DNA of 64,000 bases from Desulfatiglandales bacterium (GTDB taxonomy: Bacteria; Desulfobacterota; DSM-4660; Desulfatiglandales; Desulfatiglandaceae), in assembly GCA_963666345.1 (NCBI GenBank), contig OY762721.1, positions 3,552,001 to 3,616,000 on the forward strand. Direction: 5' to 3'. The position numbers were made by a program, and so were the translations under genes. Within the stretch, counting starts at the first letter, position 1, and each line of letters opens with the position of its first letter. The notes below the pieces were generated by a model. It did no database searches. It was not told where the DNA came from and saw nothing but the letters and a program-made list of their open reading frames with translations. This document shows, piece after piece, positions 1-64,000 of this stretch.

Positions 1-193
1 TGATAGACAGGCACGAATTGAAATTAAGAGTGCCTTAAATTATGAAGCAGCTCTGCTTTGCTTTTTTTTCGATGCGGCGGAATGTTTTAACTTTGATGTA
101 TTTGAAAAACGAAATCAGGACGGTAAGCCGAAAAGCCCTCCCTTCGGGCCGGGGCATGAGGGCCGTCGGAATTTTGGAATGGTGTTTTAAACC

Positions 194-2188
194 ATGAGTC
201 TTATCAACGTGATCAAGGTGTCTCTCTGCTTTGCAGACAGGGAGATATTCAGGGATATCGGGTTTCAGGTCGAACCGGGTGAAAAAATAGGTCTCATCGG
301 GCCGAACGGGGCCGGTAAGACTACCCTTTTGAGGCTTCTCAATGAAGAGGTAGTCCCGGACAGCGGTGAGGTGCGGGCGGCAAAAGGGGTGTCCATGGGT
401 TATCTTTCGCAGGACGTGCAGGAGATATTGTCAGGCCCCCTTCTTGAATCCGTGCTCAATTCCGTGCCGGGCAGGACCGGCCTTGGCAGGAGACTTGAAA
501 AGACTGAAAAGGAGCTGGCGGCGGCGCAGACCCCCGAAGACCAGTCGTTTCTGGGCGAGCGGCTTGCCGAGCTTCACCAGGACAAAAGCACCCTGGACTT
601 CCGGTTCCCGCGCCATGAGGCGGAAAAGATCCTCGCGGGTCTCGGGTTTCATGAAAAGGATTTTTCTTCACCCGTTTCCTCGCTCAGCGGAGGCTGGAAG
701 ACAAGGGCCGCTCTTGCGAGCATCCTGTACCGGGCACCTGATCTGCTCCTTCTTGATGAGCCCACCAACCACCTGGACATCCCCTCTGTTCACTGGCTCG
801 AGCAGTTCCTGCAGGGGTTCAGGGGTGCGGTGATGCTCGTGTCGCATGACAGGGAATTCCTGAACCGGCAGGTGGGCCGCATCTTCAGCTTTGAGCCGGA
901 GGGGATGAGAATCTATACAGGCAATTATGACTTTTATCTCAAGACAAGGCAGGAGGAAAAGAGGCTCCTTGAGGCAAAGGCCAGGAAGCAGGATCAGAAG
1001 GTAAAAGACGCGCAGAAGTTTATCGACAGATTCCGCTCCAAGGCGAGCAAGGCCAGACAGGCCCAGAGCAAGATAAAGCTTGTCCGGAAGATGGAGATAA
1101 TAGACACCCACAAAAGGGAGAAGTCGATACATTTCTCATTCCCGGCCGTTAAAAGGAGCGGAAGGGATGTGGTCAGGATCAGCGGGGTGACCAAGAGTTT
1201 CGGTGACAACTGCCTCTACCGGGGGCTTGATATGCGGGTTTCGAGGGGGGAGAGGATCGCCCTGATCGGCCCCAATGGATGCGGAAAGACGACCCTTCTG
1301 CGCATCATCGCAGGTGAGATAAAAAGTGACGAAGGAGAGATCTCTCTCGGGCAGGGCGTGGAAATGGGTTATTTCGCCCAGCACCACTCCGACATGCTCA
1401 ATCCCGGCAACACCGTGCTTGAAGAGGTCTACCAGGTTGTTCCCGGGGAGAGCCTCAGCTTTGTGAGAGGGGTGTGCGGTGCCTTTCTGTTTTCCGGAAA
1501 TGACGTGGATAAGCCGGTGCATGTGCTTTCAGGGGGGGAAAGGGCGCGCGTATCACTTGCCAAACTCCTCTTGAAACCGGGTAATCTGATGGTAATGGAT
1601 GAGCCCACGAACCACCTCGATTTAAGCTCCTCCGAGATCCTCATAAAGGCGCTCGGCGAATATGACGGTACCCTGCTTTTTGTTTCCCATAACCAGTTTT
1701 TCATAAACAGTCTCGCCACAAGGATATGGGACATGACCGGAGGGGATCTTGTGGAGTATCCGGGAAACCTGAGTGAATACTACCGTCACCTTGATGAGCG
1801 GGAGAAGATCGATGATGACCACAATAGCGGCGCTGGACCTGACGTGAATGGTGCCAGCCAGGATTCCGATCTCAAAAAGGGGATGAGTAAAAAGGATCAG
1901 AAACGGGAACGGGCCGAAAGACGGAAATTTATAAGTGAAAGACTCGGACCTGTACAGGCGGAACTGGACAGTATCGAGGAGAGTATCGAGGGGCTTGAGA
2001 CAAGGCAGAAAGAGGTCGAAAAACAGCTTGCGGATCCCGATCTTTTCAGCGATAAAAACAGGAGTGTTCCGCTCATGAAGGAGTACGGCATGATACGCGA
2101 AAAACAGGAGAGCCTCCTTGTCAGGTGGGAGGAATACCAGGAAAAACTGGAGGCGGTCAAAGAGGAACTTGAAATAGGGGAGGGATAG
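194..2188 (+). CDS. ABC-F family ATPase (Uup/YheS-like) with C-terminal coiled coil
   Basis: Two ABC cassettes (GPNGAGKT, LSGGW, LLLLDEPTNHLD; GPNGCGKT, LSGGE, DEPTNHLD), no TM segments. Confidence 0.93.
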   Translation: MSLINVIKVSLCFADREIFRDIGFQVEPGEKIGLIGPNGAGKTTLLRLLNEEVVPDSGEVRAAKGVSMGYLSQDVQEILSGPLLESVLNSVPGRTGLGRRLEKTEKELAAAQTPEDQSFLGERLAELHQDKSTLDFRFPRHEAEKILAGLGFHEKDFSSPVSSLSGGWKTRAALASILYRAPDLLLLDEPTNHLDIPSVHWLEQFLQGFRGAVMLVSHDREFLNRQVGRIFSFEPEGMRIYTGNYDFYLKTRQEEKRLLEAKARKQDQKVKDAQKFIDRFRSKASKARQAQSKIKLVRKMEIIDTHKREKSIHFSFPAVKRSGRDVVRISGVTKSFGDNCLYRGLDMRVSRGERIALIGPNGCGKTTLLRIIAGEIKSDEGEISLGQGVEMGYFAQHHSDMLNPGNTVLEEVYQVVPGESLSFVRGVCGAFLFSGNDVDKPVHVLSGGERARVSLAKLLLKPGNLMVMDEPTNHLDLSSSEILIKALGEYDGTLLFVSHNQFFINSLATRIWDMTGGDLVEYPGNLSEYYRHLDEREKIDDDHNSGAGPDVNGASQDSDLKKGMSKKDQKRERAERRKFISERLGPVQAELDSIEESIEGLETRQKEVEKQLADPDLFSDKNRSVPLMKEYGMIREKQESLLVRWEEYQEKLEAVKEELEIGEG

Positions 2189-2191
2189 CCT

Positions 2192-2524
2192 TTGAAGATA
2201 AAAGAGGAACATATGAGGCTGTTGAACGGTATCGGTTTAAAGGCCGAAGACATGGAGCTTTTTGACGGGAAACTGGTCGGTTACGAATATGACGACAAAA
2301 AAGGCGTGCGGCTGTATGATCCCCTCTATCAGACCTCGTATGATGAATACATAGGAATCGACGGCTGGAGCGCCTGGAGCAGTGAAGATGACTCCTTCAT
2401 GAGCGATCTGATGAGGGCTAGCGAAAAAGGCCTCCGGGATATTGAAAAAAAAGAGGTCCCTGAAGGTGAAATAGAAGGGGCGCTTAAGAAGAAATTCTCT
2501 CCTTCATCTGAAGATCCCGAATAG
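2192..2524 (+). CDS. Hypothetical acidic protein
   Basis: 110-aa ORF directly after ABC-F, same strand; start uncertain (TTG 2192 or ATG 2213). Confidence 0.6.
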   Translation: MKIKEEHMRLLNGIGLKAEDMELFDGKLVGYEYDDKKGVRLYDPLYQTSYDEYIGIDGWSAWSSEDDSFMSDLMRASEKGLRDIEKKEVPEGEIEGALKKKFSPSSEDPE

Positions 2525-2601
2525 CCGGGGGCCTTGCAGGTCAGCCTTATAAAGGCCTTCCAGTCAATCCATAGCCCGGTGCGGTTTCAAGGATAACCGA
2601 C

Positions 2602-5499
2602 ATGAATCTTTCCTCATTCAGCGACCATATTAAAAGACACCATGAATTCGGCGACGCGTTCGCCTTTTACAAGCATATAGCCCCTAAAAAGGCCCTGTTC
2701 GGCGACAGTATAATTCTTTCTCCTCAGATTTCCTCCGCCATGAAGGAGGCGGGCATAAACGGGCTTTACAGCCATCAGACAGAGGCGATAGGGCATATAA
2801 GAAACCGGGAAAACGTCCTTGTGTCCACCCCGACCGCAAGCGGAAAGAGCCTTATCTACAATACGGTTGTGACGGAAGATATCTGTGAAAAGGGCGATTC
2901 AAAGGCACTCTATATCTTTCCATTAAAGGCGCTTGAACAGGATCAGATGAAAAATCTTGCGACCTGGCTTGCCGCATCGGGCGCGGACCGGATCAGGGCC
3001 GAGATATATGACGGGGATACAAGCGCCTACAAGAGAAAGAAGATAAGGACCAGCCCCCCCGATATACTCTTTACCAATCCTGATATGCTTCACAGGGCCA
3101 TCCTTTCTCATCATCAGGCCTGGGAGGCGTTTTTGAGCCGTCTCAACTTTGTGGTGCTTGACGAGGTGCATACCTACAGGGGTATCTTCGGCTCCCATGT
3201 AAATCAGGTGATAGGCAGACTCAAGAGGCTCTGCCGTCATTACGGCTCGGATCCTCGATTCATATTGCTTTCAGCCACGGTGGCCAATCCGGAGCAGTTC
3301 GGCCGAAGCCTGATAGGTGAGGATGTGAGGGTGGTCGAATCAGACGGAGCCCCAAGGGCGGCCCGGCATTTTTTATTCCTGAACCCGATGAGCAGCGCCA
3401 ATTTTTCAGCTGCGAGGCTCTTTGCGGAATGCCTTAAAAACGGGTTTCGCACCATCGCCTTTACCCAGTCAAGGAAGGTAACCGAGCTGATCCATTTGTG
3501 GGCGTCCCAGCTTCTGCCCCGGCTTAAGGACAAGATCTGCTCATACAGGGCAGGGTTCATGCCGGAGGAAAGAAGGGTAATCGAAAAGAGGCTGGCCTCA
3601 GGGAAGCTTCTGGGGGTGGTTTCCACAAGTGCACTTGAGATGGGAATCGACATAGGTTCTCTCGATGTATGCCTGCTTGTGGGATATCCGGGTACGGTCA
3701 TAAACACCTGGCAGAGGGGGGGCAGGGTAGGCCGCTCAGGCAGGGAATCGATGGTCATACTTGTGGCAAAGCCTGATGCCCTGGATCAATATTTCATGAA
3801 ATATCCGGAGGAATTCTTTGGAAGATCCTACGAGTCGGCGGTCCTGGACCCGAATAACCCCCATGTGGTGGGGGCGCATCTTGTATGCGCGGCGGACGAG
3901 ATGCCCATCACGTTGAGTGACGCCAGATACTGGCCCAGCGGCCTTGAGGCGATGCTTGAAAGGCTTGACCTTGAGGGGAGACTTCAAAGGACGGCGGAAG
4001 GCGAGCCCATGTGGTTTTCCTCAAGAAGAAATCCCCACAGAAATGTGGATCTCAGATCAAGCGGCGATACCTACACCATCTTTAATGCGGCCACCGGAAG
4101 TGCGGTGGGCACCGTGGACGGTATGCGGGCGTTCAAGGAGTGCCACCCGGGCGCGGTCTATCTTCACATGGCCCGTCAGTACTGTGTTGAAAGGCTTATC
4201 CTGGATAAAAGGGATATAATCGTCCGGCCGGTAAAGGAAAGATATTTTACCCGCGCCAGGAGTGAAAAGGATACCGAGATAATAAGGACTGTCAGGAGCA
4301 GACCCTGCGGGCAATTTCTGATCCGCGAGGGTGAGCTGAAAGTGACCGAAAAGGTTACAGGTTATGAAAAAAGGGCCCTGCCGGGACAGGAACTGCTCGG
4401 GGTGTTTGATCTCGACCTGCCGTCCCAGACATTTGACGGGAGGGGTTTCTGGATAGAAATAGAGGATTTCATTAAGGCGTACGTGGAGGCTGCCGGATAT
4501 AATTTCATGGGCGGAATCCATGCCATAGAGCATGCCGCCATAGGGATCTTTCCCTTATTCGCCCTTTGTGACAGAAATGACATAGGAGGAATCTGCTATC
4601 CATATCACCCGCAGGTAGGAAAAAGCGCCATCTTTATCTATGATTCCTATCCGGGCGGGGTGGGGCTTGCTTCAAGAGGGTATGATATAATATCGGAACT
4701 GCTGGCCAGGACCCTGAAACTCATAAGGGAGTGCGAGTGCGAGGATGGGTGTCCGTCATGCATTCATTCTCCGAAATGCGGTTCAGGCAATAAACCGCTC
4801 GACAAAGCTGCGGCCGTCGTCATAATCGATTGTCTTCTTGGTAACATTGCCATGGAGGAGATATGCGAGTGCGAGGTGGAAGAAATGCCTCCCCTGTCCA
4901 CCCCTGTTGCAGAAAAAGGGCGGGAGGTCAAACCAAGGGTCCTTTATCTTGATATCGAGACGCAAAGGAGCGCAAAAGAGGTGGGCGGGTGGAACATGTG
5001 CCATCTCATGGGTGTGTCTGTCGCGGTTTTGTATGACGGGCTGGAAGGGCGCTATCATGCCTTTTACGAGCAGGATATGGATGCGCTGTTCGAATATCTT
5101 GAGAAAGGGGACCTTGTGGTAGGATTCAACATAAAGGCCTTTGACTACAAGGTGCTGGAGGCCTATTCAAACGGGGGGCTCGGTCGTTTGCCGACCTTTG
5201 ATATACTGGAGGATGTCTACGCAAGACTCGGTTATCGGCTGGGGCTCGACCATCTGGCGAGCGAGACACTGGGAAAGGGCAAAAGTGCCGACGGGCTTCA
5301 GGCCCTTGAGTGGTTCAAGAAAGGTGAGATGGAAAAGCTCACCAAATACTGCAGGCAGGATGTCAGGGCCACAAGGGACCTTTTCCTGTACGGCCTTGAA
5401 AAGGGGCATCTTGTTTACAGGAAAAAGGGGGAGGACAAAAAGATGAGACTCCTTGTCGACTGGAGCCTTGAGGAGCTTTTGAAGTCCTCGATTCCTTGA
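2602..5499 (+). CDS. DEAD/DEAH helicase with DUF1998 (MrfA/YprA/Hrq-like) fused to C-terminal DEDD exonuclease (RNase_H_2/YprB-like)
   Basis: PTASGKS, DEVH, SAT, QRGGRVGR; CECEDGCPSC Zn site; C-terminal YLDIET, GFNIKAFD, YCRQD. Confidence 0.9.
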   Translation: MNLSSFSDHIKRHHEFGDAFAFYKHIAPKKALFGDSIILSPQISSAMKEAGINGLYSHQTEAIGHIRNRENVLVSTPTASGKSLIYNTVVTEDICEKGDSKALYIFPLKALEQDQMKNLATWLAASGADRIRAEIYDGDTSAYKRKKIRTSPPDILFTNPDMLHRAILSHHQAWEAFLSRLNFVVLDEVHTYRGIFGSHVNQVIGRLKRLCRHYGSDPRFILLSATVANPEQFGRSLIGEDVRVVESDGAPRAARHFLFLNPMSSANFSAARLFAECLKNGFRTIAFTQSRKVTELIHLWASQLLPRLKDKICSYRAGFMPEERRVIEKRLASGKLLGVVSTSALEMGIDIGSLDVCLLVGYPGTVINTWQRGGRVGRSGRESMVILVAKPDALDQYFMKYPEEFFGRSYESAVLDPNNPHVVGAHLVCAADEMPITLSDARYWPSGLEAMLERLDLEGRLQRTAEGEPMWFSSRRNPHRNVDLRSSGDTYTIFNAATGSAVGTVDGMRAFKECHPGAVYLHMARQYCVERLILDKRDIIVRPVKERYFTRARSEKDTEIIRTVRSRPCGQFLIREGELKVTEKVTGYEKRALPGQELLGVFDLDLPSQTFDGRGFWIEIEDFIKAYVEAAGYNFMGGIHAIEHAAIGIFPLFALCDRNDIGGICYPYHPQVGKSAIFIYDSYPGGVGLASRGYDIISELLARTLKLIRECECEDGCPSCIHSPKCGSGNKPLDKAAAVVIIDCLLGNIAMEEICECEVEEMPPLSTPVAEKGREVKPRVLYLDIETQRSAKEVGGWNMCHLMGVSVAVLYDGLEGRYHAFYEQDMDALFEYLEKGDLVVGFNIKAFDYKVLEAYSNGGLGRLPTFDILEDVYARLGYRLGLDHLASETLGKGKSADGLQALEWFKKGEMEKLTKYCRQDVRATRDLFLYGLEKGHLVYRKKGEDKKMRLLVDWSLEELLKSSIP

Positions 5500-5942
5500 C
5501 CCCATGGACGCCGTTGCAAAACTTAGTCGGAGAAAAAACAGATTTTATGTCTAAAAGAGAAAAGGGCGGGCTTATGAAGGCCTTTGAATGCAGGAGGTGC
5601 GGGCGGTGTTGCTATGGGGAGGGCGGAATATCTCTGAAAAAAGACGAGATAGGACGGATCTCACGTTTTCTGGAAATATCCGAGGAAGATTTTCTTGAGC
5701 GCTTTTGTGAGAAAAGAAACGGGAAAGACTATATCAGGACCGGGGATGACAGATACTGCATCTTCTATGACAGGGAAAAACTCTGTCTTATACACACGGT
5801 AAAGCCTGAGTCATGTTCTCTGTGGCCCTTTTATCCGGGCAATCTGAAAGACGAGGAGAGCTGGAGACTCACTCGGAACGCCTGCCCCGGTATTAATAAA
5901 GAGTGCTCATTTGAGGATTTCAAGAAGGAGGCAGGAAAATGA
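5496..5942 (+). CDS. YkgJ family CxxCxxCC cysteine-cluster protein
   Basis: FECRRCGRCC, CIFYD..C.IH..KP..C..WPF; true start may be 5547 or 5574. Confidence 0.85.
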   Translation: MTPWTPLQNLVGEKTDFMSKREKGGLMKAFECRRCGRCCYGEGGISLKKDEIGRISRFLEISEEDFLERFCEKRNGKDYIRTGDDRYCIFYDREKLCLIHTVKPESCSLWPFYPGNLKDEESWRLTRNACPGINKECSFEDFKKEAGK

Positions 5943-6670
5943 ACCTTTTGGCGGGGTTCATGGATCTTATCTATCCCCCTCGCTGCCCCATATGCCTTTC
6001 ATTCCTTTCAAAGGACGGGACACATGGCAAAGAACCTTTCTGCGAACAATGTCTGAAGGGTTTTGATCGGATACATCCCCCCCTGTGCCCGGTGTGCGGT
6101 ACTCCGCACGGCTCCGACAGGCAGACCGATCATCTGTGCGGGGAATGTCACATAAAAAGGCCCTTTTATGAAATCTGCCGCGCCCCTTATCTCTACAGGG
6201 GGGCCGCGATGACGGCCGTGCATGTCTTCAAGTACGGACAGAAGCTTATCCTGGGAGATCAGCTGGGCGTGCTGCTTGCCGATTTCGCGCAGGAGTGGAT
6301 AGGGGGCATTGAGAACCTTCTGGTCATGCCTGTCCCGCTCCATCCGGCAAGGCTTAGACAGAGGGGATTCAACCAGAGCCTTGTTCTGGCAAGGCATGTA
6401 GCCGGGCGGCTGGGGGCGGAACTGGATTTTCTCTCTCTCAGAAGGATCAAAAAGACGCTTCCTCAGACCGGACTGGGTAAAAAGGAGAGAAAAAGAAACG
6501 TCAATGGTGCCTTCGCACTTGAGAACATTTCAAGGGTCAGGGGAAGGAGCGTGCTGCTTATCGATGATGTTTCAACAACCGGAAACACCCTGAGCCAGTG
6601 CGCGCTGGCCCTAAAAAAGGGAAAGGCGAAAGAGGTCTTCTGCTTGGTGTTTGCAAGGGCTGTGAATTAG
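5939..6670 (+). CDS. comF: ComF family protein (double Zn ribbon + PRTase domain)
   Basis: CxxC pairs, PVPLH..RL..RGFNQS, LLIDDVSTTGNT. Confidence 0.9.
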   Translation: MNLLAGFMDLIYPPRCPICLSFLSKDGTHGKEPFCEQCLKGFDRIHPPLCPVCGTPHGSDRQTDHLCGECHIKRPFYEICRAPYLYRGAAMTAVHVFKYGQKLILGDQLGVLLADFAQEWIGGIENLLVMPVPLHPARLRQRGFNQSLVLARHVAGRLGAELDFLSLRRIKKTLPQTGLGKKERKRNVNGAFALENISRVRGRSVLLIDDVSTTGNTLSQCALALKKGKAKEVFCLVFARAVN

Positions 6671-6754
6671 GTTGTGTTCATCCATAAATCAAGATTTATG
6701 GACTCATGCTGTCAGCAATCAGCTCTCAGCTGTCAGTAAAAATAAGGAGAAGTT

Positions 6755-7243
6755 ATGGAGAAATACAGGCTCAAGATAATGGAACTTGATGCGCTCAAGG
6801 CTGAGCGTGATCTCTTAAGGGATTCGGGCAAAAGGGTCGTATTTACAAACGGCTGCTTTGATATCCTGCACCCGGGCCACAGCAGGTACCTGAGCGCCGC
6901 AAGGGGGCTTGGGGATCATCTCATAGTTGCGGTAAACAGCGACCGTTCGGTAAAAAGGATAAAGGGCCCCAAAAGGCCCGTGTTTTCCGAGGACGCAAGG
7001 GCGGAGATGTTGGCGGCTCTGAGCTTTGTTGACAGGGTCACCATATTCGATGAGGAAACGCCCCTTGAACTCATTACCCTTCTTCTGCCCGACATCCTTG
7101 TCAAAGGCGGAGACTGGGGAGAGGATGAGATAGTAGGAGCCGATGTGGTAAAGGCTGCGGGAGGTGAGGTAAGACGAATACCCTTTGTGGATGGTTATTC
7201 AACCACGGGGATAATCGAAAGGATCATCTCAGAAGAGGATTAA
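6755..7243 (+). CDS. rfaE2: D-glycero-beta-D-manno-heptose 1-phosphate adenylyltransferase (RfaE domain II)
   Basis: [41 protein letters not shown]. Confidence 0.92.
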
Positions 7244-7379
7244 AGGCCCGGCCTGTCTGGATGCGGGGATTGGAGTGGGATGCCATGGGGAAAAATGGTA
7301 TGGCAGCGGGAAGATATTTTATGTCATGATCTATTGCCAAAGATATTTTTCTGTGATATTGAATATTGTTTAATTTCAT

Positions 7380-7456
<77 letters not shown>

Positions 7457-7465
7457 GTAATATCA

Positions 7466-7499
7466 ATGACTTATCACTTTTGCGACAAGTCATTTTTTT
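7466..7499 (+). terminator. Hairpin plus T-run after the tRNA
   Basis: aatgactt...aagtcatt followed by a T-run. Confidence 0.5.
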
Positions 7500-7560
7500 A
7501 TTTTTGATGTGGTTTTGCCATAATTTTGCCAAAATTCAACCTAACTAATTTTACCCATCG

Positions 7561-8868
7561 TTAATCTTGGCCCTCTGAAAGAGCCTTATTAAATGCATGA
7601 CCGTGGTTATTTTGGCTATTAGATCCGTTGTACTTGGCATAGACCTTGATAATCATTTCAGTGTTTCGATGTCCCATGACATCTGCTAGCCACAATGGAT
7701 CTTCCCCTTGACTTAAACACAAAGTTGCAAAACTATGTCTTGTCTGTCTCATTTCCCTAGGTTTGATCCCAGCTTTTTCCAAGGCCGGCTTCCAGACCCG
7801 TTCCCGAAGATTGTTGCTATCAATCCGTTTCCCGGTAGTGGCGCAGAAAAAGTATTCGCCTTTGAATTTACTGTATATCTTATGCTGTTCGTCAATTGCC
7901 TGACGCATTACAGGGATCATTTTAATAGTTCGCCTGCTACGGCGATTTTTTGTCCTTCCTTCTACCTTTTGCCCATTCTCATCAAGGGTCATTGCGCTTT
8001 TTATCCGGAAAGAATTTTCTGACCAGTTAATGTCTTCAGGCTTGAGAGCGATCTGTTCTCCCTGCCTTACTCCGGTAGAAAAGGCAAATTTAAAAAAAGG
8101 TCTCCAGTGGGAAGGACAGCTAGAAATTATTTTTCGTTGCTCTTCAATTGAGAAGGGGAATATCTTTTCACTAGGATCGTCCTCCTCCAGACTTTTAAAT
8201 TTGTCGAATGGATTGTAGTTATCTCCCCATCCATACTTAATAGATGCACTGTTGCAAACAGACCTCAGAGGTATGAAGATTTTATTGATGGTGGCATTTG
8301 CGATTTCCTTTTTGCGGAGACACAGTTTGCGCACCCAGACGATAAATTCATCAAAAAGGACAGGATTGAGTTCCGCAAAGGTCATATCACCGAAGAAAGG
8401 TTTGAGGTAAAGATCGATATGACTCTTATATCCTAGAAGTGTCCTTCCTGTAACCTTGCCGGAACCTTTTCGCAATCCATACCATATATCAAAATAGTCT
8501 TTTAAAAATACCTCCTCTGGACACTTCTTGTCTCCCGATAGAGCCCTTTCCTTCTCGGTAAAATAATTTGCCTTTTTGCTATGATGGAAGACATCAGCAA
8601 ACCTAAAGGTACCTGAGTCGATTTCCACAGTGATTTTATCGAGCTGACTCCTGACAACCCTGGCATTTTTAGCATTCCAGGGAAGGCCTGCTGGTTCTCG
8701 AACCCTTTCTCCCAAATAGATAAAATCTACATAGACCTTATTGTTGACTTTTCTCACAGAGCCTTGCTTATTTTGATTCAGGCCTGATTTCCTGCCAGGT
8801 CTTTCTGGTTTAAGGGTTTTAGGTAAGGATAAAATTTCTTTTGCCTGTGTATCCTTATTATTTTGCAT
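7561..8868 (-). CDS. Tyrosine recombinase/integrase with N-terminal arm-binding domain
   Basis: TGVRQGE (R), QTRHSF, MGH, VYAKY catalytic motifs; next to tRNA. Confidence 0.93.
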   Translation of the reverse strand: MQNNKDTQAKEILSLPKTLKPERPGRKSGLNQNKQGSVRKVNNKVYVDFIYLGERVREPAGLPWNAKNARVVRSQLDKITVEIDSGTFRFADVFHHSKKANYFTEKERALSGDKKCPEEVFLKDYFDIWYGLRKGSGKVTGRTLLGYKSHIDLYLKPFFGDMTFAELNPVLFDEFIVWVRKLCLRKKEIANATINKIFIPLRSVCNSASIKYGWGDNYNPFDKFKSLEEDDPSEKIFPFSIEEQRKIISSCPSHWRPFFKFAFSTGVRQGEQIALKPEDINWSENSFRIKSAMTLDENGQKVEGRTKNRRSRRTIKMIPVMRQAIDEQHKIYSKFKGEYFFCATTGKRIDSNNLRERVWKPALEKAGIKPREMRQTRHSFATLCLSQGEDPLWLADVMGHRNTEMIIKVYAKYNGSNSQNNHGHAFNKALSEGQD

Positions 8869-8964
8869 CTCAAGCTCCCTTCATATACCCCACCTCCTTC
8901 CTTTGATTTTCGCCATCATTATTCTACTAGATAGTGAACCATAATAAAAGGCGGCGGGTCAAAT

Positions 8965-9206
8965 TTATATGTTTATCAGATTGTCAGATCCCTTCCTTGA
9001 ATTAGCATTCAAAATGGTTTCATCTCTGGAAGGGATGTCGTCAAGAATGCTAGTTTCAACTTTTTCGCCAAGCATCCACCTTTTAATTGCCTCCATGTTA
9101 AACAGTAAGAGCTTTCTCGTGGGCTTGCAGTAGTGATAATTTTTAATAAAAATGCCTCGATATATCATATTGTAAATACTTCTTTTTTTTAATTTTGTTA
9201 ATTCGC
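8965..9206 (-). pseudogene. Excisionase/AlpA-like HTH protein, 5' end cut by IS21
   Basis: ELTKLKKRSIYNMIY..HY.KP..LLLFNMEAIKRW directly upstream of the integrase; the listed ORF N-terminus (MGQFWTP...) is IS21 terminal repeat sequence. Confidence 0.7.
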
Positions 9207-9309
9207 TGTCAATAGGCGTTGAAAATTGACCCATCATCGGCGTCCAAAATTGACCCACCCCTGAGAAAAAAATATGGTTAAATAGTTGAGTAGTTGATCC
9301 CTTCTTTAT

Positions 9310-10041
9310 CTATGAAGCTGCGTGTTTCATTCTCCAGCTTTCGTTACCTGTTTCTATAATTTCACAATGATGAGTCAACCGATCAAGCATGGCCGTAGTC
9401 ATTTTTTTATCTCCAAAGACTTGGGGCCATTCACCGAAGGTCAAGTTGGTGGTGATTACTATGGATGTCTGTTCGTAGAGTTTTGATATAAGATGAAAGA
9501 GCAGTTGACTGCCGTTTTTGGAAAAAGGCAGATAACCCAGTTCATCGAGGACCACAAGATCAAATCGAAGTAGTCTTGCTGTGATTTTGCCGGCCAATCC
9601 AATCATTTTCTCCTGCTCAAGCTCATTTGCCAGATCCACCAGGTTATAAAACTTGCACTTCCTGCCATTCCTTATGGCCTGGGCCGCTATAGTTATGGCT
9701 AAATGGGTTTTGCCCGTACCGGTGCCACCTACAAAAATCAGGTTGATATGTTCGGCTATAAAATCACCCTGATAAATAGACCTAATCTGGGCTTCATCAA
9801 CACAGGCCCCGTTAAAATCAAAGCCATCGATATCTTTAAGGACAGGAAACCTGGCCTGTCCCATACGATATCGGATACTCCTTATATATCTTTCGGCAGC
9901 TTCAGCCTTGAGCAGTTCCAGGATTACCTTTTCAGGCGTTGAATGGCTCTTGCGTCCATTGGAGACAACTTCATCATAAATGGACTGCATACCCCGCAAC
10001 TTTAGTTTTTCCATCTGGTCCATGATATCATTGCGCAGCAT
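9310..10041 (-). CDS. istB: IS21 helper ATPase IstB
   Basis: [24 protein letters not shown]. Confidence 0.95.
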
Positions 10042-11545
10042 GGTATCCCTCCCTTACCAAACGTTCATAGCGGCGGCAGTCTGCTATGGGCTCTTGCTTG
10101 AGAATCAGATGGGAGGGGATACCCAAATCAGGCGTGCAATCCTGATCCTGATCCCTGTTTAAAAGATTGAGAACCACCTCTTTACTTACGGCCCTTATCT
10201 TTAGGGCCTCCTTACAGGCTTTACTTACAGCCTCAAGTCCGTAGAAAGGAACAGCATTTAGAATGGCCACAAACTGACGGTCCCAGTCGGAAAAACGGTT
10301 TTGAAGCCCATTTAGGACGCCTTCGACAGGATCGGGAAGTTGCCAGTCTTTAAAGGGGGCTCCATTACGGAGAGCCCCGGGCTTACGTTCAAGGACCGGG
10401 ACATAATGCCAGGGATTAAAAATAGTCTTGTTCTTTCCAAAATGCCTATCATGCTCTCCTACGATACAACCGTTATTTACTATCACTATCCGATCGGCAT
10501 ATACTCTCATATAGACCGCTTTACCCACCTGGCTGCAATTAACGCTGTATCGGTTCCGGTCATAGGTTACAAGTGAGCTGGGGGTAACCCTGGCTGGACG
10601 TTGTGCATATCCATCAAAGAGAGGTGGTAGATTTATCAGATAGGGTCTCTCTTCACTGTAGACCTGCCAAACCGTCTTATCAGATATTGTTGGATGCTTA
10701 CGGGTCTTTGCCCAGGTGATGCATTGTTCTCTAAGCAGCTCGTTTAGGTGTGTGAAATCCCTGGCCTTGATTCGGGGAGTGAAAAATCTCCTTCTGACCA
10801 CACCTACCTGGTTTTCCACCTGACCCTTTTCCCAACCTGCAGCAGGGGTGCAGCTTACCGGTTCAAATAAATAATGGGAACACAGTTGGCTGAAGCGGCT
10901 GTTGAACTGTCTTTCCCTTCCTCCCAGGATCTTGTTAACCACTGTTTTGAGATTGTCATAGATGCCTTTACGGCAAACTCCCCCAAAAAACTCAAAGGCC
11001 CTGATATGGGCATCAAACACCATCTCCTGGGTTTCTCTGGGGTAGGCAATACAAAGGAAGTAGCGGCTGTGACATAACCTTATATGTGCAACCTTTGCCT
11101 TTACTCTGCTTCCGTCCAGATCTACCCACTCATGACTCCAGTCAAACTGAAAGGCTTCTGCAGGATCAAATACCAAAGGTATAAATACCTCCTTTGGCAA
11201 GCTCCTTTGATCCTGGCGCCATCTTTGAACATATCTCCGTACGCTGTCATAGCCACCTTCGTAGCCGTTGAGTTGCAGCTCTTCAAAAAGTATCTGGGCT
11301 GTCCTGCGCAGTTTTTTGGGCAGTTTCTCGTCTTCTTCCAGAAAGCCTTTCAGCATGTCTATAAACGGCCCCAGCTTGGGTCTTGGCTGGTTGCTTCGTT
11401 CGTACTGAAAAGATGTTTCTCCGCTCCTTATCGCCTTTTTTACTGTATTTTTGCTAAGGCGCAGATCCTTCGCTGTCTGACGTATGGATTTGCCATCTCT
11501 GAGAACAGCTAATCGTATCTTACGGATTGTTTCCACTGTGAGCAT
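10028..11545 (-). CDS. istA: IS21 transposase IstA
   Basis: N-terminal HTH, QFDW, YDNLKT, EKGQVEN DDE motifs. Confidence 0.95.
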
Positions 11546-11659
11546 CCCTTTCCGCCTCCTTCTACCATAGTCACAGCAGAATAGAAGGCTTTCAGGGGTG
11601 GGTCAATTTTGGACGCCGATTCGCCCTATAGGTGGGTCATTTTTGCATGCCGATTCACA

Positions 11660-13020
11660 CCCCAGGAACGGGAAAGACATCCTTTGCTGAGGGTCTGGCA
11701 AAAGAATTGAAAATACCAGCATATACCATCACAAAAGATGCTGACAACAAGACTAAGCGTGCGAGACTTGCAATTATGGCCTGCTTAAACATTACAAACA
11801 GTGGAGATGGGTCCCTGGTAGTCGTAGATGAGGCTGACAACCTCCTTAACACAAGGTTCTCATGGTTTTCAAGGGGTGAGACTCAAGATAAGGGCTGGCT
11901 AAATAAACTGATGGAAGAGCCAGGGGTAAGGATGATCTGGATAACCAATGAGATAGATGACATTGCCCCATCGGTTTTAAGGAGATTTTCCTATAGCCTA
12001 CACTTTAAACCCTTTAACAAGCGTCAGAGAGTGCTTCTATGGGAGAACATCTTAAGATATAACAGGGTCAAGAGGTTTTTCACCAGTGATGAGGTAAATA
12101 GCCTTGCCGTCAGGTATAGGGTAAATGCCGGGGTCATAGATCTAGCGGTCAAGAAGGCTAAAGAGACGGGTATTACATCAAAGCCTGATTATCAAAATGC
12201 CTTAAGACTTGCCTTGGATGCCTACCTGGCTTTGGAAAATGGCGGGGAGAAGGAAATAGACAGGGAAAGAATCGAGAAAAACTACTCCTTGGAAGGTCTT
12301 AATATAAGGGGTGATCTTAAAGGAGCCTTAGGTCAGCTGGAAGCCTTTGATCAGTTTTTAAGGAAGGCTGATGATGACAGGGTATTAACCATTAATCTCT
12401 TGCTTTATGGACCACCTGGTACTGGAAAGAGCGAGTTTGCCAGATACCTTGGAAGGCACCTTGATAGGGAAATTATTGTCAAACGGATAAGTGACCTACA
12501 GAGCAAATGGGTAGGTGATTCAGAGAAGAATATCAGGGATGCCTTTTATGAAGCAGAAAGAGAAGAGGCAATCCTTATCATGGATGAGGCAGATAGCTTG
12601 GTTTTTAGCAGGGATTATGCCCTTCACTCATGGGAGATATCATTTACCAATGAATTTTTGGCCAGGTTGGAAAGGTTCAAAGGGATTCTTATTTGCACTA
12701 CCAATAGGCTGAAAGACCTTGATCAGGCGAGTATCAGGCGGTTTCAGCATAAGCTTGGGTTTGATTATCTGGATGCTGAAGGTAATCTGATTTTCTATCA
12801 AAAGCTTTTAGAAGGGCTGGTTGATGAACCATTGGATGATGAGAATATCGCTAAGCTAAAAGATATCCGTAACCTTGCTCCAGGAGATTTTAAGACGGTA
12901 AGGGATAGGTTTATCTTTATTTCCGATGATGGCCTGAACCATCAGACCCTTGTTGAGGCTTTAAGAAATGAGTCTGAAATCAAGAAGGTCTTCCTTAAAA
13001 CCGGCTCGATTGGCTTTTAA
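11660..13020 (+). pseudogene. Tandem-AAA ATPase, 5'-truncated by IS21 inside the first Walker A
   Basis: Begins ..PGTGKT at the IS end; VVDEAD; second domain GPPGTGKS, IMDEAD, LDQASIRRF; ends SIGF. Confidence 0.8.
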
Positions 13021-13145
13021 TGTTTTTTCTTTTGGAGATGTGAGTTTACGGGAAAGGGATTAAATATCCTAGGCATACATGCAACATTTTGCTTTAGCTA
13101 AATACTGGCATAACTTAGAGATATCAATGGTTTTGCTGCTTTTCG

Positions 13146-13163
13146 GGTACATGGCAAATATCA
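13146..13163 (+). repeat. 18-bp direct repeat GGTACATGGCAAATATCA, copy 1 (copy 2 at 21356-21373)
   Basis: Exact match read by eye. Confidence 0.85.
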
Positions 13164-13437
13164 GAAATTTGACTGGCCAGGACTCATCATTCAAAATATC
13201 TTCCTTGCCCCGGCTAAAAAGGCGGCGACTAGTCAGATTTATCAAATATATTTAAATAGGAAGATATAATTTTGATTTGAAATGAAATAACAGGTGCGCC
13301 AACAACAGTAGCTACGCTTTGTAATCTCAATGCCCCTAAAGATAAATGCGAGGTCTTTAGCCTTTAGATTTAACGACTAATTCCTAAAGGTTTGTTTATT
13401 ACCCATTTTTATTCATTAGCTTATTTATAAAATAATC

Positions 13438-13486
13438 TTGACAAAGTTTTTTGCAAAATTTATAAATTGTCTATCTGTCAGACATA
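13438..13486 (+). promoter_or_regulatory. Sigma70-type promoter with likely FadR/GntR operator just downstream
   Basis: TTGACA-17 bp-TATAAA then dyad TGTCT-N7-AGACA. Confidence 0.6.
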
Positions 13487-13516
13487 CGCACATTCCAATC
13501 TGGAGCCTTATCTATC

Positions 13517-14266
13517 ATGGACAAATCTTTATTCAAGCCCATTCAAAACAAACGGACCTTTGAGAAGATTTCCACTAAAATTAAGAAATTGATTTTTCAA
13601 GGGAGCCTAAAACCAGGAGACAAATTGCCTTCAGAGGTTGAATTGGCTCGGAGATATGGGGTCGGCCGTCAAACCGTCCGTGAGGCTCTGAGGGTGCTTG
13701 AGATCTCAGGTTTTATAAGCGTCCAGCAAGGTGGGGCTGGCGGCCCTATCGTAAAAGATACCGTTCTAAATACGATCAGTAATTCGTTTGTGGACGCAAT
13801 ACGAATGAAAAAAATCACGATGGAAGAAGTTACCGCAGTGCGCATTGAATTGGAAAAATTTGTCGTTAGATGTGCCGTGGAATCTGCCGATGAGAATGAT
13901 CTTGAAGCTATGCAGGCGAACATTGTTGCAGCAAGAAAAAAGATCAACACTCAAAGTCATGCACGCATGGAAAATTTCGATTTTCACATTCTGCTAGCAC
14001 AATCCACCAAAAATGAAGTGCTTGTAATAATTATGAAATCAATTATGGCTCTTCTAGCTGTGTTCCTCAGCAGGTATCAGCTAAATTTTGAAATGCAAAA
14101 ATATATCATAGAACAGCATCAGGCTGTGTTGGATTTCATAGTGAAAAGAAGGGCATATGAAGCCTGCATGTGTCTTGAAAAATACCTTCTGGAGATACAA
14201 AGTTGGTACAAAGATGAGCCTGATTTATCGTATGAATTTAACGGGCTGCCTTCTGCTGAATTTTGA
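13517..14266 (+). CDS. FadR/GntR family transcriptional regulator
   Basis: LKPGDKLPSEVELA..GVGRQTVREAL wHTH; FCD domain with FH..LA..N. Confidence 0.92.
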   Translation: MDKSLFKPIQNKRTFEKISTKIKKLIFQGSLKPGDKLPSEVELARRYGVGRQTVREALRVLEISGFISVQQGGAGGPIVKDTVLNTISNSFVDAIRMKKITMEEVTAVRIELEKFVVRCAVESADENDLEAMQANIVAARKKINTQSHARMENFDFHILLAQSTKNEVLVIIMKSIMALLAVFLSRYQLNFEMQKYIIEQHQAVLDFIVKRRAYEACMCLEKYLLEIQSWYKDEPDLSYEFNGLPSAEF

Positions 14267-14483
14267 ATGTATTCCTGTGATTTTATTTAGGTTTGGCTGA
14301 CCGCGCTCTTTGGATGGAGTCAGCCCGATTCAAGCGATTTCTTTGTTATATTTTGCATATCTATTCGCTTTCGTCTTGGGAGTTGCGGGTATCTTTGTCA
14401 GCTATTGTCGGGTTTAAATTTACTTTTGTGTTTGGCCATGGATCAACGGGTTTCAAATGTTACTTCAAATAAAGGAGAGGCAT

Positions 14484-15689
14484 ATGGATTTAGCAAAACT
14501 AAGAATTAGTAAACAAATTTCCACTCAGGAACTCGAGCGAAGATGGAATGCCACACGTTCTGCCATGAAAGATCAAGGGATAGATGTGCTGCTTATGCAG
14601 AATACCAATCAGTTTCTAGGGGGTTATGTGAAATGGTTCACTGATGTGCCGGCATTCAATGCTTATCCAACGCATGTCATTTTTCCCCGGGAAGATGATA
14701 TGTCAATTATCAACATTGGACCCCGGATGGATTCCAAAAGCAGTTTAACCGACTTGAGCACACAAGCATGGGCGTACCGTGGAGTCAAGAATCGCTTAAC
14801 GGCACCCTATTTTCCTTCTCTTCACTACAGCAAAACCTATGATGCGGAATTGGTTGTTGAACTCTTGGTCCCTATGAAGAACTGCACCGTCGGATTGGTA
14901 AATATGGGACTTATACCAGCAGCGTTCAATGATTATCTGAGAACGCACCTTCCCTCGGCTACGTTTGTGGATGCTACAGACTTGGTAGATGACATTAAGG
15001 CAATAAAAAGTGACGAAGAGCTTTCTTTGATAAGGCTGGCTGCTGATGTACAGGACAAAGCTATGGAGGAGGCGTTTAGGGCAATAAAGCCCGGCATGCG
15101 GGATCACGAAATCATGGCTTTAGCCCAGTACACTGTTCAAAAACTTGGAAGCGAACAACAATTGATTATGGCGGGCTCCAGCCCAATGGGTACTCCTTGC
15201 CCAATGCTAAAGCGCCACTTCATGTACCGGGAGTTGAAAGAAGGAGATCAGTTCACTCTGATGCTTGAGGCGAACGGGCCTGGAGGTTTTTATACCGAGC
15301 TAGGTAGGACATGTGTGCTGGGTAAAGCATCGCAAGAACTGCTCGACTCATGTGAAATAGCAAAAGAAGCTCAACGGATTACACTTGATCTTCTAAAGCC
15401 GGGGGCAGATCCGAAGGATTTGGTTGCTGCCAATAATGATTTTCTTAGACGAAATGGGTATCCGGAGGAGAAACGTCTATATGCCCATGGCCAAGGCTAT
15501 GATCTTGTTGAAAGACCAGCCATAAGACAAGATGAGCCCATGAAGATTGCATCGAGCATGAATATCACGGTGCATCCCATAGTTGCGTCCAAAACCGCGT
15601 TTGCATGGATTTGTGACAACTACATTGTTACGGAACAAGGTGCAAGTGAATGCATTCACAAAACACCGAAAAAAATCTTCGAGCTATGA
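14484..15689 (+). CDS. M24 (pita-bread fold) peptidase/creatinase-like hydrolase
   Basis: Creatinase-like N domain, AIKSDEEL, ELGRT, HGQGY; RBS AGGAGAGG before ATG 14484. Confidence 0.85.
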   Translation: MDLAKLRISKQISTQELERRWNATRSAMKDQGIDVLLMQNTNQFLGGYVKWFTDVPAFNAYPTHVIFPREDDMSIINIGPRMDSKSSLTDLSTQAWAYRGVKNRLTAPYFPSLHYSKTYDAELVVELLVPMKNCTVGLVNMGLIPAAFNDYLRTHLPSATFVDATDLVDDIKAIKSDEELSLIRLAADVQDKAMEEAFRAIKPGMRDHEIMALAQYTVQKLGSEQQLIMAGSSPMGTPCPMLKRHFMYRELKEGDQFTLMLEANGPGGFYTELGRTCVLGKASQELLDSCEIAKEAQRITLDLLKPGADPKDLVAANNDFLRRNGYPEEKRLYAHGQGYDLVERPAIRQDEPMKIASSMNITVHPIVASKTAFAWICDNYIVTEQGASECIHKTPKKIFEL

Positions 15690-15911
15690 TCTTTTCTGAT
15701 CTAAATAACAGCAATGCTTCATGCGGATTACGTAATCCCCTTGAATTAGCAAACGGTTAATGAACTGCCCTGAAAGATCATAATGTGCGCTACGTCTGAG
15801 GGGTACAAAAGAAAGGAGGTGGCCAATCGACGGAAGCTCGCTAGGCGCGAGCAAGCGTTCAAGCGAAGTTCAATAAATAAACATACCATTATTTTAGGAG
15901 GTTGATCTACC

Positions 15912-17018
15912 ATGAAAAAAATCGCAGCATGCCTTTTTGTTATCGTATTAGGGTTGATGACTGTAAACATTGCCTTCGCAACAAGCAATCCTCCTTACTC
16001 TGGACCTGAAAAAAAAATACGCCTTTCACTTCATGTCCCGGCTACGCACTTGATCTGGAAAAAAATGGTGTTGCCGTGGACTCAAATCGTTGAAAAAGAG
16101 AGTAACGGCAACCTCGTCATCAAACCCCATCTCGGGGGCGTTCTTCACTCTGCCAAAGACGGATTCAAGGCTGTCAGAGGGGGCATAACTGATTTGACCA
16201 TGTGTTATCCGGTATGGTCGCCTGCAGGTTTTCACCTCAACCATGTTTTCGGTCTTCCCTTTGCCTTCCCCAATGCCTCAGTAGCTGCCAGAGTCGCAGA
16301 GGAGCTCTATCCCAAATATCTGAAAAAAGAATATGAAAAAAAGGGCATTTATTTAGCTTTCTACTCAGCGATGGCAACCTACGATCTGATCTCGAAAAAA
16401 CCTGTCAGAACACTAGAAGACCTAAAGGGGATGAAAATTAGAACTCCTGCTGGGCCAATGGCCGAAATGGCCAAAAGGCTTGGAGCGGTTCCCGTCTTTC
16501 TATCCATTGCTGAAGTTTACACAGGGCTCCAGCGCGGAATTATCGACGGTGTGCTTACCCCCACTTTCGCTGGATACGCATACCGTTTTTTTGAAATGGC
16601 AAAATATGTTACGAGATTAGATCTCGGCCTTAGTGCGAGTGCATGGGGTTTTAACAAAAAAACATTTGATTCCTTACCACCACAGCTACAGAATGAAATG
16701 TATGGGTATTTGAGACTTGAAAGCCAAATGTGGGCAAATGCCATGGACGAACAGAACCGTTTAGCTCGGGAGAGAAACCTTAAAGAGTCTATAGAGGTTA
16801 TCACTCTTTCTCCCGAAGAATATAAGAGATGGAAAGACGTTTTAGAGCCTATCTGGCTTGAATTCATAGAGAAAAACGAGGCCAAGGGACTCCCTGCGAA
16901 AGAACTGGTTAAGGAAATGAAAGCCCTCACCGAAAAGTACTCGGATTATACTCCTGAACAACTAAGAAAACTGACGAAAGAAGAACCGGTCAAAGGGATA
17001 ATAACCTTCGGTAAGTAA
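15912..17018 (+). CDS. dctP: TRAP transporter substrate-binding protein
   Basis: Signal peptide, DLKGMKIR, EVYTGLQRGIIDG. Confidence 0.92.
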   Translation: MKKIAACLFVIVLGLMTVNIAFATSNPPYSGPEKKIRLSLHVPATHLIWKKMVLPWTQIVEKESNGNLVIKPHLGGVLHSAKDGFKAVRGGITDLTMCYPVWSPAGFHLNHVFGLPFAFPNASVAARVAEELYPKYLKKEYEKKGIYLAFYSAMATYDLISKKPVRTLEDLKGMKIRTPAGPMAEMAKRLGAVPVFLSIAEVYTGLQRGIIDGVLTPTFAGYAYRFFEMAKYVTRLDLGLSASAWGFNKKTFDSLPPQLQNEMYGYLRLESQMWANAMDEQNRLARERNLKESIEVITLSPEEYKRWKDVLEPIWLEFIEKNEAKGLPAKELVKEMKALTEKYSDYTPEQLRKLTKEEPVKGIITFGK

Positions 17019-17040
17019 CGTGAAGACAGCTAGAAGTGAA

Positions 17041-17082
17041 CTGCACGGGTTACGCCAGTGATTTTTACGTTGACCCGTGCAG
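17041..17082 (+). other. Intercistronic stem-loop between dctP and dctQ
   Basis: CTGCACGGGT...ACCCGTGCAG inverted repeat. Confidence 0.6.
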
Positions 17083-17181
17083 ATCGTTTCATCTCTATGT
17101 CTTCTTAAAAACTTGGACTGAAGATCTTAAAACACGTTGCGGATTTTTCATGGAAGTCTGGCCACTTGCGGGAGGTAGAAC

Positions 17182-17682
17182 ATGTTGAATCGATTGAATT
17201 CCATCCTTAATTCCATTTCGAGCATATTTCACCAAACGGGTACTGTTCTCGTCCTTCCCTGTATAACTGGGTTAGTCACCCTTGATGTGTTCATGCGTTA
17301 TGTTATGAATTCGCCCATTCATGGAAGCAAAGAGATAAATGGTTTAATGCTGGTGATAGTCTTTTTTTTCTCATTTACTCGCTGTTGGGATAAGGGCCGT
17401 CATGTAAGAGTCGATCTTTTATATTCACGTATGAAAGAAAAAGCTAGATTATGTACCGATTGCATCACCGGAATCGCTGGTATGATGTTTTCTGGACTTC
17501 TGAGTTTTCAACTAATTCGCGACCTTCCTTACGTGATCACTACTAGAGAAAGCGGGGAAGAGTTGGGTATCCTATTTTGGCCGTTCAAAATCCTTATTGC
17601 ACTTTGTTGCATTCTGTTATTTTTGAGCATGTTGATTTACTTCATCGATTCGCTAAAAACTTTTTTGAGGTCTGGAAAATAA
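17182..17682 (+). CDS. dctQ: TRAP small permease
   Basis: 4 TM segments, DVFMRY, HVRVD. Confidence 0.9.
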   Translation: MLNRLNSILNSISSIFHQTGTVLVLPCITGLVTLDVFMRYVMNSPIHGSKEINGLMLVIVFFFSFTRCWDKGRHVRVDLLYSRMKEKARLCTDCITGIAGMMFSGLLSFQLIRDLPYVITTRESGEELGILFWPFKILIALCCILLFLSMLIYFIDSLKTFLRSGK

Positions 17683-18983
17683 TGGAAGCTATGACAATAG
17701 GTGTTATCGGCCTTGTGGCAATGCTGCTTCTCATCGCAATTGGAGTTCCGATCGCTTTTTCGCTAATTGCCGTAGGAGCTATAGGTATGTTTCTAGTGGC
17801 GGGAATGCTTCCCACTCTTACCCAAATTGCCATGATTTCCTGGGACAAAGGGACCAGCTTCGTCATCCTTTGCGTCCCTCTCTATATTCTTATGGGACAG
17901 CTTATTTATCATACCGGGATTGCAACGGACCTTTATGACTGTGTACAGAAGTGGTTTGGACGCCTCCCGGGAGGGCTCGCCATCGCATCTGTGTTTGCAT
18001 GCGGTGGCTTTGGCGCTGTAACCGGATCAAGCTTGGCTGCGGTTTCTACGATGGGGGCCATCGTCATGCCGGAGATGAAGAAATATCACTATGACGACAA
18101 ACTTGCTACCGGAGTACTTTCAGCTTCGGGCACACTGGGCATCCTCATTCCTCCCAGTATCATTTTTGTATTTTACGGTATCATGACTGATACATCCATT
18201 GCTCAACTTTTCATCGCTGGAATCGTTCCCGGTATCATTACAGTTGTCTTATTTTCTTTAACAATCTACGTGCGTTGTCTCTGCAACCCTAGCCTCGGAC
18301 CTGTAGGCCCTCGATATTCTTGGAAGGAAAAAATTAGCTCTTTAAAAAAAATCACACCCGTGGCCTTTATCTTTTTCGTTGTAATAGGGGGTATCTATGG
18401 GGGTATTTTCACTCCCACTGAAGCCTCAGGAATTGGTGTTAGCGGAGTAATTGCTAGCAGCTTGATCATGAAGAGAATGACGTGGCTTAAGTTCAAGGCA
18501 TCCGTGGATGACACGGGGATCATAAGTGCTATGATATTTGCCATCCTAATAGGCGGATATCTTATAGGACGATTTCTGGCGCTTACTGAAATTACGTCAA
18601 GCTTGGTGGATTATATAGTGAGTCTGAATCTTAACAAGTTCGTATTTATGATCTGTCTCATGTTTCTGTTCGCCATACTAGGTTGTGTTTTAGATGTGTT
18701 CGGGATGTTGATTTTGACATTACCCTTTGTTTTTCCAATCATTATACAATTGGGTTTCGATCCTGTGTGGCTTGGTGTGTTTGTTGTAATTATGGCTGAA
18801 GTGGCACTCATAACCCCCCCCATAGGAGTGAATGTGTTTATAATGCAGAGCATAGTCCCGGATATTCCAATTAGCACAATATTCAAGGGAATCGCTCCTT
18901 TCTTGTTATGTGAACTAATTTTAATCGCGATAATTATAATATTTCCAGGTGTGACCTTATGGCTACCAGGAACACTTGGTTAA
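17682..18983 (+). CDS. dctM: TRAP large permease
   Basis: GTLGILIPPS, FTPTEA, ITPPIG; ATG overlaps dctQ stop. Confidence 0.93.
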   Translation: MEAMTIGVIGLVAMLLLIAIGVPIAFSLIAVGAIGMFLVAGMLPTLTQIAMISWDKGTSFVILCVPLYILMGQLIYHTGIATDLYDCVQKWFGRLPGGLAIASVFACGGFGAVTGSSLAAVSTMGAIVMPEMKKYHYDDKLATGVLSASGTLGILIPPSIIFVFYGIMTDTSIAQLFIAGIVPGIITVVLFSLTIYVRCLCNPSLGPVGPRYSWKEKISSLKKITPVAFIFFVVIGGIYGGIFTPTEASGIGVSGVIASSLIMKRMTWLKFKASVDDTGIISAMIFAILIGGYLIGRFLALTEITSSLVDYIVSLNLNKFVFMICLMFLFAILGCVLDVFGMLILTLPFVFPIIIQLGFDPVWLGVFVVIMAEVALITPPIGVNVFIMQSIVPDIPISTIFKGIAPFLLCELILIAIIIIFPGVTLWLPGTLG

Positions 18984-19790
18984 GGTCTTGGAAACCTGAC
19001 TGGCTATGCATGATGACTCATGAAAATACTATGCCCAGAATACGTAGAGAAAGCCAGGTACGATATTTGGACAGTGATTGCTACAGCATTTAGCATGAAT
19101 GCGATATGATGGGCAAATGGAATGGCTTTTGTTTCGTGATATAGGTACTTATATAATATGTGACTCCTTAGCTTTGTCTCCATTATGGAAGCATATCCTA
19201 ACTGATCGCGACAAAACACCCTCGCCTGTGCCCAGAAGACTCCTGAAGTTTAACAATTTTGGAAACATATAGAAATCTGCCGTATGTGAACTGCTCAAAG
19301 TTCAATATACAAATGAGGATTTAACAATGATCAACTGATGCGAAATCATGTTCAAATGATGATTCCAATACTTCGCAAATATTCAGTTTCCCAAGTAGCG
19401 GGCTGTATAAAAGGAATAAATACCATGAAGATAGTTCCATAGATATGTGGGTTATTAGAGCGATTTCACTGGTCAGCATTTTTTGGCCAGAGGTTTTTAT
19501 GTAACAACAGCAGGTCGAGATAAAGAGGTAGAGTGGCAATATATCAAAAGGCAGCAGGAGTTTGATGAAAAACTCGACCAATCAAATATATTTTAGGGTA
19601 GGTCCTATTCAGAAGGCTTACAGTTTTAATTGTGCAGTTCACAACAAAACTCAGGCTTTGCCGGAGTTCGCAGACTATCTTTTATGTTTTTCATCCACCT
19701 TGATACAATGCTTTCAATCACGGGCTTAGGCCTGTGGTCTTCGTGTATTTTTTTCAATCGTGACAGGCCTGATGATTTTTTAACCAAGAG

Positions 19791-21086
19791 TTGAACAAAA
19801 TGGTTATTATAAAAGAAAAACCGGTTCTGCGGGCCTGGTCGGTGATGGGCGCTAGTGTGGGTATCAACCTTGCCCTCGGCATACTCTATGCGTGGAGCAT
19901 ATTCAAGGAACCGATAGTCCGCTCCATAGAGTCGGGAGACGGAGTATTTAACTGGAGCCCCTCTGCGGTGAATGATCCATATGCGGTAAGCCTCATGGTA
20001 TTTTCTTTTTCCATGGTGCCAGCCGGCTGGATCCAGGACAGGCTGGGGCCCAGGATTACCGCCCTTATGGGAGGCGTTCTGGTGGGAGGCGGGATGCTTG
20101 TCGCCTCTTTGAGTTCATCGTACATTGTCTGGATAATCGGTTTCGGGGTCATGGTGGGGGGTGGTATAGGCTGCGGTTACGCCTGTACCACCCCTGTTAC
20201 CCTGAAGTGGTTTCCCCCTTCCATGACCGGAATGGCCGCAGGGATCGTGGTTGCAGGAGCGGGACTTGCCCCTGTCTATATCGCGCCTCTTGCGCAGTAT
20301 CTGATAAATGAACATGATTTAGGCAAAACAGTTCTTATCTTTGGAGTAATGATAGCTGGCGCAGTCGGCATCCTTTCCTTTTTTCTGCATGACAGAAAAA
20401 TCGAACCCGGGAAAAGCGGGGCCTGCGGCATCCAGGACCATGTTACCGGTGACACGGAGGTTCTTCCTGGCCGGATATTACGGAGCGCAACCTTCCGGCA
20501 GGTCTGGCTTCTGTATTTTGCTGCATCAGGTGCCGGGCTCATGGTCATAGGGTCTCTTGCGGGGATGGCAAAGGCCTCCATGGGTGAAACGGCCTTTGTT
20601 GCTGTTGCCGTGGTTGCAATAGGAAATGCTCTGGGCAGGATTGTGGCTGGATCGGTATCAGACAGATTAGGTCGGGAAAACACCATCCTGGCGGTACTTG
20701 TAGTTCAGGCCTGCCTCATGTTCCTGGCCATCAGGATAGTTGGAGGTGCGGGTACAGGGGCATTTACACTTGTTTTCCTGGCATCCTTTATAGGATTCAA
20801 TTACGGGACCAATTCCGCCCTGTTTCCAGCCCTTGCCAGGGACCTCTGGGGCCTGAAAAACTTTGGCGCAAATTACGGTATGCTTTTCACCGCCTGGGGC
20901 ACCGGTGGGTTCGTAATGTCCAGGATCTCTCAGACGCTTACCGCCGCCACAGGGGGATATGATGCATCCTTCATACTCGCAGGAGTGGTCCTTCTCGCAG
21001 CTGCAGTTCTGGCGGTCGCGTTCAAAAAACGCAGATACCGAATAATGGCTGGTAAATATAAAGGTGCAGAGGAAGGTTATTGCTAA
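19791..21086 (+). CDS. MFS transporter, OFA (oxalate:formate antiporter)-like
   Basis: About 12 TM, YAWS.F, GWIQDRLGPR, KWFP, G.KNFGANYG. Confidence 0.88.
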   Translation: MNKMVIIKEKPVLRAWSVMGASVGINLALGILYAWSIFKEPIVRSIESGDGVFNWSPSAVNDPYAVSLMVFSFSMVPAGWIQDRLGPRITALMGGVLVGGGMLVASLSSSYIVWIIGFGVMVGGGIGCGYACTTPVTLKWFPPSMTGMAAGIVVAGAGLAPVYIAPLAQYLINEHDLGKTVLIFGVMIAGAVGILSFFLHDRKIEPGKSGACGIQDHVTGDTEVLPGRILRSATFRQVWLLYFAASGAGLMVIGSLAGMAKASMGETAFVAVAVVAIGNALGRIVAGSVSDRLGRENTILAVLVVQACLMFLAIRIVGGAGTGAFTLVFLASFIGFNYGTNSALFPALARDLWGLKNFGANYGMLFTAWGTGGFVMSRISQTLTAATGGYDASFILAGVVLLAAAVLAVAFKKRRYRIMAGKYKGAEEGYC

Positions 21087-21315
21087 AGAATATTATAGAA
21101 AAAAGGGGCAATATGAGGTTTTCTCCAGCTATCAAAAGCTGCGATATCCAAATCTAATTATGAGCGTAGCGACTTCATCTTGTGGTCATTTGATAATGCA
21201 AAACCAAAAGTTGTTGGTGGATATAACAGCTATAGCATATCTTGTCATATGAAAATGATGTCATAAAAAATAAGAAACCCCCATTAAATGAGGGAGTCCC
21301 AGATCCGTGAATATC

Positions 21316-21330
21316 TGTGATATGATCAGA
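21316..21330 (+). repeat. 15-bp repeat TGTGATATGATCAGA, copy 1 (also 27460-27474 and 43366-43380)
   Basis: Three exact copies in direct orientation. Confidence 0.9.
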
Positions 21331-21355
21331 TGACCATAGAAATTGATGTTTTTGC

Positions 21356-21373
21356 GGTACATGGCAAATATCA
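21356..21373 (+). repeat. 18-bp direct repeat GGTACATGGCAAATATCA, copy 2
   Basis: Exact match to 13146-13163. Confidence 0.85.
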
Positions 21374-21611
21374 CAAAATTAGCCTTTCTGGCAGATTTTT
21401 GTTTTTAAAAGACGCATATCTCTAGATCAGCTCATTGCTCACACATATACACTTAAAAATACGGAAAAAGTATTATTGGCATCTCTCAGTTGCTTATGTT
21501 ATTGTTTTTTAAGTATAGATAGTTTTAATGTCAATAAGTTGACTTTAAAGATATCGTGAAAAGCTGGAACCCTATTTCTATATCTGTTCAAAGGCATTCA
21601 AGGAGATTTTA

Positions 21612-22217
21612 ATGTTCAACTATAAGAATCTTATGAATAAATTTGATCCACCTATTTGGATTGGAAACCAATATGAAAATGGGGGAATTTTTGAAAAGCG
21701 CATCATTATAATTGGTGAATCAACATATTGGTCAGGTCAACAACCGAATATTTCAATGGCTACTGATCATTTCGCTGATAAGCCACACTCAGATAAATAC
21801 AGGACGAAATTAGTCAGAATGTTTTTAAATAAAGATAATGAAACGAGAGAGGAAATTGCTGAATTTTGGCATTCAGTATCTTTTTTCAATTATTTTAAAA
21901 CTGTTTTAAGCGGTCCTTATAGATCACCTACTCAAGAAATGTTGAAGCAGCATCAGCCGCTACCTGATATTCTAGATGCTCTTAAACCAAATTTGATTTT
22001 AATAGTAATGCTCCGAATGTGGGATTATTTTGTCTCTAACCCGCCCTGTAAAATAAAAATGGGTCCAATAATAAAAGGAGCAAGGCGTAGTCAAACTTAT
22101 CATTTTGAAAGTAAAAGTGGACTCCATTCAGCATTGGGGTATGCTGTGAAGCATCCAACTTATGCTAGCTGGTCTTTAGAGCATGTCTACACTAAGGAAG
22201 CAATAAAACTTGCGTGA
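21612..22217 (+). CDS. Hypothetical protein, possible uracil-DNA-glycosylase-like fold
   Basis: WIG..Y...IIIIGESTY near N-terminus, LKPNLIL, KHPT near C-terminus; RBS AAGGAG. Confidence 0.55.
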   Translation: MFNYKNLMNKFDPPIWIGNQYENGGIFEKRIIIIGESTYWSGQQPNISMATDHFADKPHSDKYRTKLVRMFLNKDNETREEIAEFWHSVSFFNYFKTVLSGPYRSPTQEMLKQHQPLPDILDALKPNLILIVMLRMWDYFVSNPPCKIKMGPIIKGARRSQTYHFESKSGLHSALGYAVKHPTYASWSLEHVYTKEAIKLA

Positions 22218-22259
22218 CAGGAAAAAATGGTCTTAAATCTCGATCAATATTTGCCTTTT

Positions 22260-22706
22260 CTATAGTTTTATTTTGTTAGTGAAATTGAATGCAGCTTGTA
22301 TATCCTGTAATTTCTTATCCCTGATCTTTTGATCCCATATTTCAAACTTTTTAAGCGCACCCATAAGTATAACCTTGTCTTTGTTAATCCCAGTAATCTT
22401 CCTGATTTGATCTGAAATAAATATTTCCCCTGCATCCGAAATGGATTTTTTATCCAAACAAAAGAAAGGCCTTTCGCCAGGAGATAAAGAAACCTTTTGT
22501 GAGAATAATTCTTCGGTTAATTCCCAAAAATAATCTTCAGGCAAAATTGTTAGTGAACCTTTTTCTCCATTCCATAATATACGCACCCCTTCATTTTTTA
22601 ATAAACCGATCCATATATCAGGGAGTAAAATTCTCGAATTCTCTATACTTCTATGGTATAACCCTCTAAAGAAGAGACCGTCTTTATATTTCTTTGAGGT
22701 GGCCAT
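22260..22706 (-). CDS. Divergent MraZ-like (SpoVT/AbrB fold) DNA-binding protein
   Basis: FRGLYHRSIENSRILLP and DAGEIFISDQIRKITGI..VILMGALKKFEIWD resemble the two MraZ repeats. Confidence 0.7.
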   Translation of the reverse strand: MATSKKYKDGLFFRGLYHRSIENSRILLPDIWIGLLKNEGVRILWNGEKGSLTILPEDYFWELTEELFSQKVSLSPGERPFFCLDKKSISDAGEIFISDQIRKITGINKDKVILMGALKKFEIWDQKIRDKKLQDIQAAFNFTNKIKL

Positions 22707-22743
22707 ACCGCCTTCCTTTCTATTTCCCTCAGTCTTTAAGCTA

Positions 22744-23376
22744 TTAATCAAATTTGGGTTTACTGTCTATGGAATGCTTCTCAGATTCAAAAACTACCAG
22801 CTCTTTTTCTGAGGTGATTATAAGGGTAAAGCCATGAGGGCTTTTATAGAACCAAGCCCAGCTATCCCAATCCCAATCAAGCGTTGGAATTTTATAAGCA
22901 TCTATAAAGGCTTCAGCAAAATCTTTAGGGGTTAGCTCATATACGTTAAACATCTTATCCACGCACATACTGCTAAACTGGAATTTATAGACCTTGCCGC
23001 TTTCTCTGTGAGCATATATCCCGAATGCGTCCCTATATTCCTCTGGCCTGAAACAATAATGCTGGCCAGTAGGAAGCTGCATCAACTCCCAATGGTATCC
23101 TGTGATTCTTTTAATTGTAGCCTTGGCGTCATTTATCGGCATCCCAAGGTAAAGACCTTTGAATTTGAGCGTTCGGGATTCAGTTTTTAGATTTTCAAAG
23201 GATTCCTTTTCAATTCCTACTATGTATCGAAACTGATCTGAGCCTTCGACAATATACGATCCGATTTTTCGCTGTTCATTTTCCGCACTGACAAAACCCG
23301 GGAGACAGGCGGTGAGCCCGAATATTGATGATATACCGAGGAATTGACGGCGTGTTATATTTAATTTTTTTGGCAT
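22744..23376 (-). CDS. Twin-arginine (Tat) exported hypothetical protein
   Basis: TRRQFLG + hydrophobic stretch + VSA cleavage site; start 23376 or TTG 23388. Confidence 0.7.
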   Translation of the reverse strand: MPKKLNITRRQFLGISSIFGLTACLPGFVSAENEQRKIGSYIVEGSDQFRYIVGIEKESFENLKTESRTLKFKGLYLGMPINDAKATIKRITGYHWELMQLPTGQHYCFRPEEYRDAFGIYAHRESGKVYKFQFSSMCVDKMFNVYELTPKDFAEAFIDAYKIPTLDWDWDSWAWFYKSPHGFTLIITSEKELVVFESEKHSIDSKPKFD

Positions 23377-23445
23377 TTTCAGTTTCAAGATTGTGAGAAG
23401 GGATATTATCCTTCAGATTATGATAAGCTGTTAACCTCTGACGGA

Positions 23446-25731
23446 TTATCTATAAGAGTTTCCATTTGCTCCAAACAATACAGGGATATGTTTTTTGTTT
23501 TTATATCTTCCTATAACTTTAAATAAATGATCATTGATAATGGACTTCCCATCACCGTTCAAAGAGGACTCTCTTTTGAACTGATTTGCTATAAGATCTA
23601 TTTCATTTAGATGCAGTGGATGATGCTCCACAACCTGAATAAATTTATCTTCAATATCTTTTCGGGCGTTAAAGTGTTTTGCCCATTGTCTTATTTGAAA
23701 TTCTTCGGGAGGGAGATGAATATTTAGAAAATAGTTGAACTCAATGGGTATTTCTTCCTCTCTGACAGGATTTGTAATTAAAAAAAGGATACCTTTAAAC
23801 CTCTCTAAATAATTATAAAAATCAAAAGATTCTTTTTCCTTATCATTATCTTCTTTATACTTGAGGTATCGTTCAAAAATTGACTTATCATCTACAAGGA
23901 GGGTCACTGAGCTGTGACCTATAAAGGTCCTGAATATGTATTCCAATGGATCAATCTCATCCTGTGTTAAGTTATCTTTTACTATCCTCGAAGAGCTTTT
24001 ACCAATAAGCATATCGGGCAGGTTGAACATTCTTACCTTTAAATTACATTCTTTAGCTACTGCCGCGGCACAATCAGTTCCTGTCTGAATATCGGAACAA
24101 CCCATTATGAGTTTTATATCCGTGTTGTTACTAGAATCTTTCATTATAGCTTTTATCAAATTGCTTATAACTTCTTTATCTCTGTGCCTTAAAAAGAGAT
24201 CTTTCATATTAATCTGAGGCGTGAAAATTTTCTCCGATAAATTGAACTCAAGCATCCTGCACGTTTGATGTTCTGCGGCTCTTTCGAGTTCTTCAGACGT
24301 CAATATCAGATTTGAATTTTTGTTTTTTACCAGCGTATTAGTTGTTGCCATGAAAAGAGTATTTTTGATCAGACCTCCTGTGAAAACATAATTTCTTGCA
24401 AATTTGCTAAGGTCTACATCTTTGCCAAATAAAGCATTGGGAGGAAGCAATGCTTCCCATATTTTCAGCCTTTCACGTTCGTCCGGCAGTTGGAAAGGGA
24501 TTTTTAAATTTATACGCCGGTCAAGAGCAGGATCAAGTTTAATAACTTTATTGGTTGCAAATATGGTAATGCACCCTGCCTTCTCAATTTCGATAAGCAG
24601 GTTTCGACTCTCTTCTGTGTTTTTACTGAAAACATCATCGCACTCATCAAAAAAGACAATTCCATTACATAACTTTGCCTCTTTGAAAATAGTATTTATC
24701 AACTCATTATTTGAAATTCTGAATTGAAAATCCTTGGAAAAATTTACAGATAGGAGCTCCATGTCCAGCTCGTTTGATAAGGCGTGTGCCAGCATGGTTT
24801 TACCCGTACCTGATGGACCATAAAACAATAATGTCAATCCAGTACCATATCCGTAGAATTTTTCGACAATAGTTCTTTCCTCTATTACCTGACTATGTAG
24901 ATAGTTCCTGGTCAGTTCTACAATTTCTCTTTTTACTCCCCCGGAAATAATTACCTGATCCAGTCCGATGCTTCCCTTTTTCCTGGAAATACATTGAAGG
25001 TCTGTATCATAAATATTGTTATCCTCAAGAATGAACCTGATAGCGCGCTCATGTAAATGAACCGGCATATCTAGAATATTTGTTGTATTAACGTAAAAAG
25101 AACCGGGAATAACAATCTCGTTTTTTATCAGAGGAGCTTTAATGTTAAAATATTTTCTGCTGGATATTTGATCCCGATATTCTGAATGAACAATTGATAA
25201 GATTGATCCAATAGTCATAGCGCTATCGGTTCGATCTTCAGGATCAAGTTCACAGCACCTGAAAAGGTTACGAAAGCTCTTTGATGTCTCATATGAAATC
25301 AATAGTATTAAAATAATACGTTCCGTATCATCAAGCTCATTAAGCTTACAGAAATGTTCAAAATTAAGATGTATTCCTGCCTCAAGAGAATTCCGTACCC
25401 GTTGATTTATATCCATCTCAATTTTTCTGAGCAACATCTCCAACTTTTCAGGAGTTATCTCATCAGGCGACAAACCTGAAGAATTAAAATTCAATTCCTG
25501 AGTAAAACCGCTAATTTTTTTATGTTTAAGAATTAATACGTCGTTATTTTCCTGATTGGAGGAAGCATCACGAAGGAATGCTTTAACAACTCTAACCCTT
25601 GCGGAATACTCCAGCGCTTCAAGGTGTTCAATACTATCTTTAAAGATACTTTCCTTCTTGGGATTATTGATTGCCATATAAACTGAGAAATCATTTCCTG
25701 ATAATGTCCTTTCAATTGTATTAAGGCCCAT
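23446..25731 (-). CDS. AAA+ ATPase: helical N domain, active AAA domain, degenerate second AAA domain
   Basis: GPSGTGKT, VFFDECD, FATN, LDPALDRR; second module with decayed Walker A (GCSDIQTGT), LLVDD, LITN. Confidence 0.88.
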   Translation of the reverse strand: MGLNTIERTLSGNDFSVYMAINNPKKESIFKDSIEHLEALEYSARVRVVKAFLRDASSNQENNDVLILKHKKISGFTQELNFNSSGLSPDEITPEKLEMLLRKIEMDINQRVRNSLEAGIHLNFEHFCKLNELDDTERIILILLISYETSKSFRNLFRCCELDPEDRTDSAMTIGSILSIVHSEYRDQISSRKYFNIKAPLIKNEIVIPGSFYVNTTNILDMPVHLHERAIRFILEDNNIYDTDLQCISRKKGSIGLDQVIISGGVKREIVELTRNYLHSQVIEERTIVEKFYGYGTGLTLLFYGPSGTGKTMLAHALSNELDMELLSVNFSKDFQFRISNNELINTIFKEAKLCNGIVFFDECDDVFSKNTEESRNLLIEIEKAGCITIFATNKVIKLDPALDRRINLKIPFQLPDERERLKIWEALLPPNALFGKDVDLSKFARNYVFTGGLIKNTLFMATTNTLVKNKNSNLILTSEELERAAEHQTCRMLEFNLSEKIFTPQINMKDLFLRHRDKEVISNLIKAIMKDSSNNTDIKLIMGCSDIQTGTDCAAAVAKECNLKVRMFNLPDMLIGKSSSRIVKDNLTQDEIDPLEYIFRTFIGHSSVTLLVDDKSIFERYLKYKEDNDKEKESFDFYNYLERFKGILFLITNPVREEEIPIEFNYFLNIHLPPEEFQIRQWAKHFNARKDIEDKFIQVVEHHPLHLNEIDLIANQFKRESSLNGDGKSIINDHLFKVIGRYKNKKHIPVLFGANGNSYR

Positions 25732-25743
25732 TTTATTAACTCC

Positions 25744-26313
25744 TTATTTTTTCAAATCAGGTTTTAAGGGTTCAACGATATCAACAATACCAAATTCTAA
25801 CGCTTCTTCCGGAGTAAGCCATGTGTCAACATCCCGCAGAAGATACTGCTCAAGCTTCTCCTGGGACTCTAGATTGCTGTACTTCAAGTAATGGCTAACA
25901 ATTCTTGAATGCTCGAGATCCTGTTCTTTGCGTTCAGCAATTAATTGACTGTGATTTCCCCAGGTGATTGCTGAATATCTGTGTGAAAGCATAGAAGTCC
26001 TGGGAGTAATTACCCTTCGACCCTTTGCTCCTGTCATAAATATAAGGAGGCTCATCGACGCTATCAGTCCAACTCCGGTTGTGTAGATTGGCAGGCGTGA
26101 CCACTCCATTATGTCTATTATCGCAAAGCCATCAGGGCACAAGCCCCCGGGTGAGTTGATAATCATCTGTATGTGATCAGTGCTGCCAGATAGATTATAT
26201 TCGATTATGTCTTTACACACATTTTCCGAAACCCCATTACTGATAGTGCCGGATAAAAAAATAATTCCGTATTCTTTTAAACCCTTGCCTTCAGGTTGGC
26301 CATTTTTATCCAT
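25744..26313 (-). CDS. ClpP-family (S14) serine protease
   Basis: IINSPGG, GLIASMS (Ser), MLSH (His), DTWLTPEEALEFGIVD (Asp). Confidence 0.92.
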   Translation of the reverse strand: MDKNGQPEGKGLKEYGIIFLSGTISNGVSENVCKDIIEYNLSGSTDHIQMIINSPGGLCPDGFAIIDIMEWSRLPIYTTGVGLIASMSLLIFMTGAKGRRVITPRTSMLSHRYSAITWGNHSQLIAERKEQDLEHSRIVSHYLKYSNLESQEKLEQYLLRDVDTWLTPEEALEFGIVDIVEPLKPDLKK

Positions 26314-26387
26314 ATCTTTTTCTCCTTAAGTTCCTTTAATTGTAACTAGCTATAATTATTTGACCCTTTTTTTTATTATTGTTAACA

Positions 26388-26409
26388 TCACATTACTCCA
26401 CGAATGTGA
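26388..26409. promoter_or_regulatory. Palindromic operator candidate between divergent ClpP and WYL genes
   Basis: TCACATT-N8-AATGTGA. Confidence 0.6.
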
Positions 26410-26448
26410 CATTTTTGGCCATATGAACTAAAAATTTTCTGGAAAAAA

Positions 26449-27447
26449 ATGAGAGGGAAAAATTTAATAAAACTCCTGAGGGCTCTCGAGCTTTTTTCAA
26501 AACCTGAGGGAACTACTATTGAAGAGATATCCGAGCACCTAGGAATAGATCGGAGGTCTGTCTACAGGGTGATAAATTTGGTTGAGGAGCTCGGATTCCC
26601 TATATATGACGAGGAAATACCATTAGAGAAGAGTAAAAGATGGAAGCTTGAGGAAAGCTATCTAAAAAAATTGCCCAATATGAAACTTCCGGATGTCAAA
26701 CTATCGATATCCGAGATAATGTCGCTATATTTATTGAAGAGTGAATCCGTTCTTTATAAAGGTACTGAAATATATAAACATATCAACTCAGCCTTTGAGA
26801 AAATCAGTCTTTTTGCCCCCAAGGACCTGTTTACACAACTAAAAAAAATCAGCGCCTTATTTGTCCCGTCATCAAAGTTTAGAAAAGACTATGCAGGAAA
26901 AGAAAAAATCATAGAGCAGCTTATGGACGCGATGCTCCAGAAAAAGACCTGCTATGTGAAATACCATTCCTTTTATGAGGACAGGATAAAGAATTTTAAA
27001 ATTGATCCATTGCATTTCTTCGAGAATGACGGTGGATTATATATTTTTGTTAATGCTACAAGTTTTGGCGATATTCTCACGCTCGCTGTTGAGAGGATCC
27101 AAGAGATAAGGGACGCTGGATCATGCTTTGAATACCCTAAAAACTTTAATCCGGAAGAGTTGCTGGAATCTGCCTTTGATTTAGTTTACGGAGATCCGGT
27201 CGAGGTCAAAATCTGGTTCTCCGCCCACCAGGCACGTTATATAAAAGAACGTATGTGGTCAAAGACCCAACAAATAGAAAACCAGGAAGACGGTTCAATT
27301 ATCTTATCGATGAAAACTTCAGGTCAATGGGATATTATCAGGTGGGTCCTTTCCTATGGTAGTGATGCTAAAGTGATGGAGCCTGAAGGGTTGAAAAAAA
27401 AGATTATGGTGGAATTAACAGCAGTTGTTAATAAGTATAATGAATAA
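26449..27447 (+). CDS. HTH-WYL-WCX transcriptional regulator (YafY/BrxR/PafBC-like)
   Basis: N-terminal wHTH (RRSVYR), Y.S..IDPL..LY..AVERI WYL domain, RWVLSYG..V.EP WCX domain. Confidence 0.92.
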   Translation: MRGKNLIKLLRALELFSKPEGTTIEEISEHLGIDRRSVYRVINLVEELGFPIYDEEIPLEKSKRWKLEESYLKKLPNMKLPDVKLSISEIMSLYLLKSESVLYKGTEIYKHINSAFEKISLFAPKDLFTQLKKISALFVPSSKFRKDYAGKEKIIEQLMDAMLQKKTCYVKYHSFYEDRIKNFKIDPLHFFENDGGLYIFVNATSFGDILTLAVERIQEIRDAGSCFEYPKNFNPEELLESAFDLVYGDPVEVKIWFSAHQARYIKERMWSKTQQIENQEDGSIILSMKTSGQWDIIRWVLSYGSDAKVMEPEGLKKKIMVELTAVVNKYNE

Positions 27448-27459
27448 AAGAATTAAAGT

Positions 27460-27474
27460 TGTGATATGATCAGA
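27460..27474 (+). repeat. 15-bp repeat TGTGATATGATCAGA, copy 2
   Basis: Exact match, 12 bp after the WYL stop. Confidence 0.9.
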
Positions 27475-27593
27475 ATATCTGTGATCTTTGATGATGAAAA
27501 TATTCTGGTGTTTTTTGGTGAGATCACAGCAATTGCGATCCGTGTGATATGAAAGTGGTATCTTTCCTAGCTGGAGATTGAACCAAAACAAAT

Positions 27594-28224
27594 AAATACA
27601 GTCCTTGCCTAAACCGCCTACCATTTTATATCATCCCTAGAAACAAAGCATGACAGGAGTCTTATGCCAATGAGTCTAACCAAAGCTCAAATCGTTGAAG
27701 GGATACACCAAGGGACGGGTTTAACAAGAAAACAAGCGGGTGATGCCTTAGAAGACATCCTTGATATCATTAAGAACAGGCTTGAAACCGGGGAAAGTGT
27801 CTTGATTTCAGGTTTTGGTAGGTTTGCAGTCAAGGAAAAGCGCCCTAGGCGAGGTAGAAACCCTGCCACAGGCAAGTCCATAATGCTTGATGGTAGAAAA
27901 GTCGTCAGTTTTAAGTGCTCTGGTGTCCTAAAAGACAGGCTAAATAAGTCATAAGTCACTCAATTACGAGGTATTGGACTTCTATACCGTATAAATCACT
28001 CGATTTTCACTTCCCTCAAGTCCTTTAAACATAGTTGTAAGATCAAAAATATGCGATTGAGGTCTTAAAATACCAGTTTGCGTTTAAAATATTGATGTTT
28101 CACGCTCCTTTTTAACCGTTTCTCACTCAAAACCACCTTTTTCAACAACAAAACACCCTTCTGTAAGAAAACTTCAAACCATTAACATAAGAGGCCTGGA
28201 CCTGCTTCATAAATTACTGTTTTT
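27594..28224 (+). repeat. About 630-bp block (IHF gene plus flanks) duplicated at 43499-44129
   Basis: Long identical stretches before, within and after the IHF genes. Confidence 0.92.
27670..27954 (+). CDS. ihfA: Integration host factor alpha-like protein, copy 1
   Basis: LTKA, ISGFGRF, GRNPATG, VVSFKCS; start inferred from the paralogue. Confidence 0.9.
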   Translation: MSLTKAQIVEGIHQGTGLTRKQAGDALEDILDIIKNRLETGESVLISGFGRFAVKEKRPRRGRNPATGKSIMLDGRKVVSFKCSGVLKDRLNKS

Positions 28225-28561
28225 TGTACTTGATAAGTCATCTTGTAATGTCAACTGATCAATTTTTGCCAACAACTCATGGATAAACCGATTGAAGCAG
28301 GTAGTTCAAGAAATATCAATACAGTTTATTATTGATTATGTCAGTTTAAATTGTTTTATTTTGAAGTGATCAATGGATGATTTGAGGGCATGAACCTGGC
28401 TTCTCAATGCTTTTAATTAAGTCAGATAAATATCATCAAAGACTGCAGGAAACTCTCAGAGAGGATAATATCGTAGAGCCAACAGTCATCAAATATCAAA
28501 GCTTATGGAATTCGGAAAAACCGCTCCCTCAAAACCAAATTAAAAAAAGAAAAAAACTTGA

Positions 28562-28661
28562 GTGACAGTATGACAGCAAATTTCAAACATTATTTTTTAT
28601 AGTTAATATAATTACTTAATTAAATTAACAAATATAAAAATTTTTACCGTCATACCGTCAC
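28562..28661. other. Putative replication origin: inverted repeats around an AT-rich core
   Basis: GTGACAGTATGACAG ... CCGTCATACCGTCAC with about 70 bp nearly all A/T between. Confidence 0.55.
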
Positions 28662-28881
28662 AAGAAATTAGTCTGAAACAACCTTACTTTTGAGTTTTAT
28701 CAGACGCTTTTTTGAAGTCCTGTTATAGACTACTTCTACACTGTTTTTTTCTAAGACATGGACTGCTTGTGAATCGGCATGCAAAAATGACCCACCTATA
28801 GGGCGAATCGGCGTCCAAAATTGACCCACCCCTGAAAGCCTTCTATTCTGCTGTGACTATGGTAGAAGGAGGCGGAAAGGG

Positions 28882-30399
28882 ATGCTCACAGTGGAAACAA
28901 TCCGTAAGATACGATTAGCTGTTCTCAGAGATGGCAAATCCATACGTCAGACAGCGAAGGATCTGCGCCTTAGCAAAAATACAGTAAAAAAGGCGATAAG
29001 GAGCGGAGAAACATCTTTTCAGTACGAACGAAGCAACCAGCCAAGACCCAAGCTGGGGCCGTTTATAGACATGCTGAAAGGCTTTCTGGAAGAAGACGAG
29101 AAACTGCCCAAAAAACTGCGCAGGACAGCCCAGATACTTTTTGAAGAGCTGCAACTCAACGGCTACGAAGGTGGCTATGACAGCGTACGGAGATATGTTC
29201 AAAGATGGCGCCAGGATCAAAGGAGCTTGCCAAAGGAGGTATTTATACCTTTGGTATTTGATCCTGCAGAAGCCTTTCAGTTTGACTGGAGTCATGAGTG
29301 GGTAGATCTGGACGGAAGCAGAGTAAAGGCAAAGGTTGCACATATAAGGTTATGTCACAGCCGCTACTTCCTTTGTATTGCCTACCCCAGAGAAACCCAG
29401 GAGATGGTGTTTGATGCCCATATCAGGGCCTTTGAGTTTTTTGGGGGAGTTTGCCGTAAAGGCATCTATGACAATCTCAAAACAGTGGTTAACAAGATCC
29501 TGGGAGGAAGGGAAAGACAGTTCAACAGCCGCTTCAGCCAACTGTGTTCCCATTATTTATTTGAACCGGTAAGCTGCACCCCTGCTGCAGGTTGGGAAAA
29601 GGGTCAGGTGGAAAACCAGGTAGGTGTGGTCAGAAGGAGATTTTTCACTCCCCGAATCAAGGCCAGGGATTTCACACACCTAAACGAGCTGCTTAGAGAA
29701 CAATGCATCACCTGGGCAAAGACCCGTAAGCATCCAACAATATCTGATAAGACGGTTTGGCAGGTCTACAGTGAAGAGAGACCCTATCTGATAAATCTAC
29801 CACCTCTCTTTGATGGATATGCACAACGTCCAGCCAGGGTTACCCCCAGCTCACTTGTAACCTATGACCGGAACCGATACAGCGTTAATTGCAGCCAGGT
29901 GGGTAAAGCGGTCTATATGAGAGTATATGCCGATCGGATAGTGATAGTAAATAACGGTTGTATCGTAGGAGAGCATGATAGGCATTTTGGAAAGAACAAG
30001 ACTATTTTTAATCCCTGGCATTATGTCCCGGTCCTTGAACGTAAGCCCGGGGCTCTCCGTAATGGAGCCCCCTTTAAAGACTGGCAACTTCCCGATCCTG
30101 TCGAAGGCGTCCTAAATGGGCTTCAAAACCGTTTTTCCGACTGGGACCGTCAGTTTGTGGCCATTCTAAATGCTGTTCCTTTCTACGGACTTGAGGCTGT
30201 AAGTAAAGCCTGTAAGGAGGCCCTAAAGATAAGGGCCGTAAGTAAAGAGGTGGTTCTCAATCTTTTAAACAGGGATCAGGATCAGGATTGCACGCCTGAT
30301 TTGGGTATCCCCTCCCATCTGATTCTCAAGCAAGAGCCCATAGCAGACTGCCGCCGCTATGAACGTTTGGTAAGGGAGGGATACCATGCTGCGCAATGA
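28882..30399 (+). CDS. istA: IS21 transposase IstA
   Basis: Protein identical to copy 1. Confidence 0.95.
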
Positions 30400-31117
30400 T
30401 ATCATGGACCAGATGGAAAAACTAAAGTTGCGGGGTATGCAGTCCATTTATGATGAAGTTGTCTCCAATGGACGCAAGAGCCATTCAACGCCTGAAAAGG
30501 TAATCCTGGAACTGCTCAAGGCTGAAGCTGCCGAAAGATATATAAGGAGTATCCGATATCGTATGGGACAGGCCAGGTTTCCTGTCCTTAAAGATATCGA
30601 TGGCTTTGATTTTAACGGGGCCTGTGTTGATGAAGCCCAGATTAGGTCTATTTATCAGGGTGATTTTATAGCCGAACATATCAACCTGATTTTTGTAGGT
30701 GGCACCGGTACGGGCAAAACCCATTTAGCCATAACTATAGCGGCCCAGGCCATAAGGAATGGCAGGAAGTGCAAGTTTTATAACCTGGTGGATCTGGCAA
30801 ATGAGCTTGAGCAGGAAAAAATGATTGGATTGGCCGGCAAAATCACAGCAAGACTACTTCGATTTGATCTTGTGGTCCTCGATGAACTGGGTTATCTGCC
30901 TTTTTCCAAAAACGGCAGTCAACTGCTCTTTCATCTTATATCAAAACTCTACGAACAGACATCCATAGTGATTACCACCAACTTGACCTTCGGTGAATGG
31001 CCCCAAGTCTTTGGAGATAAAAAGATGACTACGGCCATGCTTGATCGGTTGACTCATCATTGTGAAATTATAGAAACAGGTAACGAAAGCTGGAGAATGA
31101 AACACGCAGCTTCATAG
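30386..31117 (+). CDS. istB: IS21 helper ATPase IstB
   Basis: Protein identical to copy 1. Confidence 0.95.
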
Positions 31118-31374
31118 ATAAAGAAGGGATCAACTACTCAACTATTTAACCATATTTTTTTCTCAGGGGTGGGTCAATTTTGGACGCCGATGATGGGTCA
31201 ATTTTCAACGCCTATTGACAATCCTATGGATGAAATAAAAGCAGCTGTATGAGCTTGTTTTCTAAAGAGATATAAGTAGCTGAAGATATTGGGATAAGAT
31301 TAGATATTGGCTTTGATGGTCTTTAGCTGGAGATGTTTGTAAAGGCTTACCTGGAAGACAGGGAGAAGGTAAAG

Positions 31375-31418
31375 CAGCTGCCCGGCATATAAGCCTATCT
31401 TATTAACCGGGCAAGCTG
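31375..31418. repeat. Intergenic hairpin H1 (stem, 3x3 internal loop, stem)
   Basis: CAGCTGCCCGG-CAT-ATAAG-CCTAT-CTTAT-TAA-CCGGGCAAGCTG. Confidence 0.7.
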
Positions 31419-31689
31419 TAGCTACCCTTTATCTGGCTATGATAAAGCAACCGTCCAAGATTCTTGGTCTTTCCATCCACAAATCAAAAATATTCAGGAT
31501 TTCAACAAGCATATAACCTCTTCACATCTATACAAAAAGCAACTTTGCTACTTAATGTAATTAGGTATTTATTAGGTATATTACTGGTATATATTTATCA
31601 TGCTTTATATTGACTTTTACTTTATTTATATGCCAATAAATATTTGATTATCAATTTTATTAGTTTCTAGTATTTGGTTTTTTATCAGT

Positions 31690-31766
31690 TTTTGAAAAAG
31701 CCAAACCCCGAGCAATCGAGGGACGGAAAGCCACGGGTCTTAAATAGACAGCCGGGTTGCCGAAAG
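31690..31766 (+). ncRNA. Cyclic dinucleotide GEMM-I (c-di-GMP-I class) riboswitch
   Basis: GCCAAACC..GCAA..GGGACGGAAAGCCACGGGTCT..AGACAGCCGGGTTGCCGAA matches GEMM-I consensus; in the 5' UTR of the protease gene. Confidence 0.9.
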
Positions 31767-31832
31767 GTGCCCGGCTGTAGCTGTTTAAGGCCACCAAAAT
31801 GAATAGATAAAATTTGGGGTAGGGAGGACAAT

Positions 31833-34670
31833 ATGGTTTTCAAAATCACGAGATTTACATTCTTGACAGCCTTTCTGATCTTTATAATTCTAGCCAATTG
31901 GGCTTTCTGTGAACAGTGGCCTCCTAACTCATGGTATCGATGTCCATATTGCTACCATGTTCAGGACAATTACAATTCAGGGGTATGTGAAAGCTGTGGC
32001 AACCAGTATATTTCTGAAGTTGGTGATAAACATGATGGATGGATAAAAACTTTCTGGGATCAGGGTTATCATTACAATACTAAATGCCCTGAGATTAGAG
32101 GAGAGCAGGCTCCGGTCGGTTGTACGGCAACAGCAATGGCTCAAATAATTAATTTTTGGGAGTATCCCACAAGCGTAAGTTTTTCAGATTTGCCAAAGGA
32201 GCAAGGTGGGGATGCTTATGATTATTGGGATAAATGGGGAATTCTGCCAATAAATAAAATAAATATATTTGAAGATTCATATGCCTCAGTAAATGATCTT
32301 AATAACGCTTTAGAAACCATAGATTACTATACTGATGAAGAATCTCAATCTAGCTCTAGTGCTAGAGATGAACAGGCCTATTTTTGTTTTGGTGTTGGTG
32401 CCAAACTTGGAATGAAATATCATAAAGAAGAATCAGGTATACGTTTAAGTGCGGATGCTTACCTAGAGGGTTTTAACTATGGTTCAGCTATATGGGAGTT
32501 TAAGGATTATTGCATATGGAACAAATATGAAGACACTATTATTGAAAATTTAAAGAAGGGATGGCCAGTTCAAATTGGGATCATCACGGATGGCTCAGAT
32601 GGTCATTCAATAGTTGTAGATGGTTACAAAGATTCAGGTGTTGAACGTTTCCACACCAATTGGGGATGGGGCCTTGGTTACACTGGTTGGATAAATTTAC
32701 CCGATACTGGGACTGATTATAAATATGTACAACAAATTGTTTACAATATAGCTCCCTACAAAGGTTGGAACCAATGGGGTGCAGATGAAAGAAATTCCTT
32801 CAGCACACTTTATAACGCACCAGATGAAAATGTTATAAAAGAGAAATGGAAAGTTACATGCCCTTCAAGCCATAGTTTCAGTGGCTTAGTAGTTGGATCA
32901 GCTAATAATATTTATGCTGCTTGCTCACCAGATGGAACTTCCCAGCACCCCAAAGTCTATATGTACAACCAGTTCGGTTCAAAAACTGGAGATCCAATTG
33001 ATATTCCAGAAAATGTTAAAATTGAATTTATATGCCAAGAAACAGATCCTGAAAGCTCAGATAGGTATGTATTCATTTCCACAGAAAACGGATTCGTATA
33101 CAGGATAGATACCCGCAGTCGAACATGTAATAAAATATGGACAGAACCAAATAGTGATGACATCGATTGTTTAAAAATAGATTCAGACGGCTATTTATAT
33201 GCTTGCACGCTTCATAACCTTTACCAATTAGATTGCAATGGAAATGAAAAATGGCATTATTCTGCACCTGGTGACACGATGTTTTTAGGAGGTGGGAAAA
33301 ATCCCGCAATCGATGAGAAAAGGAATAAAGTCTATGTTGTATATTATGATTCAAATTCTAAAACGCCTTATCTTGTCCAGCTATCCAGGGCATCTGGGCC
33401 TAGTTTTATGAACACAAGATCATTTGGATCTGTCACCATCCCAACCATAAGAACTCCAATAGTAGGTCCTGATGGCACTATTTATATAGGAATATACACA
33501 ACTCTTTATGCACTTAATTATAGTGATATAAATGGTCCAACAAAGTGGACTAAAAATTTAAACTGCAGAAATGGCTGTTTAGATCCTAATGGTGAAAAGA
33601 TATATGTTCCATTATGGGAACAGGAGGATGGTCAATGGTATAATAAAATACGAGCAATGAATACCCTAAATGGTGATGAAATATGGGAAATCAAATTTCA
33701 GCAAGACCCTTCTAAAGATGATATTTGGCAGCCATATACAGCTGGTAATGGTATGGTATGCTTTACTGTTGAAACAGGTGGAGACCCTGAAACCTATACC
33801 GTTTACGGCTATCAGGATAATGGAAATAGCTACGATAAAAAATGGCAATTTGATGCTGGAACATCAGGCGGGGATTTTGCCTTCGGTCCGGGATCTACTT
33901 TATATTTTTGGGGAAAGACCGGTGTTGCTGAAACAATTTATGCTATTTCACAGGGTGAAACTGGAAAAGCCAATGAAGCTGGTATGGGCTTCACAGATAA
34001 TTCATCTCCCGAAAGTCCTCATAGTCCGACTCCAAATGATGGGGCTACTGATTTAGATATAGATGTTTTCCTAGATTGGGAGTCTGGAGATCCAGATTTC
34101 CATGCTTTAAAGTACTCAGTTTTTGTTGGAAAGCAAGGTAGTATTATGGTGCCAGTTGTTACTGACTTAACAAATAGCAATTATACATTGGAAAATTTAG
34201 AAGGGGGGAAGCTTTACAATTGGCAGATTATTGCAAGTGATGGCCAAGCAATTACAAAAGGTCCAACTTGGGCGTTTACAACAGAAATAGAAGATTTATG
34301 TCCCGATGATCCAAACAAAACAGAACCTGGCATATGTGGGTGTGGTGTGCCAGATACAGACACAGACGGAGATGGGGCTGCAGACTGTATTGATTTAGAT
34401 GACGATGATGATGGCCTACAAGATATTATTGAGGATGTAAATCAAAACGGAGCAGTTGATTCGGGAGAAACTGATCCTCTTAATCCTGATAGCGATGATG
34501 ATGGGATGTTAGACGGATGGGAAGTGCAATATGGTCTTGATCCTCTGGTAGATGATGCATCGGGCGATCTAGATGGTGATGGGGTTTTAAATTATCAAGA
34601 ATATCTTAACGGCACAGATCCATCAAGACCACCATTTTTGCCCTTCTTACCATTACTCTTAGAGGATTAG
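31833..34670 (+). CDS. Secreted C10 (streptopain-like) cysteine protease with PQQ-like beta-propeller, FN3-like domain and Asp-rich Ca-binding repeats
   Basis: Signal peptide; WDQG.YN..CP, VGCTATAMAQI (Cys), GHSIVVDGY..FHTNWGWG (His); xKW repeats; DTDGDG/DSDDDG repeats. Confidence 0.88.
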   Translation: MVFKITRFTFLTAFLIFIILANWAFCEQWPPNSWYRCPYCYHVQDNYNSGVCESCGNQYISEVGDKHDGWIKTFWDQGYHYNTKCPEIRGEQAPVGCTATAMAQIINFWEYPTSVSFSDLPKEQGGDAYDYWDKWGILPINKINIFEDSYASVNDLNNALETIDYYTDEESQSSSSARDEQAYFCFGVGAKLGMKYHKEESGIRLSADAYLEGFNYGSAIWEFKDYCIWNKYEDTIIENLKKGWPVQIGIITDGSDGHSIVVDGYKDSGVERFHTNWGWGLGYTGWINLPDTGTDYKYVQQIVYNIAPYKGWNQWGADERNSFSTLYNAPDENVIKEKWKVTCPSSHSFSGLVVGSANNIYAACSPDGTSQHPKVYMYNQFGSKTGDPIDIPENVKIEFICQETDPESSDRYVFISTENGFVYRIDTRSRTCNKIWTEPNSDDIDCLKIDSDGYLYACTLHNLYQLDCNGNEKWHYSAPGDTMFLGGGKNPAIDEKRNKVYVVYYDSNSKTPYLVQLSRASGPSFMNTRSFGSVTIPTIRTPIVGPDGTIYIGIYTTLYALNYSDINGPTKWTKNLNCRNGCLDPNGEKIYVPLWEQEDGQWYNKIRAMNTLNGDEIWEIKFQQDPSKDDIWQPYTAGNGMVCFTVETGGDPETYTVYGYQDNGNSYDKKWQFDAGTSGGDFAFGPGSTLYFWGKTGVAETIYAISQGETGKANEAGMGFTDNSSPESPHSPTPNDGATDLDIDVFLDWESGDPDFHALKYSVFVGKQGSIMVPVVTDLTNSNYTLENLEGGKLYNWQIIASDGQAITKGPTWAFTTEIEDLCPDDPNKTEPGICGCGVPDTDTDGDGAADCIDLDDDDDGLQDIIEDVNQNGAVDSGETDPLNPDSDDDGMLDGWEVQYGLDPLVDDASGDLDGDGVLNYQEYLNGTDPSRPPFLPFLPLLLED

Positions 34671-34718
34671 GAATTTATTATTTGATACTTCGCTAACATG
34701 ATACCAAAGGCAGCTCAA

Positions 34719-34761
34719 CAGCCATGCATATACAGCATCAATAGCTGTTATTGCATGGCTG
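34719..34761. repeat. Intergenic hairpin H2
   Basis: CAGCCATGCA-TAT-ACAGC-ATCAATA-GCTGT-TAT-TGCATGGCTG. Confidence 0.75.
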
Positions 34762-34820
34762 ATCTACCTAGCTACCTCAGCTATTCCAAATCCATATCAC
34801 CAGCTCAGCAGCTTCAAATC

Positions 34821-34849
34821 TTGACATTCCGGCATAATCACAATAAAAT
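34821..34849 (+). promoter_or_regulatory. Near-consensus sigma70 promoter
   Basis: TTGACA-17 bp-TAAAAT. Confidence 0.7.
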
Positions 34850-34855
34850 AGTTTG

Positions 34856-35007
34856 TAAATAATCATGAAGATTGACGTGAGGCAACTGGGCCTGTGACCG
34901 TCAAGCCAACCTAGCTCCAAAAGGTGGCACCAGCCCGTAAGGGAACCATGAGGTCAAGAAGACAAACGGACAGATGGCCTCTCCCTATTTCAGTGAGAGG
35001 TTTTTTT
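34856..35007 (+). ncRNA. Candidate structured ncRNA or attenuator leader (unassigned)
   Basis: Promoter upstream, three consecutive hairpins including CCC-GTAA-GGG, then an intrinsic terminator. Confidence 0.55.
34978..35007 (+). terminator. Intrinsic terminator
   Basis: CCTCTC-N11-GAGAGG followed by T7. Confidence 0.7.
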
Positions 35008-35036
35008 ATTTGTCCATAGACAAAGGAGAAGCTGAT

Positions 35037-35213
35037 ATGACCGAAAATAAAAAGAAGACCCCTAAGGAACAAAAATCACAACGTCCATTATGCACGGACT
35101 GGTCGTTCACAAAGCAAGTGCTGCCGTTGGGCAGCTTCATAGCTGGAGGAAGGATTTTGAAACCCTCCAGGATGAATAGTTCTGAAGATAAATCAACAGA
35201 TAAGAAAGAATAG
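35037..35213 (+). CDS. Small hypothetical protein (58 aa), paralogue A
   Basis: RBS AAGGAG; shares F..GG.ILK.SR and C-terminal DKKE with the next ORF. Confidence 0.6.
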   Translation: MTENKKKTPKEQKSQRPLCTDWSFTKQVLPLGSFIAGGRILKPSRMNSSEDKSTDKKE

Positions 35214-35240
35214 CTACAGCTGAAAATTGAAAAGGAGAAT

Positions 35241-35423
35241 ATGGATATGGCCACAACTGGAAAGAAGACCCAGCAGGAACATCGATTATCGATGGAAGAG
35301 CTGCCTTTGGATCATCCACTGTACAAGACAGGCTTCGTGGTTGGAGGAAAGATTTTGAAGCTGTCCAGAAAAGACAACCATGAACAAGGATCTAAAGATA
35401 AGCCAGCAGATAAGAAAGAATAG
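35241..35423 (+). CDS. Small hypothetical protein (about 60 aa), paralogue B
   Basis: RBS AAGGAG; motif shared with the previous ORF. Confidence 0.6.
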   Translation: MDMATTGKKTQQEHRLSMEELPLDHPLYKTGFVVGGKILKLSRKDNHEQGSKDKPADKKE

Positions 35424-35435
35424 CTGGTACAGCTG

Positions 35436-35479
35436 CAGCTGTGCAATCACAGCAGATATTTGCTGTATCTGCACAGCTG
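35436..35479. repeat. Intergenic hairpin H3
   Basis: CAGCTGTGCA-ATC-ACAGCA-GATATT-TGCTGT-ATC-TGCACAGCTG. Confidence 0.75.
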
Positions 35480-35523
35480 GCTGTCGATGTCTCAATAAAT
35501 TTGATTGTCAGATATGGGGTAGG

Positions 35524-35544
35524 AGCCTCGGAGAGGAGAGCTGT
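35524..35544 (+). repeat. 21-bp direct repeat AGCCTCGGAGAGGARAGCTGT (second copy 37445-37465)
   Basis: 20 of 21 bases identical. Confidence 0.8.
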
Positions 35545-35568
35545 TATGTTTGATCTTAGCTAGTTCAT

Positions 35569-36410
35569 TTAATTGTAGGGCCTCAATCTTTCGCTCACTA
35601 TTGCATTCAGCTTTCTGACATCCTCGGTAAGATTCAAGACATGCATTTTTCGGTGACAGTTTGGACATAAGGCAACAGTATTCTCAATTACATCCTCACC
35701 GCCTTCTGACAACCAGGTTAGGTGGTGTTCTTCAAGATACGGCACTCCTTTTCTATCCTTGAATGGAGCATCATTCCCACAAAGCTGACATTTTCCGTTA
35801 GCTATTCTTTTTGCAAGTTCAGCTACATAAACGTTCCTCTCGTAGGTTTTTGAGATGACCTGTCTACGTCCAACTCCTTTTCTTGAATATTTGGCTCTCC
35901 TCTCAAGTTCAGAATAGCTTAACCTAGAAGCCTCCCTCTGTTTTTTCTCCTGTTTGCTCTGTATGAGTTTATCCGGTGTCGGCTTATAAGCTACACCTGC
36001 TTGAAGCTTTAATGGGAAAACCCAAACATATCTCAAATTGTGGTCTATGTCTGGTTGTGTTTCTTTATAAGGTTCACTGGCCAGTTCAACCTGGCCTTGG
36101 TATATATAATTTCCTCTGTCAAACACTTCGAAAAGAAATAAACTAACATCAGATTCGGGAGATTCAGCCACCGTTTTATTCTGATTAGCATCAATTCGTT
36201 GATCACCTCTCAATCCCATGCCAGTGTAGTGAAAGACATCATCTATCCATCGGTCTTCATAAATGGATTTTGTAGGATCAGAGACAAGAACAAGACTATT
36301 CGTTGTAAGGGATCGTCTCATCCCCCCTTTTGTGGGCTGCATTTAAATATTTCTCGCAGTTGGTCGTTTTGGAGGATATCTCCTACCTCTAGATTTGGCT
36401 CAAATGTCAA
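35569..36410 (-). CDS. SRA-like + HNH endonuclease (McrA-like, modification-dependent), frameshifted near 36328
   Basis: GGMRRS..LVLVSD..YED.W..HYTGMG..GDQ; CQLC, EEHH.W..GG.D..N..LCPNCH; TTG start at 36410 with AGGAGG RBS lies in a different frame from the body. Confidence 0.8.
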
Positions 36411-36816
36411 TTTCGTTCCTCCTCAATTTGTCAACGAAGGGAAGATCAGCTGGTGCAAAATCATATTGATCTAGCTGGCTAGGCTCAACCCATCTGTAAT
36501 CATCATGAGCACTGGCTATGATATCACCACTCTGCCAATAGGTGTTAAAAGCTAGAAGGTTTATTGATATGTGGTCATAGTGATAAACACTAGAGCCTAT
36601 AAACATTCCAATGGAAGTAACTATCCCAAATTCTTCCATTAGCTCTCTTTTCAAGCATTGCTCAGCAGTCTCACCGTTCTCAACTTTTCCGCCAGGAAAC
36701 TCCCATTTATTTGGTAGGCTCCCAGTAACCTTCCTTTTGGCTATGAGAATTTTACCATCTTTCACCATAATGGCTGCAGTAACATCTACGATATGGGGAT
36801 CACTTTTTTCAGTCAT
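36400..36816 (-). CDS. Nudix hydrolase, MutT/NudG-like
   Basis: WEFPGGKVENGETAEQCLKRELMEEFG Nudix box; FAPADLP. Confidence 0.93.
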   Translation of the reverse strand: MTEKSDPHIVDVTAAIMVKDGKILIAKRKVTGSLPNKWEFPGGKVENGETAEQCLKRELMEEFGIVTSIGMFIGSSVYHYDHISINLLAFNTYWQSGDIIASAHDDYRWVEPSQLDQYDFAPADLPFVDKLRRNEIDI

Positions 36817-36845
36817 TAATTTTCCTTCTAGTATAGCTTGAACAG

Positions 36846-37397
36846 CTATTGGTTAGATGCATTTTCACCATCTGCTAACAGCCCATATATAATTGTTGGC
36901 ACCGATATGGGTAAAACGGTGAAATATCTTAAGGCCAAGGCAAAGTTGGCCATGTTCCTAACACTTGATCTTCTATTAGGGAAAAATTCGTATTCATTAT
37001 GTGGCACAATTAACACTGCAAGGCTAAGCAATCCATTCTGGAGCCCATATTGAAACTTGTAGAAATCACGGTACAACGTAGCACTATTGCCAAACTGTAT
37101 CTCACCAAAAACAAGACCCTTAGAAAAATCGCCTATCAAACGAGGGGATTTACTCAATCGGGGCTGCAATCGCCAACCTATCTCAGATAAGGCATCAGAA
37201 AACGATCTGTTATATGCAGCTTGATGATGAAGCAAGTTCTTGGTTGTGTTCAATGAGAAATCTGGAGACCATGCGTGAGCAGTAAGGACATCAGACAATT
37301 CCTGAAGCTCTGCATTAACAGAGGATAGCAGCACCTCGCCACAGTGCAAATATTTAGTAAGGTATCTCATATTTGTTTCTAACGCCTGGTTGTCCAC
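36846..37397 (-). CDS. BglII/BstYI-like type II restriction endonuclease fold protein
   Basis: GDFSKGLVFGEIQFGN (D..E-x-Q motif), D.YKFQ. Confidence 0.7.
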   Translation of the reverse strand: MDNQALETNMRYLTKYLHCGEVLLSSVNAELQELSDVLTAHAWSPDFSLNTTKNLLHHQAAYNRSFSDALSEIGWRLQPRLSKSPRLIGDFSKGLVFGEIQFGNSATLYRDFYKFQYGLQNGLLSLAVLIVPHNEYEFFPNRRSSVRNMANFALALRYFTVLPISVPTIIYGLLADGENASNQ

Positions 37398-37490
37398 CTA
37401 GTTTCATTGATCATGGCTATCACATTACATGTATATTTACTAAAAGCCTCGGAGAGGAAAGCTGTAGGATTATCTTTTAACTGCTAAAAA

Positions 37491-38090
37491 TCATTTTGAC
37501 GTAGGATCAAATCTAGTCAAGAATTTCTTAATTTCTTCATCTGTAGAATTTTCCGTAATGCCATTCTCTTTTATAAGCTTTTCGATTTCATGCAATTCAA
37601 GGAATTGTCGTTTTGATAAGACATCTTTAGGATCTTGATCACCCCATTTTGGGCCAAATGTTTTCACAGCCCAATACATTACTTTAGCCTTAATTTTGTT
37701 CACGCCTCCACACAGGCAAGCATCGTAAAACATTCTATGTGCTGTTAGAGAAGATCGACAAATTTTTTCACGAAGATCACAAGCTACATCATGAACTACA
37801 GACGCCCTGCGATAATTACCTACAAATGGTGGGCCAATCCATTTATTCCATAGTAGCCATGGGATGCTTGCTCCATTAATTTCAGAACCTCTAGGAGCAG
37901 GCCATTGTTTTCCACTAGGATCAACATAATAAAAATCGTCAAGAAGTATGACATTTCTATCTGGCTCGGGCTCCACCATCCACTCAACTCGGACATCATT
38001 TAAAAAATGTCCATTAGAATCAGCGTACAAGTTAGATGCCAAAAGAATTAGGAGTCCTATGAAGATTTTAAAGAAAACTTTATATTTCAT
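37491..38090 (-). CDS. DUF1353-like protein with signal peptide
   Basis: GASIPW.LW..GPPF.G.YRRASVVHD..C, YWAVK.FG. Confidence 0.75.
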   Translation of the reverse strand: MKYKVFFKIFIGLLILLASNLYADSNGHFLNDVRVEWMVEPEPDRNVILLDDFYYVDPSGKQWPAPRGSEINGASIPWLLWNKWIGPPFVGNYRRASVVHDVACDLREKICRSSLTAHRMFYDACLCGGVNKIKAKVMYWAVKTFGPKWGDQDPKDVLSKRQFLELHEIEKLIKENGITENSTDEEIKKFLTRFDPTSK

Positions 38091-38178
38091 AAGTCCTCAC
38101 AATATTAATATATCTGAAACAAGAGGCTTTGTCTGAATGTGCAGTTCCAATTACTGATGAAAACATACAGCTCAATCT

Positions 38179-38454
38179 CTATTTAATCTCAAAGCCCTCG
38201 TAATAAACCACCATCTCATCAAGTATCCGTTTCTCCCATGGATCTTTCTGGCTCATGCAGCTGCCACATGCTCCGCTATCGGCATCTCTATAAGCACCAA
38301 TGGTTGGATCTAGACCGCCATTCCTGAAGACCCTCTGGTAGTATATACAACCACAAGAAAGCAGATAGAACCTTAAGCCTGTCACTTCACCTGGAAAGGA
38401 CTGAAAGATACTTCTTGCAAGCCAGGTGATTGTTTCTGAGGTGCTGGATTCCAT
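38179..38454 (-). CDS. Small Cys-containing hypothetical protein
   Basis: CGC and CxxC motifs; no recognised family. Confidence 0.55.
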   Translation of the reverse strand: MESSTSETITWLARSIFQSFPGEVTGLRFYLLSCGCIYYQRVFRNGGLDPTIGAYRDADSGACGSCMSQKDPWEKRILDEMVVYYEGFEIK

Positions 38455-38517
38455 ATATTTGCCTTGTAGTTCTTATTTATAAACTGGAAGGTTCCAAGCT
38501 ACATTATGTATTTTCGG

Positions 38518-39363
38518 TTAAATCTTATCAGATTTTTCCCTGTTGCAGTGCTCACATAATATTTGAATGTTTCTTTCAGTATTGCTTCCCCCTTTTGAAA
38601 CTGGGATGATATGATCAAACTCCAAGTTTTCTTTGCTACCACATTTTACACACTTCCCTCCGTCTCTTCTCCAAACAAACATTCTGACAGCCTCAGGTAT
38701 TGGTTCTCTTGCTAACTCTGGTTCAGATGCCAATCTCTCAATTATTTGAAGCTCCTTTTGGAACCTGTCGAGCTTTTTCATCTCTTTAACATAATATTTT
38801 TTAACTAATAGTTGCCGGTCTTCTTGACTATGTATGTCAGGCTTATTGAAATAATATAGATTCTCTTTATAAACGTAGAAAGTATAGCTTTCAAATTCCT
38901 TCATTATTTCATTTTTTTTGGTATGAATTTTGTCTTTAGCATTTCTCACTCGTTCGCTAAATTTAGCCATTGCTTCTTCATATTTCTGTGCTTCCCTTTC
39001 ATTTCTGTCATTATCCCTGTCTTCTGCAGCCCATTCTCTATCCCAATGCTTGCTTTTAGCTATATCGTACCTACGGTCAAAAGGATCAAGAGCTGTTCTA
39101 AATTCAGGAACATAAGTGTAATATCTTTTAGGTTTTTTAGGAGGGACATTAGGAACTTTTATATTACTTAAGTCAATATTTAACAGAGCTGCAGACAATA
39201 GTTGAGGATCATCTTTTTGAGTTCGTTTAAATTCAGCCATATGTTTTTGCGAAGAAAACTCAATCAAGCATGGTCGACCCAGAATTTTTATCGTAATTTG
39301 ATCAAACTTGACCTTCTCATTCTCGGTCTTCAAGAATCCTGTACTCAAAACCTTTAGCGCCAT
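38518..39363 (-). CDS. C-terminal HNH endonuclease, paralogue 1
   Basis: RRDGGKCVKCG..LEFDHIIP.SKGGSN..NIQILC..CN. Confidence 0.9.
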   Translation of the reverse strand: MALKVLSTGFLKTENEKVKFDQITIKILGRPCLIEFSSQKHMAEFKRTQKDDPQLLSAALLNIDLSNIKVPNVPPKKPKRYYTYVPEFRTALDPFDRRYDIAKSKHWDREWAAEDRDNDRNEREAQKYEEAMAKFSERVRNAKDKIHTKKNEIMKEFESYTFYVYKENLYYFNKPDIHSQEDRQLLVKKYYVKEMKKLDRFQKELQIIERLASEPELAREPIPEAVRMFVWRRDGGKCVKCGSKENLEFDHIIPVSKGGSNTERNIQILCEHCNREKSDKI

Positions 39364-39480
39364 TTGAATCCCACTTCAAAACCTGAGTTTTTGACCGATA
39401 TTCTCTGGAAAATGCGATTGTAGTAACCCTTATACAAAATGTGCTTTTAGCGAAACAGAATCATATTTCAATAATCCTTA

Positions 39481-39879
39481 TTAGCCTTTTTCTTCAAGGC
39501 TAACTCTAACAGTCGTTTTTTTCTTTTTTTTAACTTTTTTTGGGGTGCCTTTTATCTTTGCCTCCCATTTACCACAATTAAAATCAATCCCACCACCAAA
39601 ATCCATATGTGTAAACCATCCTCTATCAACTTCCTCCTCCTCATCAACCTCAACAACTAAATCATGTCTCTCAGCACTGTATTCATCTTTCAGATTTTTA
39701 AGAAACTGCAAGGCAAATTTAATAGCAGTATCAGGTTGTTCACGTTCGACTTGAGGGACAGTCGAAGCAGAAATCGTTGCAACGTCAGTGGAATATGGAA
39801 AAATCTGGGTGTTAGGCTTACCGCCTATCGGAGTTGCTGTTACTTCAATAATAGGTTCATCCTCGTATTTGTTGGACAT
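39481..39879 (-). CDS. Hypothetical protein
   Basis: ATG 39879 with GGAG RBS, directly downstream of HNH paralogue 2. Confidence 0.55.
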   Translation of the reverse strand: MSNKYEDEPIIEVTATPIGGKPNTQIFPYSTDVATISASTVPQVEREQPDTAIKFALQFLKNLKDEYSAERHDLVVEVDEEEEVDRGWFTHMDFGGGIDFNCGKWEAKIKGTPKKVKKKKKTTVRVSLEEKG

Positions 39880-39898
39880 AACTTTCTCCAAAAAACAT

Positions 39899-40672
39899 TT
39901 AGATTTTGTTAGATTTCTCTCGGTTGCATTTCTGGCATAGAATTTGGATATTCCGTTCGGTATTACTACCGCCTTCGGACACAGGTATAATGTGGTCGAA
40001 TTCAAGGTTCTTCTTGCTCCCGCATTTTACACATTTGCCCTGGTCTCTTCTCCATACGGCAAATCTGACCTCTTCAGGAATCGGCTCCCTTGATCGCTGA
40101 ATCTCCATCGACTCCATTTTTTCAAACAGCCGTATTTCCTTTTGCAGTTTTCTGAATTTCTTTTCCTCTTTAAAATAGTGCTCTTTGACCAGTAGTTTTT
40201 GTTCATCTTCAGTATGCATATCATCAGGGTCAAAATAATAGATGTTATTTTTGAATAAGTAGTAGTTTCTCTCATGAATTATATGTTGATTTACAGATAC
40301 CATATTATCATTTATCGGTAACGGTCCTAAATGAGCACCGGTTCCTAAAACCGGTTGCGGCTCATTATGCTGATTTTCTATATCAAAATTAAAAAGAGGA
40401 TGGAATGCAAAATAGTATTTATATTTTGTTATATTAGAATGACATGCAATAATGCTAACTTTTGAGTTTGGGTCGTTATGATAACTTATTGCATAAGATC
40501 TATAAATGTCCTTTATCCTATGCTTTAATGATATGGGACTATTATTATTTGGAAAAGGGGAGCTATGTTCTTTATGAAAGCTTTTTTTGAGCATTTCTGA
40601 ATATTCCATAAGCGCTTTAATATGCTCATCATCCAATTCCCCAATATCTCTACAAAGTATTTTAACCGTCAT
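39899..40672 (-). CDS. C-terminal HNH endonuclease, paralogue 2
   Basis: RRDQGKCVKCG..LEFDHIIP.SEGGSN..NIQILC..CN. Confidence 0.9.
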   Translation of the reverse strand: MTVKILCRDIGELDDEHIKALMEYSEMLKKSFHKEHSSPFPNNNSPISLKHRIKDIYRSYAISYHNDPNSKVSIIACHSNITKYKYYFAFHPLFNFDIENQHNEPQPVLGTGAHLGPLPINDNMVSVNQHIIHERNYYLFKNNIYYFDPDDMHTEDEQKLLVKEHYFKEEKKFRKLQKEIRLFEKMESMEIQRSREPIPEEVRFAVWRRDQGKCVKCGSKKNLEFDHIIPVSEGGSNTERNIQILCQKCNREKSNKI

Positions 40673-40860
40673 TTTCCTTTTCCAATATCATTATGACAAT
40701 TATTAACTTAATCTATCTACTGATTGACAGTGTTGGGACAAGAACATGGTTATTAAATGTCAATAGGCGTTGAAAATTGACCCATCATCGGCGTCCAAAA
40801 TTGACCCACCCCTGAGAAAAAAATATGGTTAAATAGTTGAGTAGTTGATCCCTTCTTTAT

Positions 40861-41592
40861 CTATGAAGCTGCGTGTTTCATTCTCCAGCTTTCGTTACCT
40901 GTTTCTATAATTTCACAATGATGAGTCAACCGATCAAGCATGGCCGTAGTCATTTTTTTATCTCCAAAGACTTGGGGCCATTCACCGAAGGTCAAGTTGG
41001 TGGTGATTACTATGGATGTCTGTTCGTAGAGTTTTGATATAAGATGAAAGAGCAGTTGACTGCCGTTTTTGGAAAAAGGCAGATAACCCAGTTCATCGAG
41101 GACCACAAGATCAAATCGAAGTAGTCTTGCTGTGATTTTGCCGGCCAATCCAATCATTTTCTCCTGCTCAAGCTCATTTGCCAGATCCACCAGGTTATAA
41201 AACTTGCACTTCCTGCCATTCCTTATGGCCTGGGCCGCTATAGTTATGGCTAAATGGGTTTTGCCCGTACCGGTGCCACCTACAAAAATCAGGTTGATAT
41301 GTTCGGCTATAAAATCACCCTGATAAATAGACCTAATCTGGGCTTCATCAACACAGGCCCCGTTAAAATCAAAGCCATCGATATCTTTAAGGACAGGAAA
41401 CCTGGCCTGTCCCATACGATATCGGATACTCCTTATATATCTTTCGGCAGCTTCAGCCTTGAGCAGTTCCAGGATTACCTTTTCAGGCGTTGAATGGCTC
41501 TTGCGTCCATTGGAGACAACTTCATCATAAATGGACTGCATACCCCGCAACTTTAGTTTTTCCATCTGGTCCATGATATCATTGCGCAGCAT
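40861..41592 (-). CDS. istB: IS21 helper ATPase IstB
   Basis: Identical protein. Confidence 0.95.
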
Positions 41593-43096
41593 GGTATCCC
41601 TCCCTTACCAAACGTTCATAGCGGCGGCAGTCTGCTATGGGCTCTTGCTTGAGAATCAGATGGGAGGGGATACCCAAATCAGGCGTGCAATCCTGATCCT
41701 GATCCCTGTTTAAAAGATTGAGAACCACCTCTTTACTTACGGCCCTTATCTTTAGGGCCTCCTTACAGGCTTTACTTACAGCCTCAAGTCCGTAGAAAGG
41801 AACAGCATTTAGAATGGCCACAAACTGACGGTCCCAGTCGGAAAAACGGTTTTGAAGCCCATTTAGGACGCCTTCGACAGGATCGGGAAGTTGCCAGTCT
41901 TTAAAGGGGGCTCCATTACGGAGAGCCCCGGGCTTACGTTCAAGGACCGGGACATAATGCCAGGGATTAAAAATAGTCTTGTTCTTTCCAAAATGCCTAT
42001 CATGCTCTCCTACGATACAACCGTTATTTACTATCACTATCCGATCGGCATATACTCTCATATAGACCGCTTTACCCACCTGGCTGCAATTAACGCTGTA
42101 TCGGTTCCGGTCATAGGTTACAAGTGAGCTGGGGGTAACCCTGGCTGGACGTTGTGCATATCCATCAAAGAGAGGTGGTAGATTTATCAGATAGGGTCTC
42201 TCTTCACTGTAGACCTGCCAAACCGTCTTATCAGATATTGTTGGATGCTTACGGGTCTTTGCCCAGGTGATGCATTGTTCTCTAAGCAGCTCGTTTAGGT
42301 GTGTGAAATCCCTGGCCTTGATTCGGGGAGTGAAAAATCTCCTTCTGACCACACCTACCTGGTTTTCCACCTGACCCTTTTCCCAACCTGCAGCAGGGGT
42401 GCAGCTTACCGGTTCAAATAAATAATGGGAACACAGTTGGCTGAAGCGGCTGTTGAACTGTCTTTCCCTTCCTCCCAGGATCTTGTTAACCACTGTTTTG
42501 AGATTGTCATAGATGCCTTTACGGCAAACTCCCCCAAAAAACTCAAAGGCCCTGATATGGGCATCAAACACCATCTCCTGGGTTTCTCTGGGGTAGGCAA
42601 TACAAAGGAAGTAGCGGCTGTGACATAACCTTATATGTGCAACCTTTGCCTTTACTCTGCTTCCGTCCAGATCTACCCACTCATGACTCCAGTCAAACTG
42701 AAAGGCTTCTGCAGGATCAAATACCAAAGGTATAAATACCTCCTTTGGCAAGCTCCTTTGATCCTGGCGCCATCTTTGAACATATCTCCGTACGCTGTCA
42801 TAGCCACCTTCGTAGCCGTTGAGTTGCAGCTCTTCAAAAAGTATCTGGGCTGTCCTGCGCAGTTTTTTGGGCAGTTTCTCGTCTTCTTCCAGAAAGCCTT
42901 TCAGCATGTCTATAAACGGCCCCAGCTTGGGTCTTGGCTGGTTGCTTCGTTCGTACTGAAAAGATGTTTCTCCGCTCCTTATCGCCTTTTTTACTGTATT
43001 TTTGCTAAGGCGCAGATCCTTCGCTGTCTGACGTATGGATTTGCCATCTCTGAGAACAGCTAATCGTATCTTACGGATTGTTTCCACTGTGAGCAT
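41579..43096 (-). CDS. istA: IS21 transposase IstA
   Basis: Identical protein. Confidence 0.95.
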
Positions 43097-43365
43097 CCCT
43101 TTCCGCCTCCTTCTACCATAGTCACAGCAGAATAGAAGGCTTTCAGGGGTGGGTCAATTTTGGACGCCGATTCGCCCTATAGGTGGGTCATTTTTGCATG
43201 CCGATTCACAGTAATCAGAAGGGTAATTAGTATTGTGGCTTGTCGATGAGATAGATTTGTGATTGATACTGGGTGTCACCATTGAAGCATATGTTGTGAC
43301 ATGAAAATGGTATCATAAAAGAAGGAAATCCTTTTTAAAGAGAGCATCCTAGGTTTGTGAAGGCC

Positions 43366-43380
43366 TGTGATATGATCAGA
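43366..43380 (+). repeat. 15-bp repeat TGTGATATGATCAGA, copy 3 (apparent empty site)
   Basis: Left flank resembles 21234-21315, right flank resembles 27475-27600. Confidence 0.85.
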
Positions 43381-43573
43381 TGATCAGTGATTTTTCATTG
43401 TGTATATATCCTGGTTTTTTCTGGTGCGATCACAGCTTTAGGCAATGTTGTGATAAGAAAATGCCATCTATCTTGGCTGAAGTTTTAACTGAAGCAAGAA
43501 ATACAGTCCTTGCCTAAACCGCCTACCATTTTATATCATTACTAGCAAAAAATCATGACAGGAGTCTTATGCA

Positions 43574-43858
43574 ATGAGCCTTACTAAAGCTGAAATCGTT
43601 GAAAAATTACATCAGGAAACGGGTTTATCAAAGAACCAAGCGGGTGATGCCTTAAAGGACATTATCGATATCATTAAGAACAGGCTTGAAACCGGGGAAA
43701 GTGTCTTGATTTCAGGCTTTGGTAGGTTTGCAGTCAAGGAAAAGCGGCCTAGAAAGGGTAGAAATCCTGCCACAGGCAAGTCCATAATGCTTGATGGTAG
43801 AAGAGTCGTCAGTTTTAAGTGCTCTGGTGTCCTAAAAGACAGGCTAAATAAGTCATAA
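43574..43858 (+). CDS. ihfA: Integration host factor alpha-like protein, copy 2
   Basis: Close paralogue of 27670-27954. Confidence 0.9.
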   Translation: MSLTKAEIVEKLHQETGLSKNQAGDALKDIIDIIKNRLETGESVLISGFGRFAVKEKRPRKGRNPATGKSIMLDGRRVVSFKCSGVLKDRLNKS

Positions 43859-44361
43859 GTCACTCAATTGCGAGGTATTGGACTTCTATACCGTATAAAT
43901 CACCCAAATTTTTCTTTTCTCAAGTCCTTTAAACATAGTTGTAAGATCAAAAATATGCGATTGAGGTCTTAAAATACCAGTTTGCGTTTAAAAATATAAT
44001 GTTTCACGCTCCTTTTTAACCGTTTCTCGCTCAAAATTATCTGATTGAGCGATAAAATACCCTTCTGTTCAAAAACTTCAAAACCATTAACATCAGGGAC
44101 CTGGACCTCCTTCATAAATTACTGTTTTTCCAAGCTCACTAGGTCAGTCTATCCAACAACTCTTTAATAGATCGCTATAACTAGGTAGTTGGTGAAGATT
44201 CAGAGGATTTTATTATTTGTTGTGACTGTTTAAATTGTAATTTTGTCGTTTATTTTTACATGGCAGTGGGACCTATATTTATGGGGTTAAGAGGGCATTT
44301 GTGGTATTGAAAATACTATGTCCAAGGTTGAGGGAGATAAGTGGCTTGAAGCAGTGTTTGA

Positions 44362-44454
44362 GACAAAATCCGTAATCTGATAGTAGTTTTGGTGTGCATG
44401 ACAAAAACCGTAAAACATTTCTTATACTATACGAACGCTTTTACGACTTTTGTC
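44362..44454. other. Iteron-like repeats, putative origin next to the rep gene end
   Basis: GACAAAAnnCGTAA at 44362 and 44400, inverted copy at 44439-44454. Confidence 0.55.
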
Positions 44455-44460
44455 CCCTAT

Positions 44461-45940
44461 TTACCGGTATAGATTCTTTTCATGGTTTTCATCCATGTCT
44501 TTGACACTTTCAACTAAATCCATGTTAAGTTTCACTTCCATTACTCTCGCTTTTCGTTTTTTCTGAGTATAGAAGAAAAACTTCAAAATTGACGTTGTTT
44601 TCTTGATTTTACCACTGTTAGGTATGTTTACACCCTTCTTCAAGAGTTTATCAATCTCAGGTTCTATGTTGTTTTCAGATGAGTACACTTTGTTGACTAA
44701 AGACTCGTATATCTTGACACAGTCATTGTTTGTAAGTTTTACAGGTTTAGGTGACTTGAAGCTTAACCCGTAGGGTTTCAAAGTGCTTTCCAGGATATGG
44801 GTAGTCTTGACAGTGATACTAGACTTTTCACAGTTGTTTAAGGCACTGTTTAAGATTCTTTGACCAGTCTTGATTTTACGTATTTTTTCGTACGTTGAAG
44901 TTTGAGACTTAGCCTTTAACTCCCCTCTGTAGTTTAACTCTTCTCTTACAGCCTTTTTGCTCTGTTCTAAGTAATTTTTGGAAGTTTTAGATGTACTTTT
45001 CTTGGGTTTAGAGTCGGTTTGAACTGAAACCAAGCATCCTTCCCTGGCCAGAAGGTTTCTGTACTGACCTAAGACCCCGTACTTTCTGTCGTAGCTCTCC
45101 CACTCGATACATGCCTTTTCCAGTCTTATTGCCGTCTTGACACCCTCACAGTTGATCAAGTCTAAAAAGCTGTTGTTGCCGATCATCCTCTTGATTTTTT
45201 CTTCTTTGCTGTGACTTTCTTCTAAAGCCTTGAAAGTCAAAAGGGAACCCATCTTCAATTTTAGATTGCCAACAGTGTCTTTTAAGGTCCGTGTAAGGTA
45301 TTTCCCTCTAAATTTGACGTTTTCAAACAGTTCTAGCAAACCTAAGCTAAAAACCTTGTCAGAGTCTGTTTCTTCGTTATATCCATTGTCTGCCAGGTAT
45401 AACGGCATCAAAACCTTGTATTTCCTTGCATTTCTTCCCCGCATAGTCATTTGGTAGTGGGTGTGAGCACCTAGTAAAATCCCGTCTATAAAATGGTATA
45501 CATTAGTGCCTTTAGTTTCTCGTATATCCACCCCTGTAGTGATGGCTGGGCTGTAGATCAGGTAAGTCAGTTTGTCTCGGGATAAGTGCTTGTCAAATTC
45601 CCTGATGATATCAAGCATCCCTTCCTCTTCTGTGGTTTTCCCGGTAACTAGCTTGATGTTTTCCTTGGACCCATTGGCCTTTTCTATGTATTTTTTGAGC
45701 TCTTCAGCCTTCTTTTTGTAAGAAGCTGCGATTAGCATTGGCCTGTTGTTTTCCTTGGATTGGGTCAGGTCCTTGTTAAACTGAGAGAGAAAACGCTTAC
45801 ATTTTTGGCCCTTGCTTGAAATTCGGCTCATTCCCTCTTGAGGTTAAGTATATCTCAACTTTCTTTTCTGTCCGGAGGTTTTTCCTTAAGAGGTAAGGTT
45901 TTTTACCGGAAATTTCAGAGATTGCCGCGATTATTGTCAT
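44461..45940 (-). pseudogene. Replication protein fragment (origin-binding SF2 helicase/CyRepA1-like C-terminal part)
   Basis: LIYSPAITTGVDI and QMTMRGRN helicase motifs V/VI-like; N-terminal motifs absent, apparent frameshift near 45800, 5' part replaced by IS remnant. Confidence 0.55.
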
Positions 45941-46165
45941 CTCAAAGCAATTTGTTTGTTGGAGTGGCCGTGTTGCCACTTGAGTCTGAGGACTTCTTTA
46001 ATCTTTCGCATGGATAATCTCCTGCCGGCCATTATTGCCTCCTGATATCTTTTTTCAGAAGGTTATAGGCCAGGGTTTCAATTATACAGCGTCTCTTCAA
46101 TCACCTCCGCACTCGGGGTGCCGGAATGCTTCGGAATGGGGTGTCGGAATCAATCGGAATACTCA
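45937..46165 (-). mobile_element. IS21-family left-end remnant (different element) with 31-codon istA fragment
   Basis: TGAGTATTCCG..ATTCCGACACCCC..ATTCCGGCACCCC terminal repeats; MAGRRLSMRKIKEVLRLKW from ATG 46032. Confidence 0.8.
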
Positions 46166-46338
46166 TCTGGGCAAATAATTTCAGTATATGTGAACCATTC
46201 AGATACCAACTATCAGAAATATCAGAATAAATTTCGGAAATAATTTTCATCTTGACAACAAAATACAATAATGATATTTAAATTAGCGTTTGATCTAGCA
46301 ATACAACGTTTCATCTAGTAAAACTATGTAATAGCGAA

Positions 46339-47142
46339 ATGAATAAAAAATTAATGGAAAAAGATAGATATTTTGTTTCTGCACTTGCGAAGGGGTTGGA
46401 CATTCTGCAGGTAATCGCTAATGCAGGTAGACCCCTACCTCTCTCAGAGGTATCTGCCTCTCTAGGCATCAACAAATCAACCACAATGCGATTTTGTCAT
46501 ACGTTAATCAAGTTGGGATTTCTCCAACGCAATAGGGAAAAGTTGTATTATCCAACTCCTCGAATTCTTTCTCTTGGATACAAATCAATACAAGGAATGA
46601 CTTGGCTGGATGTTACTGAGTTCTATTTGGAAAGCCTTTCAATGCAGGTAGAGGAAGCTGTCGGGCTATTAATATTAGATGAAAATGAAGTTTTGTATTT
46701 GAAAAGGGTCGTAAAAAAGGAACATTTGCTCCCTTATGATGTACAAATTGGAGCCAAATTCCCTGTCTATTGCACTTCGGTAGGAAAAGCCCTTTTGGCC
46801 TTTAGGCCTCGAGAAGATGCTATAAACATTTTAAAAAATATTGAATTTAAGCCTCTAACTCATAGAACAATAACTAGCTTTGAAGAATACTTAAATGAAT
46901 TAGATTTTGTAAATCAAAATGGATATGCAATATCCGATGAAGAATTATCTGTAGGTCTGCGATCAATAGCAGTTCCTGTTAGAAATCCTGAAGGAACAGC
47001 AATATTTGCCATAAATATTAATGTTCCAACAAAACGTCACGACATCAAATATTTATCAAAGGTAATCGCACCCCATGCATTAAGAAGTGCCGAAGATATA
47101 GGTAAAGCTCTTGAAGATATTGGATGGGATTTTATCATATAA
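46339..47142 (+). CDS. IclR family transcriptional regulator (PcaR/PobR-like)
   Basis: SALAKGLDIL wHTH; P.YCTSVGKALLA, GYAISDEE..GLRSIAVPV. Confidence 0.93.
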   Translation: MNKKLMEKDRYFVSALAKGLDILQVIANAGRPLPLSEVSASLGINKSTTMRFCHTLIKLGFLQRNREKLYYPTPRILSLGYKSIQGMTWLDVTEFYLESLSMQVEEAVGLLILDENEVLYLKRVVKKEHLLPYDVQIGAKFPVYCTSVGKALLAFRPREDAINILKNIEFKPLTHRTITSFEEYLNELDFVNQNGYAISDEELSVGLRSIAVPVRNPEGTAIFAININVPTKRHDIKYLSKVIAPHALRSAEDIGKALEDIGWDFII

Positions 47143-48672
47143 CTCAACTTTCGGGATTGGGAGGAGTAGCATAAAAAAGGAGATAACTTATTGAAATAAT
47201 GCATAAATAAGTTGAAGAGCCCAGTCTTTTGAATTATAGTGAGATTGTGAAAAAACACAATAATATCAAAAGGAAAGGGCTCATATGCAACATACAATGA
47301 ATGTCTCCCAATCGCAAGATAAGATTCAAATAAACAGCCAAATTGACGCTTTTTTTAAGGTTTTCACCGTTGGCACCTTGCTTGACCGAGCCGGTATAAG
47401 AAAACGACATGGATACCGAGTTAGCTCTTTGATAAAGACGATATTCACACTGCCGTTCATCGGAAAGAACTTTTTCCGGGGCATCGTCATCAATGAAGAT
47501 GTTGGGTTTGGTAAAGACGCCGCCTACGAAGTTTTAAAGTGCTCCAGATATAATTGGCGAAAACTGATCCTAATGCTGGCAGTAAAACTCCATAGATTCT
47601 TCACTGGCCTGACTAGTGAAGACAGACAAAGCGTACTCATTATTGATGACAGCACCTACGATAGATCCCGATCAAAGGTTGTTGAACTGCTCAGCCGGGT
47701 GAAAGATCATTCCACGGGCAGATATTTAGCGGGATTTAGGATGCTGACCATGTGCTGGTCCGACGGGGTAAGCTGTCTGCCGTTAGACTTTGCACTGCTG
47801 TCATCGAGCAACACCAAATCCCGGTTGCAGGATATCCGTAAATCCTTGGATAAACGCACATGTGGTTATCGTCGACGTGTTGAAGCGATGCAAAAAGCAA
47901 CCGCTCATTTAGATGCCATGATCAAAAGGGCTTTAGCTGCCGGTATCAAAGCCAAGTATGTTCTTATGGACAGTTGGTTTGGCATGCCCGCAACCATTGC
48001 CAAAGTTGCATCAAATTTGGATGTAATCTGCATGGTTAAAAAGACCCCCAAGGTGCATTACAGCTATGGTGATAAACGTATGGATGTGATGGCTATATAC
48101 AAGACAGTTAAAAAACGTCGTGGGCGTGCCAAGATTAAAGCCAGTGTGCTTGTAGAACTTACCGATGGCATCCCTGCAAAGCTGGTCTTTGTCCGTGACA
48201 ATCGCAAAACAGATTGGCTGGCTCTGTTGAGCACTGATGTATCGCTGGATGATGAACAGGTTGTACAGATCTACGGCAAACGCTGGGATATAGAGATTTT
48301 CTTTAAAATGGCCAAGCAGCATCTGAAGCTAGCTAAAGAGATCCACAGCAGAGACTATGACGCCCTTATCGCCCATACCAGTATCGTGTTCATGCGGTAT
48401 ATGTTCCTTGCTTATCAGAACCGCAACAGCATCGATGATCGAACCTTTGGAGATATGTTCTATGCCTGCTGTGACGAGATCAAAGACATCAGTTTTATCC
48501 AGGCTCTTTACAGACTGCTCACTCTTGCAATGGCAAATGTACATAGTATGGGCACTGCTTGTGAGAAAACAGTCCAAACATTTTTCGATAAAATCATCGC
48601 TGCAGCTCTTGATTGTGTGAAGTTGTCAAAGAACCAATTTATTACTCTAAATGCTTAAACCCGAAAGTTGAG
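47143..48672 (+). mobile_element. IS4-family element, 13-bp inverted repeats, 6-bp target duplication ATATAA
   Basis: CTCAACTTTCGGG ... CCCGAAAGTTGAG; ATATAA at 47137-47142 and 48673-48678. Confidence 0.92.
47285..48658 (+). CDS. IS4-family DDE transposase
   Basis: IIDDS, LMDSWF, Y..RWDIE.FFK (YREK-like). Confidence 0.92.
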   Translation: MQHTMNVSQSQDKIQINSQIDAFFKVFTVGTLLDRAGIRKRHGYRVSSLIKTIFTLPFIGKNFFRGIVINEDVGFGKDAAYEVLKCSRYNWRKLILMLAVKLHRFFTGLTSEDRQSVLIIDDSTYDRSRSKVVELLSRVKDHSTGRYLAGFRMLTMCWSDGVSCLPLDFALLSSSNTKSRLQDIRKSLDKRTCGYRRRVEAMQKATAHLDAMIKRALAAGIKAKYVLMDSWFGMPATIAKVASNLDVICMVKKTPKVHYSYGDKRMDVMAIYKTVKKRRGRAKIKASVLVELTDGIPAKLVFVRDNRKTDWLALLSTDVSLDDEQVVQIYGKRWDIEIFFKMAKQHLKLAKEIHSRDYDALIAHTSIVFMRYMFLAYQNRNSIDDRTFGDMFYACCDEIKDISFIQALYRLLTLAMANVHSMGTACEKTVQTFFDKIIAAALDCVKLSKNQFITLNA

Positions 48673-48945
48673 ATATAATGTCAATATAATAGAAACAACA
48701 TTGACATCTGTGTTTAGTGTTCGCGTATAAATTGGCAATATAAAAGATTTACTAAATACCAACTAAAGGCCATTCCCATTAAGATAATTTCGTGAACTGA
48801 TTAGAATCAGTAATTAAATAATTCTATTATATAATACATATCGGGAAGTAGGTACAAAATCAACAGCACGTTTGATTGAATCTAGGATATCAATAAATTT
48901 AGAAACTATTGGGCTTTGAGCAAAATAAGAAAGAAAGGAGAAACG

Positions 48946-50931
48946 GTGGCTACCACACAATTTAAAAACCTTTTTACTCCCCTAAAAATCAATTCCCTGG
49001 AGATTTCCAATAGAATCTTCATGTCAAATGCGGCTCATAGGTTTTATTCTGGTAGTGAAGGGCCAAATGAAAGGGCACTATATTACTACGAGGCTAGAGC
49101 AAAAGGTGGATTAGGATTGATTATAACAGGCCCTCACTATATTTCTCCTTTCACCACATCTGGAAAGCCTACTGCATACCAGAGTGATGAGGTCATACCA
49201 AGTTTGAAGAGACAGGCTGATACAGTTCATAAATATGGAACCAAGGTTTTTGCCCAATTAGGCCATGTTGGTAATTATGTAACTGGGCGAGGATGTGGGG
49301 GTGGATCAACTTGGGGGCCATCTCCTGTTTGGAGAAGAAACCTCTTTGCACCAGGGTGGCAGGAGGTGCCGCATGAAATGGATGAAGATGAGATCGATCG
49401 ATTTGTAAGTGATTATGGCGGGGCTGCAAAGAGGGTTAAAGAGGCTGGATATGACGGGATAGAAATAATGGCAATGGTCGGCCTGTTGCAGGCACAGTTC
49501 CTGTCATCGGCTATGAACATTCGAGATGATGAATATGGTGGTCCATTAAAAAGCCGGATGAAATTTCTTTTGCGAACAATTGATTCAATACGAGATGCAG
49601 TAGGACCTGATTTTGTTGTAGGAGTAAGATACACAGCAGATGAATTTGTGGACAGAGTCTGGTGGACAAAAAATCACGGGAATACATTGGACGATGCAAA
49701 AGAAATTGCCAAGATATTGGAGTCCACACAAAAGGTTGACTACCTATTCCCCTGTGCTACTGCATTTGGTCCTGCCCATGTACCTCCAATGAACTACCCC
49801 TTGGCACCTTTTATATATCTTTGTGCAGCCGTAAAAGATGAGGTCAAACTTCCTGTCTTCGGAAATGGCAGAATCAATGATCCCGTTTTGGCAGAAAAGA
49901 TTTTAGATGATTATCAGGCAGATATGATTGGGATAACACGAGGACTTATAGCAGATCCAGAATTTCCCAAAAAGGCGAGGGAAGGAAAGGTTAAAGAAAT
50001 CAGGAAATGTATTGGTTGTAATGAAGGATGCGCTGGGGGGCACTATCCGAGGTTGCCTCTGTGCTGTGCTATGAATGTTGAAGCCGGGAGGGAAAAGGAA
50101 TTTGTCATTACTCCAGCAGATAACCAAAAAAATGTTGTTGTTATAGGTGGTGGGGCGGCCGGTCTTGAAACTGCAAGGGTAGCAGCTTTAAGAGGGCATA
50201 AGGTAAAGCTATATGAGAGAGAAAATGAGTTGGCTCCTGAGTTGACATTAGCTGCAAAGGTACCAGGAAGAGAGGGATTTGAAGACACCTTACGGTATTT
50301 TGCCTATCAGATGGAATTGCTTGGAGTAGAAGTTAATTTAGGCATAAATATTACGGATGAAACTGTTTTAACTAATGATTGGGATGTCGTAGTTGTTGCA
50401 ACTGGGGCGAAACCTTTCATCCCCAGAATTAATGGTATCGAAAACAGTAGCATCAGGTTAGTTGAAATGAGAGATGTCTTAAATGAAAAGACTGAAGTTG
50501 GCGATAATATAATTATAGCTGATTATCAAAATCATCTATATGGATTAGATACTGCGGATTTTCTAGCACATAGAGGAAAGACAATTGAACTGATAAATGA
50601 ATCAGTTTTTGTCGGAGGAATGGTAGATTATCAATCGATAAATACAATGTATACAAACGTATTGAGCAAAGGTGTCAAAATAACCCCTTTGACAGCGATA
50701 AAGGAGATAGTTGAAAACAAAGTAATAACATACAATCTTCTTACAAATAGAGAGAAGACAATTGATGGGATTGATACAGTAGTAGTATGCACAGATGGCA
50801 GGAGCGATGATTTATTATATCGTAAATTAAAATCCAAAGTTAAAGAACTATATAGAGCTGGTCAGTGTGTATCTCCTCGAAAAATGCTTGATTCCATTGC
50901 TGATGGTTATCGAGTTGGCAAATTATTATGA
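48946..50931 (+). CDS. NADH:flavin oxidoreductase (OYE domain + Fe-S + FAD; FadH/BaiH-like)
   Basis: YYEARAKGG, AGYDGIEI, N.R.DEYGG, CIGCNEGC, GGGAAG; GTG start after AAGGAG. Confidence 0.9.
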   Translation: MATTQFKNLFTPLKINSLEISNRIFMSNAAHRFYSGSEGPNERALYYYEARAKGGLGLIITGPHYISPFTTSGKPTAYQSDEVIPSLKRQADTVHKYGTKVFAQLGHVGNYVTGRGCGGGSTWGPSPVWRRNLFAPGWQEVPHEMDEDEIDRFVSDYGGAAKRVKEAGYDGIEIMAMVGLLQAQFLSSAMNIRDDEYGGPLKSRMKFLLRTIDSIRDAVGPDFVVGVRYTADEFVDRVWWTKNHGNTLDDAKEIAKILESTQKVDYLFPCATAFGPAHVPPMNYPLAPFIYLCAAVKDEVKLPVFGNGRINDPVLAEKILDDYQADMIGITRGLIADPEFPKKAREGKVKEIRKCIGCNEGCAGGHYPRLPLCCAMNVEAGREKEFVITPADNQKNVVVIGGGAAGLETARVAALRGHKVKLYERENELAPELTLAAKVPGREGFEDTLRYFAYQMELLGVEVNLGINITDETVLTNDWDVVVVATGAKPFIPRINGIENSSIRLVEMRDVLNEKTEVGDNIIIADYQNHLYGLDTADFLAHRGKTIELINESVFVGGMVDYQSINTMYTNVLSKGVKITPLTAIKEIVENKVITYNLLTNREKTIDGIDTVVVCTDGRSDDLLYRKLKSKVKELYRAGQCVSPRKMLDSIADGYRVGKLL

Positions 50932-50941
50932 TGGATTAATT

Positions 50942-51952
50942 ATGCCAGAGAAAATGTCTTCAAATAACTGCATTTTGATTTATCTTGAAACTAATAATGG
51001 CGAAATAGAAGAGGATGTTCTTGAGGTTTTGAGTAAAGGGCGTCAGCTTGCCGATAAGTTAAACAAAGACATCTATGCAATTGTATTCAGCCATCAAAAA
51101 ATAGGTAAATTGAGTCTTCTCTTTGAATATGGCGCTGACAATATCTATTCATATAATTGCCAGGAGATTAAGGAAAAGAGCATAGAATGTTATGAAGAGG
51201 CCCTATTTGATGTTGTACAAGATCTGGAGCCTGCAATTATATTGTTTGCAGCATCAATAAGAGGAAATGATTTAGCCTGCAGGCTTGCTGCCAGGTTGAA
51301 ATTACCAATCGAAACTGACTGTATTGACTTGGCAGTTGATGATGAAGGTCATTTGCTGCAGACAAAATTGACCCATGGTGGCAGAGCTTCAACAACAAAA
51401 GTAAGTAAATTGGCTGGAATACAAATATCAACGGTTAAAGCTGGAGCCTTTGACAAAATAAAAGCTAATAAAGTCGCTAATGGAGATCAAATTAAGAAGA
51501 AAATTAAGCTTTCAAAACGAAACTTAAGAATTATTTCAGAAGGTATAACAAAGGAGGACTCAGATAAAATTGGAATTGACGAAGCTGACATTATTGTTTC
51601 AGGTGGAAGGGGAATGGGATCAATTGATAATTTTCAATTGATCAATATGTTGGCTACAAAACTACAAGGGGTGATTGGAGCATCATTGGGTGCGGTAGAT
51701 GAAGAATTTGCTCCGAGAAAAAGATTAGTTGGGCAAACTGGAACAACAGTGGAACCGGATCTTTATGTTGCATGTGGCATATCAGGTTCTATCTATCATA
51801 TACTAGGAATGAAAAATTCAAAAGCTATAATTGCCATAAACAAAGATCCTTCTGCACCAATATTTAAGTGCTGTGACATGGGCTTTGTGGGCGATGCCAT
51901 TGAAATATTACCTGCAATAATTGATAAGCTTGCTAAGTTGAAAACCAAATGA
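50942..51952 (+). CDS. fixB: Electron transfer flavoprotein alpha subunit (FixB)
   Basis: VSGGRG, VGQTG.TV.P.LY.ACGISG..H..GM, AINKDP. Confidence 0.92.
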   Translation: MPEKMSSNNCILIYLETNNGEIEEDVLEVLSKGRQLADKLNKDIYAIVFSHQKIGKLSLLFEYGADNIYSYNCQEIKEKSIECYEEALFDVVQDLEPAIILFAASIRGNDLACRLAARLKLPIETDCIDLAVDDEGHLLQTKLTHGGRASTTKVSKLAGIQISTVKAGAFDKIKANKVANGDQIKKKIKLSKRNLRIISEGITKEDSDKIGIDEADIIVSGGRGMGSIDNFQLINMLATKLQGVIGASLGAVDEEFAPRKRLVGQTGTTVEPDLYVACGISGSIYHILGMKNSKAIIAINKDPSAPIFKCCDMGFVGDAIEILPAIIDKLAKLKTK

Positions 51953-53280
51953 ATTTAAAAGATAACAAAAACTACGAGAAGTTTGATGTAATCATAGTCG
52001 GGGCTGGACCAGGTGGAACGACGTCGGCATTGGCTTTGGCAAAGGCTGGTTTGAAGGTCGCTTTATTTGAACGAGGAGAATTACCAGGTCAAAAAAATGT
52101 TTCTGGAGGAATTTTACACTATTCAGAGCATCTCGACAGACTTATCCCACAGTTTTGGAAAGAGGCTCCAGTTGAACGATACGTTACAAAATATAAGACA
52201 ACTGTTTTATCCTCAAAGACTTCACTGTCGTTTTCATTGAAAAACGATGAATTCGGTAAACCGCCCTATAATGGATATACTGTTTTGAGACCAAAGTTTG
52301 ATAAATGGTTTGCCATGAAAGCTCAAGAGGCTGGAGCCTTACTTATACCTGAGACAACAGTAACTGATTTTATTTTTGATAAAGACAAAAAAATAATTGG
52401 AGTTAAAACAGACAGAGAAGATGGATATTTATACTCTGATCTAGTAATTGTCGCAGATGGGGTTAATTCCTTATTGAGTAAAAAAGCCGGATTGAGATCA
52501 GACTTTATTCCGGAAAAAATATCGGTCGCTGCAAAGGAAGTTTTGGAAATACCCAAAAGTGTTTTAGAAAATAGATTCAATCTAAAAGAAAATGAAGGGT
52601 TGGCCCATTTATTTATGGGTGAAGCCACTCAAGGTGTAGAAGGTGGGGCTTTTTTATATACAAATAAAACAAGTCTTTCAATAGGGGTCGTTGGAAAATT
52701 AACTTCACTTCAGGAATGTAAAATATCAATTGCTGATCTTCTGGAAAAATTTAAAAACCTAAACATGATCAAAGAGTTAATTCAAAATACAACAATTAAA
52801 GGATATTCAGGCCACTTAATTCCTGAAGGTGGAATAGGTATGGTCCCAAAGTTATATGGCAATGGTATCCTTGTCGTAGGTGATGCTGCAGGTCTAGTGT
52901 GCACGACTGGATTAACAATTGAGGGAATGAATTTTGCGATAGGTTCAGGGGCTGTTGCTGCCGATGTCGCAGTATCTTCAAAAAAAGCCAAAGATTTTTC
53001 AGAGCGATTTCTTTCCAAGTATGGAAAACAGCTTAGAGAGTCGTTTGTTCTAAGTGACCTAAAGGCATATAGAAAATTTACAGGAATTCTTGAAAATCCC
53101 AGAATCTATAATGTTTACCCATCTATACTTTGCGAGACAGTCAGTAATTTTTATAAAGTAGATGGTAAGCCTAAAAGAAATATAAGAAGCCTCCTATGGA
53201 AGCAGGTAAAAGATAAAGTATCCTGTCTTACATTTATCAAGGATGCCATACAAATTGCTCGAGCGATATTATGGAAATAG
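51949..53280 (+). CDS. fixC: ETF:quinone oxidoreductase-like flavoprotein FixC
   Basis: GAGPGG, ERG..PG.KN.SGG, ADGVNS, HLIPEGG, VGDAAG. Confidence 0.92.
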   Translation: MNLKDNKNYEKFDVIIVGAGPGGTTSALALAKAGLKVALFERGELPGQKNVSGGILHYSEHLDRLIPQFWKEAPVERYVTKYKTTVLSSKTSLSFSLKNDEFGKPPYNGYTVLRPKFDKWFAMKAQEAGALLIPETTVTDFIFDKDKKIIGVKTDREDGYLYSDLVIVADGVNSLLSKKAGLRSDFIPEKISVAAKEVLEIPKSVLENRFNLKENEGLAHLFMGEATQGVEGGAFLYTNKTSLSIGVVGKLTSLQECKISIADLLEKFKNLNMIKELIQNTTIKGYSGHLIPEGGIGMVPKLYGNGILVVGDAAGLVCTTGLTIEGMNFAIGSGAVAADVAVSSKKAKDFSERFLSKYGKQLRESFVLSDLKAYRKFTGILENPRIYNVYPSILCETVSNFYKVDGKPKRNIRSLLWKQVKDKVSCLTFIKDAIQIARAILWK

Positions 53281-53540
53281 AACAAAAGATAGCAAAAGTT
53301 AGGTTTAATATTGATAGGGAAGCCCATATAAAGATTTCAACAGAACTCTGTAGAAAATGTAGCGAGAAGCCTTGCCTTTATGTTTGTCCTGTACAGAATT
53401 ATACATTGATTGAAAATGATATTGTCTTTGTATGGCAAGGTTGTATGGAATGTGGTGCATGTAGAATAATTTGTCCAAACGATGCCATAAGTTGGAGTTA
53501 CCCGCGAGGGGGGTTTGGTGTGTGCAATCAGAATAGCTAG
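53271..53540 (+). CDS. fixX: Ferredoxin-like FixX
   Basis: C..C..KPC..CP, CMECGACRIICP, WSYPRGGFG. Confidence 0.92.
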   Translation: MEIEQKIAKVRFNIDREAHIKISTELCRKCSEKPCLYVCPVQNYTLIENDIVFVWQGCMECGACRIICPNDAISWSYPRGGFGVCNQNS

Positions 53541-53564
53541 GTATTAAAAAATCGGAAAAGAGAT

Positions 53565-54446
53565 ATGAATATTGTAGTTTGTGTAAAACCCGTTCCAGAT
53601 ATCAGTGTTATTACACCTGATTATTTTGACACCAATCAAGGTGGCTTTGACGATTTATTATATATTATTAATTCAGCTGATATGGTTGCTGTTGAGGAAG
53701 CTCTCAAAATAAAGGAAGAAAAACAAGATTGTTCAATACTGATCGTATCAATGACTTCAAATGAAAATATAGGCCTTTTACGAAAATGTCTGGCTATTGG
53801 TGCTGATGAAGGAATAATAATTGTTGATGATGAAATAGGCACTTTCAATAGCTATAGAACTGGAAAAGTATTGGCAGAGAAAATTAAATCAATTGAATAT
53901 GATCTTATCTTATGTGGAAGTAAAGCTGAAGATACACTCGCTGGCTGTGTTCCCTATATTATTTCGAGTGAACTTGAATTGCCAATTGTATCAGGGGTAA
54001 CTGAACTAAAGATAAAAAAGAAGAAAACGCAAATTTATCTGAAGAAAAAACTTGAACGTGGTTATCGTGAACAGATGAAAATAGATATCCCATGCGTTAT
54101 ATCGGTTGATAAAACATTGGGTGAACCACGATATGCTTCATTACCTCTGTTGATAGAAGCTCTTAGAAAAGAGATAAAAGAAGTAAGCATTGAAGAAATA
54201 ATGAAATCTACCAGTCAAGGTGAAGTTGCAAAAAATTGGTCAAAGGTGATTCAAACTGAGGCACCTAGGCCAAGACCTAAAAAACTATTTACACCAGATA
54301 GCAATCTAAGTGCAGTAGAAAGGATGCAACTAATTATGAACGGAGGTGTAGAGAAAAAGAGTCAGGAGGTTTACACCGGAAATGCTGATGAATTAAGTGA
54401 CAAATTTTTAAAATATTTGAATCAAATTAAAATTGGGAGGTCATAA
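53565..54446 (+). CDS. fixA: Electron transfer flavoprotein beta subunit (FixA)
   Basis: MNIVVCVKPVPD, AVEEAL, DLILCG, EPRYASL. Confidence 0.9.
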   Translation: MNIVVCVKPVPDISVITPDYFDTNQGGFDDLLYIINSADMVAVEEALKIKEEKQDCSILIVSMTSNENIGLLRKCLAIGADEGIIIVDDEIGTFNSYRTGKVLAEKIKSIEYDLILCGSKAEDTLAGCVPYIISSELELPIVSGVTELKIKKKKTQIYLKKKLERGYREQMKIDIPCVISVDKTLGEPRYASLPLLIEALRKEIKEVSIEEIMKSTSQGEVAKNWSKVIQTEAPRPRPKKLFTPDSNLSAVERMQLIMNGGVEKKSQEVYTGNADELSDKFLKYLNQIKIGRS

Positions 54447-54447
54447 A

Positions 54448-54852
54448 ATGAAGGAATTCAATCTATCAGTAGCAAATCAGATGGCAGATGCTGCACTTAA
54501 AAAAGCAGAAGAAATTAAAAAACCAATTTCAGTAGGAATTGTAGATTCTGGTGGCCATTTGATTTGTTTCAAACGATCAGATGATGGAAAAATTGGTAAT
54601 ATAAGTATAGCTATTGATAAAGCCTGGACTGCTGTTGCTTTTAAAGGTGACACCGAAGTCTACCAAAAAAGAACGCGGTATTCCGAGCCAGCTTTTCCCC
54701 TTTGTTTTACAAATGGCTGTAGACCTGTATTTATTAGAGGGGGATTTATTATCAAAGTTAACGATAATATTGTTGGCGGTATTGGTGTGAGTGGCGGAAC
54801 AGGTGAAGAAGATGTTGCCTGCGGAAAAGCAGGTTTAGAAATATTAAAATAG
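54448..54852 (+). CDS. GlcG/HbpS family heme-binding protein
   Basis: IVDSGG, IAIDKAWTA, GGIGVSGG..D. Confidence 0.88.
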   Translation: MKEFNLSVANQMADAALKKAEEIKKPISVGIVDSGGHLICFKRSDDGKIGNISIAIDKAWTAVAFKGDTEVYQKRTRYSEPAFPLCFTNGCRPVFIRGGFIIKVNDNIVGGIGVSGGTGEEDVACGKAGLEILK

Positions 54853-54979
54853 ATACCTGGACATTAATGAATACAAAAAGGGAAGAAAAAAAATTAATAA
54901 AAATGCTATTAACAAACTTTTAAATAATATTTTGTATTGGTAAATGACAAAGTAAACCACAAAATTACGAGGAAATAGT

Positions 54980-55939
54980 ATGGATGCTAAGGAAATAATG
55001 AAGCAGTACGGTGATTCTAAAATGGTTGAGGTTATCCGCTATAACGATGATGTATATTGTGATTTAACCTCATTACCTAAGTGGGATATTCCCAAGAAAA
55101 TTCATTTGGGCGTGGCTATCACCGGATCATTTATTGATAAAAGGCAGAACCCAAACCAGCCTATAACTACTGATGAAATACTTAAGGAAGTCTTCGATTG
55201 TATTGAGGCCGGGGCCAAATGGGTTCATTTCCATGTAAGAGATGAATATGGCCGTAATATTGGAGATATTGAAGAATACAAGAAAATTGTTTATCCGATA
55301 AGGGAAAAATATGGGGATGAGGTTTTCATCGATGGATGCCCGCTTTTCGGAAAGGATTTTGAAGAAGCTTGTGGGCCAGTTACGGAGGATTTATTTGAAA
55401 TTGGTATCGTAAATCCTGTTTGCACTTTTGTCGGAGATAATGTGAGGTATACTCCTCCGCCAGTTATCAAGGCGCAATGCGAATACTTCCAGGCTCTTGG
55501 GAAAAAGGTCAAGGTCTCTGTTCACGATACTGCCAGCATAGATAATATCAATAGGTTTCTGATAAGGCCAGGTATCTTAAAAAAGCCTTATTACTTTGGA
55601 ATAGTTTCTGATTTACCGGGAATGTTTTACATGCCTAATCCAAGAGCAATGGTGGAAGGAATAACCCTTTTAGTCAATCGACTTAAGGAACTAGACCCAG
55701 ACTGCGAAATATCGATTGCCGCTGCAGGGCGAGCATCAGTATATTTAAGCGCATTGGCGATATTGATGGGATTACATATAAGGGTTGGGACTGAAGATAC
55801 GATCTGGCGTTATCCCCATCGTGATGAAAAACTAGAAAGCAATTTGCAATCTTTTCAAACGGCAAAGGCATTATGTGAACTTCTTGGCCGTGAAATTGCA
55901 ACCGCTGATGAACATAGAAGAGATATTGGGCTCAAATAG
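54980..55939 (+). CDS. Beta-keto acid cleavage enzyme (BKACE/Kce, DUF849)
   Basis: VAITG..NPNQP, AGA..VHFHVRD, HIRVGTED. Confidence 0.9.
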   Translation: MDAKEIMKQYGDSKMVEVIRYNDDVYCDLTSLPKWDIPKKIHLGVAITGSFIDKRQNPNQPITTDEILKEVFDCIEAGAKWVHFHVRDEYGRNIGDIEEYKKIVYPIREKYGDEVFIDGCPLFGKDFEEACGPVTEDLFEIGIVNPVCTFVGDNVRYTPPPVIKAQCEYFQALGKKVKVSVHDTASIDNINRFLIRPGILKKPYYFGIVSDLPGMFYMPNPRAMVEGITLLVNRLKELDPDCEISIAAAGRASVYLSALAILMGLHIRVGTEDTIWRYPHRDEKLESNLQSFQTAKALCELLGREIATADEHRRDIGLK

Positions 55940-55976
55940 GCTAAATGTGGTTAATTAAAAATATCGGAGGTGTGGA

Positions 55977-57632
55977 ATGGGCACGCGACTTGTAGTTCAC
56001 AAAGGAGGAATTGAAGAACCTAAGTGCAAACAGGCCTGTCCTCTTGGGGTTGAAGTCCCGCTCTATATTCGGTTGATAAGGGAAGGTAACTACCGTGAAG
56101 CGGCAGAAGTGATAAGACGTAATGCTCCTCTGGCTGGGGTTTTGGCCTATGTGTGCCCAAGATATTGTGAAGGAGAATGCAGACGTGCTGAAATTGATGA
56201 GGCTATTGCAATTAATGCCCTGAAGCGGTTCGTCCTAGATAGATGGGTGGAAAGGCCGGAGTCAATGAATAAAAAAGTGAGCAATAAAAAAGTGGCTATT
56301 ATTGGCTCAGGCCCATCAGGATTAAGCGCTGCATATTATTTGAGAAACAGCTATGGCATTGATACTACTGTCTTTGACAAATTGCCGGATGCAGGTGGAA
56401 TGATGAGGTTCGGAATACCCAAATATAGGTTACCGAGGAAGGTCTTGGACCGTGAAATTGAGATGATCAAGGAATGTGGAGTTAAGTTTGAGCAAAATGT
56501 ATCAATAAAGTCGACTGAAGACCTTTTTGCGACAGGATTTAATGCGATATTTATCAGCGTAGGAGCATGGAAAACCAAGAGATTGATGATTGATGGTGAA
56601 AAATCTGATGGAACAATCGACGGTCTATCCTTTCTTAAGGATGTTAATTCAGAAAAGTTTATTGAGGTAAAAAAGAATGTTGCAATTATTGGAGGTGGAA
56701 ATGTTGCAATTGATGCTGCAAGGGTAGCACGAAGATTAGGGGCTGAAAATGTTTGCATCTTTTATCGCAGAAGTAGAGAAGAGATGCCATCAAGGTCTGA
56801 AGAAATTGAGCAGGCGCTAGAAGAAGATATAAAGATATATTATCTAGTCGCGCCATTGAAGATAGAACAAAAAGAGAAAGGTTTGTCACTTACATTTATA
56901 AATATTAAATTAGCTGGGCTTGATGAAACTGGAAGAAGGGAACCAATTCAGATCGCAGGATCAGAGTTTGACATGTATTTTGACACAGTCATTACGGCTA
57001 TAGGTGAAAATCCGGAAATTCCTGAAGACTTCAAAATTGATATAACAAGTGACTGCAAAATAAAGATAGATAAGGAAACATTATTAACAAATCGTGATGG
57101 AATATTTGCTGGTGGAGATTGTGTTACTGGCCCTGCAACAGTTGTTAAAGCTATAGCAGCTGGTAAAAAGGCGGCAATAAATATTGTAAAATATTTGGGC
57201 ACAAAAAGACATGACATATTTGATAAAAATGAAGAGGCTAGCCAGGATACTGCTCCCTGGGATGAAAGCATTTTAGATATTCCAAGACAGCGAATGAGAT
57301 TATCACCGAAACTTAATCGGGTAAGAAACTTTGAAGTGGTTGAGCTTGGATTCACAGAAGGAACGGCAAAAAATGAAGCTAAAAGATGCCTTCTTTGTGA
57401 CTTGGCTCTGGCAATAAATATAGATACAACGAAGTGTGTAGAATGTTACTCTTGCCAAATGACATGTTCCTTTGCATATACCCAGAAATGCAATCCAGAA
57501 AGAAGTCGAATTGTTTTTGATAATGAAAACAATATCCATTTCAATAGTGAATGTGTGGGGGGTTGCCTTCTCTGTGTTAATAATTGTCTTTCGGATGCTC
57601 TTTCATACGAAAATGTCAAAATAATGGGCTGA
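55977..57632 (+). CDS. GltD/NfnB-like FAD/NAD(P) Fe-S oxidoreductase with C-terminal ferredoxin domain
   Basis: C..ACP, VCP..CE..C, GSGPSG, GGGNVA.D.AR, FAGGD, EAKRCL.C, CVECYSCQMTC. Confidence 0.88.
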   Translation: MGTRLVVHKGGIEEPKCKQACPLGVEVPLYIRLIREGNYREAAEVIRRNAPLAGVLAYVCPRYCEGECRRAEIDEAIAINALKRFVLDRWVERPESMNKKVSNKKVAIIGSGPSGLSAAYYLRNSYGIDTTVFDKLPDAGGMMRFGIPKYRLPRKVLDREIEMIKECGVKFEQNVSIKSTEDLFATGFNAIFISVGAWKTKRLMIDGEKSDGTIDGLSFLKDVNSEKFIEVKKNVAIIGGGNVAIDAARVARRLGAENVCIFYRRSREEMPSRSEEIEQALEEDIKIYYLVAPLKIEQKEKGLSLTFINIKLAGLDETGRREPIQIAGSEFDMYFDTVITAIGENPEIPEDFKIDITSDCKIKIDKETLLTNRDGIFAGGDCVTGPATVVKAIAAGKKAAINIVKYLGTKRHDIFDKNEEASQDTAPWDESILDIPRQRMRLSPKLNRVRNFEVVELGFTEGTAKNEAKRCLLCDLALAINIDTTKCVECYSCQMTCSFAYTQKCNPERSRIVFDNENNIHFNSECVGGCLLCVNNCLSDALSYENVKIMG

Positions 57633-58666
57633 TTTACATTTTAGAAAAAATATAAGTGGTTGAAACAAGACGTCAGTCATATAAATTTGAAGCTGGTTCA
57701 AAAGGGGAAAGCGGACAAGGGAATAGCCAAAGGAAGAATGGTAATTTTAATAAAATAACATTAATAAACCAATTACCAATTTATATGACCGCAGATATCA
57801 ATAAATAGAGAGGTATGTATTTGGTAGATAATAGAGCTAACCTCATTGAAAAGAAGCGTTAAAAACGATTTAAAAGTCTGATGGAGATCATCCTGATGGA
57901 TGACTAAATATAATAAAATGAAGGACTAAATTGGAAACAAATACAAATCATAGAAGTGTTTAAAGGTTACTTGCTAGGTAGAAAGATCAGTGATTTAAAA
58001 TAGAGCGATAATATATCAACTAAACCACTTTCGCAAAATCGATTGTCTCAAAACATATTTGAGATGCTGCCACGGTAGTGATGTTTTTTCGTTAACTCAA
58101 TTTGCTGATTGGCTTTTTGAGAGAAAGATATCAACTTCAATTCACAAAAAACATACGTGCTTTTACTTACAATGGTATCAAAGTAGCTATTAGATTATAT
58201 TGCTTTAACAGTAAAATATAATGGAACATGGGATCAAAAGGGAATAATGATTCCGTTGGAAATTTATATATTTTTATAAGCGCGTAGATTCAAACAAAAG
58301 CCTTTTTTAAAAAAACAATGATAATATGTGGCTTCTTGCAACTAGCCTCAATGTAACCTTGCCTATGGCTAGTTAAAAGGGAAGATTATTCGCTGAGAGC
58401 TGAGGGTTACCTATATATACTGCCAATTGGCTTGCTAGAAGTATATGGGGTAATTTAATGCACTTGCTATTAGAGGAAGTAAAACAACTTGGAAATAAAT
58501 TATCATAAAAAAATGACAAAGTTTTTAAATAAAGAAATTATTGATGCAAATTTAAGACAAAGAAAAAAGGGGTGCAATTGGCTAATGTTCTGTCAAAACC
58601 TTAAAAAAAACAGCCTTTGGATTATACATTAAATTAGGTAACCAACTACTAGTTGAGGGGGCGGGA

Positions 58667-60610
58667 ATGGCACTGGAAAATCGTATTGGAGGATATGCGG
58701 GCTATGTTGTTTATATTGACCTAACAAAGGAAAAAATATGGAGAAAAAAAATTGAAACCGATTTGGCTTATAAATTTATTGGAGGACCAGGCATTGGTCT
58801 GAAGATACTACAGGAAATGCTAAAACCCGGTATCGATCCGCATTCCCCTGATAATGTTATGGTTTTTGGCACCGGTCCTTTGGTAGGCACAACTATTCCT
58901 GGCGGTAGTAAATGTTACCTTGTTACAAAATTTGCAAGCCCTGCAAATCAGGAAAAGACAAAATATTTCATCTCATCATCAATGTTTGGAAGTAATCGGT
59001 TTGGTGTAATGTTAAAAAATGCCGGATATGACCACCTTGTCGTAAAGGGGAAGGCAAAAAAGCCGAGTTATATAAAGATAACAGATCAGGATGTTGAAAT
59101 TTGCGATGCAACAGACTTATGGGGAAAAGAAATATATGAAGTTGGTAAGATACTGAGAACGAGGCATAGAGGCAATGGACCTTGTGGCACATGGGTTATA
59201 GGAAAAGCTGGAGAAAATATGGTTAGGCCTTCATTAGGCTTTACTGACGATTGGCACAATGCCGGTAGATTTGCTGCGTCTGTGGCCGGTTCAAAAAACC
59301 TAAAGGCAATTGCAACTTTTGGTTCAAAGGGGATATCAATTGCTAATGTTAAAAAGTATAAAGCTTTACTAGAGAAAAAGAAAAAGGAAATCTTAACACA
59401 TCCGAAGTTTGACATATATCGTCCTATGCCTGCCGGAAAACAAGGAGAAATATTGAATGAGACATTAGTTGGTGTGAGGGGGTGCAGTGGTGGAATGAAT
59501 TGTGCGTGCAAGACAATCCATGCACTTAAAAGTGGTAATTATAAAGGGACATGGTTCGGAGGGAGCTTTCGCACAGCAGCTTTCAGAGCCCAATATCGGC
59601 TAAAGCTCGACAATTATCAAGATGGATTCAGATTAATTGAAATAATGAATAAGCACGGGCTATGTAGAATAACTGCAATGAATATGATGTGGTTTCTCGT
59701 TAATCTCACTGAAAGAGGAATTCTAACGCAACATGATACTGACGGGATAAAGCTGAAGACAGGAGATATTGAGACTTATTTGACCTTAGTTGATAAGATG
59801 ATAAATCGCGAAGGAATTGGAGAAAATATGGCGGAAGGCTGGCATTCACTTTGTAACAGAGTCGGAATAAATGCAGCTGAAGACTGGGAGGCAGGTTATC
59901 CCATTACAAAAGGTGTAGATGTAATTGTTGATAGTAGAGCATGGCCCTCACTCGCTGTTCCTTCCACTGGATTTTGTCCTGCTATGGGGCTTGCGGCAGT
60001 TTTTAATGCAAAAACTAAACACTCCCATTCCCATACCTATTGGCCAAAGGAAGAACTTTCCTTAGACGATATAAAAGCTGATGTGGAAAGAATGGGAGTG
60101 AACAAGGAGGAACTTGAAGGTATATTTACTGAAGACAATTTTAATTCCGGCAAGTTGGAAGTTTATGATGGTGATGCAGAGTTTGCATATAATGCTTTAG
60201 GTATATGTGACACTTCCTTTCATCATTTATATGATCCAATGAGGGATATGGGATGGTTATCCGAAATGTATGGAGCAGTAACAGGGATGAAAATTGAACC
60301 AAGGGAACTACTTCGTGCTGGGGAGAGAAATTGGAATTTGGAAAAAATGCTGAATATTCAGGAAGGTTTCTGTCGTGAAGATGATGTTATTCCCTACCAT
60401 TATATGGAAAACACAAAAACTCCGCTACAAGCTGTCGAAGGCAATAGATATCTTTGTGATTGGACTGGAAAGCGATTAACAGAAGATGACCTGAACAAAA
60501 TGGTTATGGATTACTACGATGAACGTGGCTGGAATGCAGAGACTGGGTTTCCCAAAGAAAGCAAGTTAAGTGAGCTAGGATTGAATCATCTATTTGATGT
60601 AAAGTTGTGA
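58667..60610 (+). CDS. Aldehyde:ferredoxin oxidoreductase family (W/Mo-pterin)
   Basis: GYAG..IDLT, FIGG.G, LKNAGYD, GSKNLKA, YY..RGW..G.P. Confidence 0.9.
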   Translation: MALENRIGGYAGYVVYIDLTKEKIWRKKIETDLAYKFIGGPGIGLKILQEMLKPGIDPHSPDNVMVFGTGPLVGTTIPGGSKCYLVTKFASPANQEKTKYFISSSMFGSNRFGVMLKNAGYDHLVVKGKAKKPSYIKITDQDVEICDATDLWGKEIYEVGKILRTRHRGNGPCGTWVIGKAGENMVRPSLGFTDDWHNAGRFAASVAGSKNLKAIATFGSKGISIANVKKYKALLEKKKKEILTHPKFDIYRPMPAGKQGEILNETLVGVRGCSGGMNCACKTIHALKSGNYKGTWFGGSFRTAAFRAQYRLKLDNYQDGFRLIEIMNKHGLCRITAMNMMWFLVNLTERGILTQHDTDGIKLKTGDIETYLTLVDKMINREGIGENMAEGWHSLCNRVGINAAEDWEAGYPITKGVDVIVDSRAWPSLAVPSTGFCPAMGLAAVFNAKTKHSHSHTYWPKEELSLDDIKADVERMGVNKEELEGIFTEDNFNSGKLEVYDGDAEFAYNALGICDTSFHHLYDPMRDMGWLSEMYGAVTGMKIEPRELLRAGERNWNLEKMLNIQEGFCREDDVIPYHYMENTKTPLQAVEGNRYLCDWTGKRLTEDDLNKMVMDYYDERGWNAETGFPKESKLSELGLNHLFDVKL

Positions 60611-60733
60611 AAAATAGTAAAACAAAATTAAAAATAGAAACAAACTAGCATGGAAATGAAAGGGGGTGAAAAGGTTATAAAGATAAAAAGCTAAGGTGAA
60701 TTATAGCGATTAAAAAAACACAATAGGAGGGAT

Positions 60734-61789
60734 ATGATGAGGAAAAAAGTGCTGTTTATTTTTGGGATAATGATAGGCTTTGTTATTTTGTTTACATCAC
60801 CCTCAATTGCTAAGTCTGAAAAGCCAATTGTCTGGAAATTTGCAAATTATGGATCAGCAACCAGTCCATGGAATATGCTTCCCGCTTGGTTTTTTCGAGA
60901 ATTAGAAGAACGGTCTGGTGGCAGAATAAAGGCAAAACTGTATCTCGCATCGTCTCTTGTACCGATGAAACAGGCGCCAGAGGCTCTTAAGGCAGGTGTT
61001 TGTGAGAGCACGGTTTTTGTTCCTCCCTACTACCACAGCAAAATACCATTATGTGGATTTCTCTCATACCCCTTTGTTATGCCGGGAAGTGGATCTAAGG
61101 AAGGAATAAGAGATACTTTTCTTATTGCCGATAAATATTTTTCTCATCCAAACATTACAAAGGAACTAGAAAAATGGGATGCTATGTATATTGTACCACA
61201 CGGATTTACCCAATATGAACTAATTGGAAATAAAGTAGTGAAAAATCTGAATGATCTTAAAGGCATGAGAATAAGGGTCACCGGTCCCCATGTAGAAGTT
61301 ATGAAAAGATTTAATGCGGTGCCAGTCTGGGTATCAACATCAGAGGCCTTCGAAGCACTTCAGAAAGGTACACTTGATGGCTTCTTGCATAGTGTATATT
61401 TCTTTCATAGATATAAAATATTTGAAGCCTGCAAATACTTCATTGATGATATGCAAATGGGCACTACAATGGATCCAATGGTTATAAAGCTGTCTGCTTT
61501 CAATAAATTACCTGAAGATTTACAGAAAATTGTACTTCAATTAAAAAAAGAGGCTCTTACAAAATTTTGGACTACCTATTATGAGGAAGAGGCACTCGGC
61601 AGGCAGGTACTCAACGATAATGAAAAAATAACTGTATTTAAATTTCCTAAAGAAGATAGGGCGAAGCTAAAAGAAGTAGCGAAAGAGGTTGCATGGCCGG
61701 AGTGGATTGAAAAAACCAAAAAACTTGGATTGCCAGCGGAAAAAATGTCTAACTGGATATTAGGTGAAATAGAAAAAAAAGGATGGTAA
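60734..61789 (+). CDS. dctP: TRAP substrate-binding protein
   Basis: Signal peptide, LEERSGGRI, DLKGMRIR, EALQKGTLDG. Confidence 0.92.
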   Translation: MMRKKVLFIFGIMIGFVILFTSPSIAKSEKPIVWKFANYGSATSPWNMLPAWFFRELEERSGGRIKAKLYLASSLVPMKQAPEALKAGVCESTVFVPPYYHSKIPLCGFLSYPFVMPGSGSKEGIRDTFLIADKYFSHPNITKELEKWDAMYIVPHGFTQYELIGNKVVKNLNDLKGMRIRVTGPHVEVMKRFNAVPVWVSTSEAFEALQKGTLDGFLHSVYFFHRYKIFEACKYFIDDMQMGTTMDPMVIKLSAFNKLPEDLQKIVLQLKKEALTKFWTTYYEEEALGRQVLNDNEKITVFKFPKEDRAKLKEVAKEVAWPEWIEKTKKLGLPAEKMSNWILGEIEKKGW

Positions 61790-61860
61790 AAGCCTAAGTT
61801 GGAATGACTCAGTACTTGAAGGTATTTCTGATAATACCTTCAAGTAAAAAGGAGTTTTCA

Positions 61861-62397
61861 ATGGAAAATAAAAAAGGCTTTAAACGGAAAGCTTCGTCAA
61901 TTATAGCCAAATTAACATTTTCACAGATTGAAATAGTATTTTTATATATCGCTGGGACTGGAATACTATTCTCTATGTGCTTGACAACCTCGGACGTATT
62001 CGGGCGCTATGCATTACGGAAGCCAATTATAGGGACAGTTGAGATTACTGAATTATTACTCGTGATAATTATTTATTTTGCAGTGGCGAATACTGAAATG
62101 TCAGGTACTCATATTAGTATGTCAGCTATTCCAGAGATGCTTAAAAGAAAAGAAAAGATGAAACTATATCATGCAATTGAAATATTCAATTTTGTTTTTC
62201 CGCTCTTTATATTTATATTGGCATGCGGATTATTCATATTGTCGAGTTATAATGCGTATGTGAGTAATGAAGCAAGTTTTGGTCCATTATATATAAGATA
62301 TTGGCCGCTGAAATTGATAATAGCAATTGGATTTGGATCTCTTTGTATTAGATTGACATTAAAAATAATAGGCCATATCAAGGAACTGACGAAATGA
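61861..62397 (+). CDS. dctQ: TRAP small permease
   Basis: DVFGRY..PI.G..EITE, HISM; RBS AAGGAG before 61861. Confidence 0.88.
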   Translation: MENKKGFKRKASSIIAKLTFSQIEIVFLYIAGTGILFSMCLTTSDVFGRYALRKPIIGTVEITELLLVIIIYFAVANTEMSGTHISMSAIPEMLKRKEKMKLYHAIEIFNFVFPLFIFILACGLFILSSYNAYVSNEASFGPLYIRYWPLKLIIAIGFGSLCIRLTLKIIGHIKELTK

Positions 62398-62555
62398 CAT
62401 AATAGGTTCAATAGAAATAAGGTTGTTGTATTGCCGGATTAAAGATGGATCCGAATGTGGACCTTTCAAATGCGGTAAAACGATATTGCGATCGATAAAG
62501 ATGGCGGATATTGTTTAAATAAATAAACTGAATATTGTGGAGGCAACCAATCGTT

Positions 62556-63848
62556 ATGGATCCAATAATTATTGGCCTTATAGGAGTGGCAATATTTCTT
62601 TTATTGATATTTACTGGCGCTCGAATCGCTTATGCTGGCTTTGCTGCCGGGTTCATAGGATTGATCTGCTTGTATGGTTGGGAGCCTTCTATAGCAATAC
62701 TTAGTGCACAGCCTTTCGCGAAAAGTATAACCTATGGATTATCTGTTATTCCACTTTTTGTTTTGATGGGATATTTTGGATACTATGCCGCTGTTGGAGA
62801 AGAGATATTTAATGCTGCCCAGCACTGGATTGGGGCACTTAGAGGTGGACTTGCAATGGCTACGACCATTGCAAGTGCCTTTTTTGGTGCTATTTCAGGA
62901 TCAAGCACTGCTGCAGCCGCAATGTTTTCGAAATTAGCAATTCCTGAAATGGCAAAATATAAGTACAACAAAAGACTTTCATTGGGGACTGTAGCTGCTA
63001 GCGGTACTTTGGCTACCCTTATTCCACCTAGTACTAATATTGTAATTTATGGTTCATTGACAGAGCAATCTATTGGCATGCTTCTTATTGCAGGCATTAT
63101 ACCCGGGGTGGTTTCAAGCATTTTGTATTGTGCCATGATTTACATCAGGTGCGTGATAAATCCCAAACTAGGACCAGCTGGCCCTAGGACTCCTATCAAA
63201 GCAAAAATAAGTTCTCTAAAGCCGTTATGGGCAGTAATAGTTGTTTTTATTGCTGTAATTGGTGGACTTTATTTCGGTGTTTTTACCCCCACTGAGGCTG
63301 GAGCGGTTGGGGCAGCTGCAGTTCTTATCATTGCTGTAGCAAGGCGAAAGCTTAATATATCAAATGCAAAAAAAGCCGTTTTAGAAACAGCTCGAGTTTC
63401 ATGTATGATATTTTTTGTAATAATTGGAATAAGTATGTTTACTACCTTAGTAGTTGCTACTGGGGTAACTGAAATAATGGTCACATACGCTTTAACATTG
63501 CCACCATATCTATTACTTACTGGAATATTATGCATATACGTCATTTTCGGATGCTTTATTGGTGTGCTTGGAATGTTAGTAACTACAATTCCGTTTGTTT
63601 ATCCAGTTGTGATTGCAGCCGGCTTCGATCCGATATGGTTTGGTATTATAATTATAAAGCTTTGTGAGGTTGCGATGATTACCCCTCCGATTGGGATAAA
63701 TGCTTTTGTTACGAGCAATGTTACAGGCGAGCCAGTTGAGACAGTTTTTAGAAGTATTATTCCTTTCTTCATAATTGATATTTTGACTATTGCTGTATTA
63801 ATAGCATTTCCACAAATCATTCTTTTTCTGCCAAATCATGCCGGCTAA
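62556..63848 (+). CDS. dctM: TRAP large permease
   Basis: GTLATLIPPS, FTPTEAG, ITPPIG. Confidence 0.93.
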   Translation: MDPIIIGLIGVAIFLLLIFTGARIAYAGFAAGFIGLICLYGWEPSIAILSAQPFAKSITYGLSVIPLFVLMGYFGYYAAVGEEIFNAAQHWIGALRGGLAMATTIASAFFGAISGSSTAAAAMFSKLAIPEMAKYKYNKRLSLGTVAASGTLATLIPPSTNIVIYGSLTEQSIGMLLIAGIIPGVVSSILYCAMIYIRCVINPKLGPAGPRTPIKAKISSLKPLWAVIVVFIAVIGGLYFGVFTPTEAGAVGAAAVLIIAVARRKLNISNAKKAVLETARVSCMIFFVIIGISMFTTLVVATGVTEIMVTYALTLPPYLLLTGILCIYVIFGCFIGVLGMLVTTIPFVYPVVIAAGFDPIWFGIIIIKLCEVAMITPPIGINAFVTSNVTGEPVETVFRSIIPFFIIDILTIAVLIAFPQIILFLPNHAG

Positions 63849-63972
63849 CTAATCATGAATAGAACTTAAAAAGGGTTTATATGAAAAACGAATATTATTA
63901 ATTGATACTTAATAACTAAGAGGTGAAAATGTAATTATTGTACTGTTAATATATCAAACAAGGAGAAAACAA

Positions 63973-64000
63973 ATGATATTGGAAAACAAAGTAGCGATTG
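63973..64000 (+). CDS. Start of a probable short-chain dehydrogenase (runs off the window)
   Basis: RBS AGGAG then MILENKVAI, a typical SDR N-terminus; only 9 codons visible. Confidence 0.5.

Follow-up and report, generated by a model that had tools for sequence, protein, structure and literature searches.

The gene block and its island

In the window (the whole 64,000-nucleotide stretch of DNA analysed) a 6.1-kb block of genes is bracketed by two direct copies of a 15-mer, TGTGATATGATCAGA, at 21316-21330 (copy A) and 27460-27474 (copy B), both on the plus strand. An earlier note on this DNA had placed UDG-like, MraZ-like, Tat, AAA, ClpP and WYL genes between these copies, and we confirmed both the 15-mers and all of the genes. 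From left to right the block encodes a 201-residue protein of UDG-like fold having no Pfam match (21612-22217, plus strand), a 163-residue MraZ-like protein and a 214-residue protein with a Tat-type signal (22260-23388, minus strand; mutually overlapping genes downstream of the AAA gene), a 761-residue WHD+AAA ATPase with weak IetA-like matches plus a 189-residue ClpP-like protease (23446-26313, minus strand) and a 332-residue HTH-WYL-WCX regulator (26449-27447, plus strand), the stop codon of which lies 12 nt upstream of core B. The WYL, ClpP and AAA genes form a conserved triad that is a candidate defence operon. The genes of the 201-, 163- and 214-residue proteins fall outside the triad, and the latter two are missing from orthologous loci. 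The ClpP-WYL spacer contains TCACATT-N8-AATGTGA, which has only TGTGA in common with the core. The block is unlike a transposon or insertion sequence in that none of its six genes encodes a transposase, its ends are not inverted repeats of one another, and the 15-nt direct repeat is not a target duplication because it is present at four other loci.

The block lies in a low-GC island of roughly 65 kb, which contains sites A, B and C (see below) and is bounded by a tRNA-Arg (ACG) gene (7380-7456, plus strand) and a repeat of the last 48 nt of that gene at genome 3624976-3625023 (window coordinate about 72976). The recombinase nearest to the sites is the island tyrosine integrase (7561-8868, minus strand; Arm-DNA-bind_2 and Phage_integrase domains), 12.4 kb to the left of A, which already has a site of its own in the tRNA-Arg with its 48-nt repeat. 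One IS21 copy (28768-31220, minus strand) lies to the right of the block and a second (40758-43210, plus strand) is found farther on; neither has a target duplication. The presence of three IS21 copies lacking target duplications shows that the island has been rearranged.

The 15-mer is the core of a modular repeat

A third exact copy of the 15-mer is found at 43366-43380, as the earlier note had reported, and a scan of the window allowing up to two mismatches gave no further match. Three copies compare with 0.16 expected by chance, and none of 100 shuffles reached three. Beyond the window, exact copies are found at genome 2982119 (site D) and 1174614 (site E), and site F (genome 4004604) matches at 14 of 15 positions. 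A 13/15 match at genome 2028979, 65 nt upstream of a single-copy IS110-type gene, was dropped as a candidate, since it is one of six two-mismatch genome hits where about seven were estimated by chance. Upon alignment of five copies the core was the sole invariant run (14 consecutive columns, 21316-21329), the remaining invariant columns being scattered.

The invariant core formed by the 15-mer belongs to a low-copy intergenic repeat of modular build, with the order M1-M2-core, then either M3 or an arm called Rcas, then M4. The unit is present at seven places in the genome, and nhmmer module profiles detected M1 alone at four additional places. The left arm of unit A (21163-21300, plus strand), defined by the module profiles and alignments, consists of M1 (21163-21237) and M2 (21239-21300), the latter with the box TGTCATATGAAAATG. 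On the other side of core A is Rcas (21331-21380, plus strand; TGACCATAGAAA..TTTTTGCGGTACATGGCAAATATCACA), an arm common to site F. Core B has neither M1 nor M2 on its left; its right arm (27475-27667, plus strand) is composed of M3, in which GATCACAG runs inverted relative to the core, and M4, with a second TGTGATATGAAAG box and a promoter-like TTGCCT-18-TATCAT. Unit C (43214-43572, plus strand) has M1, M2, core, M3 and M4, its M1 being cut by the second IS21 copy 155 nt from the core. The arms extend about 185 nt to the left and 190 nt to the right of the core and carry repeated boxes, among them three direct TGTGATATGA boxes spaced about 75-85 nt plus one inverted copy. CTGTGAT...ATCACAG pairs are also enriched (5 observed versus 0.74 expected). 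As four of the five are within units B, C and D, this pair is not a genome-wide operator.

Rcas is a different arm from M3, because the M3 profile detects neither A nor F. For the same reason we rejected Rcas as a diverged M3, although MAFFT aligns the two; a reading of Rcas as a promoter (TTGATG-17-AAATAT) failed the promoter scan. The modules combine freely: unit E is a tandem, and in F Rcas is followed by AAACCGCCTACC, an M4 piece present only four times in the genome. Hence, Rcas can be an inner module of the unit and is not a cassette-specific arm. An Rcas-type module without a clear core also follows an IetA-like AAA gene, at 13133-13170 (plus strand). A second copy of the block 11660-13162 is present at genome 2941579-2943081, with 99.5% identity that ends where Rcas ends, giving a second class of breakpoints at the end of Rcas.

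The genes whose stop codons precede the units are unrelated to one another: MFS, sensor kinase and WYL genes here and, in G021, a response regulator gene and a PLD-like gene. Downstream of the M1-M2-core-Rcas of F are a SulP transporter and a cNMP-binding protein, and D and C are adjoined by a primase-helicase and a CyRepA1-like gene; no replication gene is near E, A or F. Unit B is followed by the gene of a 96-residue IHF/HU paralog (27664-27954) with a conserved non-coding tail of 270 nt (27664-28224 in all, plus strand) and unit C by that of a 94-residue paralog (43574-43858) with a conserved tail (43574-44129 in all, plus strand). Rfam gave no match for the units or for the IHF tail. Folding of the core plus right arm as single-stranded DNA for A, B, C, E and F (both strands for A, B and C) gave z values of -0.16 to -1.39, with 20-90 of 200 shuffles folding equally well. 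Seventeen Y1/RAYT-type genes were matched, none of which adjoins a unit.

Arms are exchanged at the core

Self-BLAST of the window aligned 21234-21336 with 43286-43386 (76.7% over 103 nt, E 1e-12) and 27460-28224 with 43366-44129 (86.6% over 766 nt). The right-flank match begins at base 1 of the 15-mer and the left-flank match runs 6 nt past it. These alignments bear out the earlier claim that the flanks of the 43366 copy match the left flank of 21316 and the right flank of 27460. The further claim that these are the filled and empty alleles of one site did not hold, as they are diverged paralogous units (77-87% identity) of a repeat found at seven genomic places. A matrix of arm identities computed with free end gaps was uninformative, the shuffled control averaging 76%.

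D and E are identical from -328 through the core and differ from the first base past it, the identity being a 343-nt perfect tract within an older homology of 89%. D and B are unrelated to the left of the core and 100% identical from core base 1 for 1308 nt (27460-28767 against genome 2982119-2983426), an identity terminated by the first IS21 copy. Thus, the arms change exactly at the 15-mer, D being equal to E on the left and to B on the right. The common core is short: only the 15 nt are identical, and the arms switch at its edges in B versus C/D and in D versus E. All four arm combinations are present, namely M2 with M3 (C, D, E), M2 with Rcas (A, F), the WYL end with M3 (B) and the WYL end with Rcas (G150). 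In this genome, DNA to the left and right of the core has been exchanged there more than once. One contig of sequencing run X4 joins 15 letters of a left arm of D/E type to the core, which is followed by a right arm 93% like that of B.

The Rcas arm adjoins the WYL gene in a second genus

In G150, a genome of another genus, the DNA past the WYL stop codon runs into the Rcas arm, which in the window is found at the opposite end of the 6.1 kb. About 47 nt after that stop codon the G150 motif TTTTTGCGGTGCATGGC matches window 21349-21366 at 17 of 18 positions; the equivalent window path, from the WYL stop codon to core B and onward from core A to the same motif, is 45 nt. The motif is rare, with four occurrences of the 24-mer in G000 at up to five changes, and a degenerate 16-mer occurs three times in the 8.2-Mb G150 genome versus once for the reversed control. 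Gapped alignment of the G150 stretch was not distinctive (its score was reached by 13 of 2000 shuffles and by five other locus tiles), so the weight of the G150 case is on the ungapped motif and where it lies. Only one of the 11 examinable orthologous loci has Rcas after its WYL gene. The arm positions in the window and in G150 are those that integration of a circle through a single crossover in the core would produce.

Searches for recombinases, junctions and relatives

No recombinase gene is present in the 6.1-kb block, no PF00589 match lies within 10 kb of D, E or F, and the genome has no serine recombinase. It has two Xer-like genes (2516243-2517037 and 2871651-2872484). Integron integrase TIGR02249 exceeded its cut-off at a single genomic place (1359039-1359980), which is 2.2 Mb away and has one in-frame TGA, and the window contains no integron-type integrase. 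Together with the folding results this agrees with the remark in the earlier note that there is no attC or IntI signature.

Contigs from four sequencing runs, compared with 19500-28760, included none that joined 21315 to 27475 (the empty site) or 27459 to 21331 (the circle). One joint, from 21377 back to 19500 in run X1, fits the Rcas copy that lies upstream within that long contig. Runs X3 and X4 had a depth of about 2-5 over 21354-27500 and of 0 over 19500-21044, a gap that carries no evidential weight since that region has no coverage.

Exact-pattern scans for GTGAANNNCTGTGATATGATCAG gave no match in genome_contigs and three in metagenome_contigs. The F locus of this species accounts for two of these (99.9-100%), and the third, which falls in eukaryotic coding sequence next to a tubulin gene, was set aside as chance. 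CTGTGATATGATCAGNTGANCA had no match in viral_contigs. A scan for CTTGCCTAAACCGCCTACC gave a single match, in an Acidobacteriaceae MAG. The TGTGATATGA-box motif is kept in G021 and G130. Our searches found no instance of the repeat unit outside this bacterial family; beyond this species the unit family leaves only faint traces, in 2-3 genera. Relatives of the primase-helicase were found in nine other genomes (of 209 searched) and none in viral_contigs, and none of 11 loci with such relatives had an IHF gene or a unit within 1.5 kb. No family of related islands was found. The earlier proposal that capture occurs upstream of the IHF gene throughout an element family is contradicted by these loci and by the units themselves, as only three of the seven (B, C and D) precede an IHF paralog and units A, E and F have no IHF gene.

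A proposed route of entry

As the block lies between two cores of a repeat at which neighbouring DNA was swapped, entry by crossover there is probable; we consider the 15-mer to be the core of a recombination-prone repeat with one probable cassette insertion. The specific proposal, that the block entered by one reciprocal crossover inside the core, we give about an even chance (roughly 0.5). One partner would have been a contiguous and probably circular piece composed of the WYL 3' end, 12 nt, the core, Rcas and the 201-residue protein gene through to the ClpP-AAA operon, and the other a resident unit, M1-M2-core-M3-M4-IHF. A single crossover between them within the core would yield M1-M2-core-Rcas at junction A and WYL end-core-M3-M4-IHF at junction B. 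In the window the 6.1 kb has a cassette-type arm facing inward at either end, the arrangement demanded by a single crossover with a circle. Against the proposal stand the absence of a recombinase gene from the block and from the surroundings of D, E and F, the single orthologous locus with Rcas after the WYL gene, the indistinct gapped alignment in G150, the use of Rcas as an inner module in F, the tendency of homologous recombination to resolve in the 15-mer as well, the three genes outside the conserved triad and the rearrangement marked by IS21. We infer that such a circle was the intermediate and that the exchange was catalysed in trans by a tyrosine recombinase, either the integrase of the island or a Xer-type enzyme of the host. 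The IHF paralog linked to the units may have helped it, with the TGTGATATGA boxes as putative protein-binding sites.

Two known systems are among the closest comparisons. Lambda-type att sites have a 15-bp common core and arm-type sites and use IHF as a cofactor. In sequence the units are similar in that a short core is the sole identity between partners, the long arms have repeated boxes, an IHF-family gene is beside three units and the island integrase has an arm-binding domain. They differ in that this integrase has its own tRNA-Arg site and that D, E and F have no integrase beside them. The dif modules bounded by pdif (XerC/XerD) sites on Acinetobacter plasmids (PMC13141974, PMC6449649) are recombinase-less modules shuffled at short conserved sites, and the present block resembles them in having no recombinase gene, in presumably using a host enzyme in trans and in arm or module combinations that vary between copies. 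A pdif site is a two-arm Xer site of 28 bp, with two inverted 11-bp arms around a 6-bp spacer, that resembles the host dif, and such sites alternate in orientation. In contrast to pdif, here a 15-nt conserved block is present in two direct copies in a chromosomal island. By eye, the unit copies show no conserved two-arm inverted structure around the core, divergence beginning directly on its left and 0-6 nt on its right.

It is possible, although we think it the less likely course of events, that A and B are independent copies of a REP/BIME-like modular intergenic repeat behind stop codons, that the six genes merely lie between them and that no cassette was captured. Exchange would then be homologous recombination or gene conversion resolving in the 15-mer, where homologous recombination would also tend to resolve because this is the longest identity between diverged units. 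Such an origin fits the placement behind stop codons of unrelated genes, M1 alone at four more places, the free combination of modules (tandem unit E; Rcas with the M4 piece in F), the second breakpoint class at the Rcas end and the perfect D-E tract, which resembles a conversion tract. However, it leaves to chance both the homology of B starting exactly at core base 1 and the finding that the WYL-side and Rcas arms, contiguous in G150, face inward at opposite ends of the block. Moreover, 15 identical bases are few for RecA-type exchange. REP, BIME and RIP elements are mosaic intergenic repeats of hundreds of copies with stable imperfect palindromes. The present units share with them the intergenic position, the modular mosaic, inverted motif pairs and ties to recombination and IS insertion, but have only seven copies, no stable hairpin or palindrome and no cognate RAYT adjoining a unit.

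It is improbable that the units are a dedicated capture platform upstream of an IHF gene that takes up successive promoter-less or self-contained cassettes in the manner of an integron by means of its own unrecognised recombinase. The likeness to integron cassettes lies in a block without its own recombinase, short repeated sites at its bounds, circle-type junctions and accessory cargo. The junction pattern at A and B, the three units adjoined by an IHF paralog and F, which resembles a second left junction leading into the SulP transporter and cNMP-binding protein genes, would suit a platform. Nowhere in the genome, however, is there a right junction to match F. Units E, A and F lack an IHF gene, no neighbouring gene is both conserved and a possible recombinase, none of the 11 primase-helicase loci has a unit and the family hardly extends beyond the species. 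There is also no array: two cores bracket one block, and the next core is 15.9 kb off beyond two IS21 copies. Integron sites have the consensus GTTRRRY. The core has no site of this type as read from its sequence, there is no attC-like single-strand hairpin, and IntI is absent from the locus, the one intI-type frame being distant and interrupted as described above. Of the earlier suggestion of site-specific capture, integron-like in effect, what stands is arm exchange at the 15-mer and a single-crossover junction pattern; lacking are an array, a second cassette with both junctions and a recombinase at the sites. The variable-region hot spots in which genomic islands, ICEs and phage satellites carry defence systems are similar, in that here a candidate defence operon with a WYL regulator is cargo in a tRNA-linked island between conserved pieces. 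Such hot spots are recognised by flanking genes that many elements conserve, but here the flanks are repeat copies.

We also doubt that the 15-mer and TGTGATATGA boxes are chiefly regulator or replication-protein sites (an array of operators or iterons in a small element with IHF and primase-helicase genes) with the breakpoints at the core secondary, for although the box spacing with its inverted copy, the conservation of the motif in G021 and G130, the promoter-like site ahead of the IHF gene and the replication genes next to D and C are in keeping with this, binding alone does not explain 100%-identity tracts that start or end at the core or the lack of the entire left arm in unit B, replication genes are absent near E, A and F, relatives of the primase-helicase have no unit and Rcas fails as a promoter.

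Implications

Speculatively, the units may be sites of recombinase-less gene shuffling at which a trans-acting recombinase (of the host Xer type or from an island), aided by the IHF paralog bound near the TGTGATATGA boxes, makes exchanges within the 15-mer and so moves self-contained blocks such as WYL-ClpP-AAA between islands. The effect, which we put forward as tentatively, would be comparable to that of dif modules or integron cassettes at an unrelated site in sulfate-reducer-type sediment bacteria. If the units are only a recombination-prone repeat, they are an unremarkable example of how repeats shape a heavily rearranged genome rich in IS copies. Should the core prove to be a true site-specific crossover point, it would provide a further route, beside integrons and dif modules, by which recombinase-less blocks pass between islands, and would explain the arrival of the candidate defence operon in this island. 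The core would also offer a concrete 15-base substrate on which to try the organism's candidate trans-acting recombinases.

A 15-nt core shared by three sites

The 15-mer TGTGATATGATCAGA occurs exactly at window 21316 (copy A), 27460 (copy B) and 43366 (copy C), as the earlier note had reported; 0.16 copies would be expected by chance and none of 100 shuffles reached three. Allowing two mismatches gave no further match within the window. Copies A and B bound a 6.1-kb block of six genes, the cassette (201-, 163- and 214-aa genes, then AAA ATPase, ClpP-like and WYL genes), a gene content that agrees with the earlier naming. By self-comparison of the window we also found the claimed likeness of the C flanks to the left of A and the right of B: 21234-21336 matched 43286-43386 with 76.7% identity over 103 nt (E 1e-12), and 27460-28224 matched 43366-44129 with 86.6% identity over 766 nt. 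The right-flank match begins at base 1 of the 15-mer and the left-flank match stops six bases past it. The further claim, that the 43.37-kb site is the empty allele of the filled one, had to be given up: because the surrounding unit recurs elsewhere in the genome and could be resolved into modules, C is a paralogous repeat copy, with 77-87% identity to the flanks of A and B, and not an allele of the same site.

The core lies within a modular repeat unit

Genome-wide, the exact 15-mer was found at five places: A, B and C plus D (genome 2982119) and E (1174614, minus strand). Site F (4004604, minus strand) matches at 14 of 15 positions; six two-mismatch matches elsewhere in the genome proved unrelated. 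Iterated nhmmer searches found the sequence around the 15-mer at only seven places in the genome, with two tandem copies at E. Profiles of sub-ranges split the unit into modules ordered M1-M2-core, then M3 or an alternative arm, Rcas, then M4. M1 (about 78 nt) was present at nine places, in four cases with no other part of the unit, M2 at six, the core at seven, M3 at five (B, C, D, E and E2; neither A nor F) and M4 at three (B, C and D), each followed by an IHF/HU paralog. The sequence elements of the unit are TGTGATATGA boxes, the core and GATCACAG. The right arm of A and F is Rcas, which differs from M3 and reads TGACCAYARAA..TTGATG.TTTT..GG.ACATGGCAAATATCA; Rcas is also found without the unit at window 13133-13170 and genome 2943059. 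Unit B lacks M1 and M2, and the WYL stop codon lies 12 nt 5' of core B. Site E (genome 1174412-1174783) consists of two tandem M2-core-M3 units, the second core missing its first seven bases, with a sensor-kinase gene on one side and a convergent msrA-like gene on the other.

Non-coding sequence of ~270 nt lies directly 3' of each IHF/HU paralog (window 27955-28224 and 43859-44129, genome 3648255-3648530) and is conserved among the three copies, one of which, behind a sulfate adenylyltransferase gene, has no unit. This sequence ends ...ATTACTGTTTTT, has no Rfam match and may be a small RNA or regulatory tail. Contigs of X1, the organism's own sequencing run, contained, beside window 21343-21376, an Rcas copy with flanks absent from the assembled genome (best genome match, 6 mismatches in 30), and the same copy was present in contigs of two sediment runs; it is either an unassembled copy or derived from a second strain. 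Finally, three features lie side by side at genome 2026896-2030096: a gene for a RAYT-like Y1 transposase (339 aa), an IS110-type transposase gene that is single-copy, and one copy of a 45-nt repeat that occurs more than 25 times in the genome. A 13/15 match to the 15-mer, 65 nt 5' of the IS110-type gene, is at chance level and was set aside.

The genomic island and its IS21 copies

A low-GC island encloses nearly the whole window and has a tRNA-Arg gene (7380-7456) and a tyrosine integrase gene (7561-8868). The last 48 nt of the tRNA gene are repeated at genome 3624976 (window coordinate about 72976). The genome contains 15 copies of a 2453-nt IS21-family element; the three in the window (9207-11659, 28768-31220 and 40758-43210) are 99.8-100% alike. 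Target duplications of 6-8 nt accompany six of the other twelve copies and are missing from all three in the window; recombination between IS copies has therefore rearranged the island. The element at 40758-43210 interrupts the 43.37-kb site on its left side, at a distance of 155 nt from the core, and that at 28768 truncates a primase-helicase gene, which continues in copy D.

Base composition also varies locally. GC content is 50-55% in the MFS gene (19791-21086) that lies to the left of unit A, 42-45% in the TRAP transporter genes further left and 34-38% in the 6.1-kb block, with a sharp step near window 21100 between the MFS gene and the block. Elsewhere in the window, a c-di-GMP-I-GGC riboswitch (31691-31765, 71.8 bits) lies just 5' of a gene (31833-34670) whose 945-aa product has a C10 peptidase domain.

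Arm exchange at the core

In a five-copy alignment, 21316-21329 is the only run of invariant columns. Copies D and E agree at every base between -328 and the end of the core and differ immediately after it; from -425 to -329 they differ at 11 positions. D shows no relation to B on the left side of the core; from core base 1 the two sequences agree completely over 1308 nt, as far as the IS21 element of B. D is thus chimeric: its left arm is of the E type and its right arm of the B type, and the changeover falls within the 15-mer. All four arm combinations were found, and the cassette-type arms point inward. Convergent CTGTGAT/ATCACAG pairs number five against 0.74 expected, and four of the five lie within units B, C and D; the motif is therefore not a genome-wide operator.

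The best explanation would be one reciprocal crossover within the core, performed by a putative enzyme. A resident unit (M1-M2-core-M3-M4-IHF) would have been one partner, and an incoming piece reading WYL end-core-Rcas-..., contiguous or circular in form, the other. Four observations agree with this explanation: the core is strictly conserved, both switch points are exact, every one of the four arm combinations exists and the cassette-type arms face inward. We assign it a probability of about 0.5. Its main rival takes A and B as independent mosaic repeats of the REP/BIME kind and attributes the switches to homologous recombination within the longest identical block; we consider this possible although doubtful, since a REP family would have more copies and more structure than these units do.

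Cassette genes and Rcas in other genomes

Relatives of the AAA ATPase (E 1e-20 or better) were found in eight of 209 genomes of the order, this genome included. In G079, G020, G150 and G122 the ATPase has 46-47% identity over most of its length, and the loci also encode ClpP (71-75%) and the WYL regulator (69%); these four loci lack the MFS and IHF genes as well as the three genes of 201, 163 and 214 aa. The WYL protein recovered the same four genomes within the order (5/209 counting our own) and eight more in the phylum sample (9/401 on the same count). The window's ClpP-like/WYL spacer (26314-26448) contains the inverted repeat TCACATT-N8-AATGTGA, which is a likely operator of the WYL regulator.

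As regards the incoming piece of the proposed crossover, TTTTTGCGGTGCATGGC lies about 47 nt past the WYL stop codon in G150, a genome of another genus, and matches window 21349-21366 of the Rcas arm at 17 of 18 positions; upstream of it there is weaker likeness to the TGATA of the core and to ATGACC. In the window the Rcas motif would fall 45 nt after the WYL stop codon if cores B and A were merged into one, the arrangement expected if the 6.1 kb formed a circle. This is a rare motif, with four places in our genome; a degenerate 16-mer of it had three matches in the 8.2-Mb G150 genome (reversed control, one), the remaining two being in GC-rich sequence. The gapped alignment score in G150 is not distinctive, as it was equalled by 13 of 2000 shuffles and by five other tiles of the locus. 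Among 11 examinable loci, a count outside which G079 falls owing to a contig end that cuts its locus, only G150 has Rcas after the WYL gene; G020, G122 and eight phylum-level loci lack it.

Search for a dedicated capture system

In its strong form, the reading of the earlier note is of an integron-like platform next to the IHF gene, dedicated to capture. The finding is similar in effect to integron cassettes, but the cassette and its sites failed the tests that define an integron, and we consider such a platform improbable. No recombinase is encoded among the cassette genes, and serine recombinases are absent from the genome altogether. Tyrosine recombinase loci number about eleven; sites D, E and F have none within 10 kb, and the one nearest A is the island integrase, which has a tRNA site of its own. 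The genome has two Xer-like genes. The sole integron-type integrase frame (genome 1359039-1359980, 472 bits) lies 2.2 Mb away and contains an in-frame TGA. As single-stranded DNA, the core plus right arm showed no distinctive fold, folding no better than shuffles (z -0.16 to -1.39).

The architecture of the unit also argues against such a platform. A second class of breakpoint is found at the Rcas end, where the 99.5% identity of window 11660-13162 to genome 2941579-2943081 stops; the duplicated block, an IetA-like AAA ATPase gene plus Rcas, begins at an IS21 end. In F, Rcas is followed by the 12-mer AAACCGCCTACC, which has only four genome occurrences, the other three being M4 of B, C and D; thus, Rcas can be an inner module of a unit.

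BLAST of 61 genomes (our own included) found no unit beyond this species, two other genomes matching solely the IHF gene part of the query, and exact-pattern scans of public collections returned the same species or chance matches only. A sequence-only covariance model, run on 104 other genomes of the family, gave three weak matches. In G130, CCTGTGATATGA has an Rcas-like motif after it; G021 has two M2-box-type sites, located behind genes for a response regulator and a PLD-like protein; and the match in G013 is doubtful. Relatives of the primase-helicase adjacent to D were found in nine other genomes of 209, and none of 11 loci had an IHF gene or unit within 1.5 kb. The sequencing runs were examined as contigs, where rare excision products do not show. 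It is as improbable as the integron-like platform that the units are purely binding sites (an operator or iterons).

Relation to known systems

Sites of the lambda type have a 15-nt common core between long arms that carry repeated boxes, and IHF as a cofactor. The units are alike in having a 15-nt common core, long box-bearing arms and a nearby IHF-family gene, but differ in lacking an adjacent integrase. The finding is also similar in effect to dif modules (PMC13141974, PMC6449649). We have filed the cassette as cargo that is bounded by recombination sites and lies in a genomic island.

Follow-up and report, generated by a model that had tools for sequence, protein, structure and literature searches.

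The known partners of ClpP are Clp/Hsp100 ATPases, which use internal loops of IGF type for docking (IGF/IGL in ClpX and ClpA), and the proteasome activators PAN, Mpa and Cdc48 dock through C-terminal HbYX tails. IetAS, which Gao and colleagues are said to have described in 2020, reportedly consists of an AAA ATPase (IetA) and an S8 protease (IetS). For WYL regulators, one report gives the DriD box as ATACGAC-N7-GTCGTAT, with an AT-rich centre and located in the regulator's own promoter (PMC10853764), and another presents SiwR as a local, divergent WYL activator (PMC10693628). Here, a window of 64,000 nucleotides from contig OY762721.1 of a Desulfatiglandales bacterium was analysed, in which an accessory ClpP, an AAA ATPase and a WYL regulator are encoded side by side (Table 1). 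No named system matching this module was found in PADLOC, NCBIfam or the literature search, in line with an earlier sequence-only reading that had known of no described system pairing ClpP with this AAA class.

Like ClpXP, ClpAP and ClpCP, the module encodes a triad-bearing ClpP-fold serine peptidase beside a ring ATPase, and a short hydrophobic Gly/Phe peptide is the candidate docking element. It differs from them in its partner, a classic AAA protein (PF00004) rather than a Clp/Hsp100 protein (PF07724); in an LFG motif carried on a C-terminal tail rather than in an internal IGF/IGL loop; in a tail-side ring that is predicted to be ATPase-dead and conserves no GYVG-type pore loop; and in a ClpP that lacks axial N-terminal loops and scores under the NCBIfam ClpP cut-offs. 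Classic-clade AAA rings, C-terminal tails and a self-compartmentalised protease are shared with PAN, Mpa and Cdc48, and some superfamily relatives of the ATPase end in hydrophobic-Tyr/Phe-X; however, the protease here is of ClpP type, the motif is LFG and no proteasome gene is involved. IetAS is likewise an ATPase and protease gene pair on mobile islands, and the AAA domain of the ATPase here gives its best PADLOC and NCBIfam match to IetA, but IetA models span about 370 positions without a second ring or LFG tail. The ATPase scored 59 bits against the IetA equivalog NF042959 (cut-off 510), over residues 254–486 only, and its protease neighbour is a ClpP (PF00574) instead of a subtilisin-like S8 IetS. 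The expectation that PADLOC would return no hit was supported: the accessory ClpP has none, and the ATPase matches IetA models in the AAA domain only.

Table 1. Features of the WYL/ClpP/ATPase locus (positions in the window)
Feature	Position	Strand	Size or residues	Remark
AAA ATPase (P0001)	23446..25731	-	761 aa	
Tail motif P750-V-L-F-G754	23470..23484	-	750–754	Proposed docking peptide for the accessory ClpP
D2, decayed AAA module	23497..24126	-	536–745	BLASTP, hhalign, family alignment
D1, active classic AAA module and lid	24247..24879	-	285–495	PF00004
N-terminal winged-helix variant domain	25006..25653	-	27–242	PF22977, 8.5e-27
Gap, ClpP stop to ATPase ATG	25732..25743	-	12 nt	AAGGAG ribosome site overlaps the stop
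Accessory ClpP paralogue (P0002)	25744..26313	-	189 aa	
Asp163 of accessory ClpP	25825-25827	-		
His111 of accessory ClpP	25981-25983	-		
Ser86 of accessory ClpP	26056-26058	-		
Second inverted repeat, TCACATT-N8-AATGTGA	26388..26409	.		Overlaps one operator half-site; window only
Operator-like palindrome	26403..26424	.		Conserved in divergent regions
HTH-WYL-WCX transcription regulator (P0003)	26449..27447	+	332 aa	

The trio is real as the sequence-only reading saw it, with a ClpP lying 12 bp upstream of the AAA ATPase and a WYL regulator transcribed divergently from the two. The short gap and the AAGGAG over the ClpP stop suggest translational coupling. Among the loci of 35 relatives, 25 carry the accessory ClpP directly upstream of the ATPase, two have no upstream DNA and eight represent a different, longer subfamily; the two genes adjoin in 25/25 genome loci with upstream DNA. 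In metagenomes, the ATPase follows the accessory ClpP in all 65 loci with downstream DNA, directly in 64 and past one inserted gene in the other. Because the arrangement recurs in these 25 genome and 65 metagenome loci, it is not a product of chance, and the pairing is obligate. In 17/19 loci, the window included, the intergenic distance falls between −32 and +25 nt, and pairs of loci with similar ClpPs also tend to have similar ATPases (Spearman 0.81 for pairwise identities, 171 pairs, which include kin and are not independent). A search for fusions of the accessory ClpP to the ATPase found none, a result of weak evidential weight. Conservation of the whole trio as neighbours, which the sequence-only reading had named as a check, was borne out for the ClpP–ATPase pair and only partly for the regulator, which is frequent and not universal. 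A WYL homologue occurs in 19/25 of the genome loci, once co-directionally at 25% identity (L016), and is divergent in 37 of the 57 metagenome loci whose upstream DNA reached far enough; it is absent from 12 of these 57 and from genome loci L019, L025 and L027, and is therefore not obligatory.

The accessory ClpP belongs to the S14 family by profile search (PF00574, 1e-30, 107.4 bits, cut-off 20.2). Its Ser86, His111 and Asp163 align with the catalytic triad of solved ClpPs and are invariant in 23/23 family members, so the intact Ser/His/Asp motifs reported earlier for this compact protein stand. It nevertheless scores below every NCBIfam ClpP cut-off (TIGR00493, 71 versus 308.6; NF009205, 95.4 versus 228), and neither such a score nor the N-terminal axial loops, the two marks of a housekeeping ClpP, were found in it. 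The N-terminus is short, variable and Lys/Glu-rich, without an axial gate (N-terminal loops), and alignment with solved ClpPs begins at residue 16, opposite approximately residue 27 of the chain. Identity is 29% to the canonical ClpP of the host, encoded elsewhere in the genome (C1:78767-79306), versus 52–73% to module ClpPs of other phyla. Judged from these comparisons, the protein is a distinct paralogue of ClpP.

The ATPase combines three domains with a basic linker that ends in the tail motif. For the winged-helix N-domain, no solved relative was found. D1 matches PF00004 over residues 301–414 (8.4e-23, 81.7 bits), and its closest solved relatives are Cdc48/p97 (profile match 5.7e-42). It contains Walker A GPSGTGKT (G305–T312), Walker B D362/E363, sensor 1 N394 and a second region of homology, LDPALDRR, with the two arginines R405/R406, all of them invariant or nearly so in per-column counts over 109 family members; these features place D1 in the classic AAA clade. 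The ClpA/B/C/X-type profile PF07724 reaches 16.7 bits, under its cut-off of 27. In D2, the Walker A lysine, the arginine fingers and the pore loop have all been lost. ATPase residues 174–695 are collinear with residues 392–918 of a double-AAA relative (BLASTP, E 2e-45), in which GPSGTGKT stands opposite GCSDIQTG-T of D2 and the pore loop SMFVGG opposite a non-aromatic insert; hhalign of D2 against D1 gave E 0.0077 over 187 collinear columns. The classic-clade second region of homology, the distance from ClpX, ClpA and ClpC, and the decay of the second ring, all proposed earlier, were thereby corroborated. In relatives the canonical pore loop belongs to the ring equivalent to D2, which is read as ATPase-dead here. 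A conserved aromatic–hydrophobic–Gly pore loop was not found in D1 either, where columns 331–341 are variable across the 109 members. With D2 dead and no such loop conserved in D1, a classical unfolding–translocation cycle is unlikely, and the term 'ATP-dependent protease' used in the sequence-only reading becomes doubtful in its usual unfoldase sense.

A near-C-terminal P-(V/L/I)-LFG motif characterizes the complete ATPases linked to the accessory ClpP, with LFG present in 20/20. More widely, it occurs in 115 of 121 ATPase homologues, five of the six exceptions ending short of the tail, and in 41/45 metagenome loci, never missing where the sequence reached the tail. Proline at −2 is found in 112 of 142 LFG-bearing tails, and LFG lies 0–13 residues from the C-terminal end in most members. 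When a tree was built from only the WHD and D1 core, the 44 rows of the LFG family grouped together with support of 100 by two methods. Tails outside this group, in relatives lacking the accessory ClpP, end in [ILVM]GF (41 rows) or hydrophobic-Tyr/Phe-X (13 rows), and on the same tree the tail types require 12–13 changes, versus about 51.5 with shuffled labels. An internal [LIV]-G-[FL] loop is conserved nowhere in the family alignment; the conserved LFG sits on the C-terminal tail instead. Motif logic and co-occurrence together suggest that the ATPase probably docks on the accessory ClpP. The residue order of LFG differs from the known [LIV]-G-[FL].

The regulator has a three-domain HTH-WYL-WCX architecture (Pfam: WCX 2e-19, WYL 7e-09, HTH_11 1e-07). 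Its nearest solved chains are the WYL proteins 9pfq and 8tp8 (both 1e-05) and 7p5x (1.2e-04), and nothing recognisable as BrxR or CapW appeared among solved chains at E<=0.01. We take 8tp8 to be DriD and 7p5x to be PafBC, both presumably damage-response activators. DriD, PafBC and SiwR share with the regulator its domain architecture and an adjacent, divergent target operon; the similarity is nonetheless weak (E 1e-05 to 1e-04) and lies mostly in the WCX part, that to 8tp8 spanning residues 214–323 only. As HTH-WYL-WCX regulators have a palindromic site in their own or divergent promoter, so does this one: the operator core TGGC-CAAAAAT-GTCA (minus strand, 26407-26421) lies 27–42 nt ahead of the start codon of the WYL gene. 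The pattern TGNC-N7(AT-rich)-GNCA recurs in 46/62 divergent regions against 72/6200 shuffles, and a leave-one-out operator matrix scored above all 200 shuffles in 13/16 loci. This conservation supports a link between the WYL protein and the ClpP–ATPase operon. The palindrome with its 7-nt AT-rich centre in the regulator's own promoter has the layout of the DriD box (PMC10853764), and the local, divergent placement resembles SiwR (PMC10693628). The half-sites differ, however (CGAC in DriD versus GTGAC/GTGTC here), and the 4.16-Mb genome holds a single exact copy of the module operator, with three one-mismatch sites versus one in the control; because that exact copy is the only one, no WYL regulon is indicated. 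None of the sequencing runs listed is recorded as RNA.

Of 401 genomes sampled from the phylum, 6 carry the module family, and of 13 from the window's own family or order, none does; record titles place the family in at least five phyla. Its local island has 36–44% GC versus 48% for the genome and adjoins a tRNA-Arg and an integrase. The low GC, the tRNA, the integrase and the patchy spread support the proposed mobile cassette, and recurrence across loci and phyla supports a conserved unit that moves horizontally. Nuclease or DNA-related cargo near the module includes DUF2779-type genes (12 loci), an HD-like protein (12 of 101 loci), PDDEXK_4, REase-ARP, ERCC4, GmrSD and DprA/ShosA. The window itself has no such nuclease gene after the ATPase; the two genes that come next are conserved in 0/35 loci, and the closest defence-like genes lie at least 8 kb off, past an IS21.

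On balance, we favour a self-contained mobile module in which the ATPase docks its private, gate-less ClpP through LFG tails. A local WYL regulator acting on one palindromic operator would control the operon; by analogy with DriD, PafBC and SiwR, it probably responds to a nucleic-acid cue, for example single-stranded DNA. The ATPase ring would dock on the accessory ClpP by its tails, as IGF/IGL loops or HbYX tails do, and proteolysis would be switched on when D1, under the control of the N-domain, binds or hydrolyses ATP. Its occasion may be DNA damage or an attack by phages or other mobile elements, in which the protease would work beside the variable nuclease cargo that is often adjacent.

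It is possible, though not probable, that the module is instead an anti-phage abortive-infection effector in which the ATPase is a sensor and not an unfoldase; a phage cue would cause the tails to open or activate the gate-less ClpP, with uncontrolled, acyldepsipeptide-like proteolysis. Such a role fits the much faster evolution of the ATPase (median pairwise identity 34% versus 64% for the accessory ClpP), most variable in its N-terminal part, as well as the absent pore loop and dead proximal ring, the patchy distribution and island location, and a nearest named match to the defence ATPase IetA, in the AAA domain only. Defence-type neighbours (PADLOC, E<=1e-10, within ~6 kb) in 10/21 loci point the same way, as a raw count without a matched background control. 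Against it, viral contigs yielded no member of the family (6 of 129 candidates, AAA-only matches throughout) and plasmids no accessory ClpP, and the solved WYL chains nearest the regulator are 8tp8 and 7p5x, taken as DriD and PafBC, rather than BrxR or CapW.

More doubtful is a protease for DNA damage or genotoxic stress, for which a single-stranded-DNA-sensing WYL activator would induce a p97-like ATPase and the accessory ClpP, which together would remove proteins from damaged DNA or degrade the nucleases induced with them. The DriD-like operator layout and SiwR-like placement of the regulator, the DUF2779, ERCC4, PDDEXK, HD and DprA-like cargo, the affinity of D1 to Cdc48/p97 and the winged-helix N-domain would all suit it, but a core repair function would hardly be as rare and patchy as this module, and a lone exact operator leaves no regulon. 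Mere co-regulation, with the accessory ClpP serving host ClpX, ClpA or ClpC and the ATPase acting elsewhere, is clearly unlikely: the genome does encode host Clp proteins, a canonical ClpP among them, yet the accessory ClpP lacks the N-terminal loops and has ..QMIINSPGG where host ClpP has ..NVYINSPGG, a region that we take to line the ClpP docking pocket (E. coli Tyr60/Tyr62), and the 65/65 adjacency, the tight coupling and the perfect co-occurrence of LFG with the accessory ClpP also speak against it. A relic of phage morphogenesis, that is, a ClpP-like prohead protease, is very improbable, since the matches to PHROGs head maturation protease phrog_94 (2.4e-25) and NCBIfam Clp_rel_HeadMat (64.7 bits, under its cut-off of 120 and outscored by ClpP models) and to two phage ClpP-like genes (39–44% identical, without an ATPase partner) are accompanied by no adjoining capsid, portal or terminase gene in the window or the loci examined.

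The module therefore combines, obligately and across phyla, a gate-less ClpP paralogue with a classic-clade AAA protein that carries a tail motif and, by prediction, a dead proximal ring. It is probably an undescribed inducible protease whose ATPase plugs into a ClpP-type protease through a conserved tail; new here are that LFG tail, the tail types of relatives lacking the accessory ClpP, the decayed D2, the lack of a conserved aromatic pore loop in D1 and the gate-less ClpP. The PF22977-AAA superfamily comprises 4291 representatives at E<=1e-30. A speculative and rather unlikely extension is that it forms a large unrecognised class of bacterial protease-docking ATPases whose interchangeable tails ([ILVM]GF, hydrophobic-Tyr/Phe-X, LFG) address different self-compartmentalised proteases. 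Its LFG branch would have given up threading and would now activate a private, gate-less ClpP on a signal, much as acyldepsipeptides do, as a WYL-triggered suicide or clearance switch in phage attack or DNA damage. The pattern of tail motifs across the wider superfamily offers a directly testable rule by which the protease partner of an orphan AAA ATPase could be predicted, and its WYL operator may make the module a simple model of how nucleic-acid sensing induces proteolysis. If confirmed, the module would represent a new way to build and control a Clp protease and a natural parallel to the activation of ClpP by drugs.

The sequence-only reading had named three ORFs, and all of them were recovered at the positions it gave (table below): an accessory ClpP paralogue (ClpP*, P0002), its partner ATPase (P0001) and a WYL regulator (P0003) with HTH_11, WYL and WCX domains, transcribed divergently as proposed. 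Aligned with solved ClpPs, Ser86, His111 and Asp163 of ClpP* occupy the catalytic positions, which upholds the claim of intact motifs, and only 12 bases separate its stop from the ATPase ATG, with an AAGGAG ribosome site overlapping the stop. The ATPase was also rightly set apart from ClpX/A/C, as it matches the classic AAA family PF00004 while scoring under the cut-off of the Clp/Hsp100-type model PF07724.

Module genes, predicted operator and surrounding features of the window
Feature	Position	Strand	Description
MrfA-type helicase, 965 aa	2602-5499	+	DEAD, Helicase_C, MZB zinc domain; C-terminal RNase_H_2-like domain
tRNA-Arg(ACG)	7380-7456		followed by tyrosine integrase (stretch 7380-8868)
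IS21-type element	9310-11545	-	505-aa transposase, 243-aa IstB helper
Double-AAA ATPase, 462 aa	11632-13020	+	5'-truncated, abutting the IS21 copy
201-aa ORF	21612-22217
P0004 (214 aa) and P0005 (163 aa)	22260-23388	-	directly downstream of the ATPase
ATPase (P0001), 761 aa	23446..25731	-	PF22977 (residues 27-242), one PF00004 (residues 301-414)
ClpP* (P0002), 189 aa	25744..26313	-	PF00574, 1e-30
Operator-like site	26403-26424		27-42 nt upstream of WYL ATG, ~90 nt upstream of ClpP* ATG
WYL regulator (P0003), 332 aa	26449..27447		divergent from ClpP*-ATPase
IS21-type element	28882-31117	+	505-aa transposase, 243-aa IstB helper
945-aa protein	31833-34670	+	Peptidase_C10 (streptopain-type), 2.5e-30; long uncharacterised C-terminal part
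Nuclease-type cluster	35569-40672	-	three HNH proteins (one with type IV restriction models, 8.3e-19), NUDIX (PADLOC PDC-S07, 1.8e-46), BglII-like endonuclease, DUF1353 protein
IS21-type element	40861-43096	-	505-aa transposase, 243-aa IstB helper

The genome (4.16 Mb, one contig) encodes its canonical ClpP elsewhere, scoring 297 bits against 106.7 bits for ClpP*, which falls under every NCBIfam ClpP cut-off. ClpP* shares 29% identity with this host enzyme and 52-73% with module ClpPs from other phyla. Its N-terminus is short, variable and Lys/Glu-rich at the place of the ClpP axial loops, and the host segment NVYINSPGG, which we take to line the docking pocket, reads QMIINSPGG at the same position. 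These features mark ClpP* as an accessory ClpP, predicted to be catalytically intact and gate-less. No fused ClpP*-ATPase protein was found at E<=1e-20 among longer proteins, which is weak evidence; a plasmid search gave no ClpP* at E<=1e-30, and viral contigs gave AAA-domain matches only (6 of 129 candidates). Stand-alone ClpP-like genes occur in Sinorhizobium phage Phosso (locus L096, 4851-5528; 44% identical to ClpP*) and Synechococcus phage BUCT-ZZ01 (L097, 4926-5492; 39%), both nearer to ClpP* than is the host's own ClpP; the latter gene abuts a 511-aa protein without a Pfam match. Neither has the partner ATPase beside it. A prohead-protease reading was rejected: the NCBIfam Clp_rel_HeadMat score (64.7 bits) stays under its cut-off of 120, no capsid, portal or terminase gene adjoins ClpP* in the window or in the relatives' loci examined, and the phage ClpP-like genes lack the ATPase.

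Among the relatives' loci from species-representative genomes, ClpP* lies directly upstream of the ATPase in 25 of 35; two of the remaining ten start inside the ATPase and eight hold long relatives with IGF-type tails. Searching metagenomes with the ClpP* alignment yielded 80 loci, 65 of them with at least 600 nt downstream, and in 64 of these 65 the ATPase follows directly; in the last (L151) a single 361-aa gene is inserted before an ATPase that is 44% identical and carries the LFG tail, the near-C-terminal motif treated below. The intergenic gap measures -32 to +25 nt in 17 of 19 loci. A WYL homologue accompanies the pair in 19 of 25 genome loci, with three of the six misses lacking upstream DNA and one match being co-directional. 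Where metagenome loci extend at least 1300 nt upstream, it is divergent within 1.6 kb in 37 of 57 and present anywhere in 45 of 57. On these counts the ClpP*-ATPase pair is an obligate core and the WYL regulator a frequent companion, so that the trio once read as a unit holds firmly for the pair and often, not universally, for the regulator. In three loci a ~240-aa protein with a DnaA ATPase domain (PF00308, down to 5.9e-50) sits inside the operon, either ahead of ClpP* or separating it from the ATPase (L014 4498-5256, L015 4503-5249, L025 2454-3161).

Among 8000 candidates scored from 5.8 billion protein clusters, at least 417 proved to be relatives of the ATPase; nearly all of the 120 relatives listed combine PF22977, a winged-helix variant domain (WHD), with PF00004, most being 740-780 aa long and aligning over ~95% of the query. 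In a 24-sequence alignment and 109 full-length members, Walker A, Walker B (D362/E363), sensor-1 N394 and both arginines of LDPALDRR are invariant or nearly so, in line with the classic-clade SRH recognized earlier. Solved relatives were found for this first domain (D1) only (Cdc48/p97, 5.7e-42), and residues 331-341, the segment of the classic aromatic-hydrophobic-Gly pore loop, vary across the family. The final 260 residues form a decayed second AAA copy (D2), as had been supposed: BLASTP aligned P0001 174-695 collinearly with 392-918 of a 982-aa relative bearing two intact AAA domains (E 2e-45), placing GCSDIQTG-T opposite the relative's second Walker A (GPSGTGKT) and a longer, non-aromatic insert opposite its pore loop SMFVGG, with no counterpart of its arginine fingers. 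Comparing the D2 and D1 profiles gives weak support to a decayed copy (E 0.0077, 187 collinear columns). D1 of the 982-aa relative likewise lacks an aromatic pore loop, and hence the sole canonical-loop ring of these relatives is the one that is dead in P0001. Judged from its motifs and gene arrangement, the ATPase is the obligate partner of ClpP*, apparently coupled to it in translation, and combines a live AAA ring with a dead one. Its sequence evolves much more quickly than that of ClpP* (34% vs 64% median pairwise identity) and is least conserved at its N-terminus, a pattern that fits a substrate- or signal-recognising role.

The C-terminal tails divide this superfamily. LFG occurs in 115 of 121 ATPase homologues, five of the six misses ending before the tail, and in 20 of 20 complete ATPases adjoining ClpP*, two further ORFs being masked or truncated. 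Across 142 LFG tails, a Lys/Arg-rich linker runs up to the motif, Pro stands two residues ahead in 112 and V, L or I immediately ahead in 119. Relatives without an adjoining ClpP* are ~1000 aa long, with an N-extension, the WHD and two live AAA domains, and their C-termini read IGF, VGFF or the like. A profile search covering 1.84 billion proteins supplied 127 further representatives, of which 42 carry LFG and 40 [ILVM]GF within the last eight residues; the remaining 45 comprise fragments and proteins with different termini, including several of the hydrophobic-Tyr/Phe-X type. In a tree built from the WHD and D1 core, tails left out (109 rows of at least 680 aa, shorter rows excluded), the LFG proteins cluster in a single group of 44 rows (43 with LFG and one cut at ...ILF) with support of 100 by both FastTree and IQ-TREE, and tail types require 12-13 changes vs ~51.5 with shuffled labels. 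The tail motif tracks ClpP* perfectly. [LIV]-G-[FL] loops dock ClpX/A/C onto ClpP, and HbYX tails dock activators onto proteasomes; the tail types of the PF22977-AAA superfamily suggest tail-mediated docking to different proteases. At E<=1e-30 this superfamily comprises 4291 representatives, whose tails cluster as LFG, terminal [ILVM]GF and hydrophobic-Tyr/Phe-X; in eight loci of [ILVM]GF relatives no ClpP adjoins. The truncated 462-aa double-AAA ATPase of the window ends in ...TGSIGF, carries a canonical pore loop, KWVG, in the second of its AAA domains and matches PADLOC IetA at 9.1e-32; at another place the genome encodes an intact 754-aa paralogue that shares this tail (contig coordinates C1:2940675-2942939).

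The nearest solved WYL chains to the regulator are 9pfq and 8tp8 (1e-05) and 7p5x (1.2e-04), of which we take 8tp8 to be DriD and 7p5x PafBC. The divergent region carries a conserved palindromic site with a consensus close to ATGTGTCCAAAAATGACACTCG. Under a leave-one-out matrix, 13 of 16 loci outscored every one of 200 shuffles, the exceptions being L004, L017 and L034. Of 62 loci, 46 carry the simpler pattern TGNC-N7(AT-rich)-GNCA no more than 130 nt upstream of the WYL start, compared with 72 of 6200 shuffles; in 28 of these 46 the variable bases at the centres of the two half-sites are complementary to each other. Promoter-like hexamers in the divergent region were not enriched (22 seen vs 19.7 expected). 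In this genome the site has no second exact copy, and one-mismatch sites number three vs one in the control; the single exact copy speaks for the WYL protein as a local regulator, with this site as its predicted operator. The layout is shared with the DriD box, ATACGAC-N7-GTCGTAT, likewise a palindrome with an AT-rich N7 centre, described at the promoter of the regulator itself for 68 of 69 homologues (PMC10853764). SiwR, described as a local and divergently placed WYL activator that is switched on by ssDNA and recognizes a palindrome, offers a precedent for the local divergent arrangement (PMC10693628).

No named defence system was expected, and PADLOC indeed gave no match to ClpP*. Membership of IetAS was rejected, since P0001 matches IetA models over residues 254-486 only (7.6e-18), at 59 bits vs the IteA cut-off of 510. 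Full-text literature searches likewise turned up no account of a WYL-ClpP-AAA module, of PF22977 or of an AAA protein that partners ClpP through a C-terminal IGF/LFG motif, and Clp and AAA are absent from the main text of the BrxR paper (PMC9122601), in keeping with the earlier statement that no described system pairing ClpP with this AAA class was known.

The proposed mobile setting is likewise supported. GC content is low (36-44% vs 48% for the genome) from ~8 kb, beside the tRNA-Arg and integrase, and stays so for at least 20 kb beyond the end of the window, and the ATPase family is patchy, occurring in six of 401 sampled genomes of the phylum (own genome counted), in none of six others of the same family and none of seven others of the same order. 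No repeat of the tRNA-Arg end (at least 14 nt) was found within the window. Three IS21 copies are identical in ORF lengths and Pfam scores, and the first two flank the module-bearing 11.5-28.9 kb segment in inverted orientation. By record titles, the 25 linked loci belong to Thermodesulfobacteriota (12), unclassified 'Deltaproteobacteria' (7), Synergistota (2) and Acidobacteriota, Bacteroidota and Dependentiae (one each), with one unplaced.

Beyond the trio, the commonest neighbours over 101 loci are a DUF2779-type nuclease and an HD-like protein of ~196 aa (12 loci each), any other gene recurring in at most four; by these counts the DUF2779 nuclease is frequent cargo outside the module core. 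Downstream cargo elsewhere often consists of nucleic-acid enzymes (DUF2779, PDDEXK_4, which is PADLOC PDC-S26, REase-ARP, GmrSD, HD, ERCC4 and a DprA-like type, which is ShosA, 1.2e-51). PADLOC matches at E<=1e-10 lie within ~6 kb of the module in 10 of 21 loci, a raw count without matched background. The own genome gave no DUF2779 match, an uninformative result as control genomes were blank too. P0004, which has a Tat-type signal plus a lipobox and matches no family, and P0005, weakly MraZ-like (TIGR00242, 1.4e-05), were rejected as module members because neither has a homologue in any of the 35 relatives' loci. In L013 alone, a gene adjoining the ATPase resembles the 201-aa ORF (23% identity, E 7e-12). 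The nearest defence-type genes of the window, a type IV restriction-like HNH gene, the PDC-S07 NUDIX gene and the BglII-like gene, occupy 35.5-37.4 kb and are separated from the module by an IS21 element and the C10 peptidase gene. The MrfA-type helicase matches PADLOC BrxHI (7e-45) and SngC (2.3e-40) and lies outside the low-GC island.

In the mechanism that we propose, the LFG tails would dock the ATPase onto ClpP*, the WYL protein would sense a nucleic-acid signal, and the module may act in damage or conflict. Since no canonical pore loop survives, gating or allosteric activation of ClpP* appears at least as likely a role for the ATPase as processive unfolding. The observations of the sequence-only reading stand, and its interpretation is supported in part: the module is conserved, mobile and undescribed, an unfoldase role in the classical sense is placed in doubt by the missing pore loop, and infection and damage are candidate inducing cues. 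Collectively, comparative sequence evidence identifies the module as a genuine Clp-type protease variant that is conserved, mobile, so far undescribed and under predicted WYL control.
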